Source: Candidatus Kaiserbacteria bacterium
GTDB taxonomy: Bacteria; Patescibacteriota; Minisyncoccia; Phycocordibacterales; UBA2100
Length of the DNA stretch: 64,000 bases
Direction of reading: 5' to 3'
NCBI GenBank assembly: GCA_016214605.1
Contig: JACROD010000014.1
Span: forward strand, 41,074-105,073
Shown here piece after piece: positions 1-64,000 of this stretch. The stretch's first letter is position 1. The number at the start of each line of letters is the position of its first letter. Made by a program: the position numbers and the translations under genes. The notes under the pieces are model-generated. The model searched no databases, was not told the DNA's origin, and worked only from the letters and a program-made list of their open reading frames with translations.

Positions 1-732
1 CTCGTACAACGTCTCACCAAATACACCAAGGGCACTTGGTCGGGATTCATGAATCGTCCGACCAATGTCGACATGAACAAAAAACTCGTCGTCTTCTCGG
101 TCCGAGACATGGAAGACGACCTTAAGCCTGCCGCCATGTACATCATCACCCACCACATCTGGAACACAGTGCGCAAAGAACTCCGTAAGCGCCTTCTCGT
201 GATCGACGAAGCGTGGTGGATGATGCGTTCCGAAGACACCGCGTCGTTCCTCTTCTCGATCGCCAAGCGCGGGCGCAAATACTACCTCGGTATCTCGACC
301 ATCACCCAGGACGTCTCCGACTTCTTGAACTCTCCCTACGGCATCCCGATGATCACTAACTCGTCGATCCAGCTCTTGTTGCGCCAATCGCCGACATCGG
401 TCGATCTCGTGCAAAGCACATTCAAACTTTCTGACGAAGAGAAATATCTCTTACTCGAATCGGACGTAGGGGAAGGGATCTTCTTCGCAGGGCTCAAGCA
501 TGTGGCACTCAAGGTGATCGCCTCATATACCGAGGACCAAATCATCACCTCAGATCCTTCTCAGATCCTTGCCATCAAAAAAGCAAAGCAGCAGCTTGCC
601 GCCGTGAACGAGGGTGGCCCAGAAGCCGAAGTGGCCGCTGCTAATGTGGTCGCAGAGCACGCCACTCCGGGCGCTGACACCGCAGGGGTCGGCGCAAGCA
701 CGATCAACAGTGGTGCCTTGAGAGAGGTATGA
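1..732 (+). CDS. VirB4/TrbE-like type IV secretion ATPase, C-terminal portion (5' end lies outside the window)
   Basis: reading frame is open from base 1 to the stop at 732; motifs LLVIDEAWWMM (Walker B-like DEAW) and KYYLGISTITQDVSDF typical of the VirB4/CagE C-terminal ATPase domain. Confidence 0.6.
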   Translation, partial: LVQRLTKYTKGTWSGFMNRPTNVDMNKKLVVFSVRDMEDDLKPAAMYIITHHIWNTVRKELRKRLLVIDEAWWMMRSEDTASFLFSIAKRGRKYYLGISTITQDVSDFLNSPYGIPMITNSSIQLLLRQSPTSVDLVQSTFKLSDEEKYLLLESDVGEGIFFAGLKHVALKVIASYTEDQIITSDPSQILAIKKAKQQLAAVNEGGPEAEVAAANVVAEHATPGADTAGVGASTINSGALREV

Positions 733-1079
733 CGAAAAGACGGATCAGTACATTGAGCGGTTTTCTGCTCTTTGCGTCCGCTCTCATTGTGGATGGGGTT
801 CAGGCATTGGTCGACCTCCTCGTCCTCATTCCCGGGATAGGTATCGTACTGGCTTTTGCTCTCGGCGTGGTCGTCGACGTATCTGCCTGTTTTCTCTTTG
901 GCTTCTGGTTCTCTCATTTGGGACTGCCCTTGCTGACGCGTTACCCACTTGGATTTCTCGGAACACTCGTCATTGAAAATATCCCCGGATTGAATTCACT
1001 CCCCACATGGACTCTTTTTGTGGCCAAGATCATTGCACAAGAGCGTATACGAGAGGGGACGTCTTCAGACGAGGTATAA
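729..1079 (+). CDS. small integral membrane protein (possible T4SS component)
   Basis: ATGA start/stop overlap with the upstream gene; 116 aa with about three hydrophobic helices. Confidence 0.35.
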   Translation: MTKRRISTLSGFLLFASALIVDGVQALVDLLVLIPGIGIVLAFALGVVVDVSACFLFGFWFSHLGLPLLTRYPLGFLGTLVIENIPGLNSLPTWTLFVAKIIAQERIREGTSSDEV

Positions 1080-1087
1080 TACTGTGT

Positions 1088-2143
1088 ATGGCAATAGTGC
1101 AAAAACATTTTCTTTTCACATTGTTTTTGTTGGCACTTCTACTCACCGCGCCCATGGCGTATGCGCAGTCCGGAGCCATCTTCGTTAGTCCCAACCCTGA
1201 GGCAGTGGCGACCATTATCATGATTCCAAAAAATCCATCGCCCGGAGACACCGTGCACCTTACCGTGACCGGCGGATCACTACTCGACCTCCAAAACAGC
1301 ACTATTACTTGGTTTCAAAATGGCAAGCTTATTTCTAAAGGAGTCGGGTATGCGAGTCTCGACATTACCACTGGCACTCTTGGATCAGAGGATGACGTGA
1401 ATGTACAAGTTGACTCTCCGGACGGCGCGACGGCCGCGAGCTCGATCTCGATCATCCCGACACACGTCGACCTGCTCCTCGATTCCGATTCGTATATTCC
1501 GCCCTTCTACCGGGGCAGAGCACTGCCCTCCGCCGGTACTCACATGCAAGCGCAAGCGTTGGTATATTTCAAACGGAGCGACGGATCATTCATACCACCA
1601 AATTCGATCATATATACGTGGAAGGTGAATGGGCAGGTCATCGGAAATGTCTCAGGGAAAGGGAGGCAAACGGCAGTTCTTCCTGCACCGGTATTATTCG
1701 GGACCAGCAACGTCTCTATCGAGGCCGTATCGACCGATAATCTTTTTACTGGATCGGCATCTACCAATATCTCGTCTGTCGAACCTATTCTCATGCTTTA
1801 CGAAGACCATCCACTTTTCGGCATACTCTTTCATCGTGCCATGGGGCAAACGACCACTATTCCAGATTCTGAAATGACGTTTGCCGCAGTGCCTTATTTT
1901 ACTCAAGTGAAAAATCCCAACGACCCACAACTGCGCTATCATTGGATGGTAAACGGAAACCTTATCGTTGCCGACACTAACCATCCGAGTGAGATCGTTA
2001 TCAACGCCGACAAATCCAATGGGGAAGCCGCTATCACGCTTGCACTCAACCATGCGAGTAATTTTTTAATGAACGCAAAAGGAAGTTGGGACGTTATATT
2101 CAAGGTATTTGATCAAACAAACGCTTTTTTCTCTAATTTTTAA
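1088..2143 (+). CDS. secreted hypothetical protein
   Basis: internal ATG of track ORF 1007..2143 that begins right after the 1079 stop; N-terminal signal peptide MAIVQKHFLFTLFLLALLLTAPMAYAQ. Confidence 0.5.
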   Translation: MAIVQKHFLFTLFLLALLLTAPMAYAQSGAIFVSPNPEAVATIIMIPKNPSPGDTVHLTVTGGSLLDLQNSTITWFQNGKLISKGVGYASLDITTGTLGSEDDVNVQVDSPDGATAASSISIIPTHVDLLLDSDSYIPPFYRGRALPSAGTHMQAQALVYFKRSDGSFIPPNSIIYTWKVNGQVIGNVSGKGRQTAVLPAPVLFGTSNVSIEAVSTDNLFTGSASTNISSVEPILMLYEDHPLFGILFHRAMGQTTTIPDSEMTFAAVPYFTQVKNPNDPQLRYHWMVNGNLIVADTNHPSEIVINADKSNGEAAITLALNHASNFLMNAKGSWDVIFKVFDQTNAFFSNF

Positions 2144-2149
2144 TCTCTT

Positions 2150-3397
2150 ATGCATGCCACACGACTTTTCCTACTCTATCTACTCGCTGTCGTTATCGTC
2201 ATAATCCTTGGCGGATTCGTTGGGTGGTACTTCTTTTTGCATATACCACAAACGAAAGAGGCTGTAGTCGACGCGGCACGAGGACTTAATTCTTCGATAA
2301 ACCCTTTCACGGGCGGAAGTACGCAGGACAATATTCGCGTAGAGGTCGCCGGCAACTCCACCAGCACGGCCGAAGTGCCGACATCTGCGCTATGGCAAGT
2401 AGATAAGACGCCCGTCGCTGGCATGAATTTTGTTAAACATGCGACTTCCACTTCTCTAGATTATATACAGCGCGCAAACGGATACGTCTTTCGGGCCGAT
2501 CCGAAAACAAAGACGGTCGTTCGCCTAACGGAAACCCTGACACCAAAGATTTATGAGGCCTTCGTGAGTTCCGACGGTGCCGTGATCGCCCGCTCTCTCG
2601 ATGATTCCGGGTCGATCACCACATTTATGGCGACCGTGGGAGCCACCACATCAAAAACAAGTACTTCTACCGAACAAAACACATTGAGAGGCTCTTATGT
2701 CGCCAAAAATATCTCTTCTGTGGTCCCAAGCCCTACGACACACTCCATCTTTTATACCATTCCCAATGACATTGGAGGGGTCGATGGATACACCGCCCTC
2801 TGGGACGGATCGAAACCAAAAAAGATCTTCATTTCGATCATTTCTCACTGGACACCTCTATGGCTTTCGGACGGACGCCTTATTATCACAGAAAACCCTG
2901 CCGATGATATGCCGGGCTATGCCTATAGTGTGAGTAACGATGGCACTATGACACTATTGGTCGGCAACGTCCCAGGACTCACATTCCTGCCACTCTCATC
3001 CTCAAAAGCGGTCATTTACGGAGCATCTGCAAACGGCGTACTTTCACTTTTTGCCCAAGGGGCTGCCAGCACTACCCCAAACACCCTCAATATTCAAACG
3101 GTCGCCGATAAATGCGTGTGGCTGGGAGGTAAAAGTCTCATCGCTTACTGCGCTGTTCCGACGACTCCTCCTACAGGAAAATTCCTTGATCAGTGGTACC
3201 GCGGAGTTATTCACACTTCTGATTCATGGTGGAAAGTAGACGTCCAAAACAGTGTTGCCCTAGAAATATATTCACCGAAGACGACGAATAACGTCGACCT
3301 CGACGTCGAACGCCCCACCATTGATCCGAGTGGAAATTATATTGCCTTTATCAACGCGTCCGACAAATCGCTTTGGATGCTTAATATACCCCAATAA
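2150..3397 (+). CDS. membrane-anchored extracellular hypothetical protein
   Basis: 415 aa ORF; one N-terminal TM helix (LFLLYLLAVVIVIILGGFVGWYFF) followed by a Ser/Thr-rich ectodomain. Confidence 0.5.
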   Translation: MHATRLFLLYLLAVVIVIILGGFVGWYFFLHIPQTKEAVVDAARGLNSSINPFTGGSTQDNIRVEVAGNSTSTAEVPTSALWQVDKTPVAGMNFVKHATSTSLDYIQRANGYVFRADPKTKTVVRLTETLTPKIYEAFVSSDGAVIARSLDDSGSITTFMATVGATTSKTSTSTEQNTLRGSYVAKNISSVVPSPTTHSIFYTIPNDIGGVDGYTALWDGSKPKKIFISIISHWTPLWLSDGRLIITENPADDMPGYAYSVSNDGTMTLLVGNVPGLTFLPLSSSKAVIYGASANGVLSLFAQGAASTTPNTLNIQTVADKCVWLGGKSLIAYCAVPTTPPTGKFLDQWYRGVIHTSDSWWKVDVQNSVALEIYSPKTTNNVDLDVERPTIDPSGNYIAFINASDKSLWMLNIPQ

Positions 3398-3400
3398 TCT

Positions 3401-3841
3401 ATGCGTTCAGTAATAAAAATAAAGTACTGTCTTCGTATTGGATTGTTCTTACTCAGTATTTTTGGGTTGTTTATTTTGACCGCCACACTGACCTTCGCAC
3501 AACAAACAACGGCCGGCACGTCAAACTTCGTACCCCTTGTCGATCTTCCATCGCAGTCGTCAAAGTTTGCTGGCTTTTATTCTGCGCAGAACCTCAGCGC
3601 ATTTCTCAACCGACTGTTCTTTTTTGCAATCTCGCTCGGTGGCATACTTGCGGTCGGACGACTGGTCTATGCAGGATGGCTTTACACGATGGGCGACATG
3701 GGGGGAAACATCAAAAAAGCGAAGGAGATCATCGGTAATGTTGTGATCGGCCTCCTTCTTCTTCTTTCAATCTGGCTGATCTTGAACCAAATAAATCCAG
3801 AGATCCTAAATCTGAGTATTTTACGTAATCTCGGCGGATGA
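3401..3841 (+). CDS. TrbC/VirB2-like pilin-like protein
   Basis: 146 aa; signal peptide plus two hydrophobic helices (FFFAISLGGILAVGRLVYAGWLY and VVIGLLLLLSIWLILNQI), the VirB2/TrbC architecture; follows the VirB4-like gene. Confidence 0.4.
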   Translation: MRSVIKIKYCLRIGLFLLSIFGLFILTATLTFAQQTTAGTSNFVPLVDLPSQSSKFAGFYSAQNLSAFLNRLFFFAISLGGILAVGRLVYAGWLYTMGDMGGNIKKAKEIIGNVVIGLLLLLSIWLILNQINPEILNLSILRNLGG

Positions 3842-3945
3842 GCTGGTACCGCCACCGGCGGCGGCGCATCAGGCAGCTTTTAGTAGATATTTGGAGCAGG
3901 CTGGGCCAGCATCCGGACCATAAGATTGATCGTTGTAATATTGTC

Positions 3946-4416
3946 TTATGCGGCGTATTTGATCACAACCCGTCTATTGCGCCCCTCACCTTGTGACTCG
4001 GTCTTTATGTTCGAGGCTTCGGCGAGTGTTGTGTGTACGATAAGGCGCTCATAGGCGCTCATAGGGGACAACTCGACATCATACTGGAACGAACGGGCCC
4101 GCTCGGCCATTATCAAAGCCTTCGACTGAAGGTCTTTGATCTGTTTGGTCCGGTGGTCATTGACATCAACCAGGAATAGGGGCTCGTTGCGCGTGGCGCC
4201 CTCCTGTGAACCAGCTTGTTTTTCGGCAATCTTTTTTACCAAAGAGTCGATCGCGTGGATCGTCTCGCTGTGAAATCCTATGAGAGATGCGCCGGAATCT
4301 TTCGTCACAATCGAATAGATCGTCTGTCCAGCAAGTTCGGTTTCAGTGACATCACGGTAATCAATACCGGCGGCATTAAGCAGATTCTTGACGATATCAA
4401 CGACATTGAGACTCAT
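3946..4416 (-). CDS. jag: Jag/KhpB R3H-domain RNA-binding protein
   Basis: 156 aa; position immediately downstream of yidC with overlapping stop/start; C-terminal R3H-like region (…RRVVIKYAA). Confidence 0.7.
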   Translation of the reverse strand: MSLNVVDIVKNLLNAAGIDYRDVTETELAGQTIYSIVTKDSGASLIGFHSETIHAIDSLVKKIAEKQAGSQEGATRNEPLFLVDVNDHRTKQIKDLQSKALIMAERARSFQYDVELSPMSAYERLIVHTTLAEASNIKTESQGEGRNRRVVIKYAA

Positions 4417-5183
4417 TGAGCCTTTTTATCATAAAAACGTCTCCCAGCCAAGTATTCTTGCGCGATCATAAAAAGATTACTCGTCACATAGTAGAGCGGA
4501 GCGGCGGCGGCGACCACATAGACCACAAAACCAATAACAAGAGGGAGCATGTAGCGCACCTGGAGGTCGAAGCTTTTAGCCATATCGTTTGAAAGAGACT
4601 CTTCTACAGCTGTTTTACCTGCCCGCGGCCCCATAGAGAGGCGAGAATATATCATTTGGGTCGCTACCGTGAGTATGGCAAGCACTATATTGTGTTTTGC
4701 GCCCACATCTATGACGCCCAAGAACATCATATTGACTGTTTCCGGACGCGGCACAAAACTATACAAAACGGCCTCATTGAGGTGCGGGAGCCCACCCATG
4801 GCAAATATCCAGTAGAGGGCGATCAAAATGGGTAACTGGACCAACATAAGCCCAAGGCCGGCAAAAGGGTGTATATCGTGCTCTTTATAGAAGGCAAAAA
4901 CAGCTTGGGTCTGTTCTGGGGAATTCTTTTTATATTTTTTCTTCAGCTCTTCCACTGCAGGAACGGCTTTTTTCATTGCGATCTGGGATTGGATAGCGCG
5001 TTTTGAAAGAGGGTAAACGACCAATCGTACCAAAATCGTCAATAAGACGATCGCGATACCTACATCATGGCTGGGGATATGGTCGACCAAAAAAATAAGC
5101 CCGTTGTAGAGAGGGTTATAGACCACTGCATGGAAGGTGCTCGATATCATAAGGGAATTGTAGCCTGGAAAGGTGTTTATCAA
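4413..5183 (-). CDS. yidC: membrane protein insertase YidC (short form)
   Basis: 256 aa multi-TM YidC/Oxa1-like sequence; conserved rnpA-yidC-jag order. Confidence 0.85.
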   Translation of the reverse strand: MINTFPGYNSLMISSTFHAVVYNPLYNGLIFLVDHIPSHDVGIAIVLLTILVRLVVYPLSKRAIQSQIAMKKAVPAVEELKKKYKKNSPEQTQAVFAFYKEHDIHPFAGLGLMLVQLPILIALYWIFAMGGLPHLNEAVLYSFVPRPETVNMMFLGVIDVGAKHNIVLAILTVATQMIYSRLSMGPRAGKTAVEESLSNDMAKSFDLQVRYMLPLVIGFVVYVVAAAAPLYYVTSNLFMIAQEYLAGRRFYDKKAQ

Positions 5184-5186
5184 AAG

Positions 5187-5528
5187 TTATTTTAAAATAC
5201 CATTTACCTTGAGTACCTGGGCCACATCTTCTGATAATTGCTCAAAAGTGGCTTTAGTACTCGATGAATTGGTATAAAAAGCCAGCGCCAGTGGTTGTTT
5301 GACCTGCGGCATGAGACCCTGCAAGACCGCTCGAAAACGACGCTTGATGAGATTGCGATCCACAGCCTTACGAGAGACTTTTTTGGAGACGATGCAGGCG
5401 GCTTTCGGGGGAGTGTCCACCGGAAGAGGAAAGATCGAAAGAGTAAAAAACACTCCGCGTACACGGCGTGTTTTTTGGCTTGAAAACAGCTTAAAATCGG
5501 CACGTGTGAGCCGAAATTTGGTAGGCAT
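5187..5528 (-). CDS. rnpA: ribonuclease P protein component
   Basis: internal ATG (MPTKFRLTRADF…) of track ORF 5187..5609; basic RnpA-like sequence; sits between rpmH and yidC. Confidence 0.75.
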   Translation of the reverse strand: MPTKFRLTRADFKLFSSQKTRRVRGVFFTLSIFPLPVDTPPKAACIVSKKVSRKAVDRNLIKRRFRAVLQGLMPQVKQPLALAFYTNSSSTKATFEQLSEDVAQVLKVNGILK

Positions 5529-5538
5529 TGGATGGCCG

Positions 5539-5673
5539 TTAGACAGTAAGTGCAGCGCGCCCCTTGCGGCGACGGCGAATAAGGACACGGGCGCCGGTCT
5601 TGGTAGCACTACGGACGAGAAATCCGTGTGTTTTGGCTCTTTTGCGCTTTTTTGGCTGGTATGTTCGCTTCAT
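5539..5673 (-). CDS. rpmH: 50S ribosomal protein L34
   Basis: not in the ORF track (44 aa); minus-strand translation [44 protein letters not shown]. Confidence 0.85.
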
Positions 5674-5708
5674 CGCGCCACTATAACCTTTCCACACCAA
5701 AACTCAAG

Positions 5709-5825
5709 GGCCACCAAATGAATTCGTTATTTTTTGTTCGAGGACCGAACCCGCAGGCTCGCGGAGCGGCCGTGAGGGCGCTCCGCGTTCCGCAGAACAA
5801 AAAATAACGAATTCATTTGGTGGCC
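5709..5825. repeat. 117-nt near-perfect palindrome (31-bp perfect arms, GC-rich 55-nt centre with inner 9-bp stem)
   Basis: ggccaccaaatgaattcgttattttttgttc at 5709-5739 is the exact reverse complement of 5795-5825; inner cgcggagcg/cgctccgcg. Confidence 0.85.
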
Positions 5826-5831
5826 TAACCA

Positions 5832-5902
5832 CTATCCACACCTTATCCACACCTTGTGAACATGTGGAGAAGAATACGTCTATCTTCTACTGTGTGAATA
5901 CG
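5832..5902 (+). promoter_or_regulatory. DnaA-box cluster and -10 element upstream of dnaA
   Basis: ctatccaca 5832-5840, ttatccaca 5843-5851 (perfect TTATCCACA), tgtggagaa 5863-5871; TATAAT at 5897-5902. Confidence 0.55.
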
Positions 5903-5935
5903 AGCGTATAATGAAGCCGTTAGTCGCGTGCACCT

Positions 5936-7288
5936 ATGATGGCAAACAGAGAACTCTGGCAGAACGCACTCGTACAGATCGAGCTTGGCACCTCTGAGAC
6001 GAGTTTCCGCACTTGGTTCCGCAACACCGACATCGCAAACAGGGAGGGGGGTGTCGTGCATGTGGCCGTCCCTTCCAAGATCGTCAAAGAGTGGTTGATG
6101 GACAAACACAACAAACTCATCCTCAAAGCGCTTCGCGGCCTTGATCCGACCATTCGGACGGTTGAATACACCATCCACAAATCCATCGCCCCCGTTGCCG
6201 ACCGAAAGGCTCCCCGTCCACAAGTCTCCGACAACGCCTCTCTGGACCTCAACAGCCTCTACATCGATAAACGAGACAATCTCAACCCACGGTACACCTT
6301 TGAGACCTTCGTTGTGGGACCCTTTAATCAACTCGCTCACGCAGCAGCCAAAGCTGTCCTTGACCGGCCCGGCCTTAGCTATAATCCGCTTTTTATTTAC
6401 GGATCGACCGGCCACGGAAAGACCCATTTGATCCAAGCGGTGGGTAATTATTTCAAAAAAGCCCACGCCAACAAAAAAGTCCTTTATGTGACTTCTGAGC
6501 GCTTTGCTATCGACTACATAAATGCGGTGCGTTCCGGCCACGCGAACAATTTTAAAGACCAATATCGGCAATACGATGTATTGATTATGGATGACGTCCA
6601 ATTCATTGCGAACACAGAAAAGACCCAAGAGGAACTTTTTCACCTTTTTAATGCGCTTCGCGACAACAATAAACAGATCGTCTTCTCGTCAGATAGGCAC
6701 CCCTCCTTACTTAACGGTTTTGAAGATCGTCTCAAGGGGCGTTTTGCCGGCGGTATGATCGCCGAGATCCCTGAACCGGACATAGAATCCCGTACTGCGA
6801 TCATTCGAGCAAAGATAGAACAGCATGGATTTTCGATCCCTGAGGATATTATTACCTACATAGCGGAAAATGTTCGCGGCAACATCAGAGAGTTGGAAGG
6901 TGTTCTTAATATGATCGTTTGTCGATCCCAACTGAAAGGAAAAGTGATCTCTCACGCGGATGTGCGCGCCCTCATTAAACACAACACGAAACCATCGAAG
7001 GGTGTTTCTGTGGAGGAAGTTGTTCGGCGTATCGCGCACTATTATGATATTGCCGAGAAAAGCATCTATGAAAAGACACGAAAAAAGGAGGTGGTGCGGC
7101 CCCGACAGGTGATTATGTATATTTTGCGTGAAGAATTTAACATCTCATACCCTTCGATAGGGGAGAAACTCGGGGGACGGGATCATACAACCGTGATTCA
7201 TTCGTGTGAGAAGATAAAAGAAGAGATGAAGACTAATAACTCCCTTGAGGCCGAAGTGGAGCATGTTCGATCCCTTATTCAGGTATAA
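5936..7288 (+). CDS. dnaA: chromosomal replication initiator DnaA
   Basis: 450 aa; Walker A GSTGHGKTHLIQA; AAA+ and C-terminal DNA-binding domain; followed by dnaN. Confidence 0.95.
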   Translation: MMANRELWQNALVQIELGTSETSFRTWFRNTDIANREGGVVHVAVPSKIVKEWLMDKHNKLILKALRGLDPTIRTVEYTIHKSIAPVADRKAPRPQVSDNASLDLNSLYIDKRDNLNPRYTFETFVVGPFNQLAHAAAKAVLDRPGLSYNPLFIYGSTGHGKTHLIQAVGNYFKKAHANKKVLYVTSERFAIDYINAVRSGHANNFKDQYRQYDVLIMDDVQFIANTEKTQEELFHLFNALRDNNKQIVFSSDRHPSLLNGFEDRLKGRFAGGMIAEIPEPDIESRTAIIRAKIEQHGFSIPEDIITYIAENVRGNIRELEGVLNMIVCRSQLKGKVISHADVRALIKHNTKPSKGVSVEEVVRRIAHYYDIAEKSIYEKTRKKEVVRPRQVIMYILREEFNISYPSIGEKLGGRDHTTVIHSCEKIKEEMKTNNSLEAEVEHVRSLIQV

Positions 7289-7525
7289 ATTGTGGATAAT
7301 CATGTGTATATGTGTATGAATAGTACGTTGAAAAGAGGTGCGGAGAGTAGAGGATATAGACAAGTGCTTACCCATACACTTCTTATACCCACATTAAATC
7401 ACCATTACGCACAAAGTTTTCAACAATCGGACATATGGAATAAATCCTTTCTTTTCAACAAAAAATTCAGTTTTCCCCATTATCCACACCACTAATAGAG
7501 TTAGTAAGTTTTTAAAAATTTTTCT
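7289..7525. promoter_or_regulatory. candidate oriC (dnaA-dnaN intergenic, AT-rich, DnaA boxes)
   Basis: perfect DnaA boxes tgtggataa 7291-7299 and ttatccaca 7480-7488 flanking an AT-rich stretch. Confidence 0.5.
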
Positions 7526-8629
7526 ATGAAGATCAGTACAAGAAAAGAATCGATTGTGCAGGCAGTACTTCTCTCTGAGAGAGTCACGGGGAAGAAGGAG
7601 TCTCTCCCTATTCTCTCCTGTATTCTGATCGATGCTCAAGAGAATGTGGTGGTGCGTGCGACCAATCTGGAGAGTGGTGTGGATGTGCGTGTACCGGCGG
7701 AGATCGAGGAGAAGGGCAGGGTGGCTGTCATGGCCTCAGTGCTCTCACAAACACTACGTTCTATAAATAGTGATACCGTTACTCTTAAGACCAATGACGA
7801 CGGTAATCTTGTTATTGAATCTCGCGGCACCAAGACGGTTATAAAAGCGATCCCTCATGATGAATTTCCGACACTTTCTCGCGATACTGGTGAAAAGAAA
7901 GGTGTAACGGTACTTCGTGACCGTTTTTTACGCGGTCTTCAGGCTGTTATCTATGCGGCCTCACCTTCCATGATCCGTCCGGAATTGGGGAGTGTGTATG
8001 TGTCTATAAAACAAGGAGTTATTGTGTGCGCAGCCACAGATTCATTTCGTTTGGCGGAAAAAACCATCCCTGGTGGGTCTAGGGAGGAGGTAGGGGACAT
8101 ACTAATACCACTCAAGCATGCACTCGAGCTCGTGCATATACTTGAGCGCCTCAATACAGAAAATATCGAGGTGCTCGTCGAAGAGACGGACCTCGATGTC
8201 CGGTCTGATAGTACACGATTTATTTCTCGTGTGGTTGATGGGACATTTCCCAACTACAAAGAGATTATTCCCAAAAAATTCACCACAGAAGCAACACTCC
8301 TCAAGAGTGACCTGTCGGAAATGCTCCGAAAGGCGCGTATATTTTCAGGCAACGACCAACATGTGGGACTCCATGTATATCCGGGGCGTAAGATATTTTC
8401 CGCCACAGCGCGCAGTAATGATGTGGGGGAAATGTCCGATTCTATAGATGCCGCTATCCAGGGAGAAGATATAGATATTAATTTTCACATCGGGTATCTC
8501 GGAGAGTGTCTCTCTTCAATCGAGTCGGACAGTATCACGCTTGGGTTTGGTGGTATCGGTAGGCCGATGGTGGTGCGCGGCGTGTCGGATGCCACATTCA
8601 CGTATTTGGTAATGCCGCTTAATCGCTAA
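7526..8629 (+). CDS. dnaN: DNA polymerase III beta sliding clamp
   Basis: 367 aa with beta-clamp three-domain pattern; directly after dnaA. Confidence 0.9.
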   Translation: MKISTRKESIVQAVLLSERVTGKKESLPILSCILIDAQENVVVRATNLESGVDVRVPAEIEEKGRVAVMASVLSQTLRSINSDTVTLKTNDDGNLVIESRGTKTVIKAIPHDEFPTLSRDTGEKKGVTVLRDRFLRGLQAVIYAASPSMIRPELGSVYVSIKQGVIVCAATDSFRLAEKTIPGGSREEVGDILIPLKHALELVHILERLNTENIEVLVEETDLDVRSDSTRFISRVVDGTFPNYKEIIPKKFTTEATLLKSDLSEMLRKARIFSGNDQHVGLHVYPGRKIFSATARSNDVGEMSDSIDAAIQGEDIDINFHIGYLGECLSSIESDSITLGFGGIGRPMVVRGVSDATFTYLVMPLNR

Positions 8630-8640
8630 TCTCTCCTGGT

Positions 8641-10860
8641 CTAGAACTGTGGAATGATTGTGTGTGATGAATCGGTATTTCCCGGAAGGGTGTTTATAGG
8701 GAATGTGGCAGTGGATGTGGCGTCTGTGGTGGAGGTACTTATAGTACCTCTGACCCAGAGTTGTACTGCATAATCCCAATAAGGAAACTGAGAATCACTG
8801 TAAGGATTTCCGGTTTGTGTATTGTGTGGGTTGTCTTTTTGTACCCAATATAAAATATCATGTACTCCTCGCGAGGGGTCGGTGTTCCAATTACCGCGCA
8901 AAACAGGCGGTAGGGAATCTTCGTCTGGATCGGGGGCCGGTGGGGTAAAACGATCACTCGGATACTTTTCGGCAGCATACACCATCACATCATGCCATGG
9001 TGGCGCTACGATGAATGCCGCTATCTTTTTTACCATAGGACTATTATCGTTGTTGCCGGCCCATGCGCCGATCGCAATAGACGGTGTGTAGCCGATGACC
9101 CAAGCGTCGCGAGAGTCGTTGGTTGTTCCCGTCTTATCGGCTACGTCCATACGATGGAAATTCAACGGACTATCAACGCCGAATTCGGGGGTGCGCGCCA
9201 CATTATCGGAAAGGACATCATTGATCTGTCGTGCGACCTGTGGATCAAGAACACGTGTCGAGTTGGCTGTGTATTTTTCGAGCACATGTCCGCGATTGTC
9301 CCGTACCTCAAGGATGCCTGTAGGTGGATTCTTCACCCCATCGTTGGCGAATACACCATATGCACTCGTCATATCAAGCAAGGTCACTTCGCCGCCGCCG
9401 AGCACCAAAGTGAGTCCGTATTGATTTGGGTCGCCAAGAGTCGTGATGCCGAGAGCTTCGGCGGTATCGATCGCGTTTTGTATCCCGACAAGATAAAGGG
9501 TTTTGATCGCGGGGATGTTTTGCGATTGGGCGAGTGCGTTACGTAGACTCATGGGCCCCTTGAAATTTCCATCGTAGTTTTGTGGCGAATAACAAGGTGG
9601 TTCACCGTTAGTCACATCTTCAACTTTACACGCGGTCGAGAATTGTGTTTGCAGGTCGAATACGACAGTGTTTGGGGTGTATCCTTTTGCGAAGGCTGCC
9701 GCGTACACAAATGGTTTAAACGATGACCCTGGTTGGCGATGGGCAACAGTAATATTTACTTGGCCGTCGATGTTGTCATTGAAGTACTCTTTGGAGCCGA
9801 CCATAGTGAGGATCTGTCCGGTCTTCGGATCGATCGCCACAAGGCCCATATTTGAGGCGTTGAAGTTGTTTTGCATGGCAGGTGCATATGATCGTATGAC
9901 CGATTCGGCCTTTTGTTGCAAATCATAATCAAGAGTGGTGATCACACGGAGTCCGTCGTTGTTTACCGCATCGACACCGTATTTTTTCTCAAGATACTCT
10001 CTCACAAAGAATACAAAATGCGGCGCTTTGATTCCGGCTTCTTTTTCACTCGTGAATTCGACCTTTTCACCTTTGGCGGCCCGGTATTCTTCTTCGGTTA
10101 TATAGCCTAAAACCTTCATTCTTTGGAGTACAAGATTTTTACGTATGTCGAGTGCGGCGCGGTTGTTGCCGTATGGTGAATAATAAGTGGGTGCCTGCGG
10201 GATCGCGGCTATATATGCTGCCTGTGCAAGATCGACATCTTTTGCGTCGAGACCGAAGAAGTATTGGGTCGCCTCCTGTACTCCATAGATTGTGCCGCCG
10301 TACGGGGATTCGTTGAGGTAGGCGCTGAGGATCTGTTCTTTTGAGTATGTGCGCGTGAGGCGTAGTGCAAGAATGATCTCTTGAAGTTTGCGAAGAATGG
10401 TTTTATTTTGGGACAAAAGGGCATTCTTGACGACCTGTTGAGTGATCGTCGAGCCGCCCTGCTCGTATGATCCACTGAACAAGTCCACCAGCATGGCGCG
10501 CGCAAACGAGAGGGGACGAAATCCGGCGTTGGTGTAAAAAGAGGAATCTTCGATCGACACAGTCGCTTTTTGAATATAAGGAGAAATATCTTCTATAGGG
10601 ACCGAGGTGCGGCGAACCGACCCGTGTACATCGTAGAGCACGATATTACCGGTACGATCGTATATTTTTGTCGATTCGGAGACCTGTCGCGCCTCGAAGT
10701 TGTCTATAGAGGGGATCGGCATGATAGCAGCCCACACAAGCATGACGCCGAAGAAAAAGAGAAATAACGCGAAACTTCCTATGATCGCGAGCTTGAGCCA
10801 CTGAAAAGCGTTATTTTGGGCCATTTTTTTAGCTGGTACAAATCGTCGTAATCTGTGCAT
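8641..10860 (-). CDS. class A penicillin-binding protein (glycosyltransferase + transpeptidase)
   Basis: 739 aa; N-terminal TM helix, GT51 motifs (EDSSFY, GGSTITQQ), transpeptidase SxxK (GSSFKPF). Confidence 0.85.
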   Translation of the reverse strand: MHRLRRFVPAKKMAQNNAFQWLKLAIIGSFALFLFFFGVMLVWAAIMPIPSIDNFEARQVSESTKIYDRTGNIVLYDVHGSVRRTSVPIEDISPYIQKATVSIEDSSFYTNAGFRPLSFARAMLVDLFSGSYEQGGSTITQQVVKNALLSQNKTILRKLQEIILALRLTRTYSKEQILSAYLNESPYGGTIYGVQEATQYFFGLDAKDVDLAQAAYIAAIPQAPTYYSPYGNNRAALDIRKNLVLQRMKVLGYITEEEYRAAKGEKVEFTSEKEAGIKAPHFVFFVREYLEKKYGVDAVNNDGLRVITTLDYDLQQKAESVIRSYAPAMQNNFNASNMGLVAIDPKTGQILTMVGSKEYFNDNIDGQVNITVAHRQPGSSFKPFVYAAAFAKGYTPNTVVFDLQTQFSTACKVEDVTNGEPPCYSPQNYDGNFKGPMSLRNALAQSQNIPAIKTLYLVGIQNAIDTAEALGITTLGDPNQYGLTLVLGGGEVTLLDMTSAYGVFANDGVKNPPTGILEVRDNRGHVLEKYTANSTRVLDPQVARQINDVLSDNVARTPEFGVDSPLNFHRMDVADKTGTTNDSRDAWVIGYTPSIAIGAWAGNNDNSPMVKKIAAFIVAPPWHDVMVYAAEKYPSDRFTPPAPDPDEDSLPPVLRGNWNTDPSRGVHDILYWVQKDNPHNTQTGNPYSDSQFPYWDYAVQLWVRGTISTSTTDATSTATFPINTLPGNTDSSHTIIPQF

Positions 10861-11115
10861 AACGTGTGGATATTGTACCGCTGATTTGGTGTTTTGGGCA
10901 ATGGGGCTTGTGAGTATGATCGGAAGTCTGCGGAGAATTTTGTTGCTGCGGAACTCGCTCTGGTGAGCTCAAACAGGTCGGTCACTCCTGTGCCCGACAC
11001 GGTAGTGAATGATTTGTATCTAATGTAGCATTACTTAACTCTAGTAAGAGTTGGACAAATTTGACTTGTCTTTATCACCAGTCCTCGCTGCCAAAATTCT
11101 CCGCGGACTTCCGAT

Positions 11116-11592
11116 CTACGTTGTTCGTGAGTGAGCTAAATGAGTCACTCCGACGGCGATCGCATCGTATTCATCATCATGTTTGATTTCTTTGTCTATT
11201 TTGAGCAATATTTTAAGCATTCGTGCCACTGTCGTTTTGTCGGCGCCCCCATATCCTGTTGATGCGTTCTTGATCTGTCCAGGGGTGTATTCAAAGACGG
11301 GGATATTGGCGAGTGCTGCAGTATTGAGTAGGGCACCGCGCACCTCAGCGACCTTCATGGCGGTCTTTTGGTTGTTTGTGAAGTAGAGTCGCTCCATCGC
11401 CACGTGGTCAGGGGTGTGCTCGCGCATGAGTCGCGCGCATCCGTCGGCGACTGCCGCGAGTCGGTCGGTAAACTCATCTTTGGGGGAGGTCTCGATACAG
11501 TCGGAATAGAGATATATCTCGCGACCATCCACCTTTTCCACAATAGCCACCCCGCAGCGGCCGTAGCCAGGATCAATTCCAAGGACTTTCAT
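11116..11592 (-). CDS. ruvC: Holliday junction resolvase RuvC
   Basis: 158 aa; MKVLGIDPGYGRCGVAI… RNase H-like fold with catalytic acidic residues. Confidence 0.9.
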   Translation of the reverse strand: MKVLGIDPGYGRCGVAIVEKVDGREIYLYSDCIETSPKDEFTDRLAAVADGCARLMREHTPDHVAMERLYFTNNQKTAMKVAEVRGALLNTAALANIPVFEYTPGQIKNASTGYGGADKTTVARMLKILLKIDKEIKHDDEYDAIAVGVTHLAHSRTT

Positions 11593-11661
11593 AGGGGAAT
11601 TGTAGCAGGGTATGGAATGTTAGGTCTCGCGGACGCAAACACCTTGTGATAATGTCAATTA

Positions 11662-13119
11662 ATGTTTGATCCAGTAAAATTACTCCAATTTGTTCTAGGT
11701 CTTCCAAAAGAGACTGAATATCTCGAATTTAAAGAGAATAATCTGAGTGAAAAGACATTGGGTGAACTGATTTCTGCGATATCGAACGCGGCGTGTTTGT
11801 GTGATGTTGAATATGGATATGTTGTGTACGGAATAGAAGATTCCACTCATACAGTAGTTGGTACAAAACTCAAACCAAGATCAATAAAGATAGGGGGTGA
11901 GGATATGGAGCTTTGGCTACAAAAAATGCTCGACCCGTCCATTAACTTTGAAATATTTGAACTTGATTTCAATGGGATGCCTGTGGTTATTTTTAAAATA
12001 CCAGCGGCAACAGAGCGGCCGTTACGATTTCAGAGCCAATCCTATATTCGAATAGGTAGTAATATGCGTAACCTAAAAGAATTTCCTGAAAAAGAAGCAA
12101 TTATTTGGAATAAAGCAAGAAATCGTTTTTTTGAAAAACTTGAAGCCATCCCAAATCTCTCGGAGGATGAGGTTTTAAAATTACTCGATTACCCAAGTTA
12201 TTTCAGACTTACAGACCAGTCATTACCAGGAAACCCAAGTGGGATATTAGATTTTCTAATTAAAGAAGGTTTTGTTAAGCAAGAAGACGGAACTGGATAT
12301 GCGGTTACAAATCTGGGGGCAATTTTATTTGCAAATGACCTGAGTCAATTTCCATCACTAAAAAGAAAGGCCGCTAGAGTTGTTGTTTATGAGGGGATGG
12401 ATAGGACGAAAACAGTAAAAGATCGTGAAGGTAAGCGTGGGTACGCGGTAGGGTTTGAAAATCTTATTGAGTTTATTAATGACCAACTTCCTTCTAATGA
12501 GGAGATTGAAAAAGCACTGCGTGTCCAAAGAAAGATGTATCCAGAAATAGCAATTCGCGAGCTCGTCGCGAACGCACTTATTCATCAGGATCTTACTGAG
12601 CGTGGTACAGGACCATCCTTCGAAATATTTAGTGATCGAATTGAAATTAGTAATCCCGGTAGGCCGCTCATTGAGGTGGATAGGTTCCTTGACCATAAGC
12701 CACAATCTCGTAATGAACAACTTGCAGCCTTTCTGCGGCGGATAGGTGTTTGCGAAGAGCGTGGGAGTGGGATTGATAAGGTCTTTAAATCTATCGAAGT
12801 GTTTCAGTTACCCGCACCTAAATTTGATGTCAATGATAAATACCTAAATGTGATACTTTTCGCTCCTCAAGATGTTAGAGAAATGAGCAAGGAAGATAGA
12901 ATTCGAGCATGTTTTCAGCATGCATGTCTTCGCCATGTCTCAAATGAAACCATGACAAATGCTTCATTAAGAGAAAGATTCAAACTCTCGGATAGTAAAA
13001 CTGATAGTGTCTTTGCATCCAATATTATATCTGAAGCGATTAAAGCTGGAAAAATTAAGTTATTAGGGGATGATCCAAACGCTAGAAAATCTGCAAAATA
13101 TGGCCCACCCTGGGCTTAA
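11662..13119 (+). CDS. Schlafen/AlbA_2-like divergent AAA ATPase with C-terminal HATPase_c_4-like domain (COG2865-type predicted regulator)
   Basis: 485 aa; clearly AT-rich compared with flanks; inserted on the opposite strand between ruvC and yebC. Confidence 0.55.
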   Translation: MFDPVKLLQFVLGLPKETEYLEFKENNLSEKTLGELISAISNAACLCDVEYGYVVYGIEDSTHTVVGTKLKPRSIKIGGEDMELWLQKMLDPSINFEIFELDFNGMPVVIFKIPAATERPLRFQSQSYIRIGSNMRNLKEFPEKEAIIWNKARNRFFEKLEAIPNLSEDEVLKLLDYPSYFRLTDQSLPGNPSGILDFLIKEGFVKQEDGTGYAVTNLGAILFANDLSQFPSLKRKAARVVVYEGMDRTKTVKDREGKRGYAVGFENLIEFINDQLPSNEEIEKALRVQRKMYPEIAIRELVANALIHQDLTERGTGPSFEIFSDRIEISNPGRPLIEVDRFLDHKPQSRNEQLAAFLRRIGVCEERGSGIDKVFKSIEVFQLPAPKFDVNDKYLNVILFAPQDVREMSKEDRIRACFQHACLRHVSNETMTNASLRERFKLSDSKTDSVFASNIISEAIKAGKIKLLGDDPNARKSAKYGPPWA

Positions 13120-13211
13120 TTTAAGTAATCTCTAAGGTAGAGTACTGGGCATTTTCCTTATTTATAGCCATATTTTATTTAATCTTAAAGTAGAGTGGTA
13201 TATCGGCGACA

Positions 13212-13751
13212 ATGTTCACTATGATCGAATACACCCATAAAATAAGCACTCGTGCGCGGGGGATGCGGATCTCTGTGGGGGTGGATGGGGGAGTAGTGGT
13301 CACTACGCCGCGGTTTGTGACCGTCGGCATGATCGATCGTTTTGTGACCAAACACACCGACTGGATATCGCGGCATGTGGCGCGGGCGCGGTTGCGCACG
13401 GTGATGCGGATACCACACAAGGATGTGGTAGTGATCAAGAAGCAGGCGCTCGAGCTCGCAGAAAGCCGCTGTGCGCATTTTGCAAGGCATTACGGCCTGG
13501 CATACAAAAGGATATCGATTCGTGCGCAGAAGTCACGGTGGGGGAGTTGTTCGGCGGCGGGGAACCTCAGCTTCAACTACAAGATCGCGATCATCCCGCG
13601 ACATTTGGCCGACTATGTCGTGGTGCATGAGATCTGCCACCTCGCGCACATGAACCATTCAAAAAAATTCTGGGATCTGGTCGCACAGACGATGCCGGAT
13701 CACCGCGAACTCCGCAAAGAGCTGCGCCGGATGCATGTGGTGGTCGACTGA
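13212..13751 (+). CDS. DUF45/YgjP-like zinc metallohydrolase (M48/WLM-like)
   Basis: 179 aa; HExxH motif HEICHLAHMNHSKKFW. Confidence 0.7.
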   Translation: MFTMIEYTHKISTRARGMRISVGVDGGVVVTTPRFVTVGMIDRFVTKHTDWISRHVARARLRTVMRIPHKDVVVIKKQALELAESRCAHFARHYGLAYKRISIRAQKSRWGSCSAAGNLSFNYKIAIIPRHLADYVVVHEICHLAHMNHSKKFWDLVAQTMPDHRELRKELRRMHVVVD

Positions 13752-13754
13752 TTG

Positions 13755-14288
13755 TTACTCCGCATTGGTGTACACTTCCTCGACATCATCATGATTGTCG
13801 AGCTCGTCCATTATTTTCATGAGCGCTTCGTTGTCGGTCTCAGAGAGGGGGACGGTGGTCTGTGCGTCATAAGTGCCGTCGGGTAGGCGCGCGAATGCCC
13901 ACGCGGCAGATCCCAGGCCAGCGAGTGCGAGGCCATTTTTTGTCAGAATATGCTTTACATCCTGTGCAGTGCGATTTCTATTATCAGTGAGTGCGCTGAT
14001 GATGATCGCGGCACCTCCCGGACCATAGGATTCGTAGACGACGGATTCCAAGGTGCCTGAGTCGGTCGATACGCCCTTGGCGACGGCGGCCATGATCTTG
14101 TCCTTAGGCATGTTGATCTGACGCGCCTTCTCGATGACACTGCGGAGACCTACCGCATTTACGTCACCCTTGGCGGCCTTGGATTCGACGATGATGCGGC
14201 GCGCGAGCTTGCCAAAAGCATTACTCTTGGCGGCATCCGCCGCACCCTTCTGCCTTTTTATCTGCGACCATTTGTTGTGCCCGGACAT
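13755..14288 (-). CDS. yebC: YebC/PmpR-family transcriptional regulator (short form)
   Basis: N-terminus MSGHNKWSQIKRQKGAADAAK typical of YebC; sits in ruv operon context. Confidence 0.75.
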   Translation of the reverse strand: MSGHNKWSQIKRQKGAADAAKSNAFGKLARRIIVESKAAKGDVNAVGLRSVIEKARQINMPKDKIMAAVAKGVSTDSGTLESVVYESYGPGGAAIIISALTDNRNRTAQDVKHILTKNGLALAGLGSAAWAFARLPDGTYDAQTTVPLSETDNEALMKIMDELDNHDDVEEVYTNAE

Positions 14289-14386
14289 AGGGATAGTAGT
14301 TAGCCACTAGGGTATAGGGATTAGTTGAGAAATGCAACTGTAAAAATTACACCACGTCTCAAAAATCCAAAACAATGCTTTTGATT

Positions 14387-15400
14387 TTAGATTAACGTTT
14401 TTTGCGAGCGTGGTGGCTCCACTCCGATATGCTCATAGCCCTTAGGGGTGACGATGCGGCCGCGCGGCGTTCTTTCTAAAAGTCCGGCTTGGATGAGGTA
14501 GGGTTCGTTGACCTCTTCGATCGTGGCCTCCTCCTCGGAGAGCGCGGCCGCTATGGTCTTGAGCCCGACCGGACCGCCGTTAAACTTCTCGGCGATCGTA
14601 CTGAGGATATCGCGGTCGGTTTGATTGAGTCCGATCTCGTCGATCTCAAGGAGCGCGAGCGCCTTTTTGATCGTCTTGATGTTGAGTGGCTCGCCCGAGA
14701 CCTCGGCAAAATCGCGTGCGCGCTTGAGGAGATAATTCGCCGTGCGCGGCGTCGCACGGCTGCGGCGCGCGATTTCCATTGAAGATTCTTCATCCACGGC
14801 GATATCAAGGATCTTTGCACTGCGGCGCAGTATCTCGGCGATCTCTTTGTCGCTGTAGTAGGCGAGGCGAAATGTCCCGCCGGAGAATCGACTGCGCAGT
14901 GGTGCGGAGAGGAGTGAGATGCGCGTGGTCGCTGCAATGAGGGTAAATGGTGGCAGCTCAAGCTGTACAGTGCGTGCGGCCGGCCCCTTACCGATCACAA
15001 TGTCGAGTACCCCGGCCTCCATGGCGGGATAGAGGACCTCCTCGATCATGCGATTGAGGCGGTGGATCTCATCGATAAAGAGTACGTCGCCGGGTGAAAG
15101 ATTGGTGAGGATCGATGCGAGGTCGCCGACACGCTCGATCGCGGGACCTGATGTGGAGCGGAGGGACGCACCGACTTCTTTGGATATGAGGTGGGCGAGC
15201 GTGGTCTTGCCGAGGCCCGGCGGACCATAGAGGAGGATATGCTCAGACTGTTGGGAGCGGCCTTTGGCGGCTTGCAGGAGGATGCGGAGGTTCTCTTTGA
15301 TGGTGGTTTGGCCGACGTACTCACCCCAGATCGAGGGCCGTAATGCTTGATCTAATGACCGTGGACTCTTGGAGGGTGGGGTATGGGGGGAGGGAACCAT
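14387..15400 (-). CDS. ruvB: Holliday junction branch-migration ATPase RuvB
   Basis: 337 aa; Walker A LLYGPPGLGKTTLA, RuvB-like AAA+. Confidence 0.95.
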   Translation of the reverse strand: MVPSPHTPPSKSPRSLDQALRPSIWGEYVGQTTIKENLRILLQAAKGRSQQSEHILLYGPPGLGKTTLAHLISKEVGASLRSTSGPAIERVGDLASILTNLSPGDVLFIDEIHRLNRMIEEVLYPAMEAGVLDIVIGKGPAARTVQLELPPFTLIAATTRISLLSAPLRSRFSGGTFRLAYYSDKEIAEILRRSAKILDIAVDEESSMEIARRSRATPRTANYLLKRARDFAEVSGEPLNIKTIKKALALLEIDEIGLNQTDRDILSTIAEKFNGGPVGLKTIAAALSEEEATIEEVNEPYLIQAGLLERTPRGRIVTPKGYEHIGVEPPRSQKTLI

Positions 15401-15488
15401 AAGAGAGAAAAAGGAGAAAAGCTATTGACTTTTCTATTTGGTATGATAAACTACTGCCTAGCTCACTAAAAACACAAAAAACGAAAAA

Positions 15489-15630
15489 ACAGGTGTGCGA
15501 TTCTCTCAACGATCGTGTCATCACCCAGGACGGCGGCAGTATGCCGCCCCGCGGAATTTTACTTCCCCTATCCTGAGGTCATGGCGCAGCTTTTCATGCA
15601 AAAGTGTCGTTGAGAGAATCGCGCACCTGT
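15489..15630. repeat. long-range inverted repeat (24-bp arms, one G-U-compatible mismatch, about 94-nt interior with inner hairpin)
   Basis: acaggtgtgcgattctctcaacga at 15489-15512 pairs with 15607-15630; flanked by A-run 5' and T-run 3'. Confidence 0.8.
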
Positions 15631-15696
15631 TTTAAAAAACAACTATCCACAAGATATCACCCAAGTGTGTGCGCTCAAAGTGATATTTATGGTGTG

Positions 15697-15864
15697 ATGG
15701 AGGAAGGGATGTTCTATATCTCGCTAGGGACAGCATTGTTGGGTGCCTATCTCGCAGGGATTTCTTACAGACAGAAAAAAGTGAATCCTTGGGTAGTGGG
15801 CATTGGACCCGTTTTGGTGTTTATCGGTAGTTTTGGAGCTAGTTTTTTTCGATACTCCTTCTAA
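15697..15864 (+). CDS. small membrane protein (55 aa)
   Basis: internal ATG of track ORF 15604..15864; two hydrophobic segments; followed by a strong terminator. Confidence 0.35.
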   Translation: MEEGMFYISLGTALLGAYLAGISYRQKKVNPWVVGIGPVLVFIGSFGASFFRYSF

Positions 15865-15869
15865 ATTGC

Positions 15870-15900
15870 AAGAGGACCCGTGTGGGTCCTCTTTTTTATT
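15870..15900 (+). terminator. rho-independent terminator
   Basis: aagaggaccc-gtgt-gggtcctctt followed by TTTTT. Confidence 0.65.
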
Positions 15901-16031
15901 TCGCTTCTACCCAAAGCGTATCATCACTGAGATCCACCATCCTATCTCAAACAAGTTTGCTGTTGATAGTGAGAGACGGGTCGGCTGCGCACATGATACA
16001 CTAGGACGACCTATCAATAGGAATCATATAT

Positions 16032-19000
16032 ATGCATACATATCTACGTGCCGGATTTTTTTTATCGATCCACACCCGGTTACTGCAAATAACCCTTTTA
16101 CTTCTCATATTTGCGGGCATGATACCGCAGCTCGCCTCGGCCGCTACGTTGCAGCCCGGTGTGGATTGTGCGACTGGCGCCGCTGCGCCCCAAGCGGAAT
16201 ACTCGCTCAATGTGTCAGCCTTGCCTCTCGGTGCGTATGCGGCAAATACGCTCTCGCCCGACTTCACCAATGCCGCCGGGTCGGTGCTCGCAAACTCCTT
16301 TTGGACAGCCTCATCGACCAAATATGCCGTGTCCGCCAATACGGCGCAGTCCATTCTCGCCTCGAAGTATTGCTCGCGCGATATGGAGGTCGAGACGTGG
16401 ATGCGCAAGGGATATGTGTTCCTGCGATTAACTCCCGAAGGAAAGGCAATCTACTTTAATATCGACTATGATAATAGTTATTTGGCGGTCGGTATTGCGA
16501 CGAGTACCAACGAAACTGCATACTACCCTGGTGCTACGCGCACGCTCTATTTAAACAGCAATCTCGTCGGCACGATTCCGGGTTTTAGTAAGACCGGCAC
16601 CGACAACCAACGCCTCACTTTCGGTGTCGAAGGGTTCGAAATCTATGCCAAGTTCAATGGGGTGGAATTCATGCGCATCAAGGATTTCCATCATATGGCA
16701 GCGGGACGCGTAGCCCTCAAGGCGCCAGCCAACTACGGGCTCCGCTCGACGACCGTGCGCAACTTTGCCGATAAGGCGATCTTGAGCGATCTTACGGCTG
16801 GCGTGTACGATCCGCGCGACTTCGGCTTCCGCTCCATTCAAACGACCGGTTCTATCAGTGCAGGCAGCAATACGCTCACACTCGCAGGCCCGACATCTTT
16901 TGCCGTCGGCGATTTTGTGATCGTCGAGATTGGCAAGGAGCCGGGTGCGGGCATGCGCGGCACCAAAGGAGTAGGCGGCACCTGGCCGGCAAAATCGTAC
17001 CCCAACCTCACCGCCATGCAGGCAGATACATCGCAGATCGACGGCCTGTATGCTTGGCGTGAAGATACCGGAGACGTCTATCGTTTTGCATCCGCAAACT
17101 CCTCGTGGGGAAGTGCGTATACGTGGTATACGGCGGGGACACCCGCATGGGGGCAAGACTATTATTCAAAAAAGTACTATCCCGCCAAAGCGGTACCGCG
17201 TGCACTACAGGCGCGTATCACGGCGGTGAGCAACAGCGGCGCTACACTCACTCTCGACAAGCCGGCTGTCGTGTCCGTCACGAGCGCGAGCGCATATCTT
17301 GATGTCGCCCCAATTCTTAATTTCCTGGTCGGTAGGGATATTTGGTACAAGTTTGGGGGAGTGGCCGGCGACTTGCGGTCCTTTACACCCCTCAATATGA
17401 AAGTGCCTATTCCCGCAGGATCCTATGCGGTTGGCGGAAGTATTCTCACGGGTAACGAACGTACGAACAACGTGCTTTATGGCCAAGGATCAACCACCTC
17501 CACGTTATTCAGCCCCAAGGGCGTGTCCTCCGCATCAATCTGGTTCAATGGTTCAAACAATATGCTGCGCGACCTACGTCTCGTCGGCAACTTCGGTGAC
17601 AATGGTTTTGGTCTTAATTGGGCGACAAGCATCATTCCATTTGGCTACGGCCCGTCCGGGCTCGAGGTGACGTATACAAGCACCGGTGCTGTCACAGAAA
17701 CGGTGATCACGCAGGGCTTTGGCTTTCCTATTGGCATCATGATGTCCGGGGGTAATCTCACAGTGCAGGATATCAAGGTAGACAATGTGTGGTGGGCGGC
17801 GGTAGGCGCCAACTACTGCAATACCTGCTGGGCGTATCGTGTCGACAGTACGGTAAAAGACCCGTTCCAGACCTACATTCAATGGCAATTCGAGTGGGGT
17901 GATTCGACTGGTGGTGGATGCGTCGATTGTACGGTCACGAGCCCTCAATGGATCATCCCCGGCTTTGCGATGGCAAAAAGCACTAATGTGCAGTTCATCA
18001 GGCCAAAAGGCATCAACGCTGTCTTTGACGCGAACTCTGTGGGCAACTTCCTCTTTCAAGATCCTGAGACGACCATCAAATCCATGAGTCAATTTTCCAC
18101 CAGTTCTTTCTCGGCTATGGGGTGGATCATGAACATCAACACGAATCTCGATAACGCGCTTCCGGTACAAGATCGCGACAAGCGTAGCGGTCCGGGCGGC
18201 AAGATCATCAATCCACGCTTCATTGTGCAGGGTCCGATCAATAGCAGCAACAACGGTCTCGGCGCGATCGTGATTAATAACTGGAATCCTAATGTAACAA
18301 TTGAGGGTGGCTACATCGAAGGCCCAAACTGGCAGTCGCCGAGCACTATCAATACGCCGGTGGGGGTCAATTCGCAAGGCACCAGCACGGTGATCAATGG
18401 TCTTCGTGTGGTAGGTACAGTGAACCCGGCGCTCGGTCCAAAAGGAAATGTGGCTTTGGGTAAGAACGGTATCATCCGAAACTGCATCGTCGACCTCATC
18501 TTCCTGAGTGGTACTGCCAGGAAAGAAAATTGCAAAACGAATGCCGAATACGGTGCGCTCGGTATTTCCACCGGCGCTGCGCTCTGGCCGCCGCGCACGA
18601 GCATTATCCTCCAGGGATCAATCACAAGTTCGGGCAGTACGTCGACCGTGCGAGGATTCGCGTATGGTACAACCACAAAATACATGGCGACGACCACAGA
18701 ATCGGGACTGTTCGGACCGGGATCGTTTAGCGTCACTGTGCCGAATATCGTATGTGCAACCACCTATCACGCTGCGGCCTATGCGCAAAACGCAGTCGGC
18801 ATGAATTATGGCAATGACATTACGTTCGCGAGTGATCCATGCACTCCTTCGGCAGCCGCCACGTCAAGCGGCCAGGTCCTCGGTGTCTCGATAACAGACA
18901 CATCACTGGTCGATACTTCTTGCAAGATTGATCGAATGCTTTCCCGGGGAACTCACGGACCGGCAGTGACATGCCTCCAAAAGACGCTTGTCGCGCAAAA

Positions 19001-19181
19001 ACTCCTCCTTGAGGATTCGGTGACGGGTTATTTTGGTCCCGGTACCGAGGAAGCGGTACGTCAGTTCCAAGCGTCGCGAGGAGTTGTCTCAAACGGTACA
19101 TCGGAAACCACCGGCTATGGGCGTGTGGGGCAACGTACACGCGCGCTTCTGGTGAGTCTGGGACAGATGCAGGTCCAATAG
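16032..19181 (+). CDS. large secreted protein (likely beta-helix) with C-terminal peptidoglycan-binding domain
   Basis: 1049 aa; signal peptide; C-terminal PG_binding_1-like segment (…YFGPGTEEAVRQFQASRGV…). Confidence 0.7.
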   Translation: MHTYLRAGFFLSIHTRLLQITLLLLIFAGMIPQLASAATLQPGVDCATGAAAPQAEYSLNVSALPLGAYAANTLSPDFTNAAGSVLANSFWTASSTKYAVSANTAQSILASKYCSRDMEVETWMRKGYVFLRLTPEGKAIYFNIDYDNSYLAVGIATSTNETAYYPGATRTLYLNSNLVGTIPGFSKTGTDNQRLTFGVEGFEIYAKFNGVEFMRIKDFHHMAAGRVALKAPANYGLRSTTVRNFADKAILSDLTAGVYDPRDFGFRSIQTTGSISAGSNTLTLAGPTSFAVGDFVIVEIGKEPGAGMRGTKGVGGTWPAKSYPNLTAMQADTSQIDGLYAWREDTGDVYRFASANSSWGSAYTWYTAGTPAWGQDYYSKKYYPAKAVPRALQARITAVSNSGATLTLDKPAVVSVTSASAYLDVAPILNFLVGRDIWYKFGGVAGDLRSFTPLNMKVPIPAGSYAVGGSILTGNERTNNVLYGQGSTTSTLFSPKGVSSASIWFNGSNNMLRDLRLVGNFGDNGFGLNWATSIIPFGYGPSGLEVTYTSTGAVTETVITQGFGFPIGIMMSGGNLTVQDIKVDNVWWAAVGANYCNTCWAYRVDSTVKDPFQTYIQWQFEWGDSTGGGCVDCTVTSPQWIIPGFAMAKSTNVQFIRPKGINAVFDANSVGNFLFQDPETTIKSMSQFSTSSFSAMGWIMNINTNLDNALPVQDRDKRSGPGGKIINPRFIVQGPINSSNNGLGAIVINNWNPNVTIEGGYIEGPNWQSPSTINTPVGVNSQGTSTVINGLRVVGTVNPALGPKGNVALGKNGIIRNCIVDLIFLSGTARKENCKTNAEYGALGISTGAALWPPRTSIILQGSITSSGSTSTVRGFAYGTTTKYMATTTESGLFGPGSFSVTVPNIVCATTYHAAAYAQNAVGMNYGNDITFASDPCTPSAAATSSGQVLGVSITDTSLVDTSCKIDRMLSRGTHGPAVTCLQKTLVAQKLLLEDSVTGYFGPGTEEAVRQFQASRGVVSNGTSETTGYGRVGQRTRALLVSLGQMQVQ

Positions 19182-19200
19182 TGAAGTATCTTACCGACGC

Positions 19201-19232
19201 AAACTGGCGCCTCTACAGGGCGCCAGTTTTTG
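19201..19232. terminator. terminator between convergent genes
   Basis: aaactggcgcc-tctacag-ggcgccagttt followed by TTTT. Confidence 0.5.
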
Positions 19233-19236
19233 CGCA

Positions 19237-20946
19237 TTATATAAACAGCGTGTCGTCATTGAGATCGACCATACGCCCGAGCTCGTCGAGCGAAGTAATC
19301 CCTTGCAATACTTTTACGATGCCGTCTTGCGCCATGCGGCGGATTTGTTGATGCTTGGCGGCGGCCCAGATGTCGCGATCAGAAGCGCCAGAGCGCACGG
19401 TCTCCTCGATCTGTTTGTCCATCAAGATCACCTCGACGACCGAGATGCGGCCCTTGTAGCCCAAGCCGCCACATTTTTCACAGCCTTTCGGGATCCACAT
19501 ATGTGTTTTGTTTTCAGGAAGTTCGTCCGCATGGGGGATATTGCTCAAAATCTTGTCGACGAGCTCTTTATTGGCACCCTCGATCGGCACTTCCTCATGA
19601 CAATATTTGCACAGGCGGCGCACGAGGCGCTGTGCCATCGCCACGGTGAGTGCGGCGCCGAGGATGTCGGGCGATACCCCCATGTCCATGAGGCGGGGGA
19701 AGGTGCCCGCAGCGTCGTTGGTGTGGAGTGTGGAGAAGACAAGGTGGCCGGTGAGTGAGGCATTGACTGCGGTCGACGCCACTTCGGCGTCACGGATCTC
19801 GCCGACCATGATGATGTCGGGGTCTTGGCGGAGGGTCGAGCGCAGACCCTGTGCAAAACTATAATCCTTGGACACTTGCGTCTGCACGATGCCGTTGAGG
19901 TGGTATTCGATCGGGTCTTCAATCGTGACGATCTTGATGCCAGCCTCATTAACCTTACTCAAAAATGCGTAGAGCGTCGTCGTCTTACCAGAGCCGGTTG
20001 GTCCGGTGTTGAGGATCATACCGTTGGGCTTCGCGATCTCATGATCGAAGATAGCCATGAGGTATTTGTCGAAGCCCAGCGCCTCAAGCGGCAGACCGAT
20101 CGTCGTCGGGTCCAAGATACGCATGACGATGGTCTCGGCATAGGCGCCGGGCAGTACCGAGAGGCGGATCTCGATCTCTTTTTCGTTGACCACGATCGAG
20201 AAGCGGCCGTCTTGCGCGGCATTTTTGATGTTGAGCTTGAGTCCCGAGAGGAGCTTGAGGCGGCTCGACACTAGTGCGTAGGTCGCGAAGTCGAACCGAG
20301 CCACGTCCATCAAGACGCCGTCGAGTCGGTAGCGCATGCGCACGTCGTCTTCTTGTGGCTCAAGGTGTACGTCGGACCCGCCGAGTGAGAGTGCGCCGGA
20401 CATAATGATCTCGAGGATGCGCGAGATGCGATGTGTGTCTTTGCTGTCGGAGCTCGTCTTGATCTCTACGCGCACGTCCTCCATTGTCTTGAGTTTTTGG
20501 AGCATTTGCTGGATGGTCTCGGTGGAGAGGGTAAGGACGCCGGCCTCGGTCTCGGTCGCGTAGGAGATGTCGTGATAGCGATCCCATGCGTGCTCAAGCG
20601 ACGCACGCGAAGCGATCAGACGCCGCACCGTGTAGCCGAGGCGCTCGACCTCGGCTATTTGCTGCAGCGAGTCGGTGCGCTCCGGGGCGCGCATGGCGAC
20701 GAAGATGTTTTTGTTGTTCTTTTGGAACGCCGCTATTTCGAGCTCCCGTGCGCGCGCTTCGGGGATGAGACGCAGAGCATCGGCGTTGATCGATTTGTTG
20801 GTGAGGTCGACATACTCGATGCCGTACTTGCCCGCGAGTATTTCGGCGAGCTGTTCTTCTTCGCGGCGGCGAAGCTCATCAAGGCGCTCCTCCTGTTTTT
20901 TTTCGTTAAACTCGGTGACCATGGGTCCTATTGTAACCCATTTCAT
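19237..20946 (-). CDS. pilB: type IV pilus assembly ATPase PilB/GspE family
   Basis: 569 aa; Walker A LNTGPTGSGKTTTL, GspE/PilB N- and C-domains with Zn-binding CxxC…CxxC. Confidence 0.85.
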   Translation of the reverse strand: MKWVTIGPMVTEFNEKKQEERLDELRRREEEQLAEILAGKYGIEYVDLTNKSINADALRLIPEARARELEIAAFQKNNKNIFVAMRAPERTDSLQQIAEVERLGYTVRRLIASRASLEHAWDRYHDISYATETEAGVLTLSTETIQQMLQKLKTMEDVRVEIKTSSDSKDTHRISRILEIIMSGALSLGGSDVHLEPQEDDVRMRYRLDGVLMDVARFDFATYALVSSRLKLLSGLKLNIKNAAQDGRFSIVVNEKEIEIRLSVLPGAYAETIVMRILDPTTIGLPLEALGFDKYLMAIFDHEIAKPNGMILNTGPTGSGKTTTLYAFLSKVNEAGIKIVTIEDPIEYHLNGIVQTQVSKDYSFAQGLRSTLRQDPDIIMVGEIRDAEVASTAVNASLTGHLVFSTLHTNDAAGTFPRLMDMGVSPDILGAALTVAMAQRLVRRLCKYCHEEVPIEGANKELVDKILSNIPHADELPENKTHMWIPKGCEKCGGLGYKGRISVVEVILMDKQIEETVRSGASDRDIWAAAKHQQIRRMAQDGIVKVLQGITSLDELGRMVDLNDDTLFI

Positions 20947-21009
20947 TCCCCAGTGTGCTATTCTGGATAGGTAATCGGATATTTTTATAATTTGTAAACA
21001 TCATTACCT

Positions 21010-21501
21010 ATGGAGGGCCCACATTTTTTTGGCAAAGGGAAGGGAAGGGTCGCTGACAATATTGCCAAAATAGTGGCGGCGGGAATAACGTTTGGCGCTG
21101 GTGGGGCGGAGGCAAAAAACATACAGCAGTATGCGAGCACCCCATCAACTTTTGAAGAAAACCTTATACGATCTACACAGGAGGAGATGAAACAAAATGA
21201 AGCCGCCGAAATAGAAGCGGTCAAGCTTCTCACTCGGATCTCTCAGAGGGAGGCCTTTGAAAGGGATTCAAATGGGGTTCCGTTACGACAAGGCGAACAT
21301 AATAAACAAGTATATGCTCGGATCAATGGCCAGATCAGAGTATACATTGAAAAATACCCGGCTTACTTGAACCCAACCCCCGCACAAAAACTATTGAATA
21401 CTATCTCTAATATAGATGGGTGGGTGGATGACGATGTACACGCTCACACGATCAATTTTATCAAGTTTATGGTCGTGGCGCATCCTTCTGTGGTCAAATG
21501 A
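21010..21501 (+). CDS. hypothetical protein
   Basis: 163 aa ORF; stop overlaps tsaE start (ATGA). Confidence 0.45.
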   Translation: MEGPHFFGKGKGRVADNIAKIVAAGITFGAGGAEAKNIQQYASTPSTFEENLIRSTQEEMKQNEAAEIEAVKLLTRISQREAFERDSNGVPLRQGEHNKQVYARINGQIRVYIEKYPAYLNPTPAQKLLNTISNIDGWVDDDVHAHTINFIKFMVVAHPSVVK

Positions 21502-22004
21502 AAACAAAGATCGCGGGTACGGATGCGATGGAGACCTTTGCGCGCGAATTCATCTCGCAGCTTTCTCCTGTTGCCGGCGGAGCGACGATCATCGCGCTCT
21601 CAGGCGACCTCGGTGCGGGCAAGACTACGCTCGCGCAGGGGATCGCGCGGGCGCTGGGGGTGGAGGAGGCGGTTACGAGTCCTACCTTTGTGCTGGAAAA
21701 GGTGTATGAGCTAGGTAATCCTAGTGCGGAGGCGGGAGCACTTTTTTCCGCTTCCGCCTATCGTTCGGGTCGGGAAAAAGTGCTCCCGCCTCCGCGCCCC
21801 TGGACACACCTCATCCACATCGATGCATACCGACTCGTAAGCGAACACGAGCTCGAAGTGCTCGGCTGGCACGAAATGGCGCAGAATCCCGGCAATCTGA
21901 TCGTGATCGAATGGCCAGAGATGGTCGCGGAACTTATTCCTGTGGATGCAATACGCATTACTTTCTCTGGTTCTGGAGAGGTGCGAGACATTTCCATCAA
22001 TTGA
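21498..22004 (+). CDS. tsaE: tRNA threonylcarbamoyladenosine biosynthesis protein TsaE
   Basis: P-loop ALSGDLGAGKTTLAQGIA and HIDAYRL motif typical of YjeE/TsaE. Confidence 0.8.
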   Translation: MKTKIAGTDAMETFAREFISQLSPVAGGATIIALSGDLGAGKTTLAQGIARALGVEEAVTSPTFVLEKVYELGNPSAEAGALFSASAYRSGREKVLPPPRPWTHLIHIDAYRLVSEHELEVLGWHEMAQNPGNLIVIEWPEMVAELIPVDAIRITFSGSGEVRDISIN

Positions 22005-22056
22005 CCTCTGTGTATGGTGTAGTTTCGTGATGAAAGACAAAAGCGGGAGATAGACC

Positions 22057-22635
22057 ATGTCCAGCACTATAACGTTTCCCGGAAAAAATCCCTTGGAGCA
22101 TGCGGGCGATGTAGACGTTCAGCCATATCCGGGGAAGTTTAGCGCATCAAATACATTTGCAATCGGTTCGATCATCGGGGGGATTCCGGTGGGTAATGTG
22201 AGTAGTGAATTTATGGCGCTGTTTTGTACTATTCCATTTGGAAAGCCGACGAAAAAACCGCTAGATTTTCCGGCGGCATCCATACCATATTGGAATCTCA
22301 CGCGCGCGACGCACGATTCCGACATCTTCCATATATGGATGGGTGGGAAAAATAGAGTGCATCACCTGGTGCGCGTCTTCCAAATCATGAGTCTGGGTAA
22401 AAAAGGTCCCTCGCTCATGAATGGACTTGCTAATATTGCGTTTGCCCCTCCGGTTTTCAGCGTAGAGCCGCGCACGATCTATTGGAGTGTATCCATGGGC
22501 ACATGGCATTTAGAAGCAATCCCTGGATCAGCCAGTAATCTGAGAACTACCAGACTACGATGTCGTCTACCGACCGGAGTACGTATATTTGGCGGTATTT
22601 GTGAAGAGACAGAACACGAACCATTAGCCTTCTGA
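22057..22635 (+). CDS. hypothetical protein
   Basis: 192 aa ORF fills the tsaE-polA gap; ends inside a rho-independent terminator. Confidence 0.35.
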   Translation: MSSTITFPGKNPLEHAGDVDVQPYPGKFSASNTFAIGSIIGGIPVGNVSSEFMALFCTIPFGKPTKKPLDFPAASIPYWNLTRATHDSDIFHIWMGGKNRVHHLVRVFQIMSLGKKGPSLMNGLANIAFAPPVFSVEPRTIYWSVSMGTWHLEAIPGSASNLRTTRLRCRLPTGVRIFGGICEETEHEPLAF

Positions 22636-22666
22636 TCCCCATGCGGGACCAGAAGGCTTTTTGTTT
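22626..22666 (+). terminator. rho-independent terminator
   Basis: agccttctg-15 nt loop-cagaaggct followed by TTTTGTTT. Confidence 0.5.
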
Positions 22667-22688
22667 ATTGTAGGAGTATACTGCACAC

Positions 22689-25121
22689 ATGACCAAGAAG
22701 GATAAAAAAGAGGGGGGAGAGCCGCGGCACCGTCTCGTACTCCTCGACACGCACGCGATCATTCATCGGGCGTATCATGCGATACCTGATCTCACGACCT
22801 CCAAGGGCGAGCCGTCGGGCGCGCTTTATGGGCTCGTCTCGATGCTTTTGCGGACAGTCAATGATCTCAAGCCGGATTACATCGTCGCGACGCGCGATCT
22901 GCCGGGCCCGACTCATCGGCACGAAAAGTTTGAAGCCTACAAAGGTACTCGCGCCAAGACCGAAGACGCACTGATCGCGCAGCTCGAGCGTGCGCCGATC
23001 GTGTTTGAGGCTTTTGGTATCCCTATGTATTCCGCCCCAGGTTATGAGGCAGATGATTGTATCGGCACTATAGTAGAGGACCTCAAGGCACATAATCATG
23101 TCGACACGATCATTGCATCGGGTGATATGGATACACTCCAGCTCGTCTCGCCGACGGTCGGCGTGTATACGATGCGCAAAGGGATCACTGATATCAAATT
23201 CTACGACAAAGATGAGGTGAAGGAGCGATATGGATTTGGGCCCGAGCATGTGGTGGATTACAAAGCATTGCGTGGCGACCCATCAGACAATATCCCCGGC
23301 GTCCCCGGTATCGGCGAGAAGACAGCGACCGATCTCATCAAGGCATTCGGCTCGCTCGAAGATATCTACAAAGCGATCGACAAGGACCCTGATCTACTCA
23401 TCAAAAAGGGTATCAAGCCGCGCATCGTACAGATGCTGATCGACGGCAAGGAAAGTGCGTACTTCTCCAAGGACCTGTCGACGATCCATACCGATGCACC
23501 AATCTCGTTCACACTGCCCGAGAAAAAGTGGGAGCTTGCGGATCATCTCGCGGGGATCGAGCGATTATGCGATGAACTCGAGTTTCGTTCGCTCAAGGAT
23601 CGTGTTCGTAAATTACTCAATGCCGACCACGCAGCTGAGGCGGGTGAAGCGGAGGCCGCAGCTCTACCGGATGTCGACAAGACCGCGCTTGCCGAAGTAT
23701 CGGTCGCGCTCTGGGTCTTGAATTCCGACATCGCGAACCCTTCGCTTGCAGACATTTTTGAATTCACGGGCGTGAATGATTTTGATGCGGCGCGCGAAAA
23801 AATATTTGCACTGCTCAAGGAGACTCCGGTGCTCGAAAAGGTATACAGCGAGATCGAAAAGCCGCTCATACCGATCGTGGAGCGGATGCATGTTGACGGG
23901 GTGATGATAGATGTGAAGTATCTCAAATCGCTCGCAAAGGAATACACGACCGGCCTCAAGGAGATCGAGAAGCGTATCTATGCGCACGCGGGACACGAAT
24001 TCAATATCAATTCACCCAAGCAACTCGGCGCCGTGCTCTATGACGAGCTCAATATTGGTGAAGGAGGCAAACAAAAGAAGACCGCAGGAGGTGCGCGCAC
24101 GACGCGCGAAGACGAGCTGGTGAAGCTCTCCGACCAGCATCCGATCATCGCTGATATCTTGGCACACCGCGAGCTCCAAAAACTCCTCTCTACCTATATA
24201 GACAAGATCCCCGACCTCGTCGAAAAGGATGGCCGTTTGCATGCCGAATTCTTGCAGGCGGGATCGGCGACCGGTCGTATGGCGAGCCAAAACCCCAATG
24301 TGCAAAATATCCCCATCAAGACCGAATACGGCCGCCGTATTCGCAGTGCCTTTGTCGCCGCGCCGGGATATGTACTCGCGGCGATCGACTACTCGCAGAT
24401 CGAATTGCGCATCGCGGCAGGGCTCTCGGGCGACGAAAAGCTTCTCAGGGTATTTAAAGAGGGGGGAGATATCCACACTGAGGTCGCGTCTTTTGTGTTT
24501 GGGGTGGAGAAAGATAAGGTAGATCGCGAAATGCGCCGCCGTGCCAAAGTGATCAACTTTGGCATTCTCTATGGTATGGGGGTCAATGCCTTGCGTGCGA
24601 ACCTGGGGCCTTCTGTGACGCGCGCAGAGGCGGCCGAGTACCTCGAAGATTATTTTAAGACCTTTTCCGGCGTCACCGCCTGGATCGAAAAGACCAAGGC
24701 ATTCGTCCACAAACACGGCTATGTCGAGACGCTCTACGGGCGCCGCCGCTATTTTCCCGGCATCAAATCAACCCTGCCCGGCATCGTCGCACAGGCCGAG
24801 CGTGCGGCGGTCAATGCACCGATGCAGGGGTCGCAAGCGGACATCATCAAGCTCGCTATGATTGAAGCCGACGCTATGATAGAGCGCGAGGGCTTGCGTG
24901 ACCGCGTGAAGTTATTGCTCCAGGTACACGACGAACTCATGTACGAAGTGGCCGAGAAAGATGTCGAGACCCTCGTCCCGCGCCTGCGCCAGGTAATGGA
25001 ATCGATCGTAGAGGGCGACATGCTTGCAGGTGTGCCGATCACCGCCGAGGCATCGATAGGGAAGAATTGGGGTGACATGCGAAAACTTGGAGCATCGCAA
25101 GGCCGGAACGCGGCGGCGTGA
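22689..25121 (+). CDS. polA: DNA polymerase I
   Basis: 810 aa; N-terminal 5'-3' exonuclease domain, C-terminal family A polymerase motifs (…DYSQIELR…, …VHDELMYE…). Confidence 0.95.
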   Translation: MTKKDKKEGGEPRHRLVLLDTHAIIHRAYHAIPDLTTSKGEPSGALYGLVSMLLRTVNDLKPDYIVATRDLPGPTHRHEKFEAYKGTRAKTEDALIAQLERAPIVFEAFGIPMYSAPGYEADDCIGTIVEDLKAHNHVDTIIASGDMDTLQLVSPTVGVYTMRKGITDIKFYDKDEVKERYGFGPEHVVDYKALRGDPSDNIPGVPGIGEKTATDLIKAFGSLEDIYKAIDKDPDLLIKKGIKPRIVQMLIDGKESAYFSKDLSTIHTDAPISFTLPEKKWELADHLAGIERLCDELEFRSLKDRVRKLLNADHAAEAGEAEAAALPDVDKTALAEVSVALWVLNSDIANPSLADIFEFTGVNDFDAAREKIFALLKETPVLEKVYSEIEKPLIPIVERMHVDGVMIDVKYLKSLAKEYTTGLKEIEKRIYAHAGHEFNINSPKQLGAVLYDELNIGEGGKQKKTAGGARTTREDELVKLSDQHPIIADILAHRELQKLLSTYIDKIPDLVEKDGRLHAEFLQAGSATGRMASQNPNVQNIPIKTEYGRRIRSAFVAAPGYVLAAIDYSQIELRIAAGLSGDEKLLRVFKEGGDIHTEVASFVFGVEKDKVDREMRRRAKVINFGILYGMGVNALRANLGPSVTRAEAAEYLEDYFKTFSGVTAWIEKTKAFVHKHGYVETLYGRRRYFPGIKSTLPGIVAQAERAAVNAPMQGSQADIIKLAMIEADAMIEREGLRDRVKLLLQVHDELMYEVAEKDVETLVPRLRQVMESIVEGDMLAGVPITAEASIGKNWGDMRKLGASQGRNAAA

Positions 25122-25244
25122 GTGGGCGTAGGTTTTTTTATAAGCAAAGCGAATTAGAAAACCAAGTGCAAAGCTTCGCGCAATTTTTCAGCAGAAAAAT
25201 ATGCGTGACAGATGAGGAAGGTGGGGAGGTAGCGGCACGCCGCC

Positions 25245-26738
25245 GTGATACTATATTTTCTAATGATTGAGATTATTGCGATAGTGATTGCGTATCCATC
25301 AGCCTTGTACACACTTCGATATGTACGGCGGTTTTATACGAATGGCCTAGGGGCTTTTCTCGGAGGCGCAGCTATTTTCTTAATCATCGAGACATCGTTC
25401 ACTTTTGTTCTTGGTTTTTTGTTGCCATTGATATTCAGTTCTCTGTTATCCGGACAGGAAAGTGATGTAATCGGTATCCTTACGGAAGTTTTTCTGCGAA
25501 TATTTGGGACTGCCATAATGACAGTGCCTACCATTCTTGCATTAGCGGTTGGTTATAAACATATGCAGGGTTGGGCAATATCGACCGTTGATGTTTCATC
25601 CGTACGGACACCACTAGACTCAACTCACCGTGTTAGCAATACAATATCGTTACCGATAATAAGTGGAATTATCTTGGTGTTTCTCACCATCTTACCGTGG
25701 TGGACGACTATAACCTTCACCACTGCTCCGTTATTGGCCTCGAGATTTCATCAGCCGCAATGGTGCCTATGGATGCCGGAAGTCGCTTTTGATTCGGGGC
25801 GGTGGCAAAATCTCGCACCCGGGGTAGCCTGTCTCAAGAGGGCTCAAACAGATGAAGAATACTACGCACGTTGCGATTTGATGCCGGAAGCTGTTCGCGA
25901 ACCCATCGCCAATATCGATGATGCAAACAGTCCCTACCAAGATTGCATAATGCACAATGTCCAAGTAACCACACGAAACGCGACATCTTCGATGTTGGGA
26001 GCCGTGTCGAGTGCCGCTGATACATGCGGCCAAATCAAAGACTTGGAACGTAGAGCCACTTGCCTCCTTCCGTACACAAATACTTCCGCCCAGGGCGTCA
26101 TGTGTGCTGCTGTTTTTAATTCACTCGATCAAGGTTTTTTTGATGGTATTGACGCGGTAATAATCGGCCGATGTCTCGACAAACAAACAGTGAACGAGAA
26201 AATGTTTGAAGGTCGTCCGATATGGTTCAACTTCCACGTGGCTTCGGGATACAAACTTGGTAATCACGTTTCCGTCAAGCGAGATGATATATTGCAATGG
26301 CTAAAGTCAATCAATGTAAATCCCAATGCACGAACAGCAACATCGGCGCGCGGTTCGGCAGACAAGAGTGTGGCAGGGCAAACATTTCTTCTGTATTTGC
26401 TTGATGCGGGTTTACAGAGTCAGATATGGCTTTTCGTAACTGCGGATGACATCAAAGCACTTATTTCTTTTGGTGTTGATCCTCGTATCAAAGATATATC
26501 CGGTTGGTCCGCGATGGATTATGCGATCAAGTGGGGCAATATTGATGCGGTAGAGGTACTCTTGCCGTACTTCAAGGGATATGCCCCAAGACAAGAAGCA
26601 GCAGATTTTTTTCTCAAAGAGATTTGTGATTATCAAGCTGACACCGGAAAATGTTTTTCGATTTGGGATACTGAACAAGCGGCTGCCGAACGTGCTCGTG
26701 TTGGTTTTCAAAAACTAGGATTTATCCAATTCAAATAA
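25245..26738 (+). CDS. multi-TM membrane protein with C-terminal ankyrin-like repeats
   Basis: 497 aa; relatively AT-rich; N-terminal 5-6 TM helices; C-terminal ankyrin-like segments. Confidence 0.45.
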   Translation: MILYFLMIEIIAIVIAYPSALYTLRYVRRFYTNGLGAFLGGAAIFLIIETSFTFVLGFLLPLIFSSLLSGQESDVIGILTEVFLRIFGTAIMTVPTILALAVGYKHMQGWAISTVDVSSVRTPLDSTHRVSNTISLPIISGIILVFLTILPWWTTITFTTAPLLASRFHQPQWCLWMPEVAFDSGRWQNLAPGVACLKRAQTDEEYYARCDLMPEAVREPIANIDDANSPYQDCIMHNVQVTTRNATSSMLGAVSSAADTCGQIKDLERRATCLLPYTNTSAQGVMCAAVFNSLDQGFFDGIDAVIIGRCLDKQTVNEKMFEGRPIWFNFHVASGYKLGNHVSVKRDDILQWLKSINVNPNARTATSARGSADKSVAGQTFLLYLLDAGLQSQIWLFVTADDIKALISFGVDPRIKDISGWSAMDYAIKWGNIDAVEVLLPYFKGYAPRQEAADFFLKEICDYQADTGKCFSIWDTEQAAAERARVGFQKLGFIQFK

Positions 26739-26775
26739 TGGATTGATCCTAGTCAGGGGTCTATAATGTCCGCAC

Positions 26776-27414
26776 ATGAAGACTTTTGCTTTTATTGATG
26801 CGTCCAATCTCTTTTATGGCGGCAGAAAATCGCTCGGGTGGAGTATTGATTATGAAAAATTACTCGCATACCTGAAGAAAAAATATGAGGTAGAAACTAT
26901 CTATTTTTTCGGCGGCGTAGAGATACATCGGTTTCCATTCGATTACCTTGCGCACGAGACGGTACCTGTACGACAGCTCGAGGAGTATTTGGCAGGGTTG
27001 ATCAAGGAAAAAGGCGATTACATGAGCGATGCGCAGATTATACTTCTGGAGCGGCATTTGCGGCGTGTTCGCTTTTACCGCAAACTCGAACAATTCGGCT
27101 ACATGCTCGTATTGAAACCGGTCAAAACCTACGATGAGGAGGGTAATCCGCGCCGCAAGGCCAACTGCGATGTGGACATGGCATACTGCCTTATGAGGGA
27201 ACTGAACAATTTCAATCGCGCGTTGGTGCTTTCCGGCGACGGCGATTTCTTGCCGGTGTTGAAATTTTTGCGAGCGAACGAGAAAGAGGTGCTGGTGATG
27301 GCGCGCGGGCACCGGACGGCAAAGGAAATCAAAAGATTTGCCGGGGATAGATTCATGGACTTCACACGCTTGCAACATAAACTGCAGCGCGATGAAGAAG
27401 AGGAACTATATTAA
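26776..27414 (+). CDS. NYN/LabA-like domain nuclease
   Basis: FAFIDASNLFYGG…, CDVDMA…, SGDGDF motifs of the NYN/PIN-like fold; preceded by TATAAT at about 26763. Confidence 0.65.
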   Translation: MKTFAFIDASNLFYGGRKSLGWSIDYEKLLAYLKKKYEVETIYFFGGVEIHRFPFDYLAHETVPVRQLEEYLAGLIKEKGDYMSDAQIILLERHLRRVRFYRKLEQFGYMLVLKPVKTYDEEGNPRRKANCDVDMAYCLMRELNNFNRALVLSGDGDFLPVLKFLRANEKEVLVMARGHRTAKEIKRFAGDRFMDFTRLQHKLQRDEEEELY

Positions 27415-27506
27415 ATTACAGCGGGCGGCACCTGCGAAAGATGCCGCCCAAGTCTGGTACGGTCATAGTAGACGATTAACAAAAAAAGTCAAGCACCATT
27501 ATACAC

Positions 27507-28157
27507 ATGCTCTATCTCTACACAGGTACCGACAGGATGAAGGCGCGTGCGGCGCTGGGTGCTGGGCGCGCCAAGCTCGCCCCTGGCGTGCCGGTTATCC
27601 ACATCACCGATATTCACACCACAGAGGACCTGGATGCCGCGCTTGCCGGGGGAGGGATGTTTGCAGGTGTGCGTGCAGTGGTGCTCGACGAGCTCTTTGA
27701 TCGCGAAGAAATGCGCGAGCGGATAGTAGGGCAGCTCGAGCGTATCGCATCGGCGAGTGATCACTTTTTTATATATGTGGAAAAGCTCGATGCGGCTACG
27801 CGCCGACAGATCGAAAAGCATACGACCAAGTCAGAGCAGTTCGATCTGCCAAAAAAGGCCGATAGATCAAGCTCAATATTTAACCTCGGTAATGCATTGC
27901 GCGCCCGCAACAAAAAAGATCTCTGGGTGAGCTATCAGCGCGAGCTCGCGAATGACGCGGCTCCTGAGGCGATCCATGGCGTGCTCTTTTGGGCGGCAAA
28001 GCAGATGCTCATGTCGGCACGATCTGAAGCGGAGGCAGTGCGCGGCAAGAAACTCATCGCTACACTCGCGGCACTGCCGCACGAGGCGCGACGGCAGGGA
28101 GTGGACCTGGAATATGCACTGGAGCGATTTGTGCTCTCCGGTGACGTGGTATCATGA
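27507..28157 (+). CDS. holA: DNA polymerase III delta subunit (short form)
   Basis: 216 aa; N-terminus MLYLYTGTD and overall HolA-like pattern. Confidence 0.5.
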   Translation: MLYLYTGTDRMKARAALGAGRAKLAPGVPVIHITDIHTTEDLDAALAGGGMFAGVRAVVLDELFDREEMRERIVGQLERIASASDHFFIYVEKLDAATRRQIEKHTTKSEQFDLPKKADRSSSIFNLGNALRARNKKDLWVSYQRELANDAAPEAIHGVLFWAAKQMLMSARSEAEAVRGKKLIATLAALPHEARRQGVDLEYALERFVLSGDVVS

Positions 28158-29698
28158 GAGGCATGAGACAAACGCAAGATAGCGTTTTCGCGTCCGCATC
28201 AACTGTCGGTATTTTTGTGCTCGTTTTTATTTTTGGGTTTCTTTTGTTGTCTAACCAAGCCTATGCGGCAAACAAGGAAGGTAATCAGCAATGTATGGGG
28301 GAGTGGGATGAGATGTGTATGTGTGGCACAAAAATGGATCCCATGACTGGTTCGTGTGTGCCTAGTGGCAACAAAAAAATGTGCCCCTGCAAAGACACAA
28401 CGAGCGGACAAACGACGAGTGGCGTATGTGTGCAACAAGGAAAATGCGAAGCCAAATCATCCGGCGGTCAGGGCGTCGACAGTATGCTCAGTCAGCTCGG
28501 GCAGATGCTCGGCAAGGCAATGGAAGCCCTCAAGGGAGGTGGTGGAGGGGGAGGAGGTGGCGGACAGCCGCCGCAAATGCCGCAGAGCGGAAGTGGTGGT
28601 GGCACGGGGACCGGTTCTCAGGCGTGTACTTCGTACTACCAAGTATCTACCCCCTCAAGCGACCCGTGTGCTTATTATGTCCCCAACATCGCCAACGACC
28701 TAAACAACACGGCCAGCGATCTTTCAGGCGCACTCAATGGCAACGGCACACTCCCACCCCCCGCTACTACCAATGGTGGTAATACAAACAACACTACAGG
28801 CGGGAGTACCTCAGGAGGAGGCACTACAAACAACACATCCACCGAGGACGCCGCTTCGCAAGCTGTCGTTGCACAGAAGGCGAACTCTATCCTTGGTTTC
28901 ATACTGAATCCGGCAAGTGTGTTTTTGGGCAGTACGACGCAACAGCAGACTGTAGTGAATGCGGATGGAACCGTGTCTACCAACACATCGTATTCGTTCT
29001 TCGGTCAGGGTGTTTCGCCGTCGGCCATCCCTGGATTAGGAGATTTTGCCTCTTTTGCGAACATTGCCAATATTATTTCCGGCGAAAACCAAGGAGGTCT
29101 GCAACTCGGCAATAACGGCGTGACCATCACGTCATCGAGTCGAGATGCGAATTCCAATACTGCCGTATCAGGTTTCTATGGTGCCGATACGATAGGTGGA
29201 GTAGGTGTGCAGGGTCTCGCCGCGTGGCTGTGCCGTACTCGGCCATGGGCAAGCAGTATTTTCTCAAAGATTGTATCGGTGTCCTATTTCGATAATCTTT
29301 GTACAAAAAATGGCTATCAAGTAGGTGGTGCGGCTCCGGTGCGGACGACTGCGCCGGTACTAACACAGACTGTTGTCCCTGCGAAAAAAAATACACCCGC
29401 GACAACGACTCAGAGTAATCCATCTACGAATCCGGCGGCGACTACTGTGCCACCGCATGTGCAGGTCTGGGCCGTTCCTGCGATCGTTTCGATCGGTTCG
29501 CGCACCTCGGTCTTTTGGAGTGCGCGTGGGGTGGAGAGCTGCATTGTGACAAGTCCTGACGGCAGCTTCCACCAATCATCGCTTTCGGGAGGGGCGTCGA
29601 CGGTGCCGCTCACCTCTGCGACGACCTACTCTATATCATGTCTCACCGCAGGCGGAACACCGGCCACCGACTACTTCACAGTCAAGATGGCGATATAG
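28154..29698 (+). CDS. secreted Cys-rich/Gly-rich surface protein with C-terminal Ig-like domain
   Basis: 514 aa; signal/TM anchor, Cys-rich N-region, poly-Gly tract; C-terminal domain shared with 35682..37859. Confidence 0.6.
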   Translation: MRGMRQTQDSVFASASTVGIFVLVFIFGFLLLSNQAYAANKEGNQQCMGEWDEMCMCGTKMDPMTGSCVPSGNKKMCPCKDTTSGQTTSGVCVQQGKCEAKSSGGQGVDSMLSQLGQMLGKAMEALKGGGGGGGGGGQPPQMPQSGSGGGTGTGSQACTSYYQVSTPSSDPCAYYVPNIANDLNNTASDLSGALNGNGTLPPPATTNGGNTNNTTGGSTSGGGTTNNTSTEDAASQAVVAQKANSILGFILNPASVFLGSTTQQQTVVNADGTVSTNTSYSFFGQGVSPSAIPGLGDFASFANIANIISGENQGGLQLGNNGVTITSSSRDANSNTAVSGFYGADTIGGVGVQGLAAWLCRTRPWASSIFSKIVSVSYFDNLCTKNGYQVGGAAPVRTTAPVLTQTVVPAKKNTPATTTQSNPSTNPAATTVPPHVQVWAVPAIVSIGSRTSVFWSARGVESCIVTSPDGSFHQSSLSGGASTVPLTSATTYSISCLTAGGTPATDYFTVKMAI

Positions 29699-29715
29699 TG
29701 GGTAAACTGGTTGCT

Positions 29716-30032
29716 CTTGTGGTCAGGGATAATTCGATCGCCGTCGCGATCGAATTTCCCCGACCCGGCCTCGCGGCTCGGCCTACTGGCCTCGCATCGC
29801 TCCGGCTCGCACTCGTAGACAAAAACAGCCCGCAAGTAGGTGTTTCCTTGTGGTCACAGATAATTCGTTTGCCGTCGCAAACGAATTTCCGCGAAGCTTT
29901 GCACTTGGTTTTCTAATTCGCTTCGCTCATAACAAAACCTACGCCCGCCTCGCGGTCTCGCCTACTGGCTCGACAACGCTCTGTCTCGCACATGTACACA
30001 AAAACAGTGCGCAGGCACTGTTTTTGGTCATG
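29716..30032. repeat. two tandem copies (A 29716-29846, B 29847-30032) of a hairpin-bearing repeat family located 3' of tRNA genes
   Basis: each copy begins cttgtggtcaNNgataa + 10-bp hairpin with loop ccgtcg, then conserved GC-rich core, then hairpin 2 plus T-run; third copy at 35384-35522. Confidence 0.8.
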
Positions 30033-30105
30033 TGCGCCCAGTTGGATTCGAACCAACGACCCACTCCTTAAAAGGGAGATGCTCTACCAACTGAGCTATG
30101 GGCGC
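30033..30105 (-). tRNA. tRNA-Lys (anticodon TTT)
   Basis: 73-nt cloverleaf; anticodon loop cttttaa; T-loop ttcgaat; CCA not encoded. Confidence 0.9.
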
Positions 30106-30168
30106 AATAGAGGACTGATACCCAACTATCTAGTTGGATTACACAGAATATAACAGTACAATACGAAA

Positions 30169-30696
30169 ATGTCACTCGATGATATGGAATGGCGCAAAAA
30201 GAATGAAGGGTTGAGTGGTTTCGAGCCGATCAATAGAATAGTGGCCGATGAAAAGAGGCGTCGCCTTTTTGAGCGTTTTTTAAACCTCAACAGCAAAGAC
30301 GATGGAATCGTCCAAAGCATCTACGGGCGGTATCAAGATAAAATACCGTTCACCGAAATACAAAATGCGTTCCTCAAAGATAAATATCCGGAGTTCCAGG
30401 AGCGCATGGACCTGATGAGAGAGGCAGAAAGGGAGCTGACCGAAGAAAATGTGAGAGATATGGGGGATATGATGCAGCATAATCTCTTCGGGGCGACACC
30501 AGAGCAGTTACAGGATTATCTAGAACATATGGCGATCGTGCGTCCTGATGCGCTACGTAAAGTGCTTGAGATCAAGCAGCAGATCAAAGAAGAAAACAAA
30601 GGGATCGTGCCGGTCGTAGGTGAGATCGCGATGGGTCTTGTGGCAGACCAGGCCAGTCTTTGGAAGGGTAGCGGGTGGGCGCACCTCAGAGCGTAA
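30169..30696 (+). CDS. hypothetical charged/helical protein
   Basis: 175 aa ORF starting downstream of tRNA-Lys. Confidence 0.4.
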   Translation: MSLDDMEWRKKNEGLSGFEPINRIVADEKRRRLFERFLNLNSKDDGIVQSIYGRYQDKIPFTEIQNAFLKDKYPEFQERMDLMREAERELTEENVRDMGDMMQHNLFGATPEQLQDYLEHMAIVRPDALRKVLEIKQQIKEENKGIVPVVGEIAMGLVADQASLWKGSGWAHLRA

Positions 30697-31063
30697 AAAG
30701 CCGAAGGAGAAAAAAGAACCGTCCAGTTTTGATCTTGGCGGCCGGCACACCGAGTATACCGACGTCGAGGCGGAACGATACAAAGACCCAAGAGATTTTT
30801 ACGATGAGGTCGAACGCCAACTTGAGAAATATAACGATAAAACGGAAGCATGGAGACTGATTGAAAATTTCCTTCCGCTGCATATCGAGCGTCAACGAGA
30901 CCGTGGACCAGCGCGTGCGCGGCTCCACGATCTCATCATCAAACAAGAAAACAAGGAAGAGGCGCTCAAGTTTTTGAAAGAAAAACTTGGTCTATCGGAT
31001 TCCACCGAAGAGGCGGACGCAGAGACAGGACAAAAAGAGAATGAAGATGAGGCCGCAGAGTAA
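30620..31063 (+). CDS. hypothetical acidic protein (possibly a frameshifted continuation of 30169..30696)
   Basis: +1 frame overlapping 77 nt with the upstream ORF; no ATG, track start is GTG. Confidence 0.3.
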   Translation: MRSRWVLWQTRPVFGRVAGGRTSERKKPKEKKEPSSFDLGGRHTEYTDVEAERYKDPRDFYDEVERQLEKYNDKTEAWRLIENFLPLHIERQRDRGPARARLHDLIIKQENKEEALKFLKEKLGLSDSTEEADAETGQKENEDEAAE

Positions 31064-31076
31064 AACAAAGGAGATC

Positions 31077-31490
31077 TTAGAGCGGCAGATCGAAAGCGAA
31101 GGTACCTGCACCGGAGATAATGAGTGATATGCAGATGACGAAGAGGAGTGTATAGGTGCCGCGCGAGAGGGGAATGATGGCAGTATAGCGATGGATTCCG
31201 ACGTAATGCTTCACAGCAAGCAGGGCACCGAAGATCGCGGCGACTTGGGTATAGAGCCCGACCGCAAGCAGGGCACCGATGAGTCCGGTAGCGAAGACGG
31301 AGATCCATACGAGCCACAGGGGCATGCGACCGATCATGGGAACATCACGTAATTCAGCGATCTTATGTCGATCGCGGGCGATAGAGTTGGCCATGTAGAG
31401 GAATGCGTAGCCAGCCGCTACACGTATGAGCGCGGTTGCAAACGGCGAGAGATATAAAAGGCCGGGGAATACGGAAAATACTTGGAACAT
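31077..31490 (-). CDS. DoxX-like small membrane protein
   Basis: 137 aa, four hydrophobic helices. Confidence 0.4.
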   Translation of the reverse strand: MFQVFSVFPGLLYLSPFATALIRVAAGYAFLYMANSIARDRHKIAELRDVPMIGRMPLWLVWISVFATGLIGALLAVGLYTQVAAIFGALLAVKHYVGIHRYTAIIPLSRGTYTLLFVICISLIISGAGTFAFDLPL

Positions 31491-31522
31491 GATGGTTAGT
31501 ATAGCACCTTTTATGGTAGTGT

Positions 31523-31996
31523 TTGTCCATGCAGACGGCGCTTTTGCTCCACAATATCCGCAGTGCCCACAATGTGGGTTCGATATTTCGTACAGCCGAT
31601 GCGGCGGGAGTATCGAGGATATATCTCAGCGGTTACACGCCGACGCCGGTAGACCGCTTCGGGCGCGCACAAAAAGAGATCGTAAAGACTGCGCTCGGTG
31701 CCGAGAAGGATGTCTCGTGGGAATATGCGGCGACCCCCGCGCCTTTTATAAGGCGTATGAAGAAGGAGGGGTGGCGGATCGTGGGGGTGGAGCAAGATGC
31801 GCGGGCGACCGATTATCGCGCACTCACGCTCGATCGTCCGACACTCTTCATTCTCGGCAACGAGGTGCGCGGCATCTCGCCCTCACTGCGCGGCCAGTGC
31901 GATGTTCTCACTGAAATACCGATGCATGGAAAAAAAGAATCTCTCAACGTCGCCGTAGCGGCGGGCATCGTGCTGTTTGCATCGGCGGGTTTTTAG
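31523..31996 (+). CDS. SpoU/TrmH-family RNA 2'-O-methyltransferase
   Basis: motifs LLLHNIRSAHNVGSIFRTADAAG, LFILGNEVRGIS, ESLNVAVAAGIVLF (SPOUT knot). Confidence 0.8.
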   Translation: MSMQTALLLHNIRSAHNVGSIFRTADAAGVSRIYLSGYTPTPVDRFGRAQKEIVKTALGAEKDVSWEYAATPAPFIRRMKKEGWRIVGVEQDARATDYRALTLDRPTLFILGNEVRGISPSLRGQCDVLTEIPMHGKKESLNVAVAAGIVLFASAGF

Positions 31997-32970
31997 TATG
32001 TCACCGCATCCACGGTGCGGCCTTTGGCGTCGAGAAGTCGGATGATGTCGTGTCGATCATCCCAGATGCTACGCTGAGCATTGATAAAGAGACGCCACGA
32101 ATTATGCAGAAAAGATGATTCGTTTTGATGGAGATGCACGCAGCCGTTGTAGGAGAACGTATTGGTCACATACGAGCGGCATGCGGGGGAAAGAGAGGTG
32201 GGCAGATCTTGAGGAAACTCGCATGAAGAAAGGTTGCGCACATAGTCGAGACAACTTGATCCGTAGGTGCGAAGGTTTTCTGGGGTCTCGGGAAACACTT
32301 TTGATGGGTCCGGACACACGGAAAAATCTAGGCTCGGATAAAATGCCTGCAGCTTGCCGAGGTAGCCGCTGCATATATTTTCATGGAATGACACGCCGAC
32401 TGGCGAGACGCCGGAAGTGATAATAGCAGTCGCTCCTGGTTCGAGGGTGACCGACCCAGTGCTATTGACCGCTCCTCCGATAAAGGCCGAAGCGGCTGGT
32501 GGCAGGTAGTAGCGTTCTCCTGAGACGGCGCTCTGCACTGACCATCCGGTGATGTCCACTGCACCTTCGTTGTCGCGAGATGCGGTGACGGCCACGTATT
32601 CTTTCGAAGGGTTGTTTTCTGTGGCACGACCTTCTTGAAGCGTTACTTGTGAGCGGTACGGCGACGGCATGCCGAAGTTTCGTGCTTGGTCGATCTGCTC
32701 TTGCGAGTATCCGGTGCCTCCCACCCCGCCGGAATTGTCGCTCGTGTATTGTGAAATATCTGCAGCTCCAGGAATGGAGACAGAGTCTTGCCATGGCAGC
32801 TTGATGCTGAAGAGTTTGGGTATGAGCGAGCCGTTGAGAAGGGAGGAGATGATGTCCGGTTGAGATTTTGCTGCACTGATAACCTTGGCCGGCCCGCCGC
32901 TGATCACCCAAAAGATGATCATGAGGAAGATGGCGGTGGCTACGAGGGCCGCGATGATCTTTCCAATCAT
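31993..32970 (-). CDS. membrane-anchored extracellular hypothetical protein
   Basis: 325 aa; N-terminal TM helix then Cys-containing ectodomain. Confidence 0.5.
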   Translation of the reverse strand: MIGKIIAALVATAIFLMIIFWVISGGPAKVISAAKSQPDIISSLLNGSLIPKLFSIKLPWQDSVSIPGAADISQYTSDNSGGVGGTGYSQEQIDQARNFGMPSPYRSQVTLQEGRATENNPSKEYVAVTASRDNEGAVDITGWSVQSAVSGERYYLPPAASAFIGGAVNSTGSVTLEPGATAIITSGVSPVGVSFHENICSGYLGKLQAFYPSLDFSVCPDPSKVFPETPENLRTYGSSCLDYVRNLSSCEFPQDLPTSLSPACRSYVTNTFSYNGCVHLHQNESSFLHNSWRLFINAQRSIWDDRHDIIRLLDAKGRTVDAVTY

Positions 32971-32978
32971 GAATCGTA

Positions 32979-34268
32979 TTATACCTTGTCGGTGGAAGAT
33001 GGCGACCTTTTTGCAAGGATCTTTTGTAGTTCTTCGCGCGCTACCGCCGCGTCGCTCCAGGGAATCTTAGAACCTTGCGGGCCGCAGATGCATGGGTCGG
33101 TTCCTTTGCCGGAAATAAGCACCGCGTCCCCTGTGCGGGCGAGTCGCAGCGCTGCTGCGATCGCCTCGCGTCGGTCCATAATAATCTCTGGCGTGCGTTT
33201 CATGCCGCGCGCGAGCTCATCGACGATCGATCGCGGATCCTCATCATACGGGTCTTCGTTGGTGAGGATCACTTGGTCGCATCGCTCGTCGGCGATTCTT
33301 CCCATGACAGGGCGTTTCCATAGGTCGCGGCCGCCGCCCGTCGACCCCAAGACGCAGATTTTTCGGTCAGGACCATATGCATCATAGAGGGCGGTGAGCG
33401 AATCCGGTGTGTGAGCATAGTCGACGACAACTATAAAATCTTGCCCTTCGTCGATTCGTTCGGCACGGCCGGGGATGGTGTGTAGGTTGTCGAGGGCGCG
33501 TGCGATCACAAGTGGTTTGACGCCCATTGCCTGTGCGAGTGTTGCAGCGGCGAGCGCATTTTTCAGAGAAAAGTCGCCGGGCAAGTGTATGTGGATGCCC
33601 ACATCAAAGAATCGGAACGATCCGCCGTTCTCGTCCGATGAGTGTACAGGGGTGGCAGAGAGCGAGAAGGGGAGGCGTGTCTCGACGGAGAGCATGAGGT
33701 AGCGAGACCCCTGTGCATCGTCGCTGTTGGCGACGACGATGCGCGGACGCTTGCTTGAGCGTGCGAGTTGGCGGCCGATCTCGAATTTTGCATCTGCGTA
33801 CGCATCGAATGATCCATGCGATTCGATGTGCTCGGGAGCGAGGTTGGTGAAAATGAGACCGTCGATTTCGATCGCGCGATGGCGGTATTGCCGCGCGCCT
33901 TCGGATGTCATTTCGATAATAGCAGCGGTGCATCCGCGCTGGACCGCATGCGCGAGAAACCGTTGGATGAAGAATCTTCCCGGCATGGACATGCGCATGA
34001 GGTTGGGCTTCGACGTGTCCGCGATCTTGATGCGTATCGAATTGAGTACGGCGGTCGTGTACCCGGCTTCTTCCAGGATGGCGTTGAGCATTTCGGTCGT
34101 ACTCGACTTGCCTTTGGTGCCGGTCACGGCGAATACGAGCAGTTTGCGCGAAGGATATCCGTATATAAAAGCGCCGATAGAGGGGGTCACAAAATGATAC
34201 ACGCGCTGCAATGGATCGAGTATGGAGGGCGGAATGATATTCACGATGGCGTGTTTAAGACGGTACAT
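32979..34268 (-). CDS. murE: UDP-N-acetylmuramoyl-tripeptide synthetase (Mur ligase, MurE-like)
   Basis: internal ATG (MYRLKHAIV…) of track ORF 32979..34400; Mur ligase P-loop VTGTKGKSSTTEM. Confidence 0.75.
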   Translation of the reverse strand: MYRLKHAIVNIIPPSILDPLQRVYHFVTPSIGAFIYGYPSRKLLVFAVTGTKGKSSTTEMLNAILEEAGYTTAVLNSIRIKIADTSKPNLMRMSMPGRFFIQRFLAHAVQRGCTAAIIEMTSEGARQYRHRAIEIDGLIFTNLAPEHIESHGSFDAYADAKFEIGRQLARSSKRPRIVVANSDDAQGSRYLMLSVETRLPFSLSATPVHSSDENGGSFRFFDVGIHIHLPGDFSLKNALAAATLAQAMGVKPLVIARALDNLHTIPGRAERIDEGQDFIVVVDYAHTPDSLTALYDAYGPDRKICVLGSTGGGRDLWKRPVMGRIADERCDQVILTNEDPYDEDPRSIVDELARGMKRTPEIIMDRREAIAAALRLARTGDAVLISGKGTDPCICGPQGSKIPWSDAAVAREELQKILAKRSPSSTDKV

Positions 34269-34275
34269 ATGGTAT

Positions 34276-34848
34276 TTATCGAGTACCCAAAAGTTTGAGC
34301 GCTTCGCGCAGGCGTTCGTTGCTGTTGGCGATATCGGCGGGGACTTTGCGCAGCGCTTCGCGCGCCTCTTGTGCGGAATATCCGAGCGCGCGCAGGGCAT
34401 CCAATGTATCGATGTCTCCCGAAAGTGCCTCCCCTGATCCGTCGATTCCGAGCCCGACCTTGTCGCGCAGTTCGAGCACGATCTTCTCGGCGGTCTTTTT
34501 GCCGATACCGGAGACCGAGGTGAGGTACCCGGCGTTGCCGCCTGAGATCGCGCTACGCAGCGTTTCGACTGATGCGATGTCGAGAATACTCAGGGCAGAC
34601 CGAGGGCCGATACCCGATACGGAGAGAAGGAGATTGAAAAAACGAAGCTCCTCTTCAAGGATGAAACCATACAGATCGAGGATATCTTCGCGCACCGCAA
34701 GGTGGGTCCAAAATGCGATCGAAGTGTCTGTCTTGAGGCTGGCGAGGGCTTCCTTGGTGGCAAAAACCTTATATCCGACCCCGCCCGCAAGAAGGATGCA
34801 GTAAGTGGGGCGTATGGCCCGAACGGTGCCCTCAATGTAGCCAATCAT
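34276..34848 (-). CDS. ruvA: Holliday junction DNA helicase RuvA
   Basis: internal ATG giving MIGYIEGTVRAI… (canonical RuvA N-terminus); C-terminal RuvB-interaction domain. Confidence 0.85.
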   Translation of the reverse strand: MIGYIEGTVRAIRPTYCILLAGGVGYKVFATKEALASLKTDTSIAFWTHLAVREDILDLYGFILEEELRFFNLLLSVSGIGPRSALSILDIASVETLRSAISGGNAGYLTSVSGIGKKTAEKIVLELRDKVGLGIDGSGEALSGDIDTLDALRALGYSAQEAREALRKVPADIANSNERLREALKLLGTR

Positions 34849-34893
34849 GAATACATCATACATCAATACGAGTGATTTTCTCGCCAGCACGTC

Positions 34894-34931
34894 ATACATG
34901 CATCCTATGCTATAGCATCGGATGCATGTAT
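34894..34931. promoter_or_regulatory. 38-bp palindrome in the ruvA / rpsT divergent promoter region (candidate operator)
   Basis: atacatgcatcc-tatgctatagca-tcggatgcatgtat; arms acatgcatcc/ggatgcatgt and atgcta/tagcat. Confidence 0.45.
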
Positions 34932-34999
34932 ATGTACTTCCTTTTGGTTTGTTTTGTGTCACTTGCAAAATACTTCGAAAGCCTGTACTATCCCACCCA

Positions 35000-35266
35000 A
35001 TGGCATACACAAAGAACGCCAAGAAAGCAAATCGCGTCAACAAGCGCCGACACGTCTTCAACACGCGCCACAAAAAGGCCGTAAAGGATGCGGTCAAGGA
35101 GACCGCTAAGCTCATGGTGGGCAAGAAGCCTGCTGATGCGGCGAAGTCGCTCCCAGGCCTCTACAAGGCGATTGATAAGGCGGCCAAACACGGCACCATC
35201 AAGAAAAATACGGCTGCGCGCATGAAGTCGCGTATCACCAAGCGACTTGTGGCAGCGACGAAATAA
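35000..35266 (+). CDS. rpsT: 30S ribosomal protein S20
   Basis: internal ATG giving MAYTKNAKKANRVNKRRHVFNTRHK…; Lys/Ala-rich S20 pattern. Confidence 0.8.
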   Translation: MAYTKNAKKANRVNKRRHVFNTRHKKAVKDAVKETAKLMVGKKPADAAKSLPGLYKAIDKAAKHGTIKKNTAARMKSRITKRLVAATK

Positions 35267-35287
35267 CCTTTTATCTAACAAAGAAAA

Positions 35288-35312
35288 GCCTCCCTTTCGG
35301 GAGTTTTTTTCT
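35288..35312 (+). terminator. rho-independent terminator after rpsT
   Basis: gcctccc-tttc-gggag followed by TTTTTTT. Confidence 0.6.
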
Positions 35313-35383
35313 TTGTAATCAGTAGGCGTATTTCCATGGGGTCGCGCGTACTCGCGCGACATCGCTCCGGCCGGTATATGTCT

Positions 35384-35522
35384 TTCATGTGGTCACGGAT
35401 AAATGAGTCGTCGTCACGACTCATTTTCCGCGACCCCGGCTCGCGGCTCGGCCTGCCGGCCTCGCAGCGCTGCGCCCGGCACATGCACCGAAAAACAGCA
35501 CGCAGGTGCTGTTTTTCTGTCA
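35384..35522. repeat. copy C of the tRNA-flank repeat family
   Basis: catgtggtcacggataa + hairpin aaatgagtcgt/acgactcattt, conserved ggctcgcggctcggcctgccggcctcgca core, hairpin aaaaacagcac-gcag-gtgctgttttt. Confidence 0.8.
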
Positions 35523-35594
35523 TGTGCCCCCGGCAGGAATCGAACCTGCATTACGAGCTCCGCAAGCTCGCGTTCTATCCATTAAACTACGGGA
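35523..35594 (-). tRNA. tRNA-Arg (anticodon GCG, unusual)
   Basis: 72-nt cloverleaf; anticodon arm cgagc-ttgcgga-gctcg; T-loop ttcgatt. Confidence 0.7.
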
Positions 35595-35681
35595 GCAATA
35601 CCCGACCATCCTTTAGAGGAAGGGATAGGGGACAATGTAGCACAGAATGATCGCTTTTCCACACTTTGTTCTAAAATAGCA

Positions 35682-37859
35682 TTGCGCTGTGTGCGTGCAG
35701 GGCACATCATAAAGGGCATGTCCTACCTCTTTGGGTCCGGTTCACGTCGCGGTCTTTCTACACAGACGGGATCGACCATTCTCGCAGCACTTCTCTTGGT
35801 CGCTGTCGCAGGTATCTTTTCTATGGTGCTCCACTACGGCAGTTCTCTCAATGATCGTTTAGCATACCAAACCCAAGGACTGACCGCGGCAGCGGACTAC
35901 TCTTCGCCGATTGCCCCTGCTCCCGCGCCGCTCAACCTCAGTTCATCCCAAGCCTCCGATCAGCCTACCAAGACGGAGACGACCCCGCCAAAAAAATGCA
36001 AAGATAACAAAGTAGATAGTGGCCAAATTAAAGGAGGATCAACCGGCGCCAATAGGGGGGCGATCCAATTTACCGCAGAGTGTCTCCCCGGATGTAAATA
36101 TAAAGTTTCTGTCAGTGGCGACTCATCTTCCGCTGAGGGCGAGTACCAAGCCACAAATCCAGAAGACGTTTCGGACTCGTCCAAACCTTGTACAGTGTGC
36201 GACTCAAACGGGTGTTACAGCCAAAAGATCGGCGCCGACGGCAAACCAGTCCCCGGAAGCACCATGCAGTGCGATTCAAGCGGCAATAACTGCAAACCGG
36301 TCGATCAGTCGACAGTGGGCAAATCGACAGCGACGGATCCTGCCGCTGCGCAACAGGCTTTGCAGGCTGCCGCGAAAGAGGTCGCAGCTCAAGCAAGTCT
36401 CGGTACGACAGCAGGTACTGCACAGGCGCAGGCAACAGCAGACGATTTCCTCACTAAGAATCCGGGGTTGGCAAAGGATTTTGGTGCCGCACTGGAACAA
36501 CAGAAAGCAAATATCCCAATCAACAGCGAAGAATCTGCATATCCCACGATCGATAACATACAACAAAAGATCGCGAGCCTTGCCGGGCCAGATGCGGGCG
36601 GAAGTACGCCAGCACCGAGCGGAGATTTTAAGGGTCAGCTCGTACCCATTGGCGCTGCTGCGGATGTTTGCCAAGGCGATACGAACTGCCTTTCAATGTT
36701 TACGCCCCAAGCAGCTCCTGGTGGTACACCGGCTCCGGCTCCGGGTACAACTCCTGCTCCAGGAGGTAATCAGCCACCCTGTCCATATGGCTACTGGATA
36801 GCGAGTACTGACCCCATCGACGTTAGGTGTAATACACAACCGAACACGAGTTTTGGCGACGGGCCCGGCGGTGGTGGTATGACCAGTGGCGTTATGTCAT
36901 TCTTGGGCGGTATGATGCGTGGTATGGGCTACGGAGGGATGGGTGGATACGGAGGTTATGGTGGCTATGGTGGAATGGGTGGGTATGGTGCCGGAGGATA
37001 CGGCGTCCCGCCGGGCAATACGATCCCGCAGGGAGCCGGGGCATGCAATACCCAATACATGTGCCAAGGTCAAACGCTCTTGTATCGCAACAATCAATGC
37101 GTCGATCAACCGATGCAGCAGTGCCCCTACGGATGCAATGGTAATCAATGCGCCCAACAAAACGGCCAACAACAGCAGCAGGGACAGTACGGGTATGGCA
37201 CCAACAACCAGCCGTGTATGCAGCCGCCGATGCGGCCGGATGCATCTACCTGCACTACTGGCACATGGAAAGCCACCTCTGCCACCAACAACGGCTGTAC
37301 TACGGGCTGGCAGTGTGTAGCAGACGGTGGTAGTACCAACACTGCCTCGCCGATTGCATCACTCTCATGCCAATCACAGGTTGCTGATGTGGGCTCTACC
37401 TTTGCGATCTCATACAGTTGCCAGCGTGCGGTCACTTCGCTCGGCGGAGGTTTCGATACGCAAGGACAGCTCACTGGTGGTGCTACGGTCACTATCGGGG
37501 ATCCTCCGGCCGGTACCAATACCGCCACCTATACGCTCGGTTGTCGCAATAGCGCGGGGCTCACCGTCGGCGCGCAATGCAGTGTGCAGATCAATAAGCC
37601 CTTGATCGCTCTTACAGTTAATCCTTCTTCGGTAGCGGTTGGCGCCACATCAACCGTTGGTTGGGTCACGAGTGGCATGCAGTCATGTGTTGTCTCGAGT
37701 CCCGATAACGCCATCTTCACTGCCCAAAATGCAAGCAGCACCAACGTCAACGGTGTGGCGGTGACCCCACACTTGACCGCAACGACCCATATTCAGCTCA
37801 ATTGTAGGACCTTTGGAGGCGGAATTCGTGCGACATCGACGACGATCTCGGTGCAATAA
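35682..37859 (+). CDS. large secreted Cys-rich protein with Gly/Tyr-rich low-complexity region and two C-terminal Ig-like domains
   Basis: 725 aa; TM/signal anchor; GYGGMGGYGGYGGYGGMGGYG tract; C-terminal domains similar to the 28154..29698 C-terminus. Confidence 0.65.
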   Translation: MRCVRAGHIIKGMSYLFGSGSRRGLSTQTGSTILAALLLVAVAGIFSMVLHYGSSLNDRLAYQTQGLTAAADYSSPIAPAPAPLNLSSSQASDQPTKTETTPPKKCKDNKVDSGQIKGGSTGANRGAIQFTAECLPGCKYKVSVSGDSSSAEGEYQATNPEDVSDSSKPCTVCDSNGCYSQKIGADGKPVPGSTMQCDSSGNNCKPVDQSTVGKSTATDPAAAQQALQAAAKEVAAQASLGTTAGTAQAQATADDFLTKNPGLAKDFGAALEQQKANIPINSEESAYPTIDNIQQKIASLAGPDAGGSTPAPSGDFKGQLVPIGAAADVCQGDTNCLSMFTPQAAPGGTPAPAPGTTPAPGGNQPPCPYGYWIASTDPIDVRCNTQPNTSFGDGPGGGGMTSGVMSFLGGMMRGMGYGGMGGYGGYGGYGGMGGYGAGGYGVPPGNTIPQGAGACNTQYMCQGQTLLYRNNQCVDQPMQQCPYGCNGNQCAQQNGQQQQQGQYGYGTNNQPCMQPPMRPDASTCTTGTWKATSATNNGCTTGWQCVADGGSTNTASPIASLSCQSQVADVGSTFAISYSCQRAVTSLGGGFDTQGQLTGGATVTIGDPPAGTNTATYTLGCRNSAGLTVGAQCSVQINKPLIALTVNPSSVAVGATSTVGWVTSGMQSCVVSSPDNAIFTAQNASSTNVNGVAVTPHLTATTHIQLNCRTFGGGIRATSTTISVQ

Positions 37860-37870
37860 ATAATAGTTGT

Positions 37871-37935
37871 TAGCCAATAGGGATTAGCCACTAGAGCAAC
37901 ACCTGTTTTCCCTAATGGCTACACCCTAGTCGCTA
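37871..37935. promoter_or_regulatory. four copies of TAGCCAMTAGGG-like motif in palindromic arrangement between convergent genes
   Basis: tagccaataggg 37871-37882, tagccactagag 37885-37896, ccctaatggcta 37910-37921, ccctagtcgcta 37924-37935. Confidence 0.5.
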
Positions 37936-37945
37936 CTAGCTATTT

Positions 37946-38416
37946 TCAGAATCCGATGAATTCGAGGATGCGGTGTGACCACGGCTCAAGCATATGTTTT
38001 TCGGTCGTACGTTCTTGTAGATATGCACGCACAAGCGCGGGATCGATGTGCTCGATCGGGATGATGAGATTAGGTGCAAACCACTTTGTCGTATCGACGA
38101 GCAGTATTGGTCGTCCGCTTGTCTCATCTTCCACCCAGAAGGAGAGTATCTCGTTGTATCGATGGAATATGTGTCCGGTGCGAATGCCGCGATCCGATAT
38201 CTCAAAAGAGACACTTTGCGGAGGAATGCGGGAGAGGAGCAGTGTCGTGAGTGTCGCCAAGATCATGATGATAGCGAAAAGTATATTATGCAAAAGCACG
38301 CTGATCACCACGACCGAGAGGGTGACGATGCCGAGCGCCCAATACCAATCGGCGGCGCGCTCGATGTGTTCGTGTTCGTATGCGGTCCAGCGAAGTACGA
38401 CAGATGTGTCGGTCAT
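37946..38416 (-). CDS. membrane hypothetical protein
   Basis: 156 aa, two central TM helices. Confidence 0.5.
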   Translation of the reverse strand: MTDTSVVLRWTAYEHEHIERAADWYWALGIVTLSVVVISVLLHNILFAIIMILATLTTLLLSRIPPQSVSFEISDRGIRTGHIFHRYNEILSFWVEDETSGRPILLVDTTKWFAPNLIIPIEHIDPALVRAYLQERTTEKHMLEPWSHRILEFIGF

Positions 38417-38481
38417 AAGTACATATATTGTAACATCGTAATTGCGAGTCTACGCAATAAACCGTGTGGTATAGTGGATGA

Positions 38482-38967
38482 ATGGGTGAGCGATATAAAA
38501 GAACGCCAAACACAAGCTGTCTCGTGTGTCAGGCGCCGATTTATCGGCGCCCCATTGAGCTTCGCAGAAAACAGAGAGTATTTTGCGGTTCGCGCTGCTA
38601 CGGACTTGCCTCAAGGAAGGAGACGCCGTGTGTTGTTTGTGGTGTTTTGATCCTCGCTCATAAGCGCGCCAAGACTTGCAGTAGAGTCTGCGCCAATACT
38701 CATAGGGCAGGTATTAAATATAAACTAAGTTTACCGAGAAAAGATAAAGTAAAAGACCAGAGAGCCTTGAAATTACGACTCATGGATCAGCGCGGGACAA
38801 AATGTGAGCGATGTGGTTACTCAAAGAAAGAGATCCTGCACGTGCATCATCGAGACCGAAACAGAAACAACAATGACCTGAGCAATCTTGCACTTATCTG
38901 CCCAAACTGCCATTATGAAGAGCATTATTTAGAAAATAGCTGGCTTAGTGGTAAGGTGGGGTTCTAG
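38482..38967 (+). CDS. HNH endonuclease with Zn-ribbon motifs
   Basis: HVHHRDRNRNNNDLSNLALICPNCH HNH motif; several CxxC pairs; stop 2 nt before tRNA-Ser. Confidence 0.7.
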   Translation: MGERYKRTPNTSCLVCQAPIYRRPIELRRKQRVFCGSRCYGLASRKETPCVVCGVLILAHKRAKTCSRVCANTHRAGIKYKLSLPRKDKVKDQRALKLRLMDQRGTKCERCGYSKKEILHVHHRDRNRNNNDLSNLALICPNCHYEEHYLENSWLSGKVGF

Positions 38968-38969
38968 AA

Positions 38970-39054
38970 GGAGGGGTCGGATAGTGGTTCATTCCAGCGC
39001 ACTTGAAATGCGCCATACCGCAAGGTATCGTGGGTTCGAATCCCACCCCCTCCG
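38970..39054 (+). tRNA. tRNA-Ser (anticodon TGA)
   Basis: 85 nt; anticodon arm gcgca-cttgaaa-tgcgc; long variable arm atacc-gca-ggtat; T-loop ttcgaat. Confidence 0.85.
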
Positions 39055-39073
39055 CAGAAAGGATTAGGAAGGT

Positions 39074-39553
39074 CTATTTTACTCGCGTGAGCCAAGTCCC
39101 GCAGATCAAAAGCAGTGTGGTGCAGAGGGCCGACAGTGCGCAGTACAGACAGATCGCGCCGATCAAGAATGCTTGGATCGACATAAACATGACCGACATG
39201 AGAAAGCCGACCAGTGTGAGCGCAAAGAGTGCGAGGATTTGTGTGCGCGAGACCGCGGCTTCAGTGTAGAGGTAGAGTGCGAAGAACATCACGACGAGAT
39301 AATACAGGACGCCAAAAAAAGCGAGCGGTATCGGCCCCACCATCGCATAGGGAGACGTGAGCACTGCTTCACAGCCATGGGTGATCGAGCAGGGGAGCGG
39401 GAGCTTGAAGTAGTGATCGGCGAGAAGGTACGCAGAATCGACGAAGCCGACGAAGCTCACGCCGGTGATCGCCGTGAGCAGCCTCAGGAGCGTTTTATTG
39501 CGCGCTGGTGCTTGAGGCGAGAGCGGCGTCGATGAGGGATTTGAATTCGTCAT
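39074..39553 (-). CDS. vitamin K epoxide reductase (VKOR)-family membrane protein
   Basis: CxxC in TM helix (ICLYCALSAL) and loop Cys pair (CSITHGC); 5' 58 nt overlap the dsbA-like gene, so the true start may be the internal GTG. Confidence 0.65.
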   Translation of the reverse strand: MTNSNPSSTPLSPQAPARNKTLLRLLTAITGVSFVGFVDSAYLLADHYFKLPLPCSITHGCEAVLTSPYAMVGPIPLAFFGVLYYLVVMFFALYLYTEAAVSRTQILALFALTLVGFLMSVMFMSIQAFLIGAICLYCALSALCTTLLLICGTWLTRVK

Positions 39554-40196
39554 ATCCTTTGGGGTTTTGGATCTGTGTGAGGTTGATAAAGAATGTCGGC
39601 GTGTGATCGACCTGTGCGGCGTTGGCCCCGGTCACGTCTTTTTGGATCTTGGCCTTTACAGTGTCCGACTTGAGGTCCGCATCGAATTTCTTTACATCCA
39701 AGCCGAGCGATGCTGCGTATTTGTCGAAGTACTCGGCGACCACCGAGCCGGTGGATACCTCGCTCCATTCGGCTTGTTTCTGGTACAAGAGATCGTGCAT
39801 CTCCCAATACTTGCTCTGCATCCCGGCAGCTTCTGCGGCCATAGATGCGGTCTCGGCATTTTTGTGTACTTGATAGAGGGGAAAGTTGCGGAAAACGAAC
39901 TGTACCCTACCGGCGTATTCGCTTTCGAGTCTCTCGACGATTGGCTCATACGCGCCGCATGCGGGGCACTGGAAGTCGCCGTACTCGATCACTGAGACGG
40001 TGGCTCCGAGGGGGCCTTTGGTATGATCGTCGGCGGTGATCGCAGAGGTCTGCGTGCCGGTAAATGGCCTGGCTTGCTGGGCGCTTTTGCCCGATGAGGC
40101 GACGCCTGCAAAGATCATAAGGGCGACAATAATAACCACAAAACCCGCACCGATAAATAATTCCTTGCGTCGAGAAGTGTCCATGGGGACCATCAT
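39495..40196 (-). CDS. DsbA-like thioredoxin-fold thiol:disulfide oxidoreductase
   Basis: TM anchor + CPAC active site (EYGDFQCPACGAY). Confidence 0.75.
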   Translation of the reverse strand: MMVPMDTSRRKELFIGAGFVVIIVALMIFAGVASSGKSAQQARPFTGTQTSAITADDHTKGPLGATVSVIEYGDFQCPACGAYEPIVERLESEYAGRVQFVFRNFPLYQVHKNAETASMAAEAAGMQSKYWEMHDLLYQKQAEWSEVSTGSVVAEYFDKYAASLGLDVKKFDADLKSDTVKAKIQKDVTGANAAQVDHTPTFFINLTQIQNPKGYDEFKSLIDAALASSTSAQ

Positions 40197-40214
40197 ACTG
40201 CCGACAGTAGGGAT

Positions 40215-40288
40215 TTGACAAATATTTTGCTTGTGATATTACTTCGATAGTCACGCGGTTTGACAGAAACAGATCTCGATATATTATG
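40215..40288 (+). promoter_or_regulatory. tandem sigma70-like promoters upstream of TA operon
   Basis: TTGACA(40215-40220)-16 nt-tgaTATTAC; and TTGACA(40260-40265)-16 nt-TATTAT(40282-40287), 6 nt before the ATG (leaderless). Confidence 0.4.
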
Positions 40289-40293
40289 GTGTT

Positions 40294-40518
40294 ATGAATA
40301 CGGTCACCCTACCGAAATATGAATATGAGACGCTTGCGTTTCAGGCAAAGGCATATCGCGCCATCGCGAGTGTCATAGCGGGGGCACAGGCGGAGCGGCC
40401 TATTGCGGAAGTGGTGGCGCGCTTCGCCAAGACAAAGAAATACTCAAAAGCCTTCTTGGCTGATCTGGAGGATGGGCTCGCTGATTTGCGAAAATCAAAA
40501 GCATGGAAATCAAAATAG
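40294..40518 (+). CDS. putative type II antitoxin
   Basis: 74 aa; 16-nt overlap with downstream toxin-like ORF. Confidence 0.4.
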   Translation: MNTVTLPKYEYETLAFQAKAYRAIASVIAGAQAERPIAEVVARFAKTKKYSKAFLADLEDGLADLRKSKAWKSK

Positions 40519-40748
40519 TCACGCCGAAAGTGTCGGCTTATATCCGCACTCACGAACTCGGAGACAAATGGGAAAAAGCGCGCGTCCTCTTTGAGGGGGA
40601 TATCCGTCATCCGTCTTTGCATACGGAGCTCATGGAGCCGAAAGACGAGATGATCTATTCATTTCGTGTAGACAAAAAGTACCGGGCGCTTTTTGTGATA
40701 AAAGATACCATTGCGCTTGTTTTCAGGATCACCAATCATTACCGGTAA
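40503..40748 (+). CDS. RelE/ParE/YoeB-superfamily toxin
   Basis: 81 aa; C-terminal …YRALFVIKDTIALVFRITNHY resembles YoeB/RelE C-terminus. Confidence 0.5.
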   Translation: MEIKIVTPKVSAYIRTHELGDKWEKARVLFEGDIRHPSLHTELMEPKDEMIYSFRVDKKYRALFVIKDTIALVFRITNHYR

Positions 40749-40768
40749 ATGTATCTCTGAGTTAGGGT

Positions 40769-41350
40769 ATGTCAGATTTATCGGAAAAAACAGATGAAGA
40801 GATCGCTTTGCGCGTGCAGGCGGGGGAAGAGGACGTTTATGGCGACCTCATCAGCCGCTATGAGGCCAAGCTCATGCGCTATGCGCGCAAATTCCTTTCC
40901 GACAAGGAGGATGCGACCGATATTGTACAGGATATTTTCATTAAGGCGTACGAAAATATCCAAAGCTTCGATGCGACGCGGCGGTTTTCCCCGTGGATCT
41001 ATCGCATCGCACACAACGAATTCGTGAACGCCCTGAAAAAGAAAGCGACGCGCCGCATCGTCTTTACGATCGACATGGACACGCTCTTTCCGCACCTTGC
41101 CTCGACCGAGACGGCCGACAGTGCGGCCCTGGAGCGGGACATGCGCGAGACTCTGGAAAAACACCTCAAACAGGTCTCAGTGAAATATAGGGAGCCGCTG
41201 GTCTTGTATTACCTAGAGAGCTTGGATTATAAGGAAATATCCGAGATCCTCCAGATCCCTGTCTCGACCGTCGGCGTGCGTCTGGCTCGCGGGCGGGCAA
41301 GTCTGCAAAAGATCGCGGCAGCACAGCCGGACAAACCACTCTATGAATAA
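40769..41350 (+). CDS. ECF-family RNA polymerase sigma factor
   Basis: sigma70 region 2 (…DIVQDIFIKAYENI…WIYRIAHNEFV…) and region 4 HTH (…YKEISEILQIPVSTVGVRLARGR…). Confidence 0.85.
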   Translation: MSDLSEKTDEEIALRVQAGEEDVYGDLISRYEAKLMRYARKFLSDKEDATDIVQDIFIKAYENIQSFDATRRFSPWIYRIAHNEFVNALKKKATRRIVFTIDMDTLFPHLASTETADSAALERDMRETLEKHLKQVSVKYREPLVLYYLESLDYKEISEILQIPVSTVGVRLARGRASLQKIAAAQPDKPLYE

Positions 41351-42305
41351 TACCCACACGCCACACACCCCAGATCCGGTACGCGATCGTGTCATGAGTA
41401 CGATCAAAATGGGCGAAGCCCGAATGAGGCCGCGCTGGCATTTTGTCCTGATATCGTCGATTTTTGCCGTTGTGGCATTTATACTCGTTCTCCTTCTTGT
41501 ATTTGCCATAAGTCTGTCGATATTTCTTCTGCGCGAAAGCGGGGTATGGTTTGCGACGAGTTTTGGCGTGCGTGGATGGTTTGCTCTGGTGAGCTCGATC
41601 CCTATATTCTATATCGTATTTGTCCTCTTTTTCATAGTGCTCCTCGAACTCGTGATACGCAGATACCCCCTGGTATATCGTTGGCCGCTCGCGGGATCGT
41701 TTCTTTTCGTTGCGGGTTTCATCGTACTCGGCGGCGCACTGCTCGCGCAAACCCCCTTACATCAGAGTCTTGCTTCGTATGCGCGGACGCATACATTGCC
41801 AGCTCCGCTTGATCTTCCGTATGGCCCGTCGGCACGCATCGCACTTCCTGCCTCTCTGTACGAGGGAGTCGTCGTCTCGAATAAAGATGGTGTGCTGGTG
41901 ATAGAACGCCAAGATGATGGCTTGACTAACAGCAGTGCGGCCGATCGTGCGACAGGCACCGCGATGGTCGCGACCTCGACACGGAAGTCTGCGGCGGATA
42001 ATTATGTAGATAAAGGTACGTCAGATACTGGTACGACGGTTCGCGCGGCACTTGACACCGTGATCCCTCAAAAGAAAGAAAGTGACACCGATCAAATGGA
42101 TAAGAAGCAGGGCGAAGATAAGCGGGAAGACGCACACGGAGAAGATCAGGGTCGCGGCAAGAAGCAGACGAGGGTCGTGGTTGATCCGCGAACGCGTTTG
42201 CCACAAGGAAAAAGCTTTAAAATCGGAACGAGGATTTTGGTCGAGGGGGATCGGGTTGGCACGGATACTGTAAAAGCTTTCGGTGTGCGCGACATCGATG
42301 ACTGA
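41343..42305 (+). CDS. anti-sigma-factor-like membrane protein
   Basis: ATGA overlap with the sigma gene; cytoplasmic N-region then four TM helices and an acidic C-terminal domain. Confidence 0.45.
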   Translation: MNNTHTPHTPDPVRDRVMSTIKMGEARMRPRWHFVLISSIFAVVAFILVLLLVFAISLSIFLLRESGVWFATSFGVRGWFALVSSIPIFYIVFVLFFIVLLELVIRRYPLVYRWPLAGSFLFVAGFIVLGGALLAQTPLHQSLASYARTHTLPAPLDLPYGPSARIALPASLYEGVVVSNKDGVLVIERQDDGLTNSSAADRATGTAMVATSTRKSAADNYVDKGTSDTGTTVRAALDTVIPQKKESDTDQMDKKQGEDKREDAHGEDQGRGKKQTRVVVDPRTRLPQGKSFKIGTRILVEGDRVGTDTVKAFGVRDIDD

Positions 42306-42366
42306 TCCGGAATGCCTGCGTACAGGTGCAAGTGAAATATATCCGAGCGAGAAGTGTATAATAGTA

Positions 42367-42410
42367 TGACAAACTCGCTTCCGACCCCGAAGCGAGTTTG
42401 TCATTTTTAG
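42367..42410 (+). terminator. rho-independent terminator
   Basis: perfect 15-bp stem tgacaaactcgcttc / gaagcgagtttgtca, loop cgacccc, then TTTTT. Confidence 0.65.
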
Positions 42411-42425
42411 TTTATACTTTCTCTC

Positions 42426-42839
42426 ATGAAGTATCTCGGGATTGATTATGGCGCGCGCAATATCGGTATTGCCATTTCCGACGCGGAGGGAATGCTCGCA
42501 TTTCCGCACCGCATCGTCCCCAACGATAAGAAGGCGCTCGCATACATCGTCGACCTCATAACAAAAGAGCAGATCGGGCGGATCATTATGGGTAACACGC
42601 GCGCCGACAATGGCGCCACTAATACGGTAACACCCGAGGCGGAACGGTTTGCGGATACGCTCTCGCGCAAGACCGACCTGCCGGTCGATCTTGCATCGGA
42701 AAGCTGGAGCTCGTACGAAGCAGCGCGTTATGCGCCGGGGGATACTCATGATGACTCTGTAGCAGCAGCGGTCATTCTGCAGCGGTTTATCGATATGAAT
42801 GCGCAAGATACCGAAATATCTCTGGATGAGTTAGAATAA
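42426..42839 (+). CDS. ruvX: RuvX/YqgF Holliday-junction-resolvase-like pre-16S rRNA nuclease
   Basis: MKYLGIDYGARNIGIAISD… RNase H-like YqgF pattern. Confidence 0.85.
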   Translation: MKYLGIDYGARNIGIAISDAEGMLAFPHRIVPNDKKALAYIVDLITKEQIGRIIMGNTRADNGATNTVTPEAERFADTLSRKTDLPVDLASESWSSYEAARYAPGDTHDDSVAAAVILQRFIDMNAQDTEISLDELE

Positions 42840-42844
42840 CGGCC

Positions 42845-43216
42845 ATGGAAGACATTACCTCGTCACAAGAACATAATCATGCGACTAACGCGATGATCTC
42901 ATACGAAGATTTTGCGAAACTCGATATCAGGATCGGTACGATCAAGGCTGTCGAGCGCGTGCCCGACACCGACAAACTGCTCAAGTGCACGATCGATTTT
43001 GGCGAGCTGGGGGAGCGGACGATCGTCTCGGGTATTGCAGAGTGGAAGACGCCTGAAGATATGGTCGGAAAACAGTGTCCGTATATCGTGAATCTCGCCC
43101 CGCGCATACTGCGCGGAGTAGAGAGTAGCGGCATGCTGCTCGCTCTTTCCGATGACGCGGGAATCGCTTTCTTGCATCCAGAGCGAGAGGTTTCTCCGGG
43201 GACACCGTTGAGCTGA
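42845..43216 (+). CDS. tRNA-binding protein (CsaA/Trbp111/EMAP-like OB fold)
   Basis: LDIRIGTIKAVERVPDTDKLLKCTIDFG…IVSGIAEW…GMLLA pattern. Confidence 0.7.
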   Translation: MEDITSSQEHNHATNAMISYEDFAKLDIRIGTIKAVERVPDTDKLLKCTIDFGELGERTIVSGIAEWKTPEDMVGKQCPYIVNLAPRILRGVESSGMLLALSDDAGIAFLHPEREVSPGTPLS

Positions 43217-43271
43217 TATATACACATAAAGGGGCCCGTCCGCATCTTCTTACGGGGTATACTGATAGAGT

Positions 43272-44399
43272 ATGAAGCTCTCCGATACGGCGGTGCCGCC
43301 AAAAAAGAAACATCCATTCGCTTCGATGATCGAGCGCGCCTTTCCACCGCCGGCCTCGCTTGACATGCAAGCGGTCGGGGTCGATATCTCGGACGCATCT
43401 ATACGTTGGGTTGTCCTTGAAGGAGAGCGTAGACATGCACGCGTAAGGCATTTTGGCGAACTTCCTCTCGATCCCGGGATCGTCGAGCAGGGGATGGTGC
43501 GCGATGTGCCTGCTTTGGCAAAGATCTTGCGAGAAATAAAAGGCCGACTCGGAGGTGTCGCGGCCGCGCATGCGGCACTTCCCGAGGAGAATGCCTATGT
43601 CTTTAGTATGCATGTGCCCGAAAAGCAGTCACGCGAAGAGGTGTTGCGGATGATCGAGTTTGAGTTTGCCGATCGTGTGCCAATCCTGCCCGCGTCCGCC
43701 GTTTATGATTTTGATGTGGTTACGGAACATGATGGTGACGAAGGGAGCGAGATTGCGATCTCGGTCTTTCCAAAAGAGGCTGCTGAAAAGTACGTTGCGG
43801 CCTTTTCCCAAGCGGGATTCGTGCTGCTTTCTCTTGAAGTCGAGGCGTGTTCGATCGCACGAGTGATCACGACGGATACTAAAGACGATTTCGTGACGTT
43901 GCTCGTGGACTTTGGGCGTACACGTACGGGTTTTGCGGTATTAAAACATGGGGTTCCCATATTTACGTCTACGGTAGAGATCGGAGGAGAAGGGGCGACT
44001 CAGGCGCTTGCAAAAGAACTCGGACTTTCTGCACAAGAGTTGGAGAAGTTTAAAGACGAAGAGGGTTTGCGCGCTAAGCCCGGTAGTCTCGGTCTTCAGG
44101 CCCTCTCGGGGACAGCCTCTGCTTTTGCCGATGAGGTCGCAAGACACTATCATTATTGGGATACTCGCCGCGACAAACAGACCGACCGCGCTACTCACGT
44201 GAGCCGTGTCGTCTTGGTGGGTGGCGGCGCCAATCTAAAAGGTCTCACTGACTACATTGCACGTCGTGTCCATGCGCGGACCGACCGCGGTGAGATATGG
44301 GGTAATGTGTGTCAATTCGAAGAATACATCCCGCCGATCGACTATCGCACCGCCCTGCAGTATGCGACTGCCGTCGGGCTTGCTCTTCGCGCCATTTGA
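43272..44399 (+). CDS. pilM: type IV pilus assembly protein PilM (actin-like ATPase)
   Basis: 375 aa; PilM/FtsA-like fold signatures (GVDISDASIRW…, …VVLVGGGANLKGL…). Confidence 0.7.
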   Translation: MKLSDTAVPPKKKHPFASMIERAFPPPASLDMQAVGVDISDASIRWVVLEGERRHARVRHFGELPLDPGIVEQGMVRDVPALAKILREIKGRLGGVAAAHAALPEENAYVFSMHVPEKQSREEVLRMIEFEFADRVPILPASAVYDFDVVTEHDGDEGSEIAISVFPKEAAEKYVAAFSQAGFVLLSLEVEACSIARVITTDTKDDFVTLLVDFGRTRTGFAVLKHGVPIFTSTVEIGGEGATQALAKELGLSAQELEKFKDEEGLRAKPGSLGLQALSGTASAFADEVARHYHYWDTRRDKQTDRATHVSRVVLVGGGANLKGLTDYIARRVHARTDRGEIWGNVCQFEEYIPPIDYRTALQYATAVGLALRAI

Positions 44400-44404
44400 T
44401 TATT

Positions 44405-44929
44405 ATGTCTAATCTTCTTCCAATACCAGCAATGCGAGAAATCGCACGCGCGCGCCGAGCGCATTTTCTGCTCGCGGCGTCGTTGTTCCTTTTAGGGGCG
44501 GGTATCGTGGCCGGGGTCATGCTCTTGCCGAGTTATTTGATCGTAGATAGATATCAATCTTCTCTTGAGGAAAGGATTGCGATATTGAGTGCGCCTGCAG
44601 CCGACAGTGCCGACAAAGAACTCATCAAACATATTCAGGAGCGGGTCGATCAGCTCAGGCCATTGATCGCTGCCACCTCCTCTCCGAGCGAGGCGATTGC
44701 GGCGGCACTCGCGTTGCGCCCCGCGGGGATCTCCATCGATCATATTAATTACACCATTGGCAAGACTGGCACTCTGCTGCTTTCGGGTTCTTCAGGTGCG
44801 GGAGATCAGGTAAGTCTGTATCAGCACGCCCTTGCCTCAAGCGACGACTTCGCGGGTGTATCGGTACCGGTGGGAGCACTCGCAGGAGTGGGTGACGGGC
44901 GTTTCAATATCACGATCGTCACAAAATAA
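44405..44929 (+). CDS. pilN: PilN-like pilus assembly protein
   Basis: internal ATG of track ORF 44309..44929, starting 6 nt after pilM stop; short cytoplasmic N-terminus, one TM helix, periplasmic domain. Confidence 0.5.
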   Translation: MSNLLPIPAMREIARARRAHFLLAASLFLLGAGIVAGVMLLPSYLIVDRYQSSLEERIAILSAPAADSADKELIKHIQERVDQLRPLIAATSSPSEAIAAALALRPAGISIDHINYTIGKTGTLLLSGSSGAGDQVSLYQHALASSDDFAGVSVPVGALAGVGDGRFNITIVTK

Positions 44930-44930
44930 T

Positions 44931-45488
44931 ATGAGCAAATCTACTTCGACATATGTTGCTTATGGAGCGTTTGTGGCGACGGTGTGCGTGTGGGCCGGAG
45001 TAGGATTCTTTGTGAATCATATCCAAGACAAGCGCATCGCCTATACTGCTCGAATGGCGGAAGCCGCACAGCAAGCCAATGTCGCGGCCGACGCGGCAAA
45101 GCTACGCATCCTTGCGAATAATAATAGCGAGCGCGCCGCGAAGCTCGATACGATCATGTCGTCCGACGTCCCGATGATCGTCGAAATGATCAAGTCAGTC
45201 GGTACGGTGGCTGGAGTGCCGGTGAAGATCAGTGGTGCCTTGCCGACCTCGGTACCCAAAAATCAAAAAGGCGTACAAGCGGTCGCTTTCATACTTGAAA
45301 GCACTGGCAGCTTCAGTGCGATGATGCGCGTGCTCGCTCTCTTTGAATCGCTCCCCCTCCCGTCGTCGATAGAGATCGTTGATTTGTCGCGGGAGGGTCA
45401 GGGGGCTGGGGTATCCTCGCACGTGTCTCAGTCGTGGCATTTAAACCTCAAGCTACGTGTCATCACGACCGCGACCGTGTCATCATAA
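44931..45488 (+). CDS. pilO: PilO-like pilus assembly protein
   Basis: internal ATG starting 2 nt after pilN stop; one TM helix + coiled-coil + C-terminal domain. Confidence 0.45.
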   Translation: MSKSTSTYVAYGAFVATVCVWAGVGFFVNHIQDKRIAYTARMAEAAQQANVAADAAKLRILANNNSERAAKLDTIMSSDVPMIVEMIKSVGTVAGVPVKISGALPTSVPKNQKGVQAVAFILESTGSFSAMMRVLALFESLPLPSSIEIVDLSREGQGAGVSSHVSQSWHLNLKLRVITTATVSS

Positions 45489-45496
45489 TACCTACT

Positions 45497-45820
45497 ATGA
45501 ACATCTTTCATCACATCAAACATCTACGCACCTATTCTTCCGAGCCGGAATATGCCCGCACGCTTTTTGTCTGGTACTGGCAGGTGCTCGTAGTGAGCAT
45601 GTTTGGCTTAGTGGTGTGTGTGTTTGTTTATGGGGGATGGCAGCTTTTTACCGTTATGAACGATGCCTCATCCGAACAGTCGAATACAACGATCGGCACA
45701 AAAAGCACTCCCATAAACTCTCTGCAGGTAGACATGGTCCTTCAGGGATTTGCAGAGCGACAGGCTCAGTTTGAAACCTACAAAGCGACCACGACCCGCA
45801 TCATCGACCCGAGTCTATAA
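45497..45820 (+). CDS. small membrane protein (pilus-cluster associated)
   Basis: 107 aa from internal ATG; one TM helix. Confidence 0.35.
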   Translation: MNIFHHIKHLRTYSSEPEYARTLFVWYWQVLVVSMFGLVVCVFVYGGWQLFTVMNDASSEQSNTTIGTKSTPINSLQVDMVLQGFAERQAQFETYKATTTRIIDPSL

Positions 45821-45869
45821 GGTAAGGTCGCGTTGACCGCAGCCCTCGGTGCGCATACGATAGGCAGAC

Positions 45870-45941
45870 GCCCTTGTAGTTCAATGGATAGAACACCGGA
45901 CTTCTAAGCCGGCTATGGAGGTTCGATTCCTCCCGAGGGCA
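45870..45941 (+). tRNA. tRNA-Arg (anticodon TCT)
   Basis: 72 nt; anticodon loop cttctaa; T arm ggagg-ttcgatt-cctcc. Confidence 0.85.
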
Positions 45942-46085
45942 CTACTTCGCTCCGAAGCTTCGCAACGGAGCTTCGAAGTGCACGGCACTACAAATACCCA
46001 TATTACGTTGTTACCCTACAAGCGAAGTAGCCCTTCGTAGCTCAGTAGAGCGAAGGAGGGCATATTTGTGGCACGTACAACCGTG

Positions 46086-46333
46086 TTTGACAAATAGGTA
46101 TCAAGTATGCTACACTATCCAGTAGTTAGAACCTTGAAACAGAGCCAAGAAAAAGGCCGAACTACATAGGTGTAACCTATGTAGTGAATGTGCCACAGCA
46201 GAAAGCGACTCTCAAGGAGCTACGGCTCCGAGGTGCCGAATTCAGCAGAATTCGGCCAAAACATGGGTACTTTTCTGCTGTGGCAAGCCTTGGATGGTCC
46301 AAGGAACCGGCAGTACAACAAAAGGAGCTGACC
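46086..46333 (+). promoter_or_regulatory. promoter (TTGACA-17-CTACACT) and about 210-nt highly structured 5' leader of the DGR target gene
   Basis: hairpins ctacatagg/cctatgtag (46162-46184), 12-bp ccacagcagaaa/tttctgctgtgg (46193-46204 with 46272-46283), gccgaattc/gaattcggc (46235-46256), ggagc/gctcc, ccttgg/ccaagg; SD AGGAG at 46323-46327. Confidence 0.45.
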
Positions 46334-46906
46334 ATGTCACAGGACATGCTCGGTGGCTCAGGTGAAGACCTCGGCCTCATTATCGACTTCACGCAGAAGT
46401 TGCGTCATGGGGGGAGTGATTTTCGCGAAGCGGCGAAAAAGTTTCTCCGCAAGACACTTGTTACTTTGACGCTCGGCGACGGGCAAACAAAGACGCAGTT
46501 GCTTGCCGCCTACAACTGGGTCAGTGATGTCGCCCGCGCGTTTGTCATGTCGGAGCAGTTCCGCATGGCCTTTGTGCGCGAAGACGCCGACCTCGAGTTC
46601 GTCGAAGGCAGTGATTTCGATCACGATCCGTCCTCGGAAGAAGTACTCACCGAGCTCAAAAGGCGCGGCCTCGAAGAGCCGACCGAGGAAGATGCTCTGC
46701 GTTACGGTGCCACTTGCCCCGAAGGCAAGGACAAGCGCGCAGTGGTCTTCTTGCACAAGGCGAATCTATGGCGTGACCCGGGCGGCCACCTGGGCGTGTT
46801 GGTCTTCGACTGGGGTGGTTCGAAGCGCTACCTGGGCTGCTACCGGTTCGACGACCCGTGGTATCGGCAGCGCTCTCGGTTCGCCGGGCGCCGTCCCCGC
46901 AAGTAG
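46334..46906 (+). CDS. DGR target protein with C-terminal variable repeat (C-type-lectin/FGE-like fold expected)
   Basis: ATG with AGGAG SD inside track ORF 46184..46906 (track start is GTG inside leader hairpins); C-terminal 45 aa encoded by VR. Confidence 0.7.
   Translation: MSQDMLGGSGEDLGLIIDFTQKLRHGGSDFREAAKKFLRKTLVTLTLGDGQTKTQLLAAYNWVSDVARAFVMSEQFRMAFVREDADLEFVEGSDFDHDPSSEEVLTELKRRGLEEPTEEDALRYGATCPEGKDKRAVVFLHKANLWRDPGGHLGVLVFDWGGSKRYLGCYRFDDPWYRQRSRFAGRRPRK
46768..46902 (+). repeat. DGR variable repeat (VR)
   Basis: 135 nt matching TR 47243-47377 with about 17 mismatches, every one at a position that is A in TR. Confidence 0.85.
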
Positions 46907-46990
46907 CGCTTGGCCCTCGCACCTGTGCACTTGCACTCGGGCTTTTGCTCTTTGTCCTCGCGTCAGAAATGATGCGAGGGCTTTTGTTTG
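46904..46990 (+). other. GC-rich hairpin/terminator immediately 3' of VR
   Basis: gccctcgca (46912-46920) pairs with tgcgagggc (46970-46978), then TTTTGTTT; inner gtgca-ct-tgcac hairpin. Confidence 0.5.
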
Positions 46991-47242
46991 GTATAGTGAG
47001 AACGGTAGTAGGCGAATCTGCCGCAGATCACGGTTTGTGGCGGCTGAATCCAGTATCCTTCAGTCCGGAGCCGCAGAGATTACGGTCGATGCGGGAGCGA
47101 CTGTCGATATTCAAAAAACGAAGATACTTGGCGTGCGATGTCAGGGCATTACGATGCCGAATACGATACAGCCCGGAGAGTATTCGATGGGTGGTGGTAT
47201 CCGAGAATATCGGATGACAGGCATGGACGCCATTGCACGCAA

Positions 47243-47377
47243 ATGGCGTGACCCGAACGGCAACCTGAACGTGTTGGTCTTCGACTGGGATGGTTCGAAG
47301 CGCAACCTGAACTACAACCGGTTCGACAACCCGTGGAATCGGCAGAACTATCGGTTCGCCGGGCGCCGTCCCCGCAA
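47243..47377 (+). repeat. DGR template repeat (TR), adenine-rich (AAC codons)
   Basis: frame encodes N-rich peptide NGNLNVLVFDWDGSKRNLNYNRFDNPWNRQNY…; identical 3' end ggttcgccgggcgccgtccccgcaa shared with VR (IMH-like). Confidence 0.85.
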
Positions 47378-47407
47378 CTCTCTTCATTTCCCGACATATT
47401 CTCAAAC

Positions 47408-47758
47408 TCAAGAATGTGTCGGGTTTTGTTTTGTCAGTTGCCCCTGCCAGCCTCCGAGCATTTTGCCGATTTCGTCGCATTGCAGAGAAAGCGCGGCATA
47501 TTTTTTGTTGTCGAGAGACTTGCTTTCCCAGAGGATGAGGAGCAGGAGCTTTATGGTATCGAATTTGCGTATTGCGGTGCGCAGGTACGGCAATTTCTCT
47601 TGTTTGGCCAAGAATGCGGCAGCCGAAACCATCTCCATCACTTCGACGAACAGCATATCTACTTTTGATCCGACAGTGTACTGATGCAGTTTGGGCAAGG
47701 TAGAATGATACTCATGCCACAACAAATAAGCCTGTTTGATCCGCTCCAGAAGGGGCAA
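47408..47758 (-). CDS. avd: accessory variability determinant (Avd, four-helix-bundle family)
   Basis: 116 aa; C-terminal CDEIGKMLGGWQGQLTKQN parallels Bordetella bAvd AEVGRILGSWIARVNRKGQ; track start is TTG. Confidence 0.65.
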   Translation of the reverse strand: MPLLERIKQAYLLWHEYHSTLPKLHQYTVGSKVDMLFVEVMEMVSAAAFLAKQEKLPYLRTAIRKFDTIKLLLLILWESKSLDNKKYAALSLQCDEIGKMLGGWQGQLTKQNPTHS

Positions 47759-47763
47759 GAGTC

Positions 47764-48837
47764 GTGCGGGGGGGGGGGTACGCCTCTAGGATTGTTTTCA
47801 CTCATACCTACGAGGATATCATCTCTGTAGAAAATCTCCTTGCCGCGTGGCAAGAGTTCGTCCGCGGCAAGCGCCAGAAGCGAGATGTGCAGGATTTCCA
47901 ACATCGCCTGATGGACAACATCCTCGCGCTCCATCGCGATTTGAAAAACAAAACGTACCGTCATGGCGCATACGAAGCCTTCAAGATCAATGACCCGAAG
48001 CCGCGCGACATACACAAGGCGACCGTGCGCGATCGGCTCCTGCACCATGCGCTCTATCGCCAGCTCTACCCCTTTTTCGACCGCACCTTTATCGCGGATT
48101 CGTATTCATGCAGAAAAGGTAAGGGGACGCACAAGGCGATGGATCGGTTTCGGTCATTTGCATACCAAGCGAGCAAGAATCATACGCGTACTGTCTGGGT
48201 GCTCAAATGCGACATCAGGAAGTTCTTCGCATCAATAGATCAAGCAATACTACTCAACATCGTCGAGAAATACATTCCCGACAAAGACATCAACTGGCTC
48301 ATCAGTGAGATCGTCGTGAGTTTCCAGACCCACACAACTATGCCTATAGGACGATCTGTGTGTATGGGGAGAAAAGGCCTGCCTGACCAGCAGGCAGGTT
48401 TGCCGCTCGGCAATCTCACCTCGCAACTGCTCGTGAACATCTATATGAACGAATTCGACCAGTTCGTGAAGCACAAGCTCAAAGTGAAACATTACGTGCG
48501 CTATGCCGATGATTTTGTGGTCCTTTCGCATGATCGCGCAGAGCTCGATCGGCTCCTTTCCAAGATCGAATCTTTTTTGCAAGATAAACTCAAATTACAA
48601 TTACATCCCGACAAGGTTTCGATCTCAACATTCGCCTCAGGAGTGGACTTCCTTGGATGGGTGCATTTTCCCGATCATCGCGTATTGCGGACGAGTACGA
48701 AACGACGGATGATGCGAGGTATTGTCGGACTGGAAAAAGATGATATGCGCGTACGGTCGTACCTCGGACTGCTTTTGCACGGAAATGCAGGAAGGCTTGC
48801 AGTATGTGTTGATTCTCTATGCACACCGCTTGCATAG
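47764..48837 (+). CDS. DGR reverse transcriptase
   Basis: 357 aa; RT motifs including YADDFVV (YxDD) and GLPLGNLTSQLL; N-terminal ENLLAAWQEFVRGKRQKRD typical of DGR RTs; track start GTG. Confidence 0.85.
   Translation: MRGGGYASRIVFTHTYEDIISVENLLAAWQEFVRGKRQKRDVQDFQHRLMDNILALHRDLKNKTYRHGAYEAFKINDPKPRDIHKATVRDRLLHHALYRQLYPFFDRTFIADSYSCRKGKGTHKAMDRFRSFAYQASKNHTRTVWVLKCDIRKFFASIDQAILLNIVEKYIPDKDINWLISEIVVSFQTHTTMPIGRSVCMGRKGLPDQQAGLPLGNLTSQLLVNIYMNEFDQFVKHKLKVKHYVRYADDFVVLSHDRAELDRLLSKIESFLQDKLKLQLHPDKVSISTFASGVDFLGWVHFPDHRVLRTSTKRRMMRGIVGLEKDDMRVRSYLGLLLHGNAGRLAVCVDSLCTPLA
47768..47778 (+). repeat. G11 homopolymer tract within codons 2-5 of the RT ORF
   Basis: gtg cgg ggg ggg ggg tac. Confidence 0.8.
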
Positions 48838-48867
48838 AGTGCGGGGAAACAATGCTATGCTTTCGTT

Positions 48868-49020
48868 ATGAAATTCATGCAATCCGGTATTTTGCCACTC
48901 ATCGGCGCGATGATCGTTTTTGGCGTATCGCTCTGGGATTCCGCAATGACACTCGAAGCCGCGCTCGGTGTCCTGATCTTCCTATCGCTTTATCTGTTCC
49001 TTTTCAACAAGACCGGATAG
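48868..49020 (+). CDS. small membrane protein (50 aa)
   Basis: MKFMQSGILPLIGAMIVFGVSLWDSAMTLEAALGVLIFLSLYLFLFNKTG, not in track. Confidence 0.25.
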   Translation: MKFMQSGILPLIGAMIVFGVSLWDSAMTLEAALGVLIFLSLYLFLFNKTG

Positions 49021-49216
49021 AGTTTTTTACTATTCCCCAAAACGGTGGGATCTGTGTGCATCCGGAAGAGGTCGCGCAACCAAAAAGCCTCTGGCGATAC
49101 GCAAAACCAATTGTCCACAAATTCTTGCGATTTTCATCTTAGAAGTGTATTATGATCGTGTGTCCGTGGGCGCAAGCCTATTTCGGATAAGGAATTCCAA
49201 AGCCGAGGCGGACACA

Positions 49217-49663
49217 TCAGGTACCCTCTACATCTGTTGTTGTAGGGGGTTTTTGATTTTCGCCCAATTTCATCACGCTCCAAAACTGGATTTGACCCTT
49301 GCCTACGCGTCGCAGGACAATGCGCAGTTTGGTGTTTTGTTTCCCGACAACGGCAACCAGAGTCCAATATTCAATCTCTGCGAATACCTTTTTCCTGCTA
49401 CCTCCTATGGGGGAATAACGGCGTTCATAATTGTCTACCTTTTTAGCGTTGTAGATCACGGGGCGTATCAAGGGCACAAGGCCAAGTTTATACATCGCCT
49501 CTTTTGGATTTCTTGGGGTATTGTCTACCTTGAAACGTAGGTGGTTAAATCCTGCCATTGTGAAAATCACATATTCCCTCAGTGCGGGGCAATACATGGG
49601 AGTAAAGGTCTTAAACATGGCCTTACGTTCAAGAAGAAGTATTACGAATGGACTTGCCGACAT
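49217..49663 (-). CDS. hypothetical protein (AT-rich locus)
   Basis: 148 aa ORF in an AT-rich segment between the DGR and the giant surface-protein gene. Confidence 0.3.
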   Translation of the reverse strand: MSASPFVILLLERKAMFKTFTPMYCPALREYVIFTMAGFNHLRFKVDNTPRNPKEAMYKLGLVPLIRPVIYNAKKVDNYERRYSPIGGSRKKVFAEIEYWTLVAVVGKQNTKLRIVLRRVGKGQIQFWSVMKLGENQKPPTTTDVEGT

Positions 49664-49702
49664 TCACCGATGTTATCACATGCCAAGTGCTGTTCATAAA
49701 TC

Positions 49703-52700
49703 ATGAGCGGTACGATTACTATTGCTATACTGATACTTGTTATTTTACTCGCCAACGATCTTACTATGAATCATTTCCGTATTGTGCGCTCCGCGGGGGC
49801 TTTTGTGACTGCTATTACTTTTATCTTCGCGCCAATTTCTCCCGCCCTCGCGCTTGGTGAACTGCCGACCGATGTCACGCCACCGATTATCTCTCTGGGT
49901 ACGGTCACTTCGATCGCCACGTCGTCTGCGACTATCACCTGGACGACGAACACGAATGCGGATACGCAAGTCCATTATGGGACGACATCGAGCTACGGTT
50001 CGAGCTCGTCGCTCGATTCGACCCTCGGCCTGACGCACTCGGTGACGCTTGCAAGCCTCTTGCCCAACATGACCTATCACTATCAGATAGCATCGCGCGA
50101 CGCATCTGGAAATCTGACTACTTCTTCCGATGCGACATTCACTACGAACTCATTGCCGGTCGTGGTCATTTCCGACACCACGCCGCCGTTGGTTTCAAAT
50201 ATCGTTGCTGCGACCGTTTCCTCCGTCGCCGAATCAATCGTGTGGACGACCAACGAATTCGCCACCTCGACTATCCGTTGGAGTACTGACACAAGCTACT
50301 CTTCGACGTTTCTCGTATCCGAAACGGCAGGCCCCACTCATGCCGGTGCCTTGGTCGGACTTTCGCCTTCGACCACATACCATTACTGCATCGACGCGAC
50401 CGACCTCGCGGGCAATACCACAAGCTCGTGCGGGCATACGTTTACTACCGCCGAGGCACCTCTCATTCCCGACACGATCGCGCCGGCCATTGTGGATGTC
50501 GCTTCTATGTCGCTTGAGCCGCATACTGCTACCGTGACGTGGACGACGGATGAGCTTGCGGTCTCGACGCTCGAATATGGCACGACGATGAGTTACGGCA
50601 CTTTGGCTACGCTTTCGGCAAGCGCGCTCCTTTCGCACGCGGCCGAGCTCACCGGCCTTACAGCAAACACCACGTATCACTATTGTCTCCACGCGACGGA
50701 TCTCGCGGGGAATATCACGAATTCTTGCGGCCACTCGTTTACCACGGCCGTTGTGGAGGTGATGCTCGACACGAACCCGCCGACCGTCTCGTCAGTTACT
50801 GTCGCGCCTATCACCACGACTTCGGCAACAATAGGGTGGACGACGGACGAGATCTCGGGTGGCTATGTGGAGTACGGCACGACCATCGGCTATGGCTCGG
50901 AGACCGTATTCGATACCAACCTCGCACTTACGCATGAAGCGACTCTTGCAGGACTAACACCCGACACCATCTATCACTACCGTGTCCACTCGCGCGACGA
51001 GGCGGGCAATACCGTGATAACTCCCGATGAGACATTTACGACCCCGCAAAGCGCCTCCGTTACCGCGGGGCAGGCCGCTTCGATACCGATTATCTCGACG
51101 CCTTCCGATACGACCCCGCCTTCGATACGCGAAGTGACTACGAGCTCCATCGGTTCGACCATTACGACGATAAACTGGACGACCAACGAGCTTGCCGTCT
51201 CGACCTTTGACTATGGCACGACACAAAGCCTCGGCTCCCACGCCGAGCTGTCCGGCAGTGGCTTGCTCACGCACGATGCGACCCTCGTGGGGCTTTCTCC
51301 GAGTACGACATACTACTATTGCATCCACGCGACCGATCTTGCGGGCAACGTCGCTGATTCCTGTGGCCATTCATTTGTCACCGGCGCACCTCCGCTCGTC
51401 CCCGACACGACCGCTCCGTCGGCTACCTCCGTCGTCGTTTCGTCGATTATCGCTGACTCCGCGTCGATTCATTGGACGAGCAGCGAGACGGCGGATTCGC
51501 AAGTGCAATACGGCACGACGATCAATTATGGAATGGAGACCCCCATAGAAGCGGAATCAAATTTTTCCGGTACTGCCTCACTGGCTAACCTTGCACTCAA
51601 TACGACGTATCATTTCCGCATCCGCTCATATGATTCGTCGGGGAATGTCGGGCTTTCGAGCGATTATACATTCACGACCGCCGCATCGTCGGGTTCATCT
51701 GGCACGTCCGCAAATGCGGCCCCCATTATCTCAGGGGTTGGCGCGGGTACGATCGGGGAAACGAGCGCGACGATCAATTGGACGACCGATGTGCCAGCCG
51801 ATTCGCTGCTCGAATATGGCAATAGCGAAAACCTCGGTTCCGGTGCGTCGTCCGCCACACTGACGACTTCGCATGCCATAACGCTCACGGGACTTTCGTC
51901 CGACACCAACTATCAATTCCGCGTCATTTCAAAACCGGCCGGCGGCGCTGCATTCCAGACGACCTCGCCAATGCATGAATTCACAACGCTTGCCGTACCC
52001 ATCATCGTCGATCCGGCAGCCAATATCACGTCTGTCTTGGCTCGAGTGGTCGGAAGCGACGCATCCGTATCATTCACTACTGATGAAATGACGACGGGAC
52101 AAATCGAATACGGACTGGATACTTCGTATGGTTCTGCCGTTGCTTGGAGCGAAGGGCGGGAAGCGGGCACGCTCTCGATCCCAGGATTGCAACCGGGGAC
52201 GTACCACTTCCGCGTGAAAGCGATCGATGTGGGCGACAACATTACGTATTCGGAAGACCACACGTTCATGATTGCCGGAAGCTCTTTCGCGACTTCCACA
52301 CAAGCGCAAACTCAAACTTCAGATGGCAGTTCTTCAAGTGTTGCGGCGCCCGCCTCCGCTGTGTCAAGTGCGGCTCTGGCGGGCAATGGCGGAGGCGGCA
52401 GTTTCGCACTCGCCGTCTCGACGCCGGTACCCAACGTCGTCACGGCGGAAGGTGTCGACTCGCAGATCGTGTTCGCGTGGAGGAATCCGGAGACTTCTAA
52501 TTTTGCCGGTACGGTCGTGCTTCGCAAAGCAGGCGGCTACCCAAGCGGTCCACATGACGGGACTGTGATCTACAATGGCTCGGCACAAACATTCACTGAT
52601 ACGTCTCTTACGAACGGGACGACCTACTATTACTCCCTGTATTCATACAATTCAACGAATCAGTATTCCAATCCGATACACGTATCGACTGCGCCGAAAG

Positions 52701-53245
52701 CGGGAGTGACTGAAGTGAAGATTGATAGAAACGTCGTCCTGGAAAACGCGCTTCCGGCGGAACACTTCATGGAGAATTTGAAACTCGGCGACCAGAATCT
52801 CGAAGTGGAACACTTGCAGCAAGTCTTGAACACTGTGAGTCTGCACCAGAGTCGCCTCACAACCGGTTATTTCGGTCCGCTCACACAGGCGGCACTCAAG
52901 AAATTCCAAGCCACGTATAATCTGCCCCAGACGGGAGTGACGGATCCGGCCACGCGTACAGTATTGGATTCGATCTCTCAAGGATGGATGGTTGAAGGCG
53001 CACCCACCGACATAGCGCTCTTGCAAAAAGATCTCAAGCGGGGCGATAGCGGCGATGATGTCGGCAATCTGCAGGAATTTCTGGCCTTCGAAGGAAGTTA
53101 TGACGAGGCGATCATCTCAAGTTATTTTGGCCTGCTTACTCATGGTGGCGTCAAAGACTTCCAGACAAGGTATGGCGTGACCCCCGTTTCCGGTATCGTC
53201 GGACCCAAGACGCGACACACGATACAGACAGTACTGGGACTCTAA
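49703..53245 (+). CDS. giant surface protein with about 9 fibronectin-III-like repeats and two C-terminal peptidoglycan-binding domains
   Basis: 1180 aa; signal peptide; repeated TPP…TWTT…YGTT…Y…THSVTL.GL.P.TTYHY…D.AGN modules; two PG_binding_1-like segments at the C-terminus. Confidence 0.75.
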   Translation: MSGTITIAILILVILLANDLTMNHFRIVRSAGAFVTAITFIFAPISPALALGELPTDVTPPIISLGTVTSIATSSATITWTTNTNADTQVHYGTTSSYGSSSSLDSTLGLTHSVTLASLLPNMTYHYQIASRDASGNLTTSSDATFTTNSLPVVVISDTTPPLVSNIVAATVSSVAESIVWTTNEFATSTIRWSTDTSYSSTFLVSETAGPTHAGALVGLSPSTTYHYCIDATDLAGNTTSSCGHTFTTAEAPLIPDTIAPAIVDVASMSLEPHTATVTWTTDELAVSTLEYGTTMSYGTLATLSASALLSHAAELTGLTANTTYHYCLHATDLAGNITNSCGHSFTTAVVEVMLDTNPPTVSSVTVAPITTTSATIGWTTDEISGGYVEYGTTIGYGSETVFDTNLALTHEATLAGLTPDTIYHYRVHSRDEAGNTVITPDETFTTPQSASVTAGQAASIPIISTPSDTTPPSIREVTTSSIGSTITTINWTTNELAVSTFDYGTTQSLGSHAELSGSGLLTHDATLVGLSPSTTYYYCIHATDLAGNVADSCGHSFVTGAPPLVPDTTAPSATSVVVSSIIADSASIHWTSSETADSQVQYGTTINYGMETPIEAESNFSGTASLANLALNTTYHFRIRSYDSSGNVGLSSDYTFTTAASSGSSGTSANAAPIISGVGAGTIGETSATINWTTDVPADSLLEYGNSENLGSGASSATLTTSHAITLTGLSSDTNYQFRVISKPAGGAAFQTTSPMHEFTTLAVPIIVDPAANITSVLARVVGSDASVSFTTDEMTTGQIEYGLDTSYGSAVAWSEGREAGTLSIPGLQPGTYHFRVKAIDVGDNITYSEDHTFMIAGSSFATSTQAQTQTSDGSSSSVAAPASAVSSAALAGNGGGGSFALAVSTPVPNVVTAEGVDSQIVFAWRNPETSNFAGTVVLRKAGGYPSGPHDGTVIYNGSAQTFTDTSLTNGTTYYYSLYSYNSTNQYSNPIHVSTAPKAGVTEVKIDRNVVLENALPAEHFMENLKLGDQNLEVEHLQQVLNTVSLHQSRLTTGYFGPLTQAALKKFQATYNLPQTGVTDPATRTVLDSISQGWMVEGAPTDIALLQKDLKRGDSGDDVGNLQEFLAFEGSYDEAIISSYFGLLTHGGVKDFQTRYGVTPVSGIVGPKTRHTIQTVLGL

Positions 53246-53298
53246 GGCTTTGATTCGCACCAACCTAACGAAATAAATGGTGGATCGTTGGGAGAATG

Positions 53299-53372
53299 TG
53301 CGCGGTGAGGGATTTGAACCCCCGACCATCGACGTGTAAAGTCGCCGCTCTACCGGCCTGAGCTAACCGCGC
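53299..53372 (-). tRNA. tRNA-Val (anticodon TAC)
   Basis: 74 nt; anticodon arm gcgac-tttacac-gtcga; T-loop ttcaaat. Confidence 0.85.
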
Positions 53373-53467
53373 GTCACTGCACTTTACCGCAGATCAAGGG
53401 AGATAACAAACAGCACCTGTGAATAATATCTCTTGCACATACCAGTCATGGGTTCTAAAATAGTTCA

Positions 53468-54172
53468 ATGCGCAAGCTTGAAAAGATTGAGGCGAGGAGA
53501 CTAAGAAAACAAGGAAAATCAATAAAAGAGATCGAACGACTTATTGGGGTCAGACGATCGAGTGTCAGTGTGTGGGTGAGGGACATCTCTCTCACTGCAG
53601 CACAAAAAAAGAGACTCGCGGGGCGCGGACACTCACTTGAGGTCTCTGAAAAGAGACGGCAAAGTCGTTTGTCGAATGAAACTAAAGTGCGGATGGAGTT
53701 TTTGCATGAGGGGCTCCGAGATATTGAAGTAATGCGAGAGATCGACCTTTTCGCGCTTGGTATGGGGCTCTATTGGGGCGAAGGATCAAAAACGAATCGA
53801 GGGGCCATCGAACTATCAAACACTGACCCACGAATCATTCAGATATATGTGATGTTTCTCACCAAAGTGTGCGGATTTTCAATGGAAAAGCTCCATGCGC
53901 ATATTGGACTGCACTCGCATCTCTCAATTACGAAAGCTGAACACTATTGGTCACGAATATCCGGTATCCCCCTCAGTCAATTTCAAAAGACCTCAATCCA
54001 ACACAGTATCAGTGGCAGGGGCGAAAGAGACCATCTTCCATTCGGGACATTTTCTGTCGGAGTTTACGATACGGCGGCAAGGCTTCGACTGGAGGGGTGG
54101 ACGCAAGGTATCTATAAAAAACTTTTTCCAAGCCAGAGCGCCCTCCATGACCTAACCAAATTGCGCGTATAA
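53468..54172 (+). CDS. LAGLIDADG-type homing-endonuclease-like protein with N-terminal HTH
   Basis: AT-rich; LFALGMGLYWGEGSK LAGLIDADG-like motif; N-terminal KSIKEIERLIGVRRSSVSVWVR HTH. Confidence 0.45.
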   Translation: MRKLEKIEARRLRKQGKSIKEIERLIGVRRSSVSVWVRDISLTAAQKKRLAGRGHSLEVSEKRRQSRLSNETKVRMEFLHEGLRDIEVMREIDLFALGMGLYWGEGSKTNRGAIELSNTDPRIIQIYVMFLTKVCGFSMEKLHAHIGLHSHLSITKAEHYWSRISGIPLSQFQKTSIQHSISGRGERDHLPFGTFSVGVYDTAARLRLEGWTQGIYKKLFPSQSALHDLTKLRV

Positions 54173-54219
54173 GGATATTTGTCTTTTGAAAGGCTTAATG
54201 CTATAGTGTCCGTCACTGT

Positions 54220-54678
54220 ATGGAAAACGTGATCAAGGTATCAGGAGTCGACATGGAGGCGCGCAAGGCGCTTGGTATTCGCGCAGGCGATACCGTCCGT
54301 GTATGGCAAAAGATCGAGGAAAAGGGCAAAATCCGCCTCCAGGCTTTTGAGGGCCTTGTCCTTGCGGTCAAGCATGGTTCTGAGGCTGGCGGCACCTTTA
54401 CGGTGCGTCGCGTGGCTTCCGGCGTCGGCGTCGAGAAGATCTTCCCGCTTTATTCTCCTATGATCGACAAGATCCAGATCATCAAGCGTGCGACCGTCCG
54501 TAGCTCCAAGCTCTACTACATCCGTGAAAAGGTTTCGCGCGAAGCCCGCCGTCTCTTGCGTCGTACGCGCATGATGGGACAGACCACATCCGACCTTGAA
54601 AAAGGGGAGGAGGTCCCTGTTGATGAATCCACCACCGAAGTCGAAGCAGGGTCGGTGGCCGAAGTCGCTGCTGAGTAA
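54220..54678 (+). CDS. rplS: 50S ribosomal protein L19 with acidic C-terminal extension
   Basis: …RAGDTVRVWQKIEEKGKIRLQAFEGLVLAVKH… L19 pattern. Confidence 0.8.
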   Translation: MENVIKVSGVDMEARKALGIRAGDTVRVWQKIEEKGKIRLQAFEGLVLAVKHGSEAGGTFTVRRVASGVGVEKIFPLYSPMIDKIQIIKRATVRSSKLYYIREKVSREARRLLRRTRMMGQTTSDLEKGEEVPVDESTTEVEAGSVAEVAAE

Positions 54679-54694
54679 GCAGAATAAAAATGGT

Positions 54695-55327
54695 TTAGGT
54701 TTTAGGTTTGTCAAGATCGTTAAGATCAAAACCAAGCGTGGGGAAAATAAGATTTCTTAGATGGATTCCTCCGACAAGAAACACTGTATCTAGATCAGCG
54801 CCAGCTTTAAACGCCCCTCTCTTTAATTCCTCCATTACCTCGGGGCAATGTGTAGGTATTTCCGCTACGGTATCCAAGACGGCTTTCTCGGCATCGTAAG
54901 GATTTGCAACGCCCTTTTTTCGAACAACTTCAAGTAACGTTTCCTTTTTGCTTTCAACAATCTCTTTAATGCCGCTGATATCAAGAATAGTCCTGCCACG
55001 ATCATTTAGTTGGCGCGGAGAGTGTGAGGGAGCAAACTTGTCCTTCCACAGAGTCTCTACGCGGTCTTCGACAACCATAAACCGTTCTCGAACATCTTTC
55101 AGGTCGGGGCTGATATTTTCGGTCAGCACCCTACTCACATTTTTTAAAGAATTTCTCAGTGTGCCCCAGGCGATGCCTGCACCGATTAGAATGACGGCAA
55201 GACCAAATAGGGCTTGCACGGTATCAATCTGGATTGTTGGCGGAATACCTTGTTGGGGCGTAGGAGCTAGTTGTACGGCGGAGGTTGTTTGTAAGATTTC
55301 CTGAGAATTTGTGAGTGAAGTAGCCAT
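54695..55327 (-). CDS. membrane-anchored hypothetical protein
   Basis: 210 aa; single TM helix (LFGLAVILIGAGIAW). Confidence 0.5.
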   Translation of the reverse strand: MATSLTNSQEILQTTSAVQLAPTPQQGIPPTIQIDTVQALFGLAVILIGAGIAWGTLRNSLKNVSRVLTENISPDLKDVRERFMVVEDRVETLWKDKFAPSHSPRQLNDRGRTILDISGIKEIVESKKETLLEVVRKKGVANPYDAEKAVLDTVAEIPTHCPEVMEELKRGAFKAGADLDTVFLVGGIHLRNLIFPTLGFDLNDLDKPKT

Positions 55328-55480
55328 ACGAGTATGTTTACATTTTATAACGGGATGGTCGTGAAGTATATGCGAAGATACTTACAACCGCAATCTGTAA
55401 AAGATTGAAAATAGAGGAATCCTTGCGTATACTAGGCGAACGTCTTTAGTATAGGTTTTTAGGACTATTGACAATAAACT

Positions 55481-55562
55481 GCCCGGGTGCTGAAATTGGT
55501 ATACAGGCATGCTTGAGGTGCATGTGTCGCAAGACGTGGAGGTTCAAGTCCTCTCCCGGGCA
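55481..55562 (+). tRNA. tRNA-Leu (anticodon GAG)
   Basis: 82 nt; anticodon arm catgc-ttgaggt-gcatg; long variable arm; followed by terminator-like hairpin and T-run. Confidence 0.85.
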
Positions 55563-55606
55563 CAAAACAAAAATCGTCGGATGCATCGCGTCCGGCGGTT
55601 TTTGTC
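55563..55606 (+). terminator. terminator after tRNA-Leu
   Basis: cgtcgga…tccggcg imperfect hairpin followed by GTTTTT. Confidence 0.4.
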
Positions 55607-55657
55607 TTTGTAGCCAATAGTGCGCTGGTGGGTAAGTGCCCTTGAAGAGAAAAATTA

Positions 55658-57169
55658 TTGGTATTCTGGAATGAATACCCTATGGATTTTATACCCACCG
55701 CATGGCTGGAGCGTCTGTCTGTTCGGGGCAAGCTCTCGATCATTATTGGCCTCATCGTGTTCTTGTTGTTGTTCGGTTTTGCCGAGTTCACTTTCGGCAT
55801 GAAGGTCATGTCCGGTATTCGCGCCTATGTAGGCGGCGAAGGGTTGTGGTCAAAGGCACAAAAAGCGGCGGTCAACGATCTCACCCGATACTCCGAATCG
55901 TTCGATGAGGCGGATTACCAGTCCTTCCTGGTGCTGTTGCACGTGCCCTTGGGAGATAAGCAAGCGCGTCTCGAATTGGATAAAGATCGCTGCGATATTA
56001 ATGTCGTGCACGAAGGGTTTTTGGCGGGCGGCAACAACAAGGAGGATCTGGATGATATGGTCTTTTTGTACCGACGATTTCGTTTCGTGAGCTATATGGA
56101 CAGTGCGATCCGTACGTGGACAGAGGGGGATGCGGAGATCGAGAGACTCCTCACGGTCGCGGCTCGAATGCATGCCGTCGTCTCGGCCTCCCATGGCCCC
56201 TTAGACCAGATCGCGCTCCAGCCGCAGATCGTGCCGCTCATGGAGCAAATACATACGATTGACCAAAAACTGACGGTCCTCGAAAATCGTTTTTCGGCGA
56301 CTTTGGGAGAAGGGTCGCGGTTCATACGGGATCTTTTGTTTTGGGTCACACTAGTGGGCACTTTGGTGTTCGGTACGCTTGCTCTCCTCATCGTGCTCTT
56401 CATCAGAAAGATGATCATCCAAGTGGATGCCGCAAAAAGCGAGTTTGTGTCACTGGCGTCGCATCAACTTCGGACTCCGGCTACCAACATGAAATGGTTT
56501 TTGGAGATGATCATCGGAGGAGATGCCGGACCACTCAATGCGAAGCAAAAAGAATATTTTGAGGAAGTTTCAGAAAACAACCAAAGGATGATCAGTCTGG
56601 TGAATATGCTCCTCAATATCGCGCGTATTGAGCTCGGTACCTTTAAACAATCGACGGAACAGATCCAGATCACCGAACTGATCAAGGAAGCGCTCAAAGA
56701 ATATCGTACGTTGATAGGGTTCAAGAGTCTCACTATACATGAAGTGTATGCTCCGGATCTCCCCGTGTCGCAGATCGATCCGAGACTCTGGTCGGTCGTC
56801 TTGCAAAATGTCATTTCAAACGCCGTCAAATATACCCCGTCGGGCGGTACGGTCACGATCGGTGTTTCGTTCAAAGAGAAGAACGAGACCTTTGGCGGGC
56901 GGATCATGCGCGACGATAGCATCATCGTCGTCATAACCGACACGGGCTACGGCATTCCGAAGGACCAACAGGACAAAGTCTTCACTCGGTTGTTTCGTGG
57001 AGACAACGTGAAGGAGAAGGACACGGACGGTACCGGGCTCGGGCTTTATCTCGTCAAACTGATCTTGGACCATCTGCGGGGCGATGTGTGGTTTGAATCG
57101 GAGGAAAATCACGGGTCGACATTTTACCTTGTGGTTCCTGTCAGTGGATCGATACGAAAAAAGAAATGA
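55658..57169 (+). CDS. sensor histidine kinase
   Basis: two TM helices; HisKA H-box SLASHQLRTPATNM; HATPase_c G-boxes (DTGYGIP, GTGLGLYLVK); TTG start in track. Confidence 0.85.
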   Translation: MVFWNEYPMDFIPTAWLERLSVRGKLSIIIGLIVFLLLFGFAEFTFGMKVMSGIRAYVGGEGLWSKAQKAAVNDLTRYSESFDEADYQSFLVLLHVPLGDKQARLELDKDRCDINVVHEGFLAGGNNKEDLDDMVFLYRRFRFVSYMDSAIRTWTEGDAEIERLLTVAARMHAVVSASHGPLDQIALQPQIVPLMEQIHTIDQKLTVLENRFSATLGEGSRFIRDLLFWVTLVGTLVFGTLALLIVLFIRKMIIQVDAAKSEFVSLASHQLRTPATNMKWFLEMIIGGDAGPLNAKQKEYFEEVSENNQRMISLVNMLLNIARIELGTFKQSTEQIQITELIKEALKEYRTLIGFKSLTIHEVYAPDLPVSQIDPRLWSVVLQNVISNAVKYTPSGGTVTIGVSFKEKNETFGGRIMRDDSIIVVITDTGYGIPKDQQDKVFTRLFRGDNVKEKDTDGTGLGLYLVKLILDHLRGDVWFESEENHGSTFYLVVPVSGSIRKKK

Positions 57170-57239
57170 TAGTTGGCTCCCGGGTTTAGTGCGTGGTACG
57201 GATATAGACGATTTTATTTTTAGTGCTACATTTGAACGT

Positions 57240-57656
57240 ATGGAAAACACCAAAAAGCCAAAGATTCTTATCATTGAGGTTATTGAGGATGAGACATCAC
57301 AGCGCAAGGCGCTTGCGGAAAAATTCACTCGCGAGGGATACCATGTACTGGAAGCCAAAGATGGAGAGGAGGGGCTGAAGATCGCCCTTGCCGAACATCC
57401 GGACATCATCCTCCTCGATCTCATGATGACGCAGATGGATGGTATGACGATGCTTAAAAAATTACGGCAGCAAAACTCTTGGGGCGAGTCCGTGCCGGTC
57501 ATTTTACTCACCAACTTGAGTGCCGACAACGACAAACTGATCCAAGGTGTAGCCGACACTTCGCCGGCCTATTACCTCATGAAGGCCGACTGGACGATCA
57601 ACGATGTAGTGGAGAAGGTGCGAGAGCGTTTGTCTCGGGAGGTACCGACCGCGTAG
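57240..57656 (+). CDS. single-domain response regulator (CheY-like receiver)
   Basis: internal ATG of track ORF 57084..57656; KILIIEVIEDE…DIILLDLMM…receiver motifs. Confidence 0.75.
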   Translation: MENTKKPKILIIEVIEDETSQRKALAEKFTREGYHVLEAKDGEEGLKIALAEHPDIILLDLMMTQMDGMTMLKKLRQQNSWGESVPVILLTNLSADNDKLIQGVADTSPAYYLMKADWTINDVVEKVRERLSREVPTA

Positions 57657-57713
57657 TACGGGGTAGGCTAGATGCAGGGCGCCGTATGGTGATTTGCTAC
57701 ACTATAAAAACAT

Positions 57714-58271
57714 ATGTCTTTTTTCACCGGCAAAGGAGATGGGGGGACGACGAAGCTTTTTGACTCGCCACAAGGGGTGAGAGTCTCCAAATCCTCACCG
57801 ATCTTCGAGTGTTTGGGTCAGCTCGACGAGCTCAATAGTATTACCGGGTGGTGTAAGGTCGCTTGTCCCGACGATCTCTCGATCGACGGACGCTTGGGCA
57901 AAGATATTCTTCGCGAAGTACAGAACCATCTTTTTACCATTCAGGCTGAGGTCGCTGGTGCGCCCAAGAGCGTGCCGCCCGAGAGTGTCGAAGAGGTGAG
58001 TGCACTCATCAAAAGCATCGAATCACAATTACCCGAGGTGAAGAGTTTTCTCGTGCCGGGTGGGACGGAATTCTCCGCGCGCCTCGATATCGCCCGGGCG
58101 ATATCGAGGCGCGCGGAGCGCCGACTCGTAATGCTTCACGAGTCGGGGGAGCGCGCCGTATCCGAGTCGAGCCGCGCGTATGCCAACAGACTCTCGTCAC
58201 TTTTTTATGCGTTCACACGATTTACAAATCATCATTTCAGCGTGATAGAATATCCGCCGGAGTATAAGTGA
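57714..58271 (+). CDS. PduO-type ATP:cob(I)alamin adenosyltransferase-family protein
   Basis: N-terminus MSFFTGKGDGGTTKLF characteristic of PduO/MMAB family. Confidence 0.7.
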   Translation: MSFFTGKGDGGTTKLFDSPQGVRVSKSSPIFECLGQLDELNSITGWCKVACPDDLSIDGRLGKDILREVQNHLFTIQAEVAGAPKSVPPESVEEVSALIKSIESQLPEVKSFLVPGGTEFSARLDIARAISRRAERRLVMLHESGERAVSESSRAYANRLSSLFYAFTRFTNHHFSVIEYPPEYK

Positions 58272-58315
58272 CGAGCAAGAAGCAGAGATAGTAGTACAAT
58301 GGATACAAGGCACTT

Positions 58316-59431
58316 TTGCCGCGTTCTATGGCATCGCGTTATTTTCCAAAAAGTATGCAAGAGCTCATGCTGTGGTATGAGCGGTATGTCTCGCCGGTCG
58401 CGCTCGTAACCGGCTTTTTGGCCGACAACTACATTTTACTCAAACGAGTCGACCTCTTGCAGACAAACCTCCTCCTTATTTTCTATCTTGTCGTGGCTGC
58501 ACTCGGCATCATCGTGATCCATTTCGTCGAATCAGGTCGCATGCGCGATCGTCGTGTCGTCAAGGCGCTCCCGCTCGTCCTTATCGCGATGCAGTTTGCG
58601 TTCGGCGGTCTCTTCAGCGGATACCTCTCGCTCTATGGACGCAGCGCGGCACTCCCCTTGAACTGGATATTCGTATTCATTCTCGCTGCGCTCGTGCTCG
58701 GTAATGAGCGTTTCATGCGGCTGTACTCCCGGTTTCTTTTCCAGATCGGCCTCTACTTCACGGTCTTATTCTCGTTCCTTATTTTCTTTTTACCCATTGT
58801 GACGCATCGTATCGGGCCGTTGATGTTCATGCTCAGTGGAGCCTTGAGCCTGTTCATGATCTCACTCTTTTTATGGATCCTCCGCCGTTTCGTGCCGGAA
58901 GTCGTGGATACAAACCTCCGTCGCACGACCGCGATCATTGTGGTGATTTATAGTCTGTTCAACATCCTATATTTCTTGAATCTGATCCCACCCTTGCCGC
59001 TTGCACTCAAAGACGCCGGCGTGTATCACGGCGTGGTGCGAACGCAGGCCGGCCAATACGAGTTGTCCGGGGAGCCGGTGCGATGGTATGAGCCATTCTT
59101 GCGCTACAATACGATCTACCATGCCGCTTCTGGAGAAGGGGTTTACGTGTTCAGTTCGATCTTTGCTCCCGCAGGGCTTTCGACGGTCATTCTGCATGAA
59201 TGGCAAAAGTATGATGACATATCGCAGCAGTGGATCTCGGCAGGTACGGTGCGTTTTCCTATCGTTGGTGGACGCGATGGCGGGTATCGCGGATATTCAT
59301 TCAAGTCGTCGCTGCTCCCCGGTAAATGGCGAGTGAATGTGATTACCGAATATGGCCAGTTGATTGGCAGGATCGCCTTTGAAATTGTGCCTACGACGGA
59401 CCCGGTCTCACTGGTCTCTGTGGCAAAGTGA
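58316..59431 (+). CDS. multi-TM membrane protein with C-terminal extracytoplasmic domain
   Basis: 371 aa; about 7 TM helices. Confidence 0.5.
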   Translation: MPRSMASRYFPKSMQELMLWYERYVSPVALVTGFLADNYILLKRVDLLQTNLLLIFYLVVAALGIIVIHFVESGRMRDRRVVKALPLVLIAMQFAFGGLFSGYLSLYGRSAALPLNWIFVFILAALVLGNERFMRLYSRFLFQIGLYFTVLFSFLIFFLPIVTHRIGPLMFMLSGALSLFMISLFLWILRRFVPEVVDTNLRRTTAIIVVIYSLFNILYFLNLIPPLPLALKDAGVYHGVVRTQAGQYELSGEPVRWYEPFLRYNTIYHAASGEGVYVFSSIFAPAGLSTVILHEWQKYDDISQQWISAGTVRFPIVGGRDGGYRGYSFKSSLLPGKWRVNVITEYGQLIGRIAFEIVPTTDPVSLVSVAK

Positions 59432-59550
59432 TTATCGGCGGATCTCATAAACACTCGCATTAAAGCCGTTTATTTGCTATAAAGACGAGTGACCTCATAA
59501 GTAAGTAGGTGATCCGGGGCCCTGTAGGGCTGCCGCAGAGGTATGAGAAT

Positions 59551-59624
59551 GGTGGTCGTAGCTCAATCGGTAGAGCTCCGGTTTGTGGTACCGGCGGTTG
59601 TGGGTTCGAGTCCCATCGACCACC
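59551..59624 (+). tRNA. tRNA-His (anticodon GTG) with encoded G-1
   Basis: extra 5' G pairing with discriminator C73; anticodon arm ccggt-ttgtggt-accgg. Confidence 0.85.
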
Positions 59625-59686
59625 CCGATGTGTTTTTGATCGAGATAGTGAGACGAGCAGTGTGGTGTCACTTGCGATGCTTTGAA

Positions 59687-60493
59687 CTAGGTACGAATGT
59701 CCGTGTTTTTGTAGTTAACCGGTTTGCCCTTATAGGTGGCGGAGAGAAAATTGACCATATAACGCCATGCGGTCCACACGATACCTTCCTCGCGTAGTCG
59801 GCGTCCACTTGTGTACATGGGGAGTCCAAATGTCCATTTTACGATGCCAACTTTGCTCATGCGGCGCGCGGTATCGGTGTCTTCGCCGAAGAATGCGATC
59901 GAGGTATCGAATCCACCGATCCGCTCAAGGGCCTCGCTGCGCAACACGAAATTGCCGCCTTGAAGCATTGCGCCCGTGTGTAATATGTATTGGTTGAGAA
60001 GATGCAAGAGATAACCCGAAACATAAAATATATGCACGAGTGCGCGTATGAAGATCGGCAAGTCTCGGTAGATATACGGACCGCTTACCGCGACGATCCG
60101 TTCGTCGCTTGCGAATAATGCAAATACGGTATCAATCCAGCCGGGCGGGAGAGAAGTATCCGCATCAATGTTGGCGATAAAGTCGCCGTTTGATGACACA
60201 AATCCTGCTTGCCGCGCAAAGGTCAGACCTTTGCGCGGCTCGTCGACCACGCGCACGCCGGGGTATCTCAGTGCGATGTCGCGCGTGCGATCAGTCGACG
60301 CATTGTTGACCACGATCACCTCGGCATCCTTTTCGGATCGTTTGATCTCCCTCAGTACAGATGCAAGGCATGCGCCGAGAAGTGCTTCTTCATTGTATGC
60401 CGGTATGACAAAACTGATCTTCACTTGGTCAGTATACGGCCAAAAGGTTCTGCTACAATGATGACATGCATATATTTGCCTATATCGCGGCAT
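59687..60493 (-). CDS. family 2 glycosyltransferase
   Basis: ISFVIPAYNEE…VIVVNNASTD…DADT motifs (GT-A DxD). Confidence 0.8.
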   Translation of the reverse strand: MPRYRQIYACHHCSRTFWPYTDQVKISFVIPAYNEEALLGACLASVLREIKRSEKDAEVIVVNNASTDRTRDIALRYPGVRVVDEPRKGLTFARQAGFVSSNGDFIANIDADTSLPPGWIDTVFALFASDERIVAVSGPYIYRDLPIFIRALVHIFYVSGYLLHLLNQYILHTGAMLQGGNFVLRSEALERIGGFDTSIAFFGEDTDTARRMSKVGIVKWTFGLPMYTSGRRLREEGIVWTAWRYMVNFLSATYKGKPVNYKNTDIRT

Positions 60494-60930
60494 TGCTATG
60501 GGTAGGTTTCTGTTTTGCCAAGGTCGAGATCGCGATCGAGGGTGGGCACGGGTGGGCGGAAAATCTTCCGACTTGGCGGTTGCCGGCCAAGAATTGGGCG
60601 TCGCTGCTTTTCTTCAGCGGCAGGCCGATGACGGGATATCACGTATGGATGGAAGTGTTTATTCTTTCGATCATGCACCTGACCTACCTCTTTGAGGTGC
60701 CGACATGGGGCATCGAGCTCCAAATACTCGCATTCTTTTGTTTTTTCTCGGTGCTCGAAGACTTCTTGTGGTTTGTGCTCAATCCGGCATTCGGATTGAG
60801 CAATTTTAGACCGGAAAAGATCTGGTGGCATCGCGAGCATTGGTGGGGAATCATGCCGCGGGATTACTACATCTTGACGACGATCGGTCTGATACTCTTC
60901 GCCTTGTCATATCACCCGCTCGCATTATAA
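60466..60930 (+). CDS. membrane hypothetical protein
   Basis: 154 aa, four hydrophobic helices, Trp-rich. Confidence 0.45.
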   Translation: MHIFAYIAALLWVGFCFAKVEIAIEGGHGWAENLPTWRLPAKNWASLLFFSGRPMTGYHVWMEVFILSIMHLTYLFEVPTWGIELQILAFFCFFSVLEDFLWFVLNPAFGLSNFRPEKIWWHREHWWGIMPRDYYILTTIGLILFALSYHPLAL

Positions 60931-60942
60931 AAAAGCACACGG

Positions 60943-61662
60943 CTATCGCACCGGGGTCCAGTCGTCGGCGAGGGGTTTGCGCAGGAAGGCGAGAGCGATG
61001 ACGTTGGTCGCCCAAATCCACCAGAGCTTGCGCCAGCCTATCGCGTGGGCGCGTCGTGCGCTGTGGTAGATCATGAGGTGCGGATCAAAATGCGTCTTGC
61101 CGATTCGCGAGAGACGAAGGAAAAAATCACCGTCCTCGCGCGTGATGAGGTCCTCACGCAAGCCGTTGACCCGATCAAAGGCGCTTCGACGGACGATCAT
61201 GATCTTGCCGCTCGCTTCGCCTTTATGCAGGAGGTTGTTTCGGATACGGAGAATGAAATTGAGTATTCCGAAGGAAGTACGGTCGCCCCAGGTCTCTATG
61301 GTCGGGTCGGCGCGCTGTGGTCCGGTGAGCGCCACAAGACGCGGTTCGTGTGCGAACCGCGCAAGTGCGTGTTCGAAAAAAGCGTTGGGGTGGGGGATAG
61401 CGACGGTTGCGTCGATAAAGACGAGAATGTCTCCCTGGGAGACGCGCGCGCCCGCATTGCGGGCGCGCGCCGGTGACTGCCTCGCATCGTTATCCGCAGT
61501 AATAGTGATATTGGCACACGTACGCGCTACCTCGACCGTTCGGTCGAGACTACGGTCGTCCGACACGATCACTTCGTGCGGTAAGCGCAGGCCGCGAAAT
61601 TGACATACGGTCGCCTCGATCGCGTGTTCTTCTTCGCGTGTGGGAATGATGATCGTGATCAT
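60943..61662 (-). CDS. family 2 glycosyltransferase
   Basis: MITIIIPTREEE…VIVSDDRSLD…FIDAT motifs. Confidence 0.8.
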   Translation of the reverse strand: MITIIIPTREEEHAIEATVCQFRGLRLPHEVIVSDDRSLDRTVEVARTCANITITADNDARQSPARARNAGARVSQGDILVFIDATVAIPHPNAFFEHALARFAHEPRLVALTGPQRADPTIETWGDRTSFGILNFILRIRNNLLHKGEASGKIMIVRRSAFDRVNGLREDLITREDGDFFLRLSRIGKTHFDPHLMIYHSARRAHAIGWRKLWWIWATNVIALAFLRKPLADDWTPVR

Positions 61663-61666
61663 AGAA

Positions 61667-62263
61667 TCACCAGTCGGATTCAGCGAGTCGTTGTGTCAGT
61701 AAGCGGAGTCCGAAGATGGACAGGATAAGTATGGCGATCACTGATGCCAGCTGCAGTTTGGGCGGGATGAGCTCGAGGACATTGCCGAAATAGAACCCGA
61801 TCCCGCACAAAAGGAACACCCACACGATACCACCGAAAAAGTTGATCGCCGCATATCGCGCGACCGGCACCCGCAGCATGCCGGCCGTCATGAGCGTGCC
61901 GACCGCGAGTCCAAGCCCCATGGTGAGTTTGGATATCACGAGTATCCAGGTGTGGTAGGTATGGAAACGTCGTTCGATCTTGGGCAATATCTCGGGTGAG
62001 ACGCCTACGAGCCAGCCCCAACGTACCATCATCGGTCGTGCGCCGAAGTAGCCGATGTAATACCATGTCATATCGGCAAAAAAGTCGGCGGAGAGAAGGA
62101 CGAAGTATGTGGGCCAAAAGTCGAGCTGATGCAGCTGGACGAGTACGCCGCCGGTCAGCATGACGATCGTCCCCTCGAAGTAACACCCCAACCAAAGCAG
62201 AACGTATTTGGAAGCGTCGATGAACGCGAGCACCTGCATCGCGATTTGAGAAACGGTATCCAT
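61667..62263 (-). CDS. DedA/TVP38-family membrane protein
   Basis: 198 aa; DedA-like motif region (…GYFGARPMMVRWG…) and multiple TM helices. Confidence 0.65.
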   Translation of the reverse strand: MDTVSQIAMQVLAFIDASKYVLLWLGCYFEGTIVMLTGGVLVQLHQLDFWPTYFVLLSADFFADMTWYYIGYFGARPMMVRWGWLVGVSPEILPKIERRFHTYHTWILVISKLTMGLGLAVGTLMTAGMLRVPVARYAAINFFGGIVWVFLLCGIGFYFGNVLELIPPKLQLASVIAILILSIFGLRLLTQRLAESDW

Positions 62264-62404
62264 CCTTCATAGTATACTGATAGATACCGATTACGCACCA
62301 TGAAGGCATACGACCAAACCATAGTTTCTTTGTCGTTTCCGCGGTGGCATACGATCATACGCCGCTATCGTACGTCTTTGGATCAAAAGGGATGTGCCAA
62401 GTCA

Positions 62405-62998
62405 ATGATGGGTTCGATCGCTGCGTTTATCGCAAGTGTCGCGATAATGGAAGTGGCGGTCGATTTTGCTACCGACCACGCGAGCAACGGAGTGTCTGAT
62501 ATCATCCTGTCCAACACCCCCATATTCGATGTCGGATACATCTACGTCTATGGATTCTGCTTCTTCCTGGCGTGTATTGCATTCATTTGTTTGACAAACC
62601 CGAAGCGCTTACCGTTCCTCCTATACTCAAGCGCACTTTTTATGGCTGTACGGGGAGTGTTTGTAATGATGACGCATCTCGGTCCTTTTACGCCGTATTT
62701 ACCGATCGATTTTGGGACGACCATCACGAGTATCTTTTATGGCAACGACTATTTCTTCTCAGGCCATACCGGAGCACCATTCTTGATAGCACTTATTTAC
62801 TGGAAGGAGAAGGCGGCGCGTTGGATCTTTCTTGCCTGGTCGGTGTTCTTCGGGGTGGTCGTACTGCTCGGACATTTACACTATACGATTGACGTGGCCT
62901 CGGCCTACTTCATCGCTTATGGTGTCTACCATATCGCATTGCACTGGTTTCCTCGCGAAAAAGCCTTTTTCGATATGTCGCACGCAGATGTACTATGA
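62405..62998 (+). CDS. PAP2-superfamily membrane phosphatase/phosphotransferase-like protein
   Basis: internal ATG of track ORF 62300..62998; PAP2 motifs SGHT and HYTIDV. Confidence 0.55.
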   Translation: MMGSIAAFIASVAIMEVAVDFATDHASNGVSDIILSNTPIFDVGYIYVYGFCFFLACIAFICLTNPKRLPFLLYSSALFMAVRGVFVMMTHLGPFTPYLPIDFGTTITSIFYGNDYFFSGHTGAPFLIALIYWKEKAARWIFLAWSVFFGVVVLLGHLHYTIDVASAYFIAYGVYHIALHWFPREKAFFDMSHADVL

Positions 62999-63510
62999 AT
63001 AGAATGATCAAACAAGAGATCAAAAAGACCGACGCACTTATCGAGCGAGACCTACATCTCGCGTTCATGATCGGTATTTTACTCAAGGGTCTCAATGCGG
63101 CCGTAGAGGTCTTACTCGGTCTTTTGCTTCTCTACACACATGTCGTGACCAATGTCATTCTCTCGCTCATGGATAAGGCGCTGGTAGAAGACCCGGACAA
63201 TTTCTTCGCTACACATCTCTACCAATACGCCGATCCGTCGCCGCAGGCGCAGTTCTATGGCGGCCTCTACCTCTTGAGTCACGGAGTCGTCAAAGTCTTG
63301 CTTGTCGGCGGCCTCTTGCGAAAGAAAATATGGGCGTATCCCGCGTCGATTGCAGTGCTCGCACTGTTCATGGTGTATCAATTGATTCGTTTCATCGAGA
63401 CACATTCGATCGCGATGCTTCTCCTCACACTGTTCGATGGTGCGCTCGTGTACCTTATTTGGCATGAGTATCGACGTGTCCGCGATAAGCACATCCGCAC
63501 CAAGGCCTGA
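62995..63510 (+). CDS. DUF2127-like membrane protein
   Basis: 171 aa, four TM helices; ATGA overlap with upstream gene. Confidence 0.45.
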   Translation: MNRMIKQEIKKTDALIERDLHLAFMIGILLKGLNAAVEVLLGLLLLYTHVVTNVILSLMDKALVEDPDNFFATHLYQYADPSPQAQFYGGLYLLSHGVVKVLLVGGLLRKKIWAYPASIAVLALFMVYQLIRFIETHSIAMLLLTLFDGALVYLIWHEYRRVRDKHIRTKA

Positions 63511-63536
63511 GCGCGTACCATGATATAATTCATCAT

Positions 63537-63743
63537 ATGGAGGACCAAGGATTCAATCGCCGGATGGACGAAATGGAGAAGAAGCTTGACGCGGTCTACG
63601 AATCTTCCGAAAAAATGCGCAAGTTTTTCCTCTGGACGGTGATCGCGGGAGTCGTGGCTTTCGTCTTGCCGCTCATCGGAATCTTCTTTGCGATCCCGTC
63701 GTTCATTTCCACTTACAGCAACATCTCAAATATCGGTATGTAG
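63537..63743 (+). CDS. small membrane protein
   Basis: 68 aa; C-terminal TM helix. Confidence 0.3.
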   Translation: MEDQGFNRRMDEMEKKLDAVYESSEKMRKFFLWTVIAGVVAFVLPLIGIFFAIPSFISTYSNISNIGM

Positions 63744-63788
63744 GACACACAGTTGCTTATCATTTTATAAACCATAATTTTCTATCAT

Positions 63789-64000
63789 ATGGACACAGAA
63801 AAAAAGGAAATACACATCATGCCGCCGGAGCTGATCGTGAAGGCCGTCGCACTCGCGCTCGGCATGCTCGCGTTGTTCCTTCTCGTAGTTACAGTGAGCG
63901 AATTACGCAGCTTCAAGTACATTGGTGCGGGTATTAGCCCGACCAACACCATTGTCGTTTCCGGACAAGGCGAGGTCTTTGCGGTTCCGGATACCGGCGA
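63789..64000 (+). CDS. SIMPL/DUF541 (YggE-like) protein, N-terminal part (3' end outside window)
   Basis: not in track; MDTEKKEIHIMPPELIVKAVALALGMLALFLLVV… then …ISPTNTIVVSGQGEVFAVPD typical of SIMPL domain start. Confidence 0.5.
   Translation, partial: MDTEKKEIHIMPPELIVKAVALALGMLALFLLVVTVSELRSFKYIGAGISPTNTIVVSGQGEVFAVPDTG

Follow-up and report, generated by a model that had tools for sequence, protein, structure and literature searches.

The first 3,841 nucleotides of the window (the whole 64-kb stretch of DNA analysed here, from Candidatus Kaiserbacteria) carry five co-oriented, tightly packed open reading frames on the plus strand, comprising the 3′ part of a virB4 gene, genes for three accessory proteins (p116, p351 and p415) and a gene for a VirB2-like pilin (Table 1). 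An initial annotation had described a type IV secretion system (T4SS) cluster truncated by the window start, and reading the ORFs recovered all five genes in the order and at the positions it gave. The p116 start codon overlaps the virB4 stop codon by 4 bp (ATGA), which suggests translational coupling, and the remaining genes follow at gaps of 8, 6 and 3 nt. This spacing and overlap indicate an operon structure from virB4 to the pilin gene, in which the three accessory proteins are probably co-transcribed with the T4SS genes. The GC content of the cluster (0.48-0.52) matches the rest of the window, and no compositional anomaly was observed.

Table 1. Genes and sequence elements at the start of the window, with the basis of each assignment
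Feature	Coordinates	Strand	Basis
virB4, 3′ part	1..732	+	C-terminal 243 aa; frame open from window edge
p116, predicted small polytopic membrane protein	729..1079	+	116 aa; hydropathy scan
p351, predicted Sec-secreted protein, three Ig-like domains modelled	1088..2143	+	351 aa
p415, membrane-anchored protein, 7-bladed beta-propeller modelled	2150..3397	+	415 aa
VirB2-like T4SS pilin	3401..3841	+	146 aa; Pfam PF18895
jag/R3H	3946..4416	-	Pfam R3H, 1.1e-15
yidC	4413..5183	-	Pfam 60KD_IMP, 2.1e-37
rnpA	about 5187..5540	-	ORF
rpmH	5539..5700	-	ORF
DnaA boxes (three)	5832-5871		Search for TTATCCACA, up to 1 mismatch
dnaA	5936..7288	+	ORF
Perfect DnaA boxes	7291 and 7480		dnaA-dnaN spacer

The virB4 fragment corresponds to residues 403-645 of a 645-residue orthologue from a related locus (L083; 93% identity), which leaves about 402 N-terminal residues beyond the start of the window, and the cluster is indeed cut at its edge. 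The Walker B motif, which the initial annotation had recognised by its DEAW residues, reads LLVIDEAW directly from the translation and satisfies the hhhhDE pattern. The fragment matched the Pfam model P-loop_TraG (PF19044; 2.3e-14), scoring 53 bits where the cut-off is 25.8. Its best NCBIfam match was "VirB4-like conjugal transfer ATPase, CD1110 family" (conju_CD1110; 1e-35), with further matches to TraC (2.7e-24), VirB4_CagE (3.4e-12) and, weakly, CedB (1.5e-6); because only 243 residues are present, these NCBIfam scores lie below the full-length cut-offs. The sole match among PDB sequences was the VirB4 C-terminal domain 4AG5 (2e-21). Altogether 2,240 database proteins matched the ATPase fragment, the top matches being 75-94% identical. 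Identity to VirB4 proteins from hundreds of Patescibacteria MAGs was 75-95%; where an organism was named, these top sequence matches came almost always from a Patescibacteria or Parcubacteria MAG. The matches place the ATPase with VirB4, above other ATPase families.

The last gene of the cluster is, as judged from its sequence, a VirB2/TrbC-type pilin gene, in keeping with the earlier proposal. Its product scored 30.5 bits against Pfam T4SS_pilin (PF18895; curated cut-off 26.6), and a hydropathy scan placed hydrophobic segments at residues 7-34, 65-83 and 106-133; a long signal peptide, ending in LTFA before QQ, precedes two hydrophobic helices. PF18895 was matched by 67 of 75 pilin orthologues, and TrbC/VirB2 (PF04956) also by 11. 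The pilin gene is the only copy in the window, and a single copy per locus was found in 73 of 74 sources.

For the genes between virB4 and the pilin gene, the initial annotation had described a small membrane protein followed by two secreted or anchored proteins, and this was borne out by p116, p351 (with a signal peptide) and p415 (with a transmembrane anchor). Hydropathy scanning of p116 detected two hydrophobic stretches, one at the N-terminus and the other long, in agreement with a polytopic membrane protein. No Pfam or NCBIfam model matched p116; a family HMM found homologues in 56 of 85 related loci and none in the other 29, directly 3′ of virB4 wherever position was checked (50 loci), and gave no second match elsewhere in the window. 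Comparison with the pilin family by hhalign gave a probability of 1.5%, so the two are unrelated. The start of p351 was assigned to the ATG at 1088, giving 351 residues identical to NCBI protein HZC00_01730; starts at 1007 or 1082 were rejected, while 1088 agrees with that record. Its signal peptide ends in APMAYA before QS, with predicted cleavage after AYA, and the site (A28/Q29) is invariant in 61 homologues. An AlphaFold2 model (mean pLDDT 91.4, pTM 0.77) predicts three tandem Ig-like beta-sandwich domains after the signal peptide, for which Foldseek returned generic multi-Ig proteins only (Hoc, an S-layer protein, adhesins). The p415 protein has one N-terminal transmembrane helix and a disordered linker (about residues 47-77), beyond which an extracytoplasmic 7-bladed beta-propeller of 28 strands was modelled; C322 and C334 are invariant. 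Fold searches with the accessory proteins returned generic folds and no T4SS component, and what would tie the three to the T4SS is their conserved adjacency and predicted location only. The predicted folds of these three conserved, unannotated proteins are the modest new element of this analysis.

The upstream part of the cluster can be read from related genomes. In the nearest relatives (L083 and L084, whose p415 proteins are 71-73% identical), genes for proteins of 288, 552 (secreted), 858 and 204 residues are followed by PrgI, a TrsD-like protein and the 645-residue VirB4, and from there by the 116, 351, 415, pilin, jag and yidC genes. The PrgI (VirB3-like) and TrsD-like genes lie immediately 5′ of virB4 in both, and homologues of PrgI and TrsD were detected by tblastn in 76 of 85 loci; the 858-residue protein is VirB6-like, with 7 hydrophobic segments and a long tail. 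Further T4SS parts upstream, on which the initial annotation had made its reading depend, are therefore present in the orthologous loci (PrgI/VirB3, TrsD-like, VirB6-like), and it is from these, not from this genome, that we infer the missing upstream half and the Walker A motif, which reads GAGKS in the L083 orthologue.

Among species representatives with enough downstream sequence, homologues of p351 and p415 were present in 54 of 54, with the p351 homologue 3′ of virB4 in each locus. Within 9 kb of virB4 lay yidC in 53 and dnaA in 50 of the 54, at a median virB4-to-dnaA distance of 5.3 kb, and ksgA was found upstream of the cluster in 31 loci. The slot is constant across the Paceibacteria-type genomes sampled, bounded by ksgA at one end and by jag-yidC-rnpA-rpmH-dnaA at the other. 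Internal order varies: 27 loci have p353-pilin-p415 and 23 have p353-p415-pilin. Median identity was 81% for the VirB4 C-terminus (80 species representatives; a figure inflated by the choice of loci as best VirB4 matches), 55% for DnaA, 38% for the pilin, 30% for p351 and 28% for p415, the pattern that selection would produce on a conserved motor whose surface parts diversify. Given the number of proteins matching the ATPase fragment and a gene order repeated in dozens of species, the five-gene cluster is far beyond chance.

Downstream, the cluster is bounded by jag-yidC-rnpA-rpmH (3946..5700, minus strand), which are convergent with the T4SS genes and recur in relatives. The cluster had been said to end just before this block, near the origin, and it does: the pilin gene stops at 3841 and dnaA lies 2.1 kb from it. 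Matches to TTATCCACA with up to 1 mismatch numbered 22 in the window against 11.6 expected and cluster at 5832..7488, and the cumulative GC-skew minimum falls near 4 kb; 5832..7488 is the replication-origin region. The nearest tRNA gene in the window is at 30 kb, leaving none within 25 kb of the cluster.

These features correspond to a system described between 2023 and 2025, making the cluster one of an already known kind. Nearly all ultra-small Patescibacteria have a chromosomal T4SS cluster beside the replication origin. Their VirB4 proteins form a phylum-wide monophyletic clade nested in MPF-FATA; TrsD, PrgI and VirB2-like pilins are encoded near virB4, relaxases are almost absent there, many VirD4 homologues lie far from virB4, and in Paceibacteria the T4SS lies close to dnaA, dnaN, rnpA, rpmH and ksgA (Quinonero-Coronel et al. 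2025, PMC12102498). The present cluster resembles these in its CPR-type VirB4, its PF18895 VirB2-like pilin, the PrgI/VirB3, TrsD-like and VirB6-like genes upstream in orthologous loci, its lack of a nearby relaxase or coupling protein, its chromosomal position by the same five genes, and the presence of exported Ig-like proteins within or beside the cluster. It differs from Saccharibacteria in having a single pilin gene where they have an array of six, and p116, p351 and p415 in place of lysozyme or peptidase genes after virB4. Neither p116, the three-Ig p351 nor the beta-propeller p415 is mentioned in the text of PMC12102498.

Comparison with other T4SSs points to a monoderm relationship. 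The cluster shares with MPF-FATA systems (pCF10 Prg/Pcf, pGO1 Trs, C. difficile CTn2 CD1110, pIP501) a CD1110-family VirB4, PrgI and TrsD homologues, and a monoderm envelope with no VirB7/9/10 outer-membrane core. Such systems reside on plasmids or ICEs, encode a relaxase, a PcfC/TcpA-type coupling protein, a VirB1-like hydrolase, surface adhesins and VirB8-like proteins, and lack VirB2 pilins; the cluster here keeps a constant chromosomal place, includes a pilin gene and has no genes for DNA processing. Agrobacterium VirB/VirD4 and diderm MPF-T systems have in common with it a VirB4 motor and a pilin with a long signal peptide and two hydrophobic helices; unlike them, it has no outer membrane, no VirB5, 7, 8, 9, 10 or 11 was detected, and its VirB4 is closer to monoderm families. 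The H. pylori ComB, Sulfolobales Ced and Bordetella Ptl systems likewise function with neither a relaxase nor a coupling protein nearby, and offer a precedent for a non-conjugative or import function. No specific sequence relationship to them was found, the CedB match being far behind that to CD1110, and ComB and Ptl belong to diderms and include VirB7-10 homologues.

We therefore consider it probable (about 0.85) that positions 1-3841 are the distal third of a core chromosomal Patescibacteria-clade T4SS operon in Candidatus Kaiserbacteria (Paceibacteria). Gene content, family assignments, predicted folds and the fixed position beside oriC were obtained directly here, and mechanism and role are proposed on that basis. 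A VirB4 hexamer, held at the membrane by the PrgI/VirB3-like and TrsD-like proteins, would sit on a VirB6-like polytopic channel and use ATP to pull the Sec-inserted, signal-peptide-processed pilin out of the membrane. The extracted pilin would polymerise into a tube across the single-membrane envelope; for filament polymerisation, tubular structures in a cultured relative are the only hint. On the outer membrane face, p116, the three-Ig rod p351 and the anchored beta-propeller p415 may form a wall-spanning or host-contact part, substituting for the missing VirB8/9/10 or a PrgB-type adhesin.

Several other readings have to be weighed against this one. That the ATPase is another additional-strand P-loop ATPase (HerA/FtsK, VirD4 or T2SS-E type) in a region that is not a T4SS could be argued from the visibility of the C-terminal part alone and from sub-threshold matches to AAA_10 and, in full-length orthologues, DUF87/HerA. 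This is refuted by the NCBIfam and PDB matches, the best of which are all to VirB4, TraC or CD1110 models and to the VirB4 C-terminal domain; moreover, the L083 orthologue has the length of a VirB4 and a TraC_F_IV-like N-terminal signal, in the part that the window lacks here, and PrgI, TrsD and T4SS pilin genes flank the ATPase gene. We give that reading essentially no credence. It is also unlikely, if less remotely so, that the T4SS consists of virB4 and the pilin gene only, with p116, p351 and p415 as unrelated envelope proteins in between. Their lack of sequence or fold likeness to known T4SS components, the absence of p116 from a third of related loci and the variable gene order would agree with this. 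Against it, p351 and p415 homologues persist between virB4 and yidC in every one of the 54 loci despite their low median identity (28-30%), the genes are on the same strand, overlapping or 3-8 nt apart and bracketed by virB4 and the pilin gene, and all three products are predicted to lie in the membrane or outside the cytoplasm, the very place for which a monoderm T4SS has no known components. The exported Ig-like protein SEML1_0005, encoded beside the T4SS cluster of S. epibionticum, is likewise essential for epibiotic growth (PMC10633639). The initial annotation had further raised conjugation, or a piece of an integrated element, as the setting of these genes. An integrated conjugative element (ICE), intact or in decay, that transfers or once transferred DNA by conjugation would agree with a VirB4 closest to ATPases from the conjugative elements of monoderms (CD1110 and TraC families, on ICEs and plasmids) and with the view that the whole system descended from conjugation machinery (PMC12102498). 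This part of the annotation found no support. The VirD4, relaxase and integrase genes that it had suggested looking for upstream were not found by Pfam among the ~40 window ORFs of at least about 150 residues, nor within ~10 kb in three relatives (L002, L083 and L084; precomputed Pfam annotation). A gene for a coupling protein may lie in another part of the genome. Checks of flank order, GC and tRNA genes gave no sign of an integrase, attachment sites, a variable insertion site or atypical composition: the ksgA to jag-yidC-rnpA-rpmH-dnaA site is fixed in 50-53 of 54 species representatives, GC is ordinary and tRNA genes are distant. Conservation of the VirB4 C-terminus exceeds that of DnaA, so virB4 is not decaying, and phylum-wide only 15 relaxase genes lie near the 2,474 virB4 genes (PMC12102498). 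The ICE reading is largely refuted and very improbable.

A fourth alternative narrows the functional part of the preferred reading to a dedicated nucleic-acid import machine comparable to ComB or Ced, which would supply nucleotides that the organism cannot make itself. The absence of a relaxase and nearby coupling protein, as in ComB, and the weak match to the DNA-import ATPase CedB are consistent with it, reviews name the T4SS as a candidate route of nucleotide acquisition (PMC11665869), and host RNA uptake has been reported in a cultured relative, together with tubular structures at the parasite-host interface which may be T4SS pili (bioRxiv 10.64898/2026.06.21.733656). Conversely, the conjugative VirB4 families match far better than CedB, the cluster contains neither a nuclease nor a ComEC-like partner, S. 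epibionticum can do without comEC-dependent DNA uptake (PMC12857230), and the sequence carries no sign of transport direction. We regard import as possible and hold it only tentatively; DNA uptake, offered by the initial annotation, is likewise a possible reading.

In summary, the locus belongs to the Patescibacteria-clade T4SS, which is vertically inherited and derives from monoderm MPF-FATA conjugation machinery that has lost its link to a relaxase; vertical inheritance of a core locus follows from the fixed position between ksgA and the dnaA side, the ordinary composition and the absence of relaxase, coupling protein and integrase genes. In the saccharibacterium S. epibionticum, epibiotic growth requires SEML1_0006-0019, which are T4SS genes including pilins (Wang et al. 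2023, PMC10633639). The proposed role in Candidatus Kaiserbacteria is that of a contact-dependent conduit between epibiont and host cell, and the location next to oriC may increase both dosage and expression of the genes. As to what such a conduit would do, we would give acquisition of host cytoplasmic macromolecules a little under even odds and export of effectors about one chance in three, with adhesion alone improbable and conjugation very much so.

Five open reading frames, all co-oriented on the plus strand, occupy positions 1-3841 of the window: the 3' part of virB4, three genes named here after the lengths of their products (p116, p351 and p415), and a pilin gene. The start of p351 was set at the ATG found in an identical NCBI protein, HZC00_01730. 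Starts at 1007 and 1082 were rejected, and the 378-aa frame opening at 1007 was discarded because it overlaps p116 and conflicts with every orthologue. A promoter and terminator scan of positions 1-6000 detected no terminator between the pilin gene and jag; promoter-like sites occurred at the level expected from shuffled sequence, making the scan uninformative.

Coordinates of the origin-proximal cluster and of other features in the window
Feature	Position	Strand	Remarks
virB4, 3' part	open from base 1, stop 730-732	+	243 residues encoded; Walker B motif LLVIDEAW
p116	ATG 729	+	116 aa, hydrophobic; start overlaps virB4 stop (ATGA)
p351	ATG 1088	+	351 aa; 8-nt gap after p116
p415	2150-3397	+	415 aa; 6 nt after p351; same as HZC00_01735, Candidatus Kaiserbacteria MAG
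Pilin gene	3401-3841	+	146 aa; 3 nt after p415
jag/R3H, yidC, rnpA, rpmH		-	convergent with cluster; dnaA and dnaN beyond
DnaA boxes (TTATCCACA)	5832-5871		three, upstream of dnaA
DnaA boxes (TTATCCACA)	7291-7299, 7480-7488		two perfect, dnaA-dnaN spacer
Schlafen/AlbA_2 + HATPase_c_4 protein	11662-13119	+
Putative surface protein, very large	16032-19181	+	1049 aa; C-terminal PG_binding_1 domain
PilB-type T2SSE ATPase	19237-20946	-	MshEN domain; 5e-114
Ankyrin-repeat protein	25245-26738	+
NYN-domain nuclease-like protein	26776-27414	+
Putative surface protein	35682-37859	+	725-aa ORF; no Pfam match
VKOR and DsbA-like thioredoxin genes	39074-40196	-	overlapping
PilM	43272-44399	+	5e-28
Diversity-generating retroelement (DGR), complete	46184-48837	+
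DGR target ORF	46184..46906	+	240 aa; variable repeat 46768-46902 at its 3' end
Possible Avd-like ORF of DGR	46858..47217
DGR template repeat	47243-47377		88% identical to variable repeat
DGR reverse transcriptase	47764..48837	+	RVT_1 5e-26
Putative surface protein, very large	49703-53245	+	1180 aa; six Pur_ac_phosph_N-like/fn3 repeats, two PG_binding_1

The ATPase fragment scored above threshold for Pfam P-loop_TraG. Among NCBIfam models, its best match (1e-35) was to the VirB4-like conjugal ATPases of the CD1110 family, with TraC, mycoplasma ICE VirB4 and VirB4_CagE ranking next, and its sole relative among PDB sequences was 4AG5 (2e-21), a VirB4 C-terminal domain from Thermoanaerobacter pseudethanolicus. 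Because the best models and the only PDB match are all VirB4-type, assignment to another ATPase family was rejected. Relatives of the fragment number 2,240 in the protein database, the top ones (75-94% identical, labelled VirB4 or TraC) coming from Patescibacteria/Parcubacteria metagenome bins. A collection of species-representative genomes contains 529 stretches that code for a relative, and the best 80 of these belong to Kaiserbacteria, Nomurabacteria, Adlerbacteria, Campbellbacteria, Wolfebacteria and other Paceibacteria-type bins. The 146-aa protein exceeds the gathering score of Pfam T4SS_pilin, and a hydropathy scan predicts a signal peptide followed by two hydrophobic helices; 67/75 of its orthologues match the same model, and 11/75 also match TrbC/VirB2.

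Since the cluster is truncated by the window start, its upstream half was taken from the nearest relatives (p415 71-73% identical; VirB4 C-terminus, residues 403-645, 93% identical). There the order is a 288-aa protein, a 552-aa secreted protein, an 858-aa VirB6-like protein (seven hydrophobic segments and a long hydrophilic tail), a 204-aa protein, PrgI (VirB3-like), a 219-aa TrsD-like protein and the 645-aa VirB4, followed by the same p116, p351, p415 and pilin genes and then jag and yidC. PrgI and TrsD were detected by tblastn in 76/85 related loci, and the upstream boundary is formed by ksgA, sometimes with uvrD, in 31 of the 85. Because orthologous loci carry these further parts, the concern that no other component of a type IV secretion system (T4SS) might lie upstream does not hold in any orthologous locus. 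Taken together, the VirB4-type ATPase, the T4SS_pilin match and the upstream genes of relatives support the T4SS interpretation of the initial annotation, whose description of the region itself proved accurate in every point.

That annotation had also offered conjugation or an integrated element as explanations, and here the genomic context argues otherwise. The cluster is bounded on both sides by housekeeping genes, and the same flanks recur across species. Among 54 species representatives whose sequence continues for at least 7.5 kb past the 3' end of virB4, homologues of p351 and p415 are each present in 54/54 and yidC in 53/54, while dnaA lies no more than 9 kb from virB4 in 50/54 (median 5.3 kb). 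In the window the cluster ends ~2 kb from the replication origin, as given by the positions of the DnaA boxes and the minimum of the cumulative GC skew near 4 kb; this clustering of boxes and the skew minimum mark oriC at that distance from the pilin gene. GC content of the cluster is ordinary and the nearest tRNA gene is at 30 kb. Pfam scans of ~40 window ORFs of at least 150 aa detected neither a relaxase nor a VirD4-type coupling protein nor an integrase, and precomputed Pfam annotation of the flanks of three relatives contained none of them. The conserved position, ordinary GC and lack of these three functions in the ORFs scanned led us to reject an integrative conjugative or other integrated element in favour of a fixed chromosomal locus.

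None of p116, p351 and p415 has a Pfam or NCBIfam family or resembles a known T4SS component, and family profiles of p351 and p415 returned only noise against PDB sequences. What links them to the T4SS is their strictly conserved adjacency, their operon-like spacing and their predicted location. The p116 product falls into a family of small polytopic membrane proteins. Searching with an HMM derived from it detected members in 56/85 loci, and the gene lies directly 3' of virB4 in the 50 loci whose interval between virB4 and the p351 homologue (p353) was scanned. That p116 might be a second, divergent pilin was rejected (hhalign probability 1.5%; the two families share no ORFs). An AlphaFold2 model of p351 (61 homologues; pLDDT 91; two extra N-terminal residues included, as in alignment A2) confidently predicts three Ig-like beta-sandwiches behind a signal peptide, a fold for which Foldseek matched generic multi-Ig surface proteins only. 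The p415 model (66 homologues; pLDDT 88) predicts a transmembrane helix at the N-terminus, joined by a disordered linker to a 7-bladed beta-propeller of 28 strands. Two cysteines of p415 are invariant, and elsewhere in the window VKOR and a DsbA-like thioredoxin form an extracytoplasmic disulfide-forming pair; an extracytoplasmic location of p415 would fit both. With folds now confidently predicted, these two always-present accessory proteins are reasonable candidates for envelope and host-contact parts.

The components differ in conservation. In loci chosen as the best VirB4 matches, median identity is 81% for the VirB4 C-terminus, 57% for PBP, 55% for DnaA and 39% for DnaN, and only 28-38% for p351, p415 and the pilin. 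Judged from these medians, an apparently indispensable motor with fast-evolving surface parts is the pattern. The order of the distal module varies by subclade, being p353-pilin-p415 in 27 loci (e.g. L028, L029, L033, L037) versus p353-p415-pilin in 23 (e.g. L005, L007, L083). Several distant loci have a much longer pilin-domain ORF. A few of these ORFs include lysozyme/SLT or peptidase S8 domains and could represent either fusions of a pilin with a hydrolase or over-extended ORFs. Individual related loci showed further peculiarities. The Kaiserbacteria locus L005 carries a '23S rRNA-intervening sequence protein' family gene (four-helix bundle, 7.6e-39; 7001-7372, plus strand) within the T4SS cluster, between a 198-aa gene and PrgI. 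Locus L001 (1-1278) is an ENA contig of 196 kb that shares the synteny; its virB4 call, truncated to 342 aa, lies ~250 bp downstream of the contig start. In L002 (8316-10765; 226-kb contig 'contig_13311') the virB4 sequence is broken into 3-4 ORFs, perhaps through frameshift errors in the assembly.

The window encodes further features outside the cluster. PilB and PilM are type IV pilus genes; like the T4SS, the type IV pilus is a known essential envelope machine of Saccharibacteria. Three very large putative surface proteins are encoded, as is a complete DGR whose repeats differ only where the template has an A and the variable copy another base. The Schlafen/AlbA_2, ankyrin-repeat and NYN-domain proteins are encoded amid housekeeping genes (ruvABC, polA, tsaE).

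VirB4 has been reported in 2,417/3,035 Patescibacteria genomes and forms, with few exceptions, a single clade inside MPF-FATA, a conjugation class of monoderms; nearby are TrsD, PrgI/VirB3, VirB6 and VirB2-like pilins, relaxases are almost absent, and in Paceibacteria and Microgenomatia the T4SS genes lie close to dnaA, dnaN, rnpA, rpmH and ksgA (Quinonero-Coronel et al. 2025, PMC12102498). The cluster studied here matches that described system at its described location and is an instance of the already known Patescibacteria T4SS, not a new kind. Because the text of PMC12102498, as searched, names neither a propeller nor an Ig-like accessory protein, the fold assignments are a small addition rather than a new system. 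It is a tentative and rather unlikely possibility that p116, p351 and p415 make up a structural module of the Paceibacteria T4SS that has so far gone unrecognised. Surrounding a VirB2-type tube in a monoderm, this module would serve as a collar spanning the wall or as a device for docking to the host, and it would define a new architectural subclass that takes up host macromolecules such as RNA.

Beside the direct results, namely a parts list, a predicted topology and a fixed origin-proximal position, we propose how the known T4SS may work here. PrgI and TrsD would keep VirB4 at the membrane, seated on a VirB6-like channel, where the ATPase would pull the processed VirB2-like pilin out of the membrane and polymerise it; p116, p351 and p415 would provide the envelope or host-contact part, and the tube could connect epibiont and host for macromolecule transfer. 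Reviews list effector delivery and nucleic-acid acquisition as candidate functions (PMC11665869, PMC12857230), and a 2026 preprint on a cultured relative describes uptake of host RNA and tubular structures that may be T4SS pili (bioRxiv 10.64898/2026.06.21.733656). We weight import of host material slightly above effector export and consider conjugation very unlikely. In Southlakia epibionticum the equivalent locus, SEML1_0006-0019, including a pilin array, is essential for epibiotic growth by Tn-seq (Wang et al. 2023, PMC10633639), as is SEML1_0005, an exported Ig-like protein encoded just outside it (PMC10633639).

Few machines have been shown to be essential for epibiotic life in Patescibacteria, which are abundant and mostly uncultured, and their T4SS is one of them. 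The window provides a clean Kaiserbacteria example. Among loci picked by VirB4 match, the Paceibacteria-type motor appears extremely conserved, above DnaA in the same loci, and the surface parts diverge quickly.

Follow-up and report, generated by a model that had tools for sequence, protein, structure and literature searches.

Copies of the Rickettsia palindromic elements (RPEs) share sequence along their whole length and sit in Rickettsia genes, and the attC sites of integrons combine conserved R''/L''-L'/R' boxes at their ends with a variable centre and extrahelical bases. MITE copies share terminal inverted repeats and usually target-site duplications and occur as many near-identical copies (PMC10969869), and REPs, with a length of 20-40 nt, possess a conserved GTAG/CGTC head and are present in high copy number (PMC3733652). 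Equally, DNA mini-hairpins closed by a GNA triloop have been described at the priming sites of G4 and RSF1010 ssiA (PMC13037366), and the same loop type has also been recognized in Streptomyces telomere palindromes, which resemble the parvoviral 'rabbit ears' (PMC4513846). Template switching between inverted repeats is known to make the arms homogeneous and to invert the spacers (PMC8604942, PMC7202029).

The palindrome considered here is located in a genome of Candidatus Kaiserbacteria, a CPR bacterium, on a stretch of DNA of 64 kb that is called the window throughout; the DnaA encoded there matches a Candidatus Kaiserbacteria protein at 100% identity. To our knowledge, replication origins of CPR bacteria have not been characterized experimentally, and a literature search retrieved no description of such elements in CPR bacteria. 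The element lies near the GC-skew switch, with the change in sign of the skew at approximately 4-6 kb of the window.

Architecture and setting of the palindrome

The 117-nt palindrome in the rpmH-dnaA spacer exceeds all other inverted repeats of the window in length, four of which are also long. Two arms of 31 nt each (5709-5739 and 5795-5825) that are 100% complementary enclose 55 nt; the left arm, GGCCACCAAATGAATTCGTTATTTTTTGTTC, consists of an outer part of 18 nt specific for the locus and an inner part of 13 nt (TTATTTTTTGTTC) that belongs to a conserved unit, and the right arm is its exact reverse complement. The enclosed GC-rich sequence, the 'B-type' core (5740-5794, plus strand), is identical in the relatives L001 and L003 and at the loci L010 and L012, and forms together with the inner arms of 13 nt an 81-nt unit (5727-5807) with a copy of 100% identity at the unrelated locus L012. 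Inside the core, the stem cgcggagcg/cgctccgcg (5760-5768 and 5779-5787) extends to 12 nt at 92% around a GTGA loop, which gives the inner hairpin CGCGGAGCG-G-CC / GTGA loop / GG-G-CGCTCCGCG at 5760-5787 of the plus strand, and the word CCGCAGG (5751-5757, plus strand) has the form of a GNA-triloop DNA mini-hairpin and may act as one. Folded as RNA, the palindrome reaches -80.6 kcal/mol (z = -12.6); folded as DNA, its two strands reach -54.2 and -51.4 kcal/mol (z = -12.6 and -13.1). The first-pass annotation had described perfect 31-nt arms around a GC-rich 55-nt centre, a 9-bp inner stem in this centre and a capacity of nearly the whole element to form a hairpin; direct sequence comparison bears out the first, the second proved to be part of the longer stem around the GTGA loop, and the folding z values agree with the third. 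A search with the 31-nt arm allowing up to three mismatches yielded no further instance in the 64-kb window, and none in 100 shuffles.

The genes jag, yidC, rnpA and rpmH are arranged on the minus strand and are followed by dnaA, dnaN and a PBP gene. Between rpmH (ribosomal protein L34; 5539-5673, minus strand) and dnaA (5936-7288, plus strand), the palindrome occupies the gap from the rpmH -35 to the first DnaA box. On its left side, the rpmH promoter-like site TTGAGT-16-TATAGT (5680-5707, minus strand) places its -35 at 5707-5702, 1 nt from the palindrome. On its right side, a cluster of DnaA boxes conserved in relatives extends over 5832-5871, with CTATCCACA at 5832 and TTATCCACA at 5843 on the plus strand and TTCTCCACA at 5863 on the minus strand, so that the divergent context just upstream of a DnaA-box cluster, as initially annotated, holds true with the first box starting 6 nt past the palindrome. 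The likely dnaA -10, TATAAT at 5907-5912 of the plus strand, is embedded in GCGTATAATG (5904-5913), which is kept in nearly all 80 relatives. The rpmH -35 sequence AAACTCAAG and CACTATA are equally kept in relatives; AAACTCAAG is present in the near relatives whose sequences still include the upstream region (L001-L004, L006-L008, L095-L098), and more distant species show variants of the -35 at this left landmark, for example TTCAAC. On the right side, almost all of them preserve the DnaA boxes.

Further upstream, genes for a TraG-like P-loop ATPase and T4SS-pilin-like proteins (approximately 1-3900 of the window) adjoin jag-yidC-rnpA-rpmH in all close relatives. These genes next to the origin were compared in L001, L004, L006 and L008, and the TraG-like gene of L008 contains an intein with a LAGLIDADG domain.

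In the dnaA-dnaN spacer two perfect DnaA boxes are found (at 7291-7299 and in the region 7480-7525), the second of which is followed by TAATAGAGTTAGTAAG and an AT-rich run (TTTTTAAAAATTTTT). The AT-rich stretch after TAATAGAGTTAGTAAG would be the likelier unwinding region, 1.7 kb from the palindrome, and the spacer plausibly holds a DnaA-trio and an unwinding element, which would imply a bipartite origin. As a DNA-unwinding element of oriC, 7480-7525 is a better candidate than the palindrome, which has a GC-rich core and is absent in approximately 20-25 of the 80 relatives.

Occupancy of the site and exchange of its cores

Relatives were sampled as contigs encoding a DnaA 91-98% identical to that of the window and as 80 species genomes. 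The comparison of the rpmH-dnaA spacer across relatives, which had been proposed as a check on the initial annotation, revealed a structured element in about half of the species and an empty site in others. With few mismatches allowed, a long palindrome is located between the rpmH -35 and the DnaA boxes in approximately 40 of 80 species, and perfect arms of at least 16 nt are seen at the site in 21 of 79 loci; in approximately 20-25 of the 80 species, the spacer comprises approximately 148-210 nt without any inverted repeat, and the complete genome L031 (CP066682.1) has no palindrome at the site. The spacer of the window measures 262 nt and without the 117-nt element 145 nt, similar to empty spacers. 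Because this remainder matches the empty spacers of other species, the palindrome is a facultative insertion that separates the rpmH -35 from the DnaA-box cluster in approximately half of the related species. Considering the loci of 79 species, 22 perfect long palindromes fall into the site of approximately 250 bp and 6 into the remaining approximately 540 kb, an enrichment of approximately 100-fold per base at the rpmH-dnaA site. The orientation of the core is the same in approximately 30 of 33 copies at the site.

In other Paceibacteria (L049, L051, L061, L075, L084), unrelated imperfect inverted repeats made of TAGCnnn-type heptads are observed approximately 100-350 nt upstream of dnaA, and an inverted repeat at the rpmH-dnaA position is common beyond the core families detailed below. 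Furthermore, short-read contigs end in or beside the palindrome, as at position 1 of L005 and at the contig starts of L098 and L009. Assemblies tend to break at the palindrome, and the breaks could also reflect mixed core orientations in the population.

Family A, with the core GTCTCGCAGGCCGACGGGCCGAGAG..., is present in many species, family B, the type of the window, in the window and its near relatives, and family C, with the core ...GAACCTCGCGCAGC...AGTGGTGATA...GTTC at a fixed length of approximately 83 nt, in at least 10 species. The word CGCAG is common to all three, as CCGCAGG in B, TCGCAGG in A and GCGCAGC in C. On the DnaA tree the families are interleaved, and at least three core families replace one another at the rpmH-dnaA site. 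A is found in L004, whereas in L005, whose dnaA is 94% identical to that of L004 at the nucleotide level, a flipped B core is combined with L001-like arms; the A core of L062 is flipped with respect to other A copies. Truncated remnants of C are found beside A elements in L025 and L079 and beside a complete C element in L032, and tandem elements occupy the site in L008/L015 and L067. Another module, D, is a hairpin of 52 nt, GACCAAWTTTTC-(variable stem)-GAAAAATGGAARTGCCCYKGTGGTG, which lies within the B core in L002, L006 and L007 and constitutes the only large difference between L002 and L003, otherwise 99.3% identical. It is positioned at 2630-2681 in L002, at approximately 5766-5817 in L006, at 8735-8873 in L008 and at approximately 2760-2830, upstream of dnaA, in L090; in the dnaN-PBP spacer of L008, D lies inside an arm-flanked element of approximately 200 nt, where the spacer of relatives measures 5-11 nt. 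Modules thus nest inside each other and the core is occasionally flipped.

A metagenome scan for the B core identified three unrelated intergenic loci, each with different perfect arms of approximately 33 nt. The copy in L010 is situated between pilB-like and pilC-like genes in a region that is not syntenic with the window, the copy in L011 in a divergent spacer upstream of tatA and the copy in L012 between convergent genes. Exactly the 81 nt of the unit are common to L012 and the window, and the similarity ends abruptly beyond. Despite their different loci, L010 and L011 have arms that are homologous to each other, and in all four loci (4/4) the B core has the sense orientation relative to the neighbouring gene. 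Among 185,579 species genomes, none matched a 25-mer of the arm. An origin of the arms in spacer-like or foreign sequence was considered and rejected, as a 22-mer of the arm, the B core and the A core are all absent from viral contigs.

The dnaA genes of the window and L001 possess a nucleotide identity of 84.5% and a third-codon identity of only 58%, so neutral sites are near saturation between the two. Despite these nearly saturated synonymous sites, the core is identical at 55 of 55 positions in the window, L001 and L003, and most arm positions have changed between the window and its relatives, with their complementarity preserved. Among seven B-type copies, 24 of 31 arm pairs have changed on both sides with 95.9% of the cells paired; in family A, as represented by 11 species, both sides have changed in 15 of 18 arm pairs (96.5% of cells paired), in 2 of 4 pairs of the hairpin GGCC-GACG-GGCC and in 5 of 7 pairs of the hairpin CTGCCGC-AGCA-GCGGCAG, the two hairpins being paired at 100%. 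For the B-type alignment, the observed value was reached on all five measures by none of 500 shuffles, and sliding the 3' partners by one to three columns lowers the pairing to 40-53%. G·U accounts for approximately 4 of 217 cells in the arms of the B-type alignment and for approximately 1-2% of the stem cells overall in the B and A alignments. Upon DNA folding, family A adopts a Y- or T-shape, and the B core of the window has only one strong inner hairpin. An early view of the arms as 'hypervariable', derived from DnaA proteins that are 97-98% identical, was dropped in the light of the third-codon positions of dnaA; the arms appear to evolve at about the neutral rate.

An HMM search of the 64-kb window with the A, B and C cores recovered a single B copy and neither A nor C. 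None of the remaining long inverted repeats can therefore be recognized as a member of these families. One of them, a palindrome of 70 nt with perfect 21-nt arms (21726-21795), lies in-frame in tsaE (ORF 21498-22004). Compared to the solved 5np9_A, the TsaE protein of the window possesses approximately 28 extra residues (73-104) exactly at the palindrome, and its Pfam TsaE match is split in two; it is a palindromic insertion in frame, comparable to the RPEs of Rickettsia. The PBP-ruvC spacer harbours an inverted repeat (10918-11116) with 25-nt arms (96%) and a 149-nt centre without a recognizable A, B or C core; as the spacer of five relatives (L001, L002, L004, L005 and L008) comprises approximately 60 nt without an inverted repeat, it is a lineage-specific palindromic insertion. 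Between ruvB on the minus strand and a plus-strand gene, a further inverted repeat (15486-15633) shows 27-nt arms (96%) and a GC-rich centre of 94 nt, and a DnaA-box-like CTATCCACA (15643) follows 10 nt after it in an arrangement as at dnaA. A perfect palindrome of 46 nt without spacer (58073-58118) is contained in the gene for a PduO-type cobalamin adenosyltransferase (ORF 57714-58271). It is not an insertion, since the Pfam match is one unbroken stretch, and may be a quasi-palindrome made perfect within coding sequence.

Mobile element, origin structure or transcript

About half of our confidence goes to the explanation that the palindrome is a non-autonomous modular palindromic DNA element, belonging to a family in Candidatus Kaiserbacteria and related Paceibacteria that is MITE- or REP-like with variable arms. 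Each member of this family appears to have a conserved GC-rich core of approximately 55-85 nt that forms one or two small hairpins and is centred in a long perfect stem, of which only the pairing is constrained and not the sequence. Such an element could extrude as a T- or Y-shaped hairpin or as a cruciform and would spread or be exchanged as DNA, by transposition and/or by gene conversion that would start from the conserved core shared by the copies. Core-seeded transposition or gene conversion would explain why identical cores are found beside unrelated outer arms, and mobility and/or gene conversion among copies would equally keep the core uniform. The arms would drift neutrally and be kept perfect by hairpin-templated correction, that is intra-strand template switching. 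The distribution of the element suggests that it is mobile, but neither a transposase among the adjoining genes nor a target-site duplication at the inspected junctions nor a conserved terminal inverted repeat was found, and the abrupt change from 100% to no identity inside a perfect stem, as between the window and L012, requires either gene conversion or insertion into a pre-existing palindrome to be assumed. In this view, the rpmH-dnaA spacer would be a hot spot or safe haven, where elements preferentially land or are retained. Against neutral retention speaks how long the element has stayed at a single orthologous site, which may point to selection: C is kept at fixed length in at least 10 species, approximately 30 of 33 copies share their orientation and unrelated inverted repeats occur at the same site in other lineages; a benefit of the palindrome to origin function or to the control of dnaA/rpmH is possible.

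A substantially less probable, though not negligible, alternative views the palindrome as a dedicated cis-acting DNA structure of the origin region, which would form a T-shaped hairpin or cruciform with stable GNA/GNNA mini-loops when the spacer is negatively supercoiled or single-stranded. Recognized by its structure, it would then act as a signal, possibly as an entry site for primase or RNA polymerase like ssi/sso, as a supercoil sink or by keeping the DnaA filament apart from the rpmH promoter. As only the shape would matter, one sequence family could stand in for another. The enrichment at the site among the 79 loci (22 perfect palindromes in approximately 250 bp against 6 in approximately 540 kb), the unrelated types of inverted repeat at the same site in other lineages, the nearly fixed orientation (approximately 30 to 3) and the position beside DnaA boxes at the GC-skew switch are consistent with such a structure, as are the fixed length of family C across at least 10 species, the conservation of the core while neutral sites are saturated, the covariation of the inner hairpins of family A (2/4 and 5/7 pairs changed on both sides, 100% paired) and a CGCAG motif shaped like the mini-hairpins of the G4 and RSF1010 ssiA priming sites and of Streptomyces telomere palindromes. 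However, approximately 20-25 of 80 species, including the complete genome L031 (CP066682.1), do without a palindrome here, the same core is found at loci unrelated to replication, and the probable DnaA-trio and AT-rich unwinding region is 1.7 kb away in the dnaA-dnaN spacer. The cruciform near the origin which the first-pass annotation had listed among its three candidates is accordingly upheld as physically plausible and as fitting the site preference, but not as an indispensable part of the origin, given the species that dispense with it and the likely unwinding region elsewhere. Slightly more doubtful still is the elaborated version in which the Kaiserbacteria lineage would keep an orientation-locked T-shaped DNA hairpin between the rpmH promoter and the DnaA boxes. 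This hairpin would work in cis through its structure, in chromosome replication or in the control of dnaA, for example as an ssi-like priming or entry site or a supercoil-driven cruciform, with at least three unrelated core families and any stem able to substitute for one another and with the copies elsewhere as secondary sites of the same function.

It is improbable that the palindrome is a gene or module for a structured ncRNA, in which the long stem would be a helix for processing or stability, cut for example by RNase III to release the core, and the core would be the functional RNA. Conserved core and covarying helices, an inner hairpin with a GNRA-type GTGA loop, three G·U-compatible changes on the plus strand in L095 and the sense orientation of the B core to the neighbouring gene in 4 of 4 loci are compatible with an RNA, but stems of 31-33 bp without any wobble are atypical of RNA genes, G·U amounting to approximately 1-2% across the alignments, and flipped copies exist in L005 and L062. 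A minus-strand promoter-like TTCACA-18-GATAGT ends 6 nt from the right arm and is the only such site reading into the element; it is made of DnaA boxes and therefore conserved for another reason, and the element at the dnaA site stands outside both recognized transcription units, upstream of both promoters. Rfam covariance searches gave no match with E<=10 over 5300-6100 for B and none with E<=1 for the A, C and D loci, and at gathering score the whole window yielded tRNAs only. Mismatches in the arms of imperfect copies, read on the plus strand, comprise 19 G·T and 11 A·C, which is not significant, with frequent transversions, and so display no strand preference of mismatch types. The small structured RNA suggested initially thus gains no positive support from Rfam, from G·U pairs, which are almost absent, or from strand-specific wobble in the mismatches. 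A terminator or insulator between the divergent rpmH and dnaA units is hardly to be expected: the hairpin is very stable, CUUGAGUUUUGG follows it on the minus strand and T-runs follow the stem in some relatives, but divergent genes leave nothing to terminate, the element being upstream of both promoters, a T-run lies inside the 5' arm rather than after the stem, and the flanking U-tract is the rpmH -35 and inconsistent across species. A scan for intrinsic terminators found none at the element, where a GC-rich stem with a direct T-run was looked for, in line with the original argument that a terminator is unlikely in the absence of convergent genes. Quite as remote is an inverton, with the arms as recombination sites and a flip of the core altering dnaA or rpmH expression. 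Both core orientations do exist (L005 against L001, L062 against other A copies), but only between lineages and at approximately 30 to 3 across species; the GC-rich 55-nt core contains no promoter-like site, no recombinase gene is nearby in the window or in relatives, a core flip in a perfect palindrome is indistinguishable from reversal of the whole element, and 55 bp would be very short for recombinase synapsis. A fold-back chimera arising as an artefact of assembly or amplification, to which contigs ending in or beside the palindrome such as L005 could point, can practically be discounted with the same architecture at the same site in independent JGI, ENA, NCBI and Logan assemblies of dozens of species. 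A palindrome acting at the DNA level is favoured by the lack of an Rfam match, by Watson-Crick stems without strand-biased wobble, by the position upstream of both promoters and by the lack of a terminator.

In one large lineage of CPR bacteria, a long perfect palindrome that belongs to one of several exchangeable element families habitually borders the region of the DnaA boxes. If these elements are merely selfish, they represent a new type of palindromic repeat in bacteria, in which the centre is conserved and the arms are free, and would illustrate the homogenization of arms and the conversion of cores in very small genomes. If functional, they would provide a bacterial origin, or the regulation of dnaA/rpmH, with a component that is defined by its structure and not by its sequence, a possibility that the covarying alignments make testable. 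As contigs break at the palindrome, it equally serves as a warning to annotators and assemblers.

Comparison with known palindromic systems

Integron attC sites were rejected as relatives of the element, as the layout is opposite, with conserved centre and varying ends, and the stem is perfect without bulges. Equally, parS, DUE, hammerhead/twister and SRP RNA were dismissed on layout or absent Rfam matches. With the Rickettsia palindromic elements the family shares a palindromic element in a reduced genome, and the second palindrome of the window is in-frame in tsaE; there is, however, no sequence relation, and the element studied is intergenic.

Parvovirus T/Y-shaped terminal hairpins and Streptomyces telomere palindromes (PMC4513846) are similar in their long stem around small hairpins, clearest in family A, in GCA-type loops and in 'flip/flop'-like core orientations. 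These ends are used for end replication, whereas the palindrome is internal to the chromosome and its B core has one strong inner hairpin. The ssi/sso signals (phage G4 ori, RSF1010 ssiA, RC-plasmid sso; PMC13037366) are comparable as strand-specific DNA hairpins with GNA mini-hairpins near a replication origin, and their structural prerequisites, namely a stable hairpin, the CCGCAGG mini-hairpin motif and an orientation bias, are present in the palindrome. The likeness of CGCAG to the GNA mini-hairpins of priming sites is a resemblance; the element shows no sequence homology to ssi/sso signals, is dispensable in many relatives and occurs also far from the origin. Inverted repeats homogenized by template switching (PMC8604942, PMC7202029) also keep perfect arms despite divergence and occasionally invert their spacer. 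Template switching is a mutational process and not an element family, and would explain the upkeep of the arms, but not origin or function.

Bacterial MITEs such as Correia/NEMIS, ERIC, RUP and Nezha (PMC10969869) correspond to the element in being small, non-coding, hairpin-forming, intergenic, polymorphic for presence and absence, dispersed, and nested or tandem. Dispersed copies at four loci and empty orthologous sites were found, with one copy in the 64 kb of the window. Among the window, L010/L011, L012 and L006 the outer arms are unrelated and the inner 11-13 nt shared, where MITEs would conserve their terminal inverted repeats; by inspection, no direct repeat is seen at the junctions of the window, L010, L011 and L012, and no transposase is evident among the genes adjoining the element. 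The palindrome family differs from MITEs in its conserved centre, in arms that vary between copies, in the lack of a visible duplication and in its apparently low copy number. Of the three candidates named at the outset, the MITE-like insertion consequently comes closest, with an element that is absent from the spacer of many relatives and a core that recurs at unrelated loci; a simple MITE it is not, since non-orthologous copies never share full-length arms, no target-site duplication is visible and the 64 kb hold one copy. REP/BIME sequences with their RAYT transposases (PMC3733652) are similar in being palindromic, GC-rich and intergenic, in acting or moving as DNA hairpins and in following orientation rules; the palindrome, at one copy in 64 kb, differs with its 117 nt, perfect 31-bp stem, asymmetric 55-nt core and arm termini that vary (GGCC, GCGC, AAGA and others). 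Although the features that define a MITE are not those of this family, the element works most like a MITE or a REP-type repeat.

What the first reader, a model, noticed from the sequence alone, without database searches (positions are those of the whole stretch)
11662..13751. ruv operon interrupted by an AT-rich Schlafen/AlbA_2-like ATPase gene and a DUF45 metallohydrolase (mini defence island)
Minus-strand ruvB-yebC and ruvC are separated by two plus-strand genes. The 485-aa ORF is markedly AT-rich versus its neighbours and looks like the COG2865-type AlbA_2 / HATPase_c_4 protein family. The DUF45/YgjP HExxH hydrolase belongs to COG1451. Both families are recurrently found in defence islands, and COG1451 is often linked to type I R-M loci. 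Insertion inside a conserved housekeeping operon plus the compositional shift suggests horizontal acquisition of an uncharacterised defence or abortive-infection module.
Basis: partly seen in the sequence, partly recalled or inferred. Interest (0 to 1): 0.65.

Follow-up and report, generated by a model that had tools for sequence, protein, structure and literature searches.

The report
Solo bacterial Schlafen gene with operators
A single foreign gene for a bacterial relative of the human antiviral Schlafen RNases has been dropped between ruvC and a native DUF45 gene of a Kaiserbacteria genome. It brought two short DNA sites that its own DNA-binding tail appears to recognise, a family-wide feature the two key papers do not mention.

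Summary
In detail: ruvC(-), a 485-aa ORF(+), a 179-aa DUF45 ORF(+), yebC(-) and ruvB(-) lie as described, and both domain calls hold in Pfam.

Only the 485-aa gene is foreign: its GC3 is 0.29 against 0.58±0.08 for the other genes. The closest Kaiserbacteria relative has ruvC and DUF45 44 nt apart with nothing between them. DUF45 is native, is not linked to restriction-modification (R-M) here, and no defence gene lies nearby, so there is no island.

The inserted gene belongs to the commonest catalogued class of prokaryotic Schlafens: Schlafen nuclease + GHKL ATPase ("Schlatpase") + C-terminal winged helix-turn-helix (wHTH). All catalytic motifs are intact.

The new result concerns the 3' flank. 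In the window and in most homologues, two sites of tandem ~9-nt half-sites with an 11-nt period follow the stop codon.
- The distance between the two sites is quantised at about 10.9 bp (p≈4e-9).
- Half-site sequence co-varies almost perfectly with residues 449/450 of the wHTH recognition helix.

My best reading is an ATP-switched tRNase of the defence type that binds its own phased DNA operators. Binding and function remain untested.

The parts
11116..11592 (-). ruvC, the native left flank of the insertion
   Evidence: Pfam RuvC E=4e-40. 79% aa identity to the L009 orthologue. GC3 0.572.
11609..13219 (+). Inserted single-gene cassette of about 1.6 kb (5' leader, gene, 3' operator module). It is absent from the closest relative.
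   Evidence: Alignment with L009: homology ends at window 11608 and resumes at 13220. In L009 ruvC and DUF45 are 44 nt apart. The lowest-GC stretch of the 64 kb lies here. The true right end lies somewhere in 13195-13219.
11662..13119 (+). 485-aa Schlafen-GHKL-wHTH protein (pSlfn 'HisKinase-HTH' class; Schlatpase + HTH)
   Evidence: Pfam SLFN_AlbA_2 + HATPase_c_4. 100% match to an NCBI Kaiserbacteria protein, and more than 8000 homologues at 50-62% identity across phyla. AF2 model with pLDDT 89.5. Foldseek hits to 3LMM, SLFN13/11/14 and PDK/His-kinase ATP-binding domains.
11662..12081 (+). Schlafen (AlbA_2) nuclease domain, aa 1-140, with E17-x4-E22-x-K24, S38-A39-I-S-N42 and D60
   Evidence: E17, E22, K24 and N42 are invariant in 63 homologues; D60 is kept in 53/63. 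The profile alignment places E22 on SLFN14 E211 and the G-I-E-D60 stretch on the SLFN G-V-D-D stretch.
12376..12861 (+). GHKL (Bergerat-fold) ATPase domain, about aa 239-400, with E300/N304, N331-P-G333 and G368/G370
   Evidence: All these residues are invariant in 63 homologues. E300/N304 have the same E-x3-N spacing as RzAgo E314/N318, which coordinate Mg-ATP; the equivalence was not established by a direct alignment. Foldseek hits PDK1-4 and His-kinase CA domains.
12874..13116 (+). C-terminal winged helix-turn-helix, about aa 405-485; recognition helix aa 446-461 (nt 12997-13044)
   Evidence: AF2 secondary structure: H410-426, H433-439, H446-461, then two strands. Residues 449/450 carry the highest mutual information with half-site type of all 485 columns.
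13120..13141 (+). Operator-like site 1 (TTTAAGTAATCTCTAAGGTAGA), starting on the first base after the stop codon
   Evidence: It is a direct repeat of site 2 and no such match occurs in 100 shuffles. It has the same position as site A in 60 of 70 homologous loci.
13174..13194 (+). Operator-like site 2 (TTTATTTAATCTTAAAGTAGA), 54 nt (5 helical turns) after site 1 and 17 nt before the DUF45 ATG
   Evidence: It is unique in the 64 kb. It is conserved as TTTTATWTAAYCTYAAAGTAGA downstream of the closest homologues L001, L172 and L176, whose proteins are only 59-62% identical.
13212..13751 (+). DUF45/YgjP-like HExxH metallohydrolase. It is a native gene and not part of the insert.
   Evidence: Pfam YgjP-like E=1.4e-45. 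GC3 0.706. An 80%-identical orthologue lies next to ruvC in L009. Relatives are spread through CPR genomes without hsd neighbours.
13755..15400 (-). yebC (short form, 177 aa) and ruvB, the native right flank
   Evidence: Pfam and NCBIfam. 75% and 91% identity to L009.

Best explanation
A 1.6-kb single-gene cassette was acquired horizontally and inserted into the 44-nt divergent spacer between ruvC and a native DUF45 gene of a Candidatus Kaiserbacteria genome.

It encodes a stand-alone prokaryotic Schlafen of the most abundant catalogued class. The domains are an N-terminal Schlafen/AlbA_2 nuclease, a GHKL ATPase (together the 'Schlatpase' supradomain) and a C-terminal winged helix-turn-helix (wHTH).

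The proposed mechanism is inferred by analogy with RzAgo and RorSlfn5. ATP binding to the GHKL domain drives oligomerisation. This pairs Schlafen domains into an active RNase that cuts tRNA and stops translation during phage infection.

The cassette also carries a cis element, directly after the stop codon. It consists of two sites of direct-repeat half-sites with an 11-bp period, spaced an integer number of helical turns apart. Inference: the C-terminal wHTH of an oligomer binds these sites on one face of the DNA.

What that binding does is speculative, and three options remain open:
- controlling the promoter of the next gene (hsdR in R-M-embedded relatives, DUF45 here);
- controlling its own promoter;
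- parking the nuclease on its own locus.

DUF45, yebC and the ruv genes are bystanders.
For: Insertion:
- GC3 is 0.294 against 0.578±0.080 for the other genes.
- L009 (about 80% aa identity) has dnaN-PBP1A-ruvC-DUF45-yebC with ruvC and DUF45 44 nt apart and no Schlafen gene. Homology breaks at 11608 and resumes at 13220.
- Close homologues are also AT-richer than their hosts. In L089 the gene has GC3 0.11 against 0.34 for its neighbours; in L001 it has GC3 0.37 in a 53% GC contig.

Family membership:
- Pfam domains match.
- The Ex4ExK motif, the SAxxN box and the GHKL E300/N304, NPG and GxG residues are invariant in 63 homologues.
- The profile alignment puts E22 on SLFN14 E211.
- The AF2 model (pLDDT 89.5) hits 3LMM, SLFN13/11/14 and PDK/His-kinase folds.
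- The literature defines the class and the mechanism.

Defence-type ecology:
- Homologues sit between hsdS and hsdR.
- HsdS is the upstream neighbour in 10/64 loci and HsdR the downstream neighbour in 10/70.
- Others sit next to integrases in Streptococcus phage satellites, in a P2-like Burkholderia phage and on 115 plasmid records.

Operator module:
- A tandem 9-mer plus a distant copy occurs in 41/76 downstream flanks. It occurs in 0/63 control flanks and 0/76 intragenic controls, and shuffles give a mean of 0.14.
- The first half-site lies within 15 nt of the stop codon in 60/70 loci, always on the gene strand.
- Site-to-site distances cluster at 54-58, 63-67, 74-78, 87-92, 96-100, 108-113 and 118-119 nt. 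The Rayleigh test gives R=0.53 at a 10.9-nt period, p≈4e-9.
- Half-site type co-varies with residues 449/450: NYP with ATGTAA 16/16, NY[S/A] with ATGTGA 19/21, N[S/A]A with ATTTGA 19/22. Mutual information is 0.98-0.99 against a maximum of 0.79 in 300 label shuffles.
- Similarity over residues 1-404 predicts the type in only 40/59 cases.
- The window carries sites 1 and 2, and site 2 is shared with its closest homologues.
Against: - No biochemical or phenotypic data exist for this protein or for any stand-alone member. In PMC13056530 only the DUF262 and Ig-like fusions protected; no HisKinase-type construct did.
- PADLOC has no model that covers the protein.
- There is no neighbouring defence gene and no R-M system in the 64 kb.
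- The co-variation and phasing come from related sequences, so the p-values overstate independence.
- The window's own half-sites are a diverged, heterologous variant. They were recognised mainly through site 1/site 2 similarity and conservation in four relatives.
- DNA binding, oligomeric state, RNA target and trigger are all inferred.
- A 3' position for an operator is unusual and its purpose is unexplained.
Confidence: 0.6

Rival explanations
1. Two-gene defence or abortive-infection module: the Schlafen-like ATPase and the DUF45 metallohydrolase arrived together and work together as a mini defence island.
For: The two genes are adjacent and co-directional, and site 2 of the cassette ends 17 nt before the DUF45 start. 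DUF45-like genes follow hsdR in 2 of 80 Schlafen loci that lie in type I R-M operons, L141 and L156.
Against: DUF45 has host composition, GC3 0.706. An 80%-identical orthologue sits next to ruvC in L009 without the Schlafen gene. The nearest homologues of the Schlafen gene have no DUF45 neighbour. This DUF45 subfamily is widespread in CPR genomes without hsd genes. No other defence genes occur within ±10 kb.
Confidence: 0.04
2. Pure transcription factor, as in the historical annotation 'predicted HTH transcriptional regulator'. The protein's real job would be sequence-specific control of the adjacent promoter, for example delaying or tuning hsdR expression like a C protein of type II R-M systems. 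The Schlafen and GHKL domains would serve as ligand- or ATP-sensing modules rather than a toxic RNase.
For: The phased operator pairs co-vary with the recognition helix. In R-M-embedded loci site B abuts the hsdR start codon. Upstream modules with the same geometry (about -90..-63 and -24..-11 from the ATG) occur in 10-15 loci. Streptococcus satellites carry the repeats upstream of the gene. No HisKinase-type pSlfn gave a defence phenotype in PMC13056530.
Against: The nuclease triad motif Ex4ExK and the ATPase catalytic E/N are invariant across 63 homologues from many phyla. That is hard to explain without catalysis. The same supradomain is a tRNase in RzAgo. The module is retained where the downstream gene is convergent or absent, so it cannot exist only to regulate a neighbour.
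Confidence: 0.2
3. Self-mobilising cassette: the repeats are recombination or end sites rather than operators. The wHTH-nuclease-GHKL protein would promote movement of its own gene, which would explain clean single-gene insertions without an integrase.
For: The window insertion is one gene with no integrase, transposase or flanking repeats. The right end of the insert coincides within about 25 nt with the end of site 2. Some loci carry the module on both sides of the gene. The same family was inserted independently between ruvB and pilB of another CPR genome. GHKL ATPases often manipulate DNA (general knowledge).
Against: No target-site duplication was found. The similarity between the L009 empty site and the window's right junction is not significant, 57/500 shuffles. 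Most loci have the module on one side only. Helical phasing of two sites 55-120 bp apart is typical of looping regulators, not of element ends. Schlafen domains with this motif are RNases where tested. Several copies sit beside ordinary integrases that could move them.
Confidence: 0.06
4. Ancestral Kaiserbacteria gene that was lost in the L009 lineage; the low GC would reflect gene-specific constraints rather than transfer.
For: Only one close relative with the same synteny was available.
Against: GC3 lies 3.6 sd below the genome's genes while GC1 and GC2 are ordinary. The best homologues are only 61-62% identical and sit in unrelated contexts and phyla. The flanking non-coding insert is equally AT-rich, and its 3' flank matches that of cassettes in other genomes.
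Confidence: 0.05

Closest known systems
Prokaryotic Schlafen (pSlfn) proteins, HisKinase-HTH class (Perez Taboada et al., Nat Microbiol 2026, PMC13056530)
   Same: It has an N-terminal Schlafen nuclease domain with Ex4(E/D)xK, fused to a histidine-kinase-like ATPase and an HTH. This is the commonest architecture (34% HisKinase, 19% HisKinase-HTH). The distribution is patchy across phyla and often lies near defence genes.
   Different: The members shown to defend (RorSlfn5 with an Ig-like sensor, EcoSlfn7 with DUF262) have other sensor domains. The HisKinase-type constructs tested gave no protection. The paper does not mention cognate DNA repeats. The window copy has no defence neighbours.
'Schlatpase' supradomain and SLFN-pAgo RzAgo (Kuzmenko et al., bioRxiv 10.64898/2026.05.29.728809)
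   Same: It has the same SLFN_AlbA_2 + PF13749 GHKL pair, and E300/N304 have the same E-x3-N spacing as RzAgo E314/N318. PADLOC's pAgo model aligns to residues 288-410. The preprint notes stand-alone Schlatpase-HTH proteins and copies within or fused to type I R-M. In RzAgo, ATP-driven tetramerisation pairs SLFN domains into a tRNase.
   Different: There is no Argonaute core and no guide RNA. The sensor here would be a wHTH with sequence-specific dsDNA sites, which the preprint does not describe. Oligomerisation and RNase activity are untested for stand-alone members.
PrrC anticodon nuclease in the EcoprrI type Ic R-M locus (from my own knowledge: prrA/hsdM-prrB/hsdS-prrC-prrD/hsdR)
   Same: About a quarter of homologues occupy the same slot, hsdM-hsdS-X-hsdR. 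They are predicted tRNA-targeting nucleases with an NTPase domain. This suggests a latent back-up to restriction.
   Different: The fold is unrelated (PrrC is ABC-ATPase-like plus its own nuclease domain). The window copy has no R-M partner. PrrC has no known DNA operator.
Controller (C) proteins of type II R-M systems and RptR of type I R-M islands (RptR: PMC12255303)
   Same: These are HTH proteins encoded in R-M loci that bind repeated operators at a promoter and gate expression of restriction genes. RptR binds three direct repeats.
   Different: C proteins and RptR are small dimers that recognise palindromes (TAGCTA for RptR). Here the protein is 485 aa with nuclease and ATPase domains. 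It would recognise direct-repeat half-sites with an 11-bp period in two phased sites, usually 3' of its own gene.
DIP2311 of Corynebacterium diphtheriae (PDB 3LMM) and 2KYY, structural-genomics COG2865 proteins
   Same: Best structural and sequence match over the whole length: Foldseek E=2e-20 and profile E=2.5e-6 on the GHKL segment.
   Different: Identity is only 14-16%, and no function is known.
YgjP/DUF45 (COG1451) metallohydrolases
   Same: The 179-aa neighbour matches Pfam YgjP-like and has HExxH.
   Different: It is shorter than the 207-position model and matches in two stretches. It is native to the lineage and not R-M-linked here. It is not part of the inserted element.

Membership tests
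Prokaryotic Schlafen (pSlfn) nuclease | SLFN_AlbA_2 domain detected by profile | tested here: met
   PF04326 E=5e-17, 62.9 bits against a cut-off of 25.3, residues 17-138
Prokaryotic Schlafen (pSlfn) nuclease | Catalytic Ex4(E/D)xK motif plus a third acidic residue | tested here: met
   E17-x4-E22-F-K24 is invariant in 63 homologues; D60 is D in 53, N in 9 and E in 1. E22 aligns with SLFN14 E211.
Prokaryotic Schlafen (pSlfn) nuclease | Schlafen box (SAFAN-like) and glycine/hydrophobic core | tested here: met
   S38-A39-I40-S41-N42, with S, A and N (nearly) invariant, and G57 invariant
Prokaryotic Schlafen (pSlfn) nuclease | Fold of the SLFN C-lobe | tested here: met
   Foldseek hits SLFN13 5yd0 (E=1e-3, prob 1.0), SLFN11 7zel, SLFN14 9nyy and SLFN5 7q3z with the pLDDT 89.5 model
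Prokaryotic Schlafen (pSlfn) nuclease | tRNA cleavage and phage defence phenotype | not testable with these tools
   This needs biochemistry and phage assays. The HisKinase-type constructs in PMC13056530 were not protective.
Schlatpase supradomain (SLFN + GHKL PF13749) | Both domains in one polypeptide, in that order | tested here: met
   PF04326 at 17-138 and PF13749 at 315-399, E=1e-21
Schlatpase supradomain (SLFN + GHKL PF13749) | Bergerat-fold Mg-ATP residues (E...N) and glycine-rich boxes | tested here: met
   E300, N304, N331-P-G333, G368 and G370 are invariant. Foldseek hits PDK and His-kinase CA domains.
Schlatpase supradomain (SLFN + GHKL PF13749) | ATP-dependent tetramerisation that pairs SLFN domains | not testable with these tools
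   It is known only for RzAgo. The count of four half-sites per module is compatible with it but is not evidence of a tetramer.
Type I R-M-embedded accessory gene (PrrC-like slot) | hsdM/hsdS/hsdR adjacent | tested here: not met
   There are no Hsd hits in the 64-kb window. The feature is met in 20 of 80 metagenomic homologues and in L003-L005.
Defence island | Known defence genes clustered within about 10 kb | tested here: not met
   The neighbours are housekeeping genes. PADLOC gives no hit for DUF45 and only weak partial hits for the Schlafen gene.
Classical mobile element (integrase/transposase, terminal repeats, tRNA target) | Recombinase gene, flanking direct or inverted repeats, or a tRNA gene at the junction | tested here: not met
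   There are no flanking repeats and no tRNA within 17 kb. The insert holds only one ORF.
YgjP/DUF45 (COG1451) | Pfam YgjP-like match with an HExxH motif | tested here: met
   PF01863 E=1.4e-45; H-E-I-C-H in ...VVHEICHLAHMNH...
YgjP/DUF45 (COG1451) | Linkage to type I R-M in this subfamily | tested here: not met
   Only 1 weak HsdM-like hit in 80 loci of close DUF45 relatives. The orthologue in L009 is flanked by ruvC and yebC.
Operator-binding wHTH regulator | Cognate repeated DNA sites that co-vary with recognition-helix residues and are helically phased | tested here: met
   Searches show this family-wide; searches show it for the window. Physical binding is not testable here.

The most novel reading that the evidence does not exclude
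The commonest class of prokaryotic Schlafens (Schlatpase-wHTH) may be an operator-docked nuclease. Each gene would carry, just past its stop codon, a private pair of helically phased direct-repeat operators read by two residues of its C-terminal recognition helix.

An ATP-dependent tetramer would bridge the four half-sites. That could keep the tRNase parked and silent on its own locus. The protein may be captured in cis as its C-terminus emerges next to the site, in the way the R1 plasmid RepA/CIS element works. In R-M loci it could at the same time gate the hsdR promoter.

Loss of DNA docking during infection would then release the RNase. Possible causes are DNA-mimic anti-restriction proteins, degradation of host DNA, or replication stress. 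The protein would thus be a combined C-protein-like controller and PrrC-like guardian that also works as a solo, portable cassette, as in this Kaiserbacteria genome.
Probability: 0.25. Interest if true: 0.8.

Novelty: new member of a known kind. Interest (0 to 1): 0.55.

Why it matters
The gene by itself is an ordinary member of a catalogued family, although it is a clean, datable example of a single defence-type gene landing among core genes near the replication origin of a tiny CPR genome.

The wider value lies in the cis element that travels with it. Schlafen + GHKL + HTH proteins are the largest group of bacterial Schlafens, yet nothing is known about what their HTH does or what switches them on.

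Three predictions come out of this work:
- predicted binding sites;
- a simple two-residue specificity code (Y/S/K at 449, P/S/A at 450);
- strict helical phasing of the two sites.

These make the question directly testable with gel shifts, specificity swaps, reporter fusions and nuclease assays with and without cognate DNA. The predictions also suggest a link between type I restriction control and tRNA-targeting back-up immunity.

Tried and rejected
- Exact-sequence look-up of the 485-aa protein found no contig on record.
- PADLOC gave only weak partial hits: pAgo-associated models over the GHKL segment, and PDC-S50. NCBIfam gave none.
- The search for flanking direct or inverted repeats, target-site duplication, an integrase or a tRNA at the insertion found nothing convincing. 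Apparent similarity between the L009 empty site and the window's right junction is not significant, 57/500 shuffles.
- Promoter and terminator scans over 11400-13900 were at chance level: 6 promoter-like sites against 4.6 expected, and 4 terminator-like against 2.0.
- Rfam found nothing credible in the region (SgrS at E=0.51).
- The RNA fold of the 3' flank is not better than shuffles, z=-0.75, so an RNA element was not pursued.
- A conserved small partner ORF downstream of homologues was sought by all-against-all BLASTP of neighbours. Only HsdS, HsdR, HsdM and a few R-M-like pairs clustered.
- Literature searches for MloB/rlo names, 'Schlatpase', COG2865 and DUF45/YgjP linkage returned nothing useful beyond the two Schlafen papers and RptR, which proved to be an unrelated small repressor.
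- I considered whether the half-site types merely mark three deep clades. Nearest-neighbour identity over residues 1-404 predicts the type in only 40/59 cases, and within-type and between-type identity are nearly equal, 0.561 against 0.539. I did not run a full phylogeny-aware test.
Full report
**Observation.** Pfam confirms both domain guesses. The 485-aa protein matches SLFN_AlbA_2 (residues 17-138, E=5e-17) and HATPase_c_4 (315-399, E=1e-21). The 179-aa protein matches YgjP-like/DUF45 (E=1.4e-45) and carries HEICH.

The compositional shift is real, but it concerns one gene only. The 485-aa ORF has GC 0.390 and GC3 0.294. The other 33 genes have mean GC3 0.578, sd 0.080 and minimum 0.418, which gives z=-3.6. 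The lowest-GC 1458-nt stretch of the whole 64 kb starts at 11651. DUF45 has GC3 0.706, like ruvB and yebC.

**Origin and empty site.** The protein is identical to an NCBI entry from Candidatus Kaiserbacteria. A genome scan with the DUF45 protein found a close relative, L009 (Kaiserbacteria VGJQ01000001). It shares the order dnaN-PBP1A-ruvC-DUF45-yebC...ruvB-pilB at 75-91% amino-acid identity.

In L009, ruvC and DUF45 are divergent and only 44 nt apart, with no Schlafen gene between them. Pairwise alignment shows homology ending at window 11608 and resuming at 13220. The window therefore carries a roughly 1.6-kb insertion that holds one ORF.

I found no integrase, no transposase, no flanking repeats and no tRNA gene at the junction. 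DUF45 is therefore native to this lineage and is not part of an acquired module.

The surrounding genes are origin-proximal housekeeping genes: yidC, jag, dnaA, dnaN, PBP1A, ruvC, yebC, ruvB, a 1049-aa PG-binding protein, pilB, tsaE and polA. No hsd genes occur in the 64 kb. PADLOC gives nothing for DUF45 and only weak partial hits for the Schlafen gene. There is no defence island.

The 'ruv operon' is not fixed in this group either. L009 has three unknown genes between yebC and ruvB. The window has a 1049-aa gene between ruvB and pilB that L009 lacks. A more distant CPR genome has ruvC-HIT-NUDIX-DUF559-ruvB.

**What the inserted gene is.** More than 8000 homologues of about 485 aa share 50-62% identity across Bacillota, Cyanobacteria, Planctomycetota, Bacteroidota, Gracilibacteria and others. 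That pattern is typical of a mobile gene.

In an alignment of 63 homologues the following residues are invariant or nearly so:
- E17-x4-E22-x-K24;
- S38-A39-x-x-N42;
- G57 and D60 (D in 53 of 63);
- the GHKL residues E300, N304, N331-P-G333, G368 and G370.

A profile search of PDB sequences aligns E22 with SLFN14 E211, the residue mutated in the deposited dead mutants. It also aligns G-I-E-D60 with the SLFN G-V-D-D stretch.

An AlphaFold2 model (pLDDT 89.5) shows five parts:
- a Schlafen domain (aa 1-140);
- a connecting helix;
- a small helical/winged domain (about aa 160-225);
- a Bergerat-fold domain (about aa 239-400);
- a C-terminal winged helix-turn-helix (H410-426, H433-439, H446-461, two strands).

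Foldseek matches the full-length COG2865 structure 3LMM, the SLFN13/11/14/5 nuclease domains and PDK/histidine-kinase ATP-binding domains.

**Relation to the literature.** Perez Taboada et al. (PMC13056530) catalogued 5,930 prokaryotic Schlafens with a conserved Ex4(E/D)xK motif. They found fusions to 'HisKinase' (34%) and 'HisKinase-HTH' (19%) to be the commonest architectures. Of seven constructs tested, only a DUF262 fusion and an Ig-like fusion protected E. coli; no HisKinase-type construct did.

Kuzmenko et al. (bioRxiv 10.64898/2026.05.29.728809) named the SLFN+PF13749 pair 'Schlatpase'. It is present in 58.6% of prokaryotic SLFN proteins, mostly small proteins with a C-terminal HTH. They also noted stand-alone copies and HsdS-fused copies in type I R-M operons. 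For the Argonaute fusion RzAgo they showed that ATP binding (E314/N318) drives tetramerisation, and that this pairs SLFN domains into a tRNase.

The window protein is thus a regular member of a known class. That class has a plausible mechanism by analogy, but no direct experimental data exist for stand-alone members.

**Contexts of homologues.** The contexts I examined are:
- The closest homologue (P0002, 61%) is a solo gene beside a Xer-type integrase in a housekeeping context.
- P0005 (58%) overlaps the hsdS stop codon and precedes hsdR in a type I R-M operon that also carries Fic, RadC and NYN genes.
- P0012 (Gracilibacteria) is solo, near PIN/zeta toxin-antitoxin (TA) genes.
- P0007 follows an Mrr-type nuclease.

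Among 80 metagenomic homologues, 20 have Hsd genes detectable by tblastn. The immediate upstream neighbour is HsdS in 10 of 64 loci and the immediate downstream neighbour is HsdR in 10 of 70. Several others have other methylase or helicase neighbours, and many sit in housekeeping contexts.

The family also occurs in other mobile elements:
- next to the integrase of Streptococcus phage satellites;
- in the accessory region of the P2-like Burkholderia phage Musica;
- on 115 plasmid records, one of them annotated 'MloB'.

This is the ecology of a portable defence-type gene.

One homologue (P0006/L089, 59% identical) lies between ruvB and pilB of another CPR genome and is again AT-richer than its neighbours: GC3 0.11 against 0.34. 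The same family has therefore entered the same syntenic block independently, in a different gap.

**A cis element that travels with the gene.** The window's 3' flank (13156-13194) is 85% identical to the 3' flank of the closest homologue, although the proteins are only 61% identical.

Inspecting the flanks of 83 loci showed a family-wide pattern. Two sites follow the stop codon. Each is usually a tandem direct repeat of a roughly 9-nt half-site with an 11-nt period, for example TCTTATGTGACGGTTATGTGAT, TCTTATTTGATGGCTATTTGAT, TTATGTAACGGGTATGTAAC or TCGTTGACGGGTCGTTGAC. The half-site differs between loci but is the same in both sites of one locus. It is always on the gene's strand.

The statistics are as follows:
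- The first half-site starts within 15 nt of the stop codon in 60 of 70 scored loci.
- A tandem 9-mer with a further copy at least 40 nt away occurs in 41 of 76 downstream flanks. It occurs in 0 of 63 flanks taken 500 nt further on and in 0 of 76 intragenic segments. Shuffled flanks give a mean of 0.14.
- The distance between the two sites is quantised at 54-58, 63-67, 74-78, 87-92, 96-100, 108-113 and 118-119 nt. The Rayleigh test gives R=0.53 at a 10.9-nt period, p≈4e-9.

That quantisation is helical phasing. It points to double-stranded DNA bound on one face by a multimer, not to an RNA element.

**Co-variation with the protein.** Of all 485 alignment columns, the two with the highest mutual information with half-site type are positions 449 and 450, at the start of the predicted recognition helix of the C-terminal wHTH.
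- N-Y-P goes with ATGTAA in 16 of 16 loci.
- N-Y-S/A goes with ATGTGA in 19 of 21.
- N-S/A-A goes with ATTTGA in 19 of 22.
- N-K-A/S goes with (T/C)GTTGA.
- Y-T goes with (A/G)TGTCA.

The observed mutual information is 0.98-0.99, against a maximum of 0.79 in 300 label permutations. After entropy normalisation the top three columns are 449, 450 and 454. Overall similarity does not explain this. The nearest neighbour over residues 1-404 shares the type in only 40 of 59 cases, and mean identity within types (0.561) barely exceeds that between types (0.539).

**Other properties of the module.**
- More distant homologues on a Cereibacter plasmid and in phage Musica (45-46% identity) carry the same two-site arrangement.
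- The Streptococcus satellites (37% identity) lack the downstream sites and instead have a 26-nt direct repeat upstream of the gene.
- Some 10-15 loci also have an upstream module with the same geometry, at about -90..-63 and -24..-11 from the ATG.
- In R-M-embedded loci site B abuts the hsdR start codon.
- The module persists where the downstream gene is convergent or unrelated. It therefore belongs to the Schlafen cassette itself.
- No conserved partner ORF exists.

Neither Schlafen paper mentions operators or repeats. Within the searchable literature I found no description of this element. That is an absence in a limited library, not proof of novelty.

**The window's own module.** The window belongs to a subclade (with L001, L172, L176 and L173) whose recognition helix reads SKTDSVF(A/T)SNII. 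Its sites are a diverged, two-part variant.
- Site 1 is TTTAAGTAATCTCTAAGGTAGA at 13120-13141.
- Site 2 is TTTATTTAATCTTAAAGTAGA at 13174-13194.

They lie 54 nt apart, which is five helical turns. Each is unique in the 64 kb and is essentially never found in shuffles. Site 2 is conserved as TTTTATWTAAYCTYAAAGTAGA behind the closest homologues, which sit in unrelated contexts.

Site 2 ends 17 nt before the DUF45 start codon. The insertion has therefore separated DUF45 from its former upstream region. DUF45 is now probably expressed by read-through or from the cassette's module; this is an inference.

**Mechanism: shown and inferred.**

Shown by sequence analysis:
- horizontal single-gene insertion;
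- membership of the Schlatpase-HTH class with intact nuclease and ATPase motifs;
- a phased pair of repeat sites that co-varies with the wHTH recognition helix.

Inferred by analogy: ATP-dependent oligomerisation and tRNA cleavage that arrests translation on phage infection.

Inferred from the cis element: an oligomer binds four half-sites and loops 55-120 bp of DNA.

The purpose of that binding is open. I rank the options as follows:
1. control of the adjacent promoter (hsdR in R-M loci, and its own promoter where the module is upstream);
2. parking or autoinhibition of the nuclease on its own locus;
3. a role in cassette mobility.

The position between hsdS and hsdR mirrors that of the anticodon nuclease PrrC in the EcoprrI locus (from my own knowledge). 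This suggests a back-up role to restriction in those loci. The window copy has no R-M partner.

**Verdict.** The gene is a new member of a known kind, and the 'two-gene mini defence island' reading is rejected. The operator module, with its two-residue specificity code and helical phasing, is the part worth following up. It turns the unknown role of the HTH in the largest bacterial Schlafen class into a set of simple experiments.

Noticed in passing
window 13120-13194; also L089-L168, L001, L003, L006, L169, L171-L176: There is a family-wide 3' cis element: two sites of tandem ~9-nt direct-repeat half-sites (11-nt period) directly after the stop codon. The sites are helically phased and co-vary with residues 449/450 of the C-terminal wHTH.
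   Followed up: yes
L089 3027-4484; L174 6001-7458; L175 5156-6613: A 59%-identical homologue is inserted between ruvB and pilB of another CPR genome (tyrS-ruvC-HIT-NUDIX-DUF559-ruvB-Slfn-pilB). It is again much AT-richer than its neighbours (GC3 0.11 against 0.34). The same family has therefore entered the same syntenic block independently. L115 also has a ruvB about 4 kb from its copy.
   Followed up: partly
window 13755-14288; L009 8697-9230: YebC is only 177 aa in both Kaiserbacteria genomes, against about 240 aa in the models. It matches Pfam in two stretches and falls below the NCBIfam cut-offs, so a conserved shortened YebC appears typical of this lineage.
   Followed up: no
window 16032-19181; L009 9280-11890: The block ruvC...pilB holds variable cargo. 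The window has a 1049-aa protein with a C-terminal PG_binding_1 domain between ruvB and pilB, which L009 lacks. L009 has three genes with no Pfam match between yebC and ruvB, which the window lacks.
   Followed up: partly
L141 13209-13481; L156 6873-7112: In two type I R-M operons that contain a Schlafen homologue, a DUF45-like gene follows hsdR (M-S-Slfn-R-DUF45). It is only 31-35% identical to the window's DUF45, so the adjacency in the window looks coincidental.
   Followed up: partly
L170 (Streptococcus satellite phage Javan328), about 75 and 27 nt upstream of gene 3989-5455: In this 37%-identical homologue the repeats (GGAATTTACTTRGAAAATAAAAATTA, two copies) lie upstream of the gene instead of downstream. 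The gene sits next to the satellite's integrase.
   Followed up: no
L091 about 9545-9610 (93-160 nt after the stop codon): A tandem array of 12-nt units (GGACGTAATCGT/GGGGGCGTAATC, at least 5 copies) lies downstream of one homologue. It is different from the usual module.
   Followed up: no
window 25245-26738: A 497-aa ankyrin-repeat protein has the second-lowest GC3 (0.418) among the genes scored. It may be another acquired gene.
   Followed up: no
L171 5962-7434 (Cereibacter sphaeroides plasmid p.B): A 46%-identical homologue is annotated 'MloB'. From memory, this name comes from M-linked ORFs of Campylobacter type I R-M loci. I could not find the source in the searchable library.
   Followed up: partly
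window 11643-11661; L172, L173 and L176 upstream regions: A short (C)TGRTA motif lies 14-19 nt before the ATG in the window and three close homologues. It may be an extended -10 box, which would imply a very short leader.
   Followed up: no
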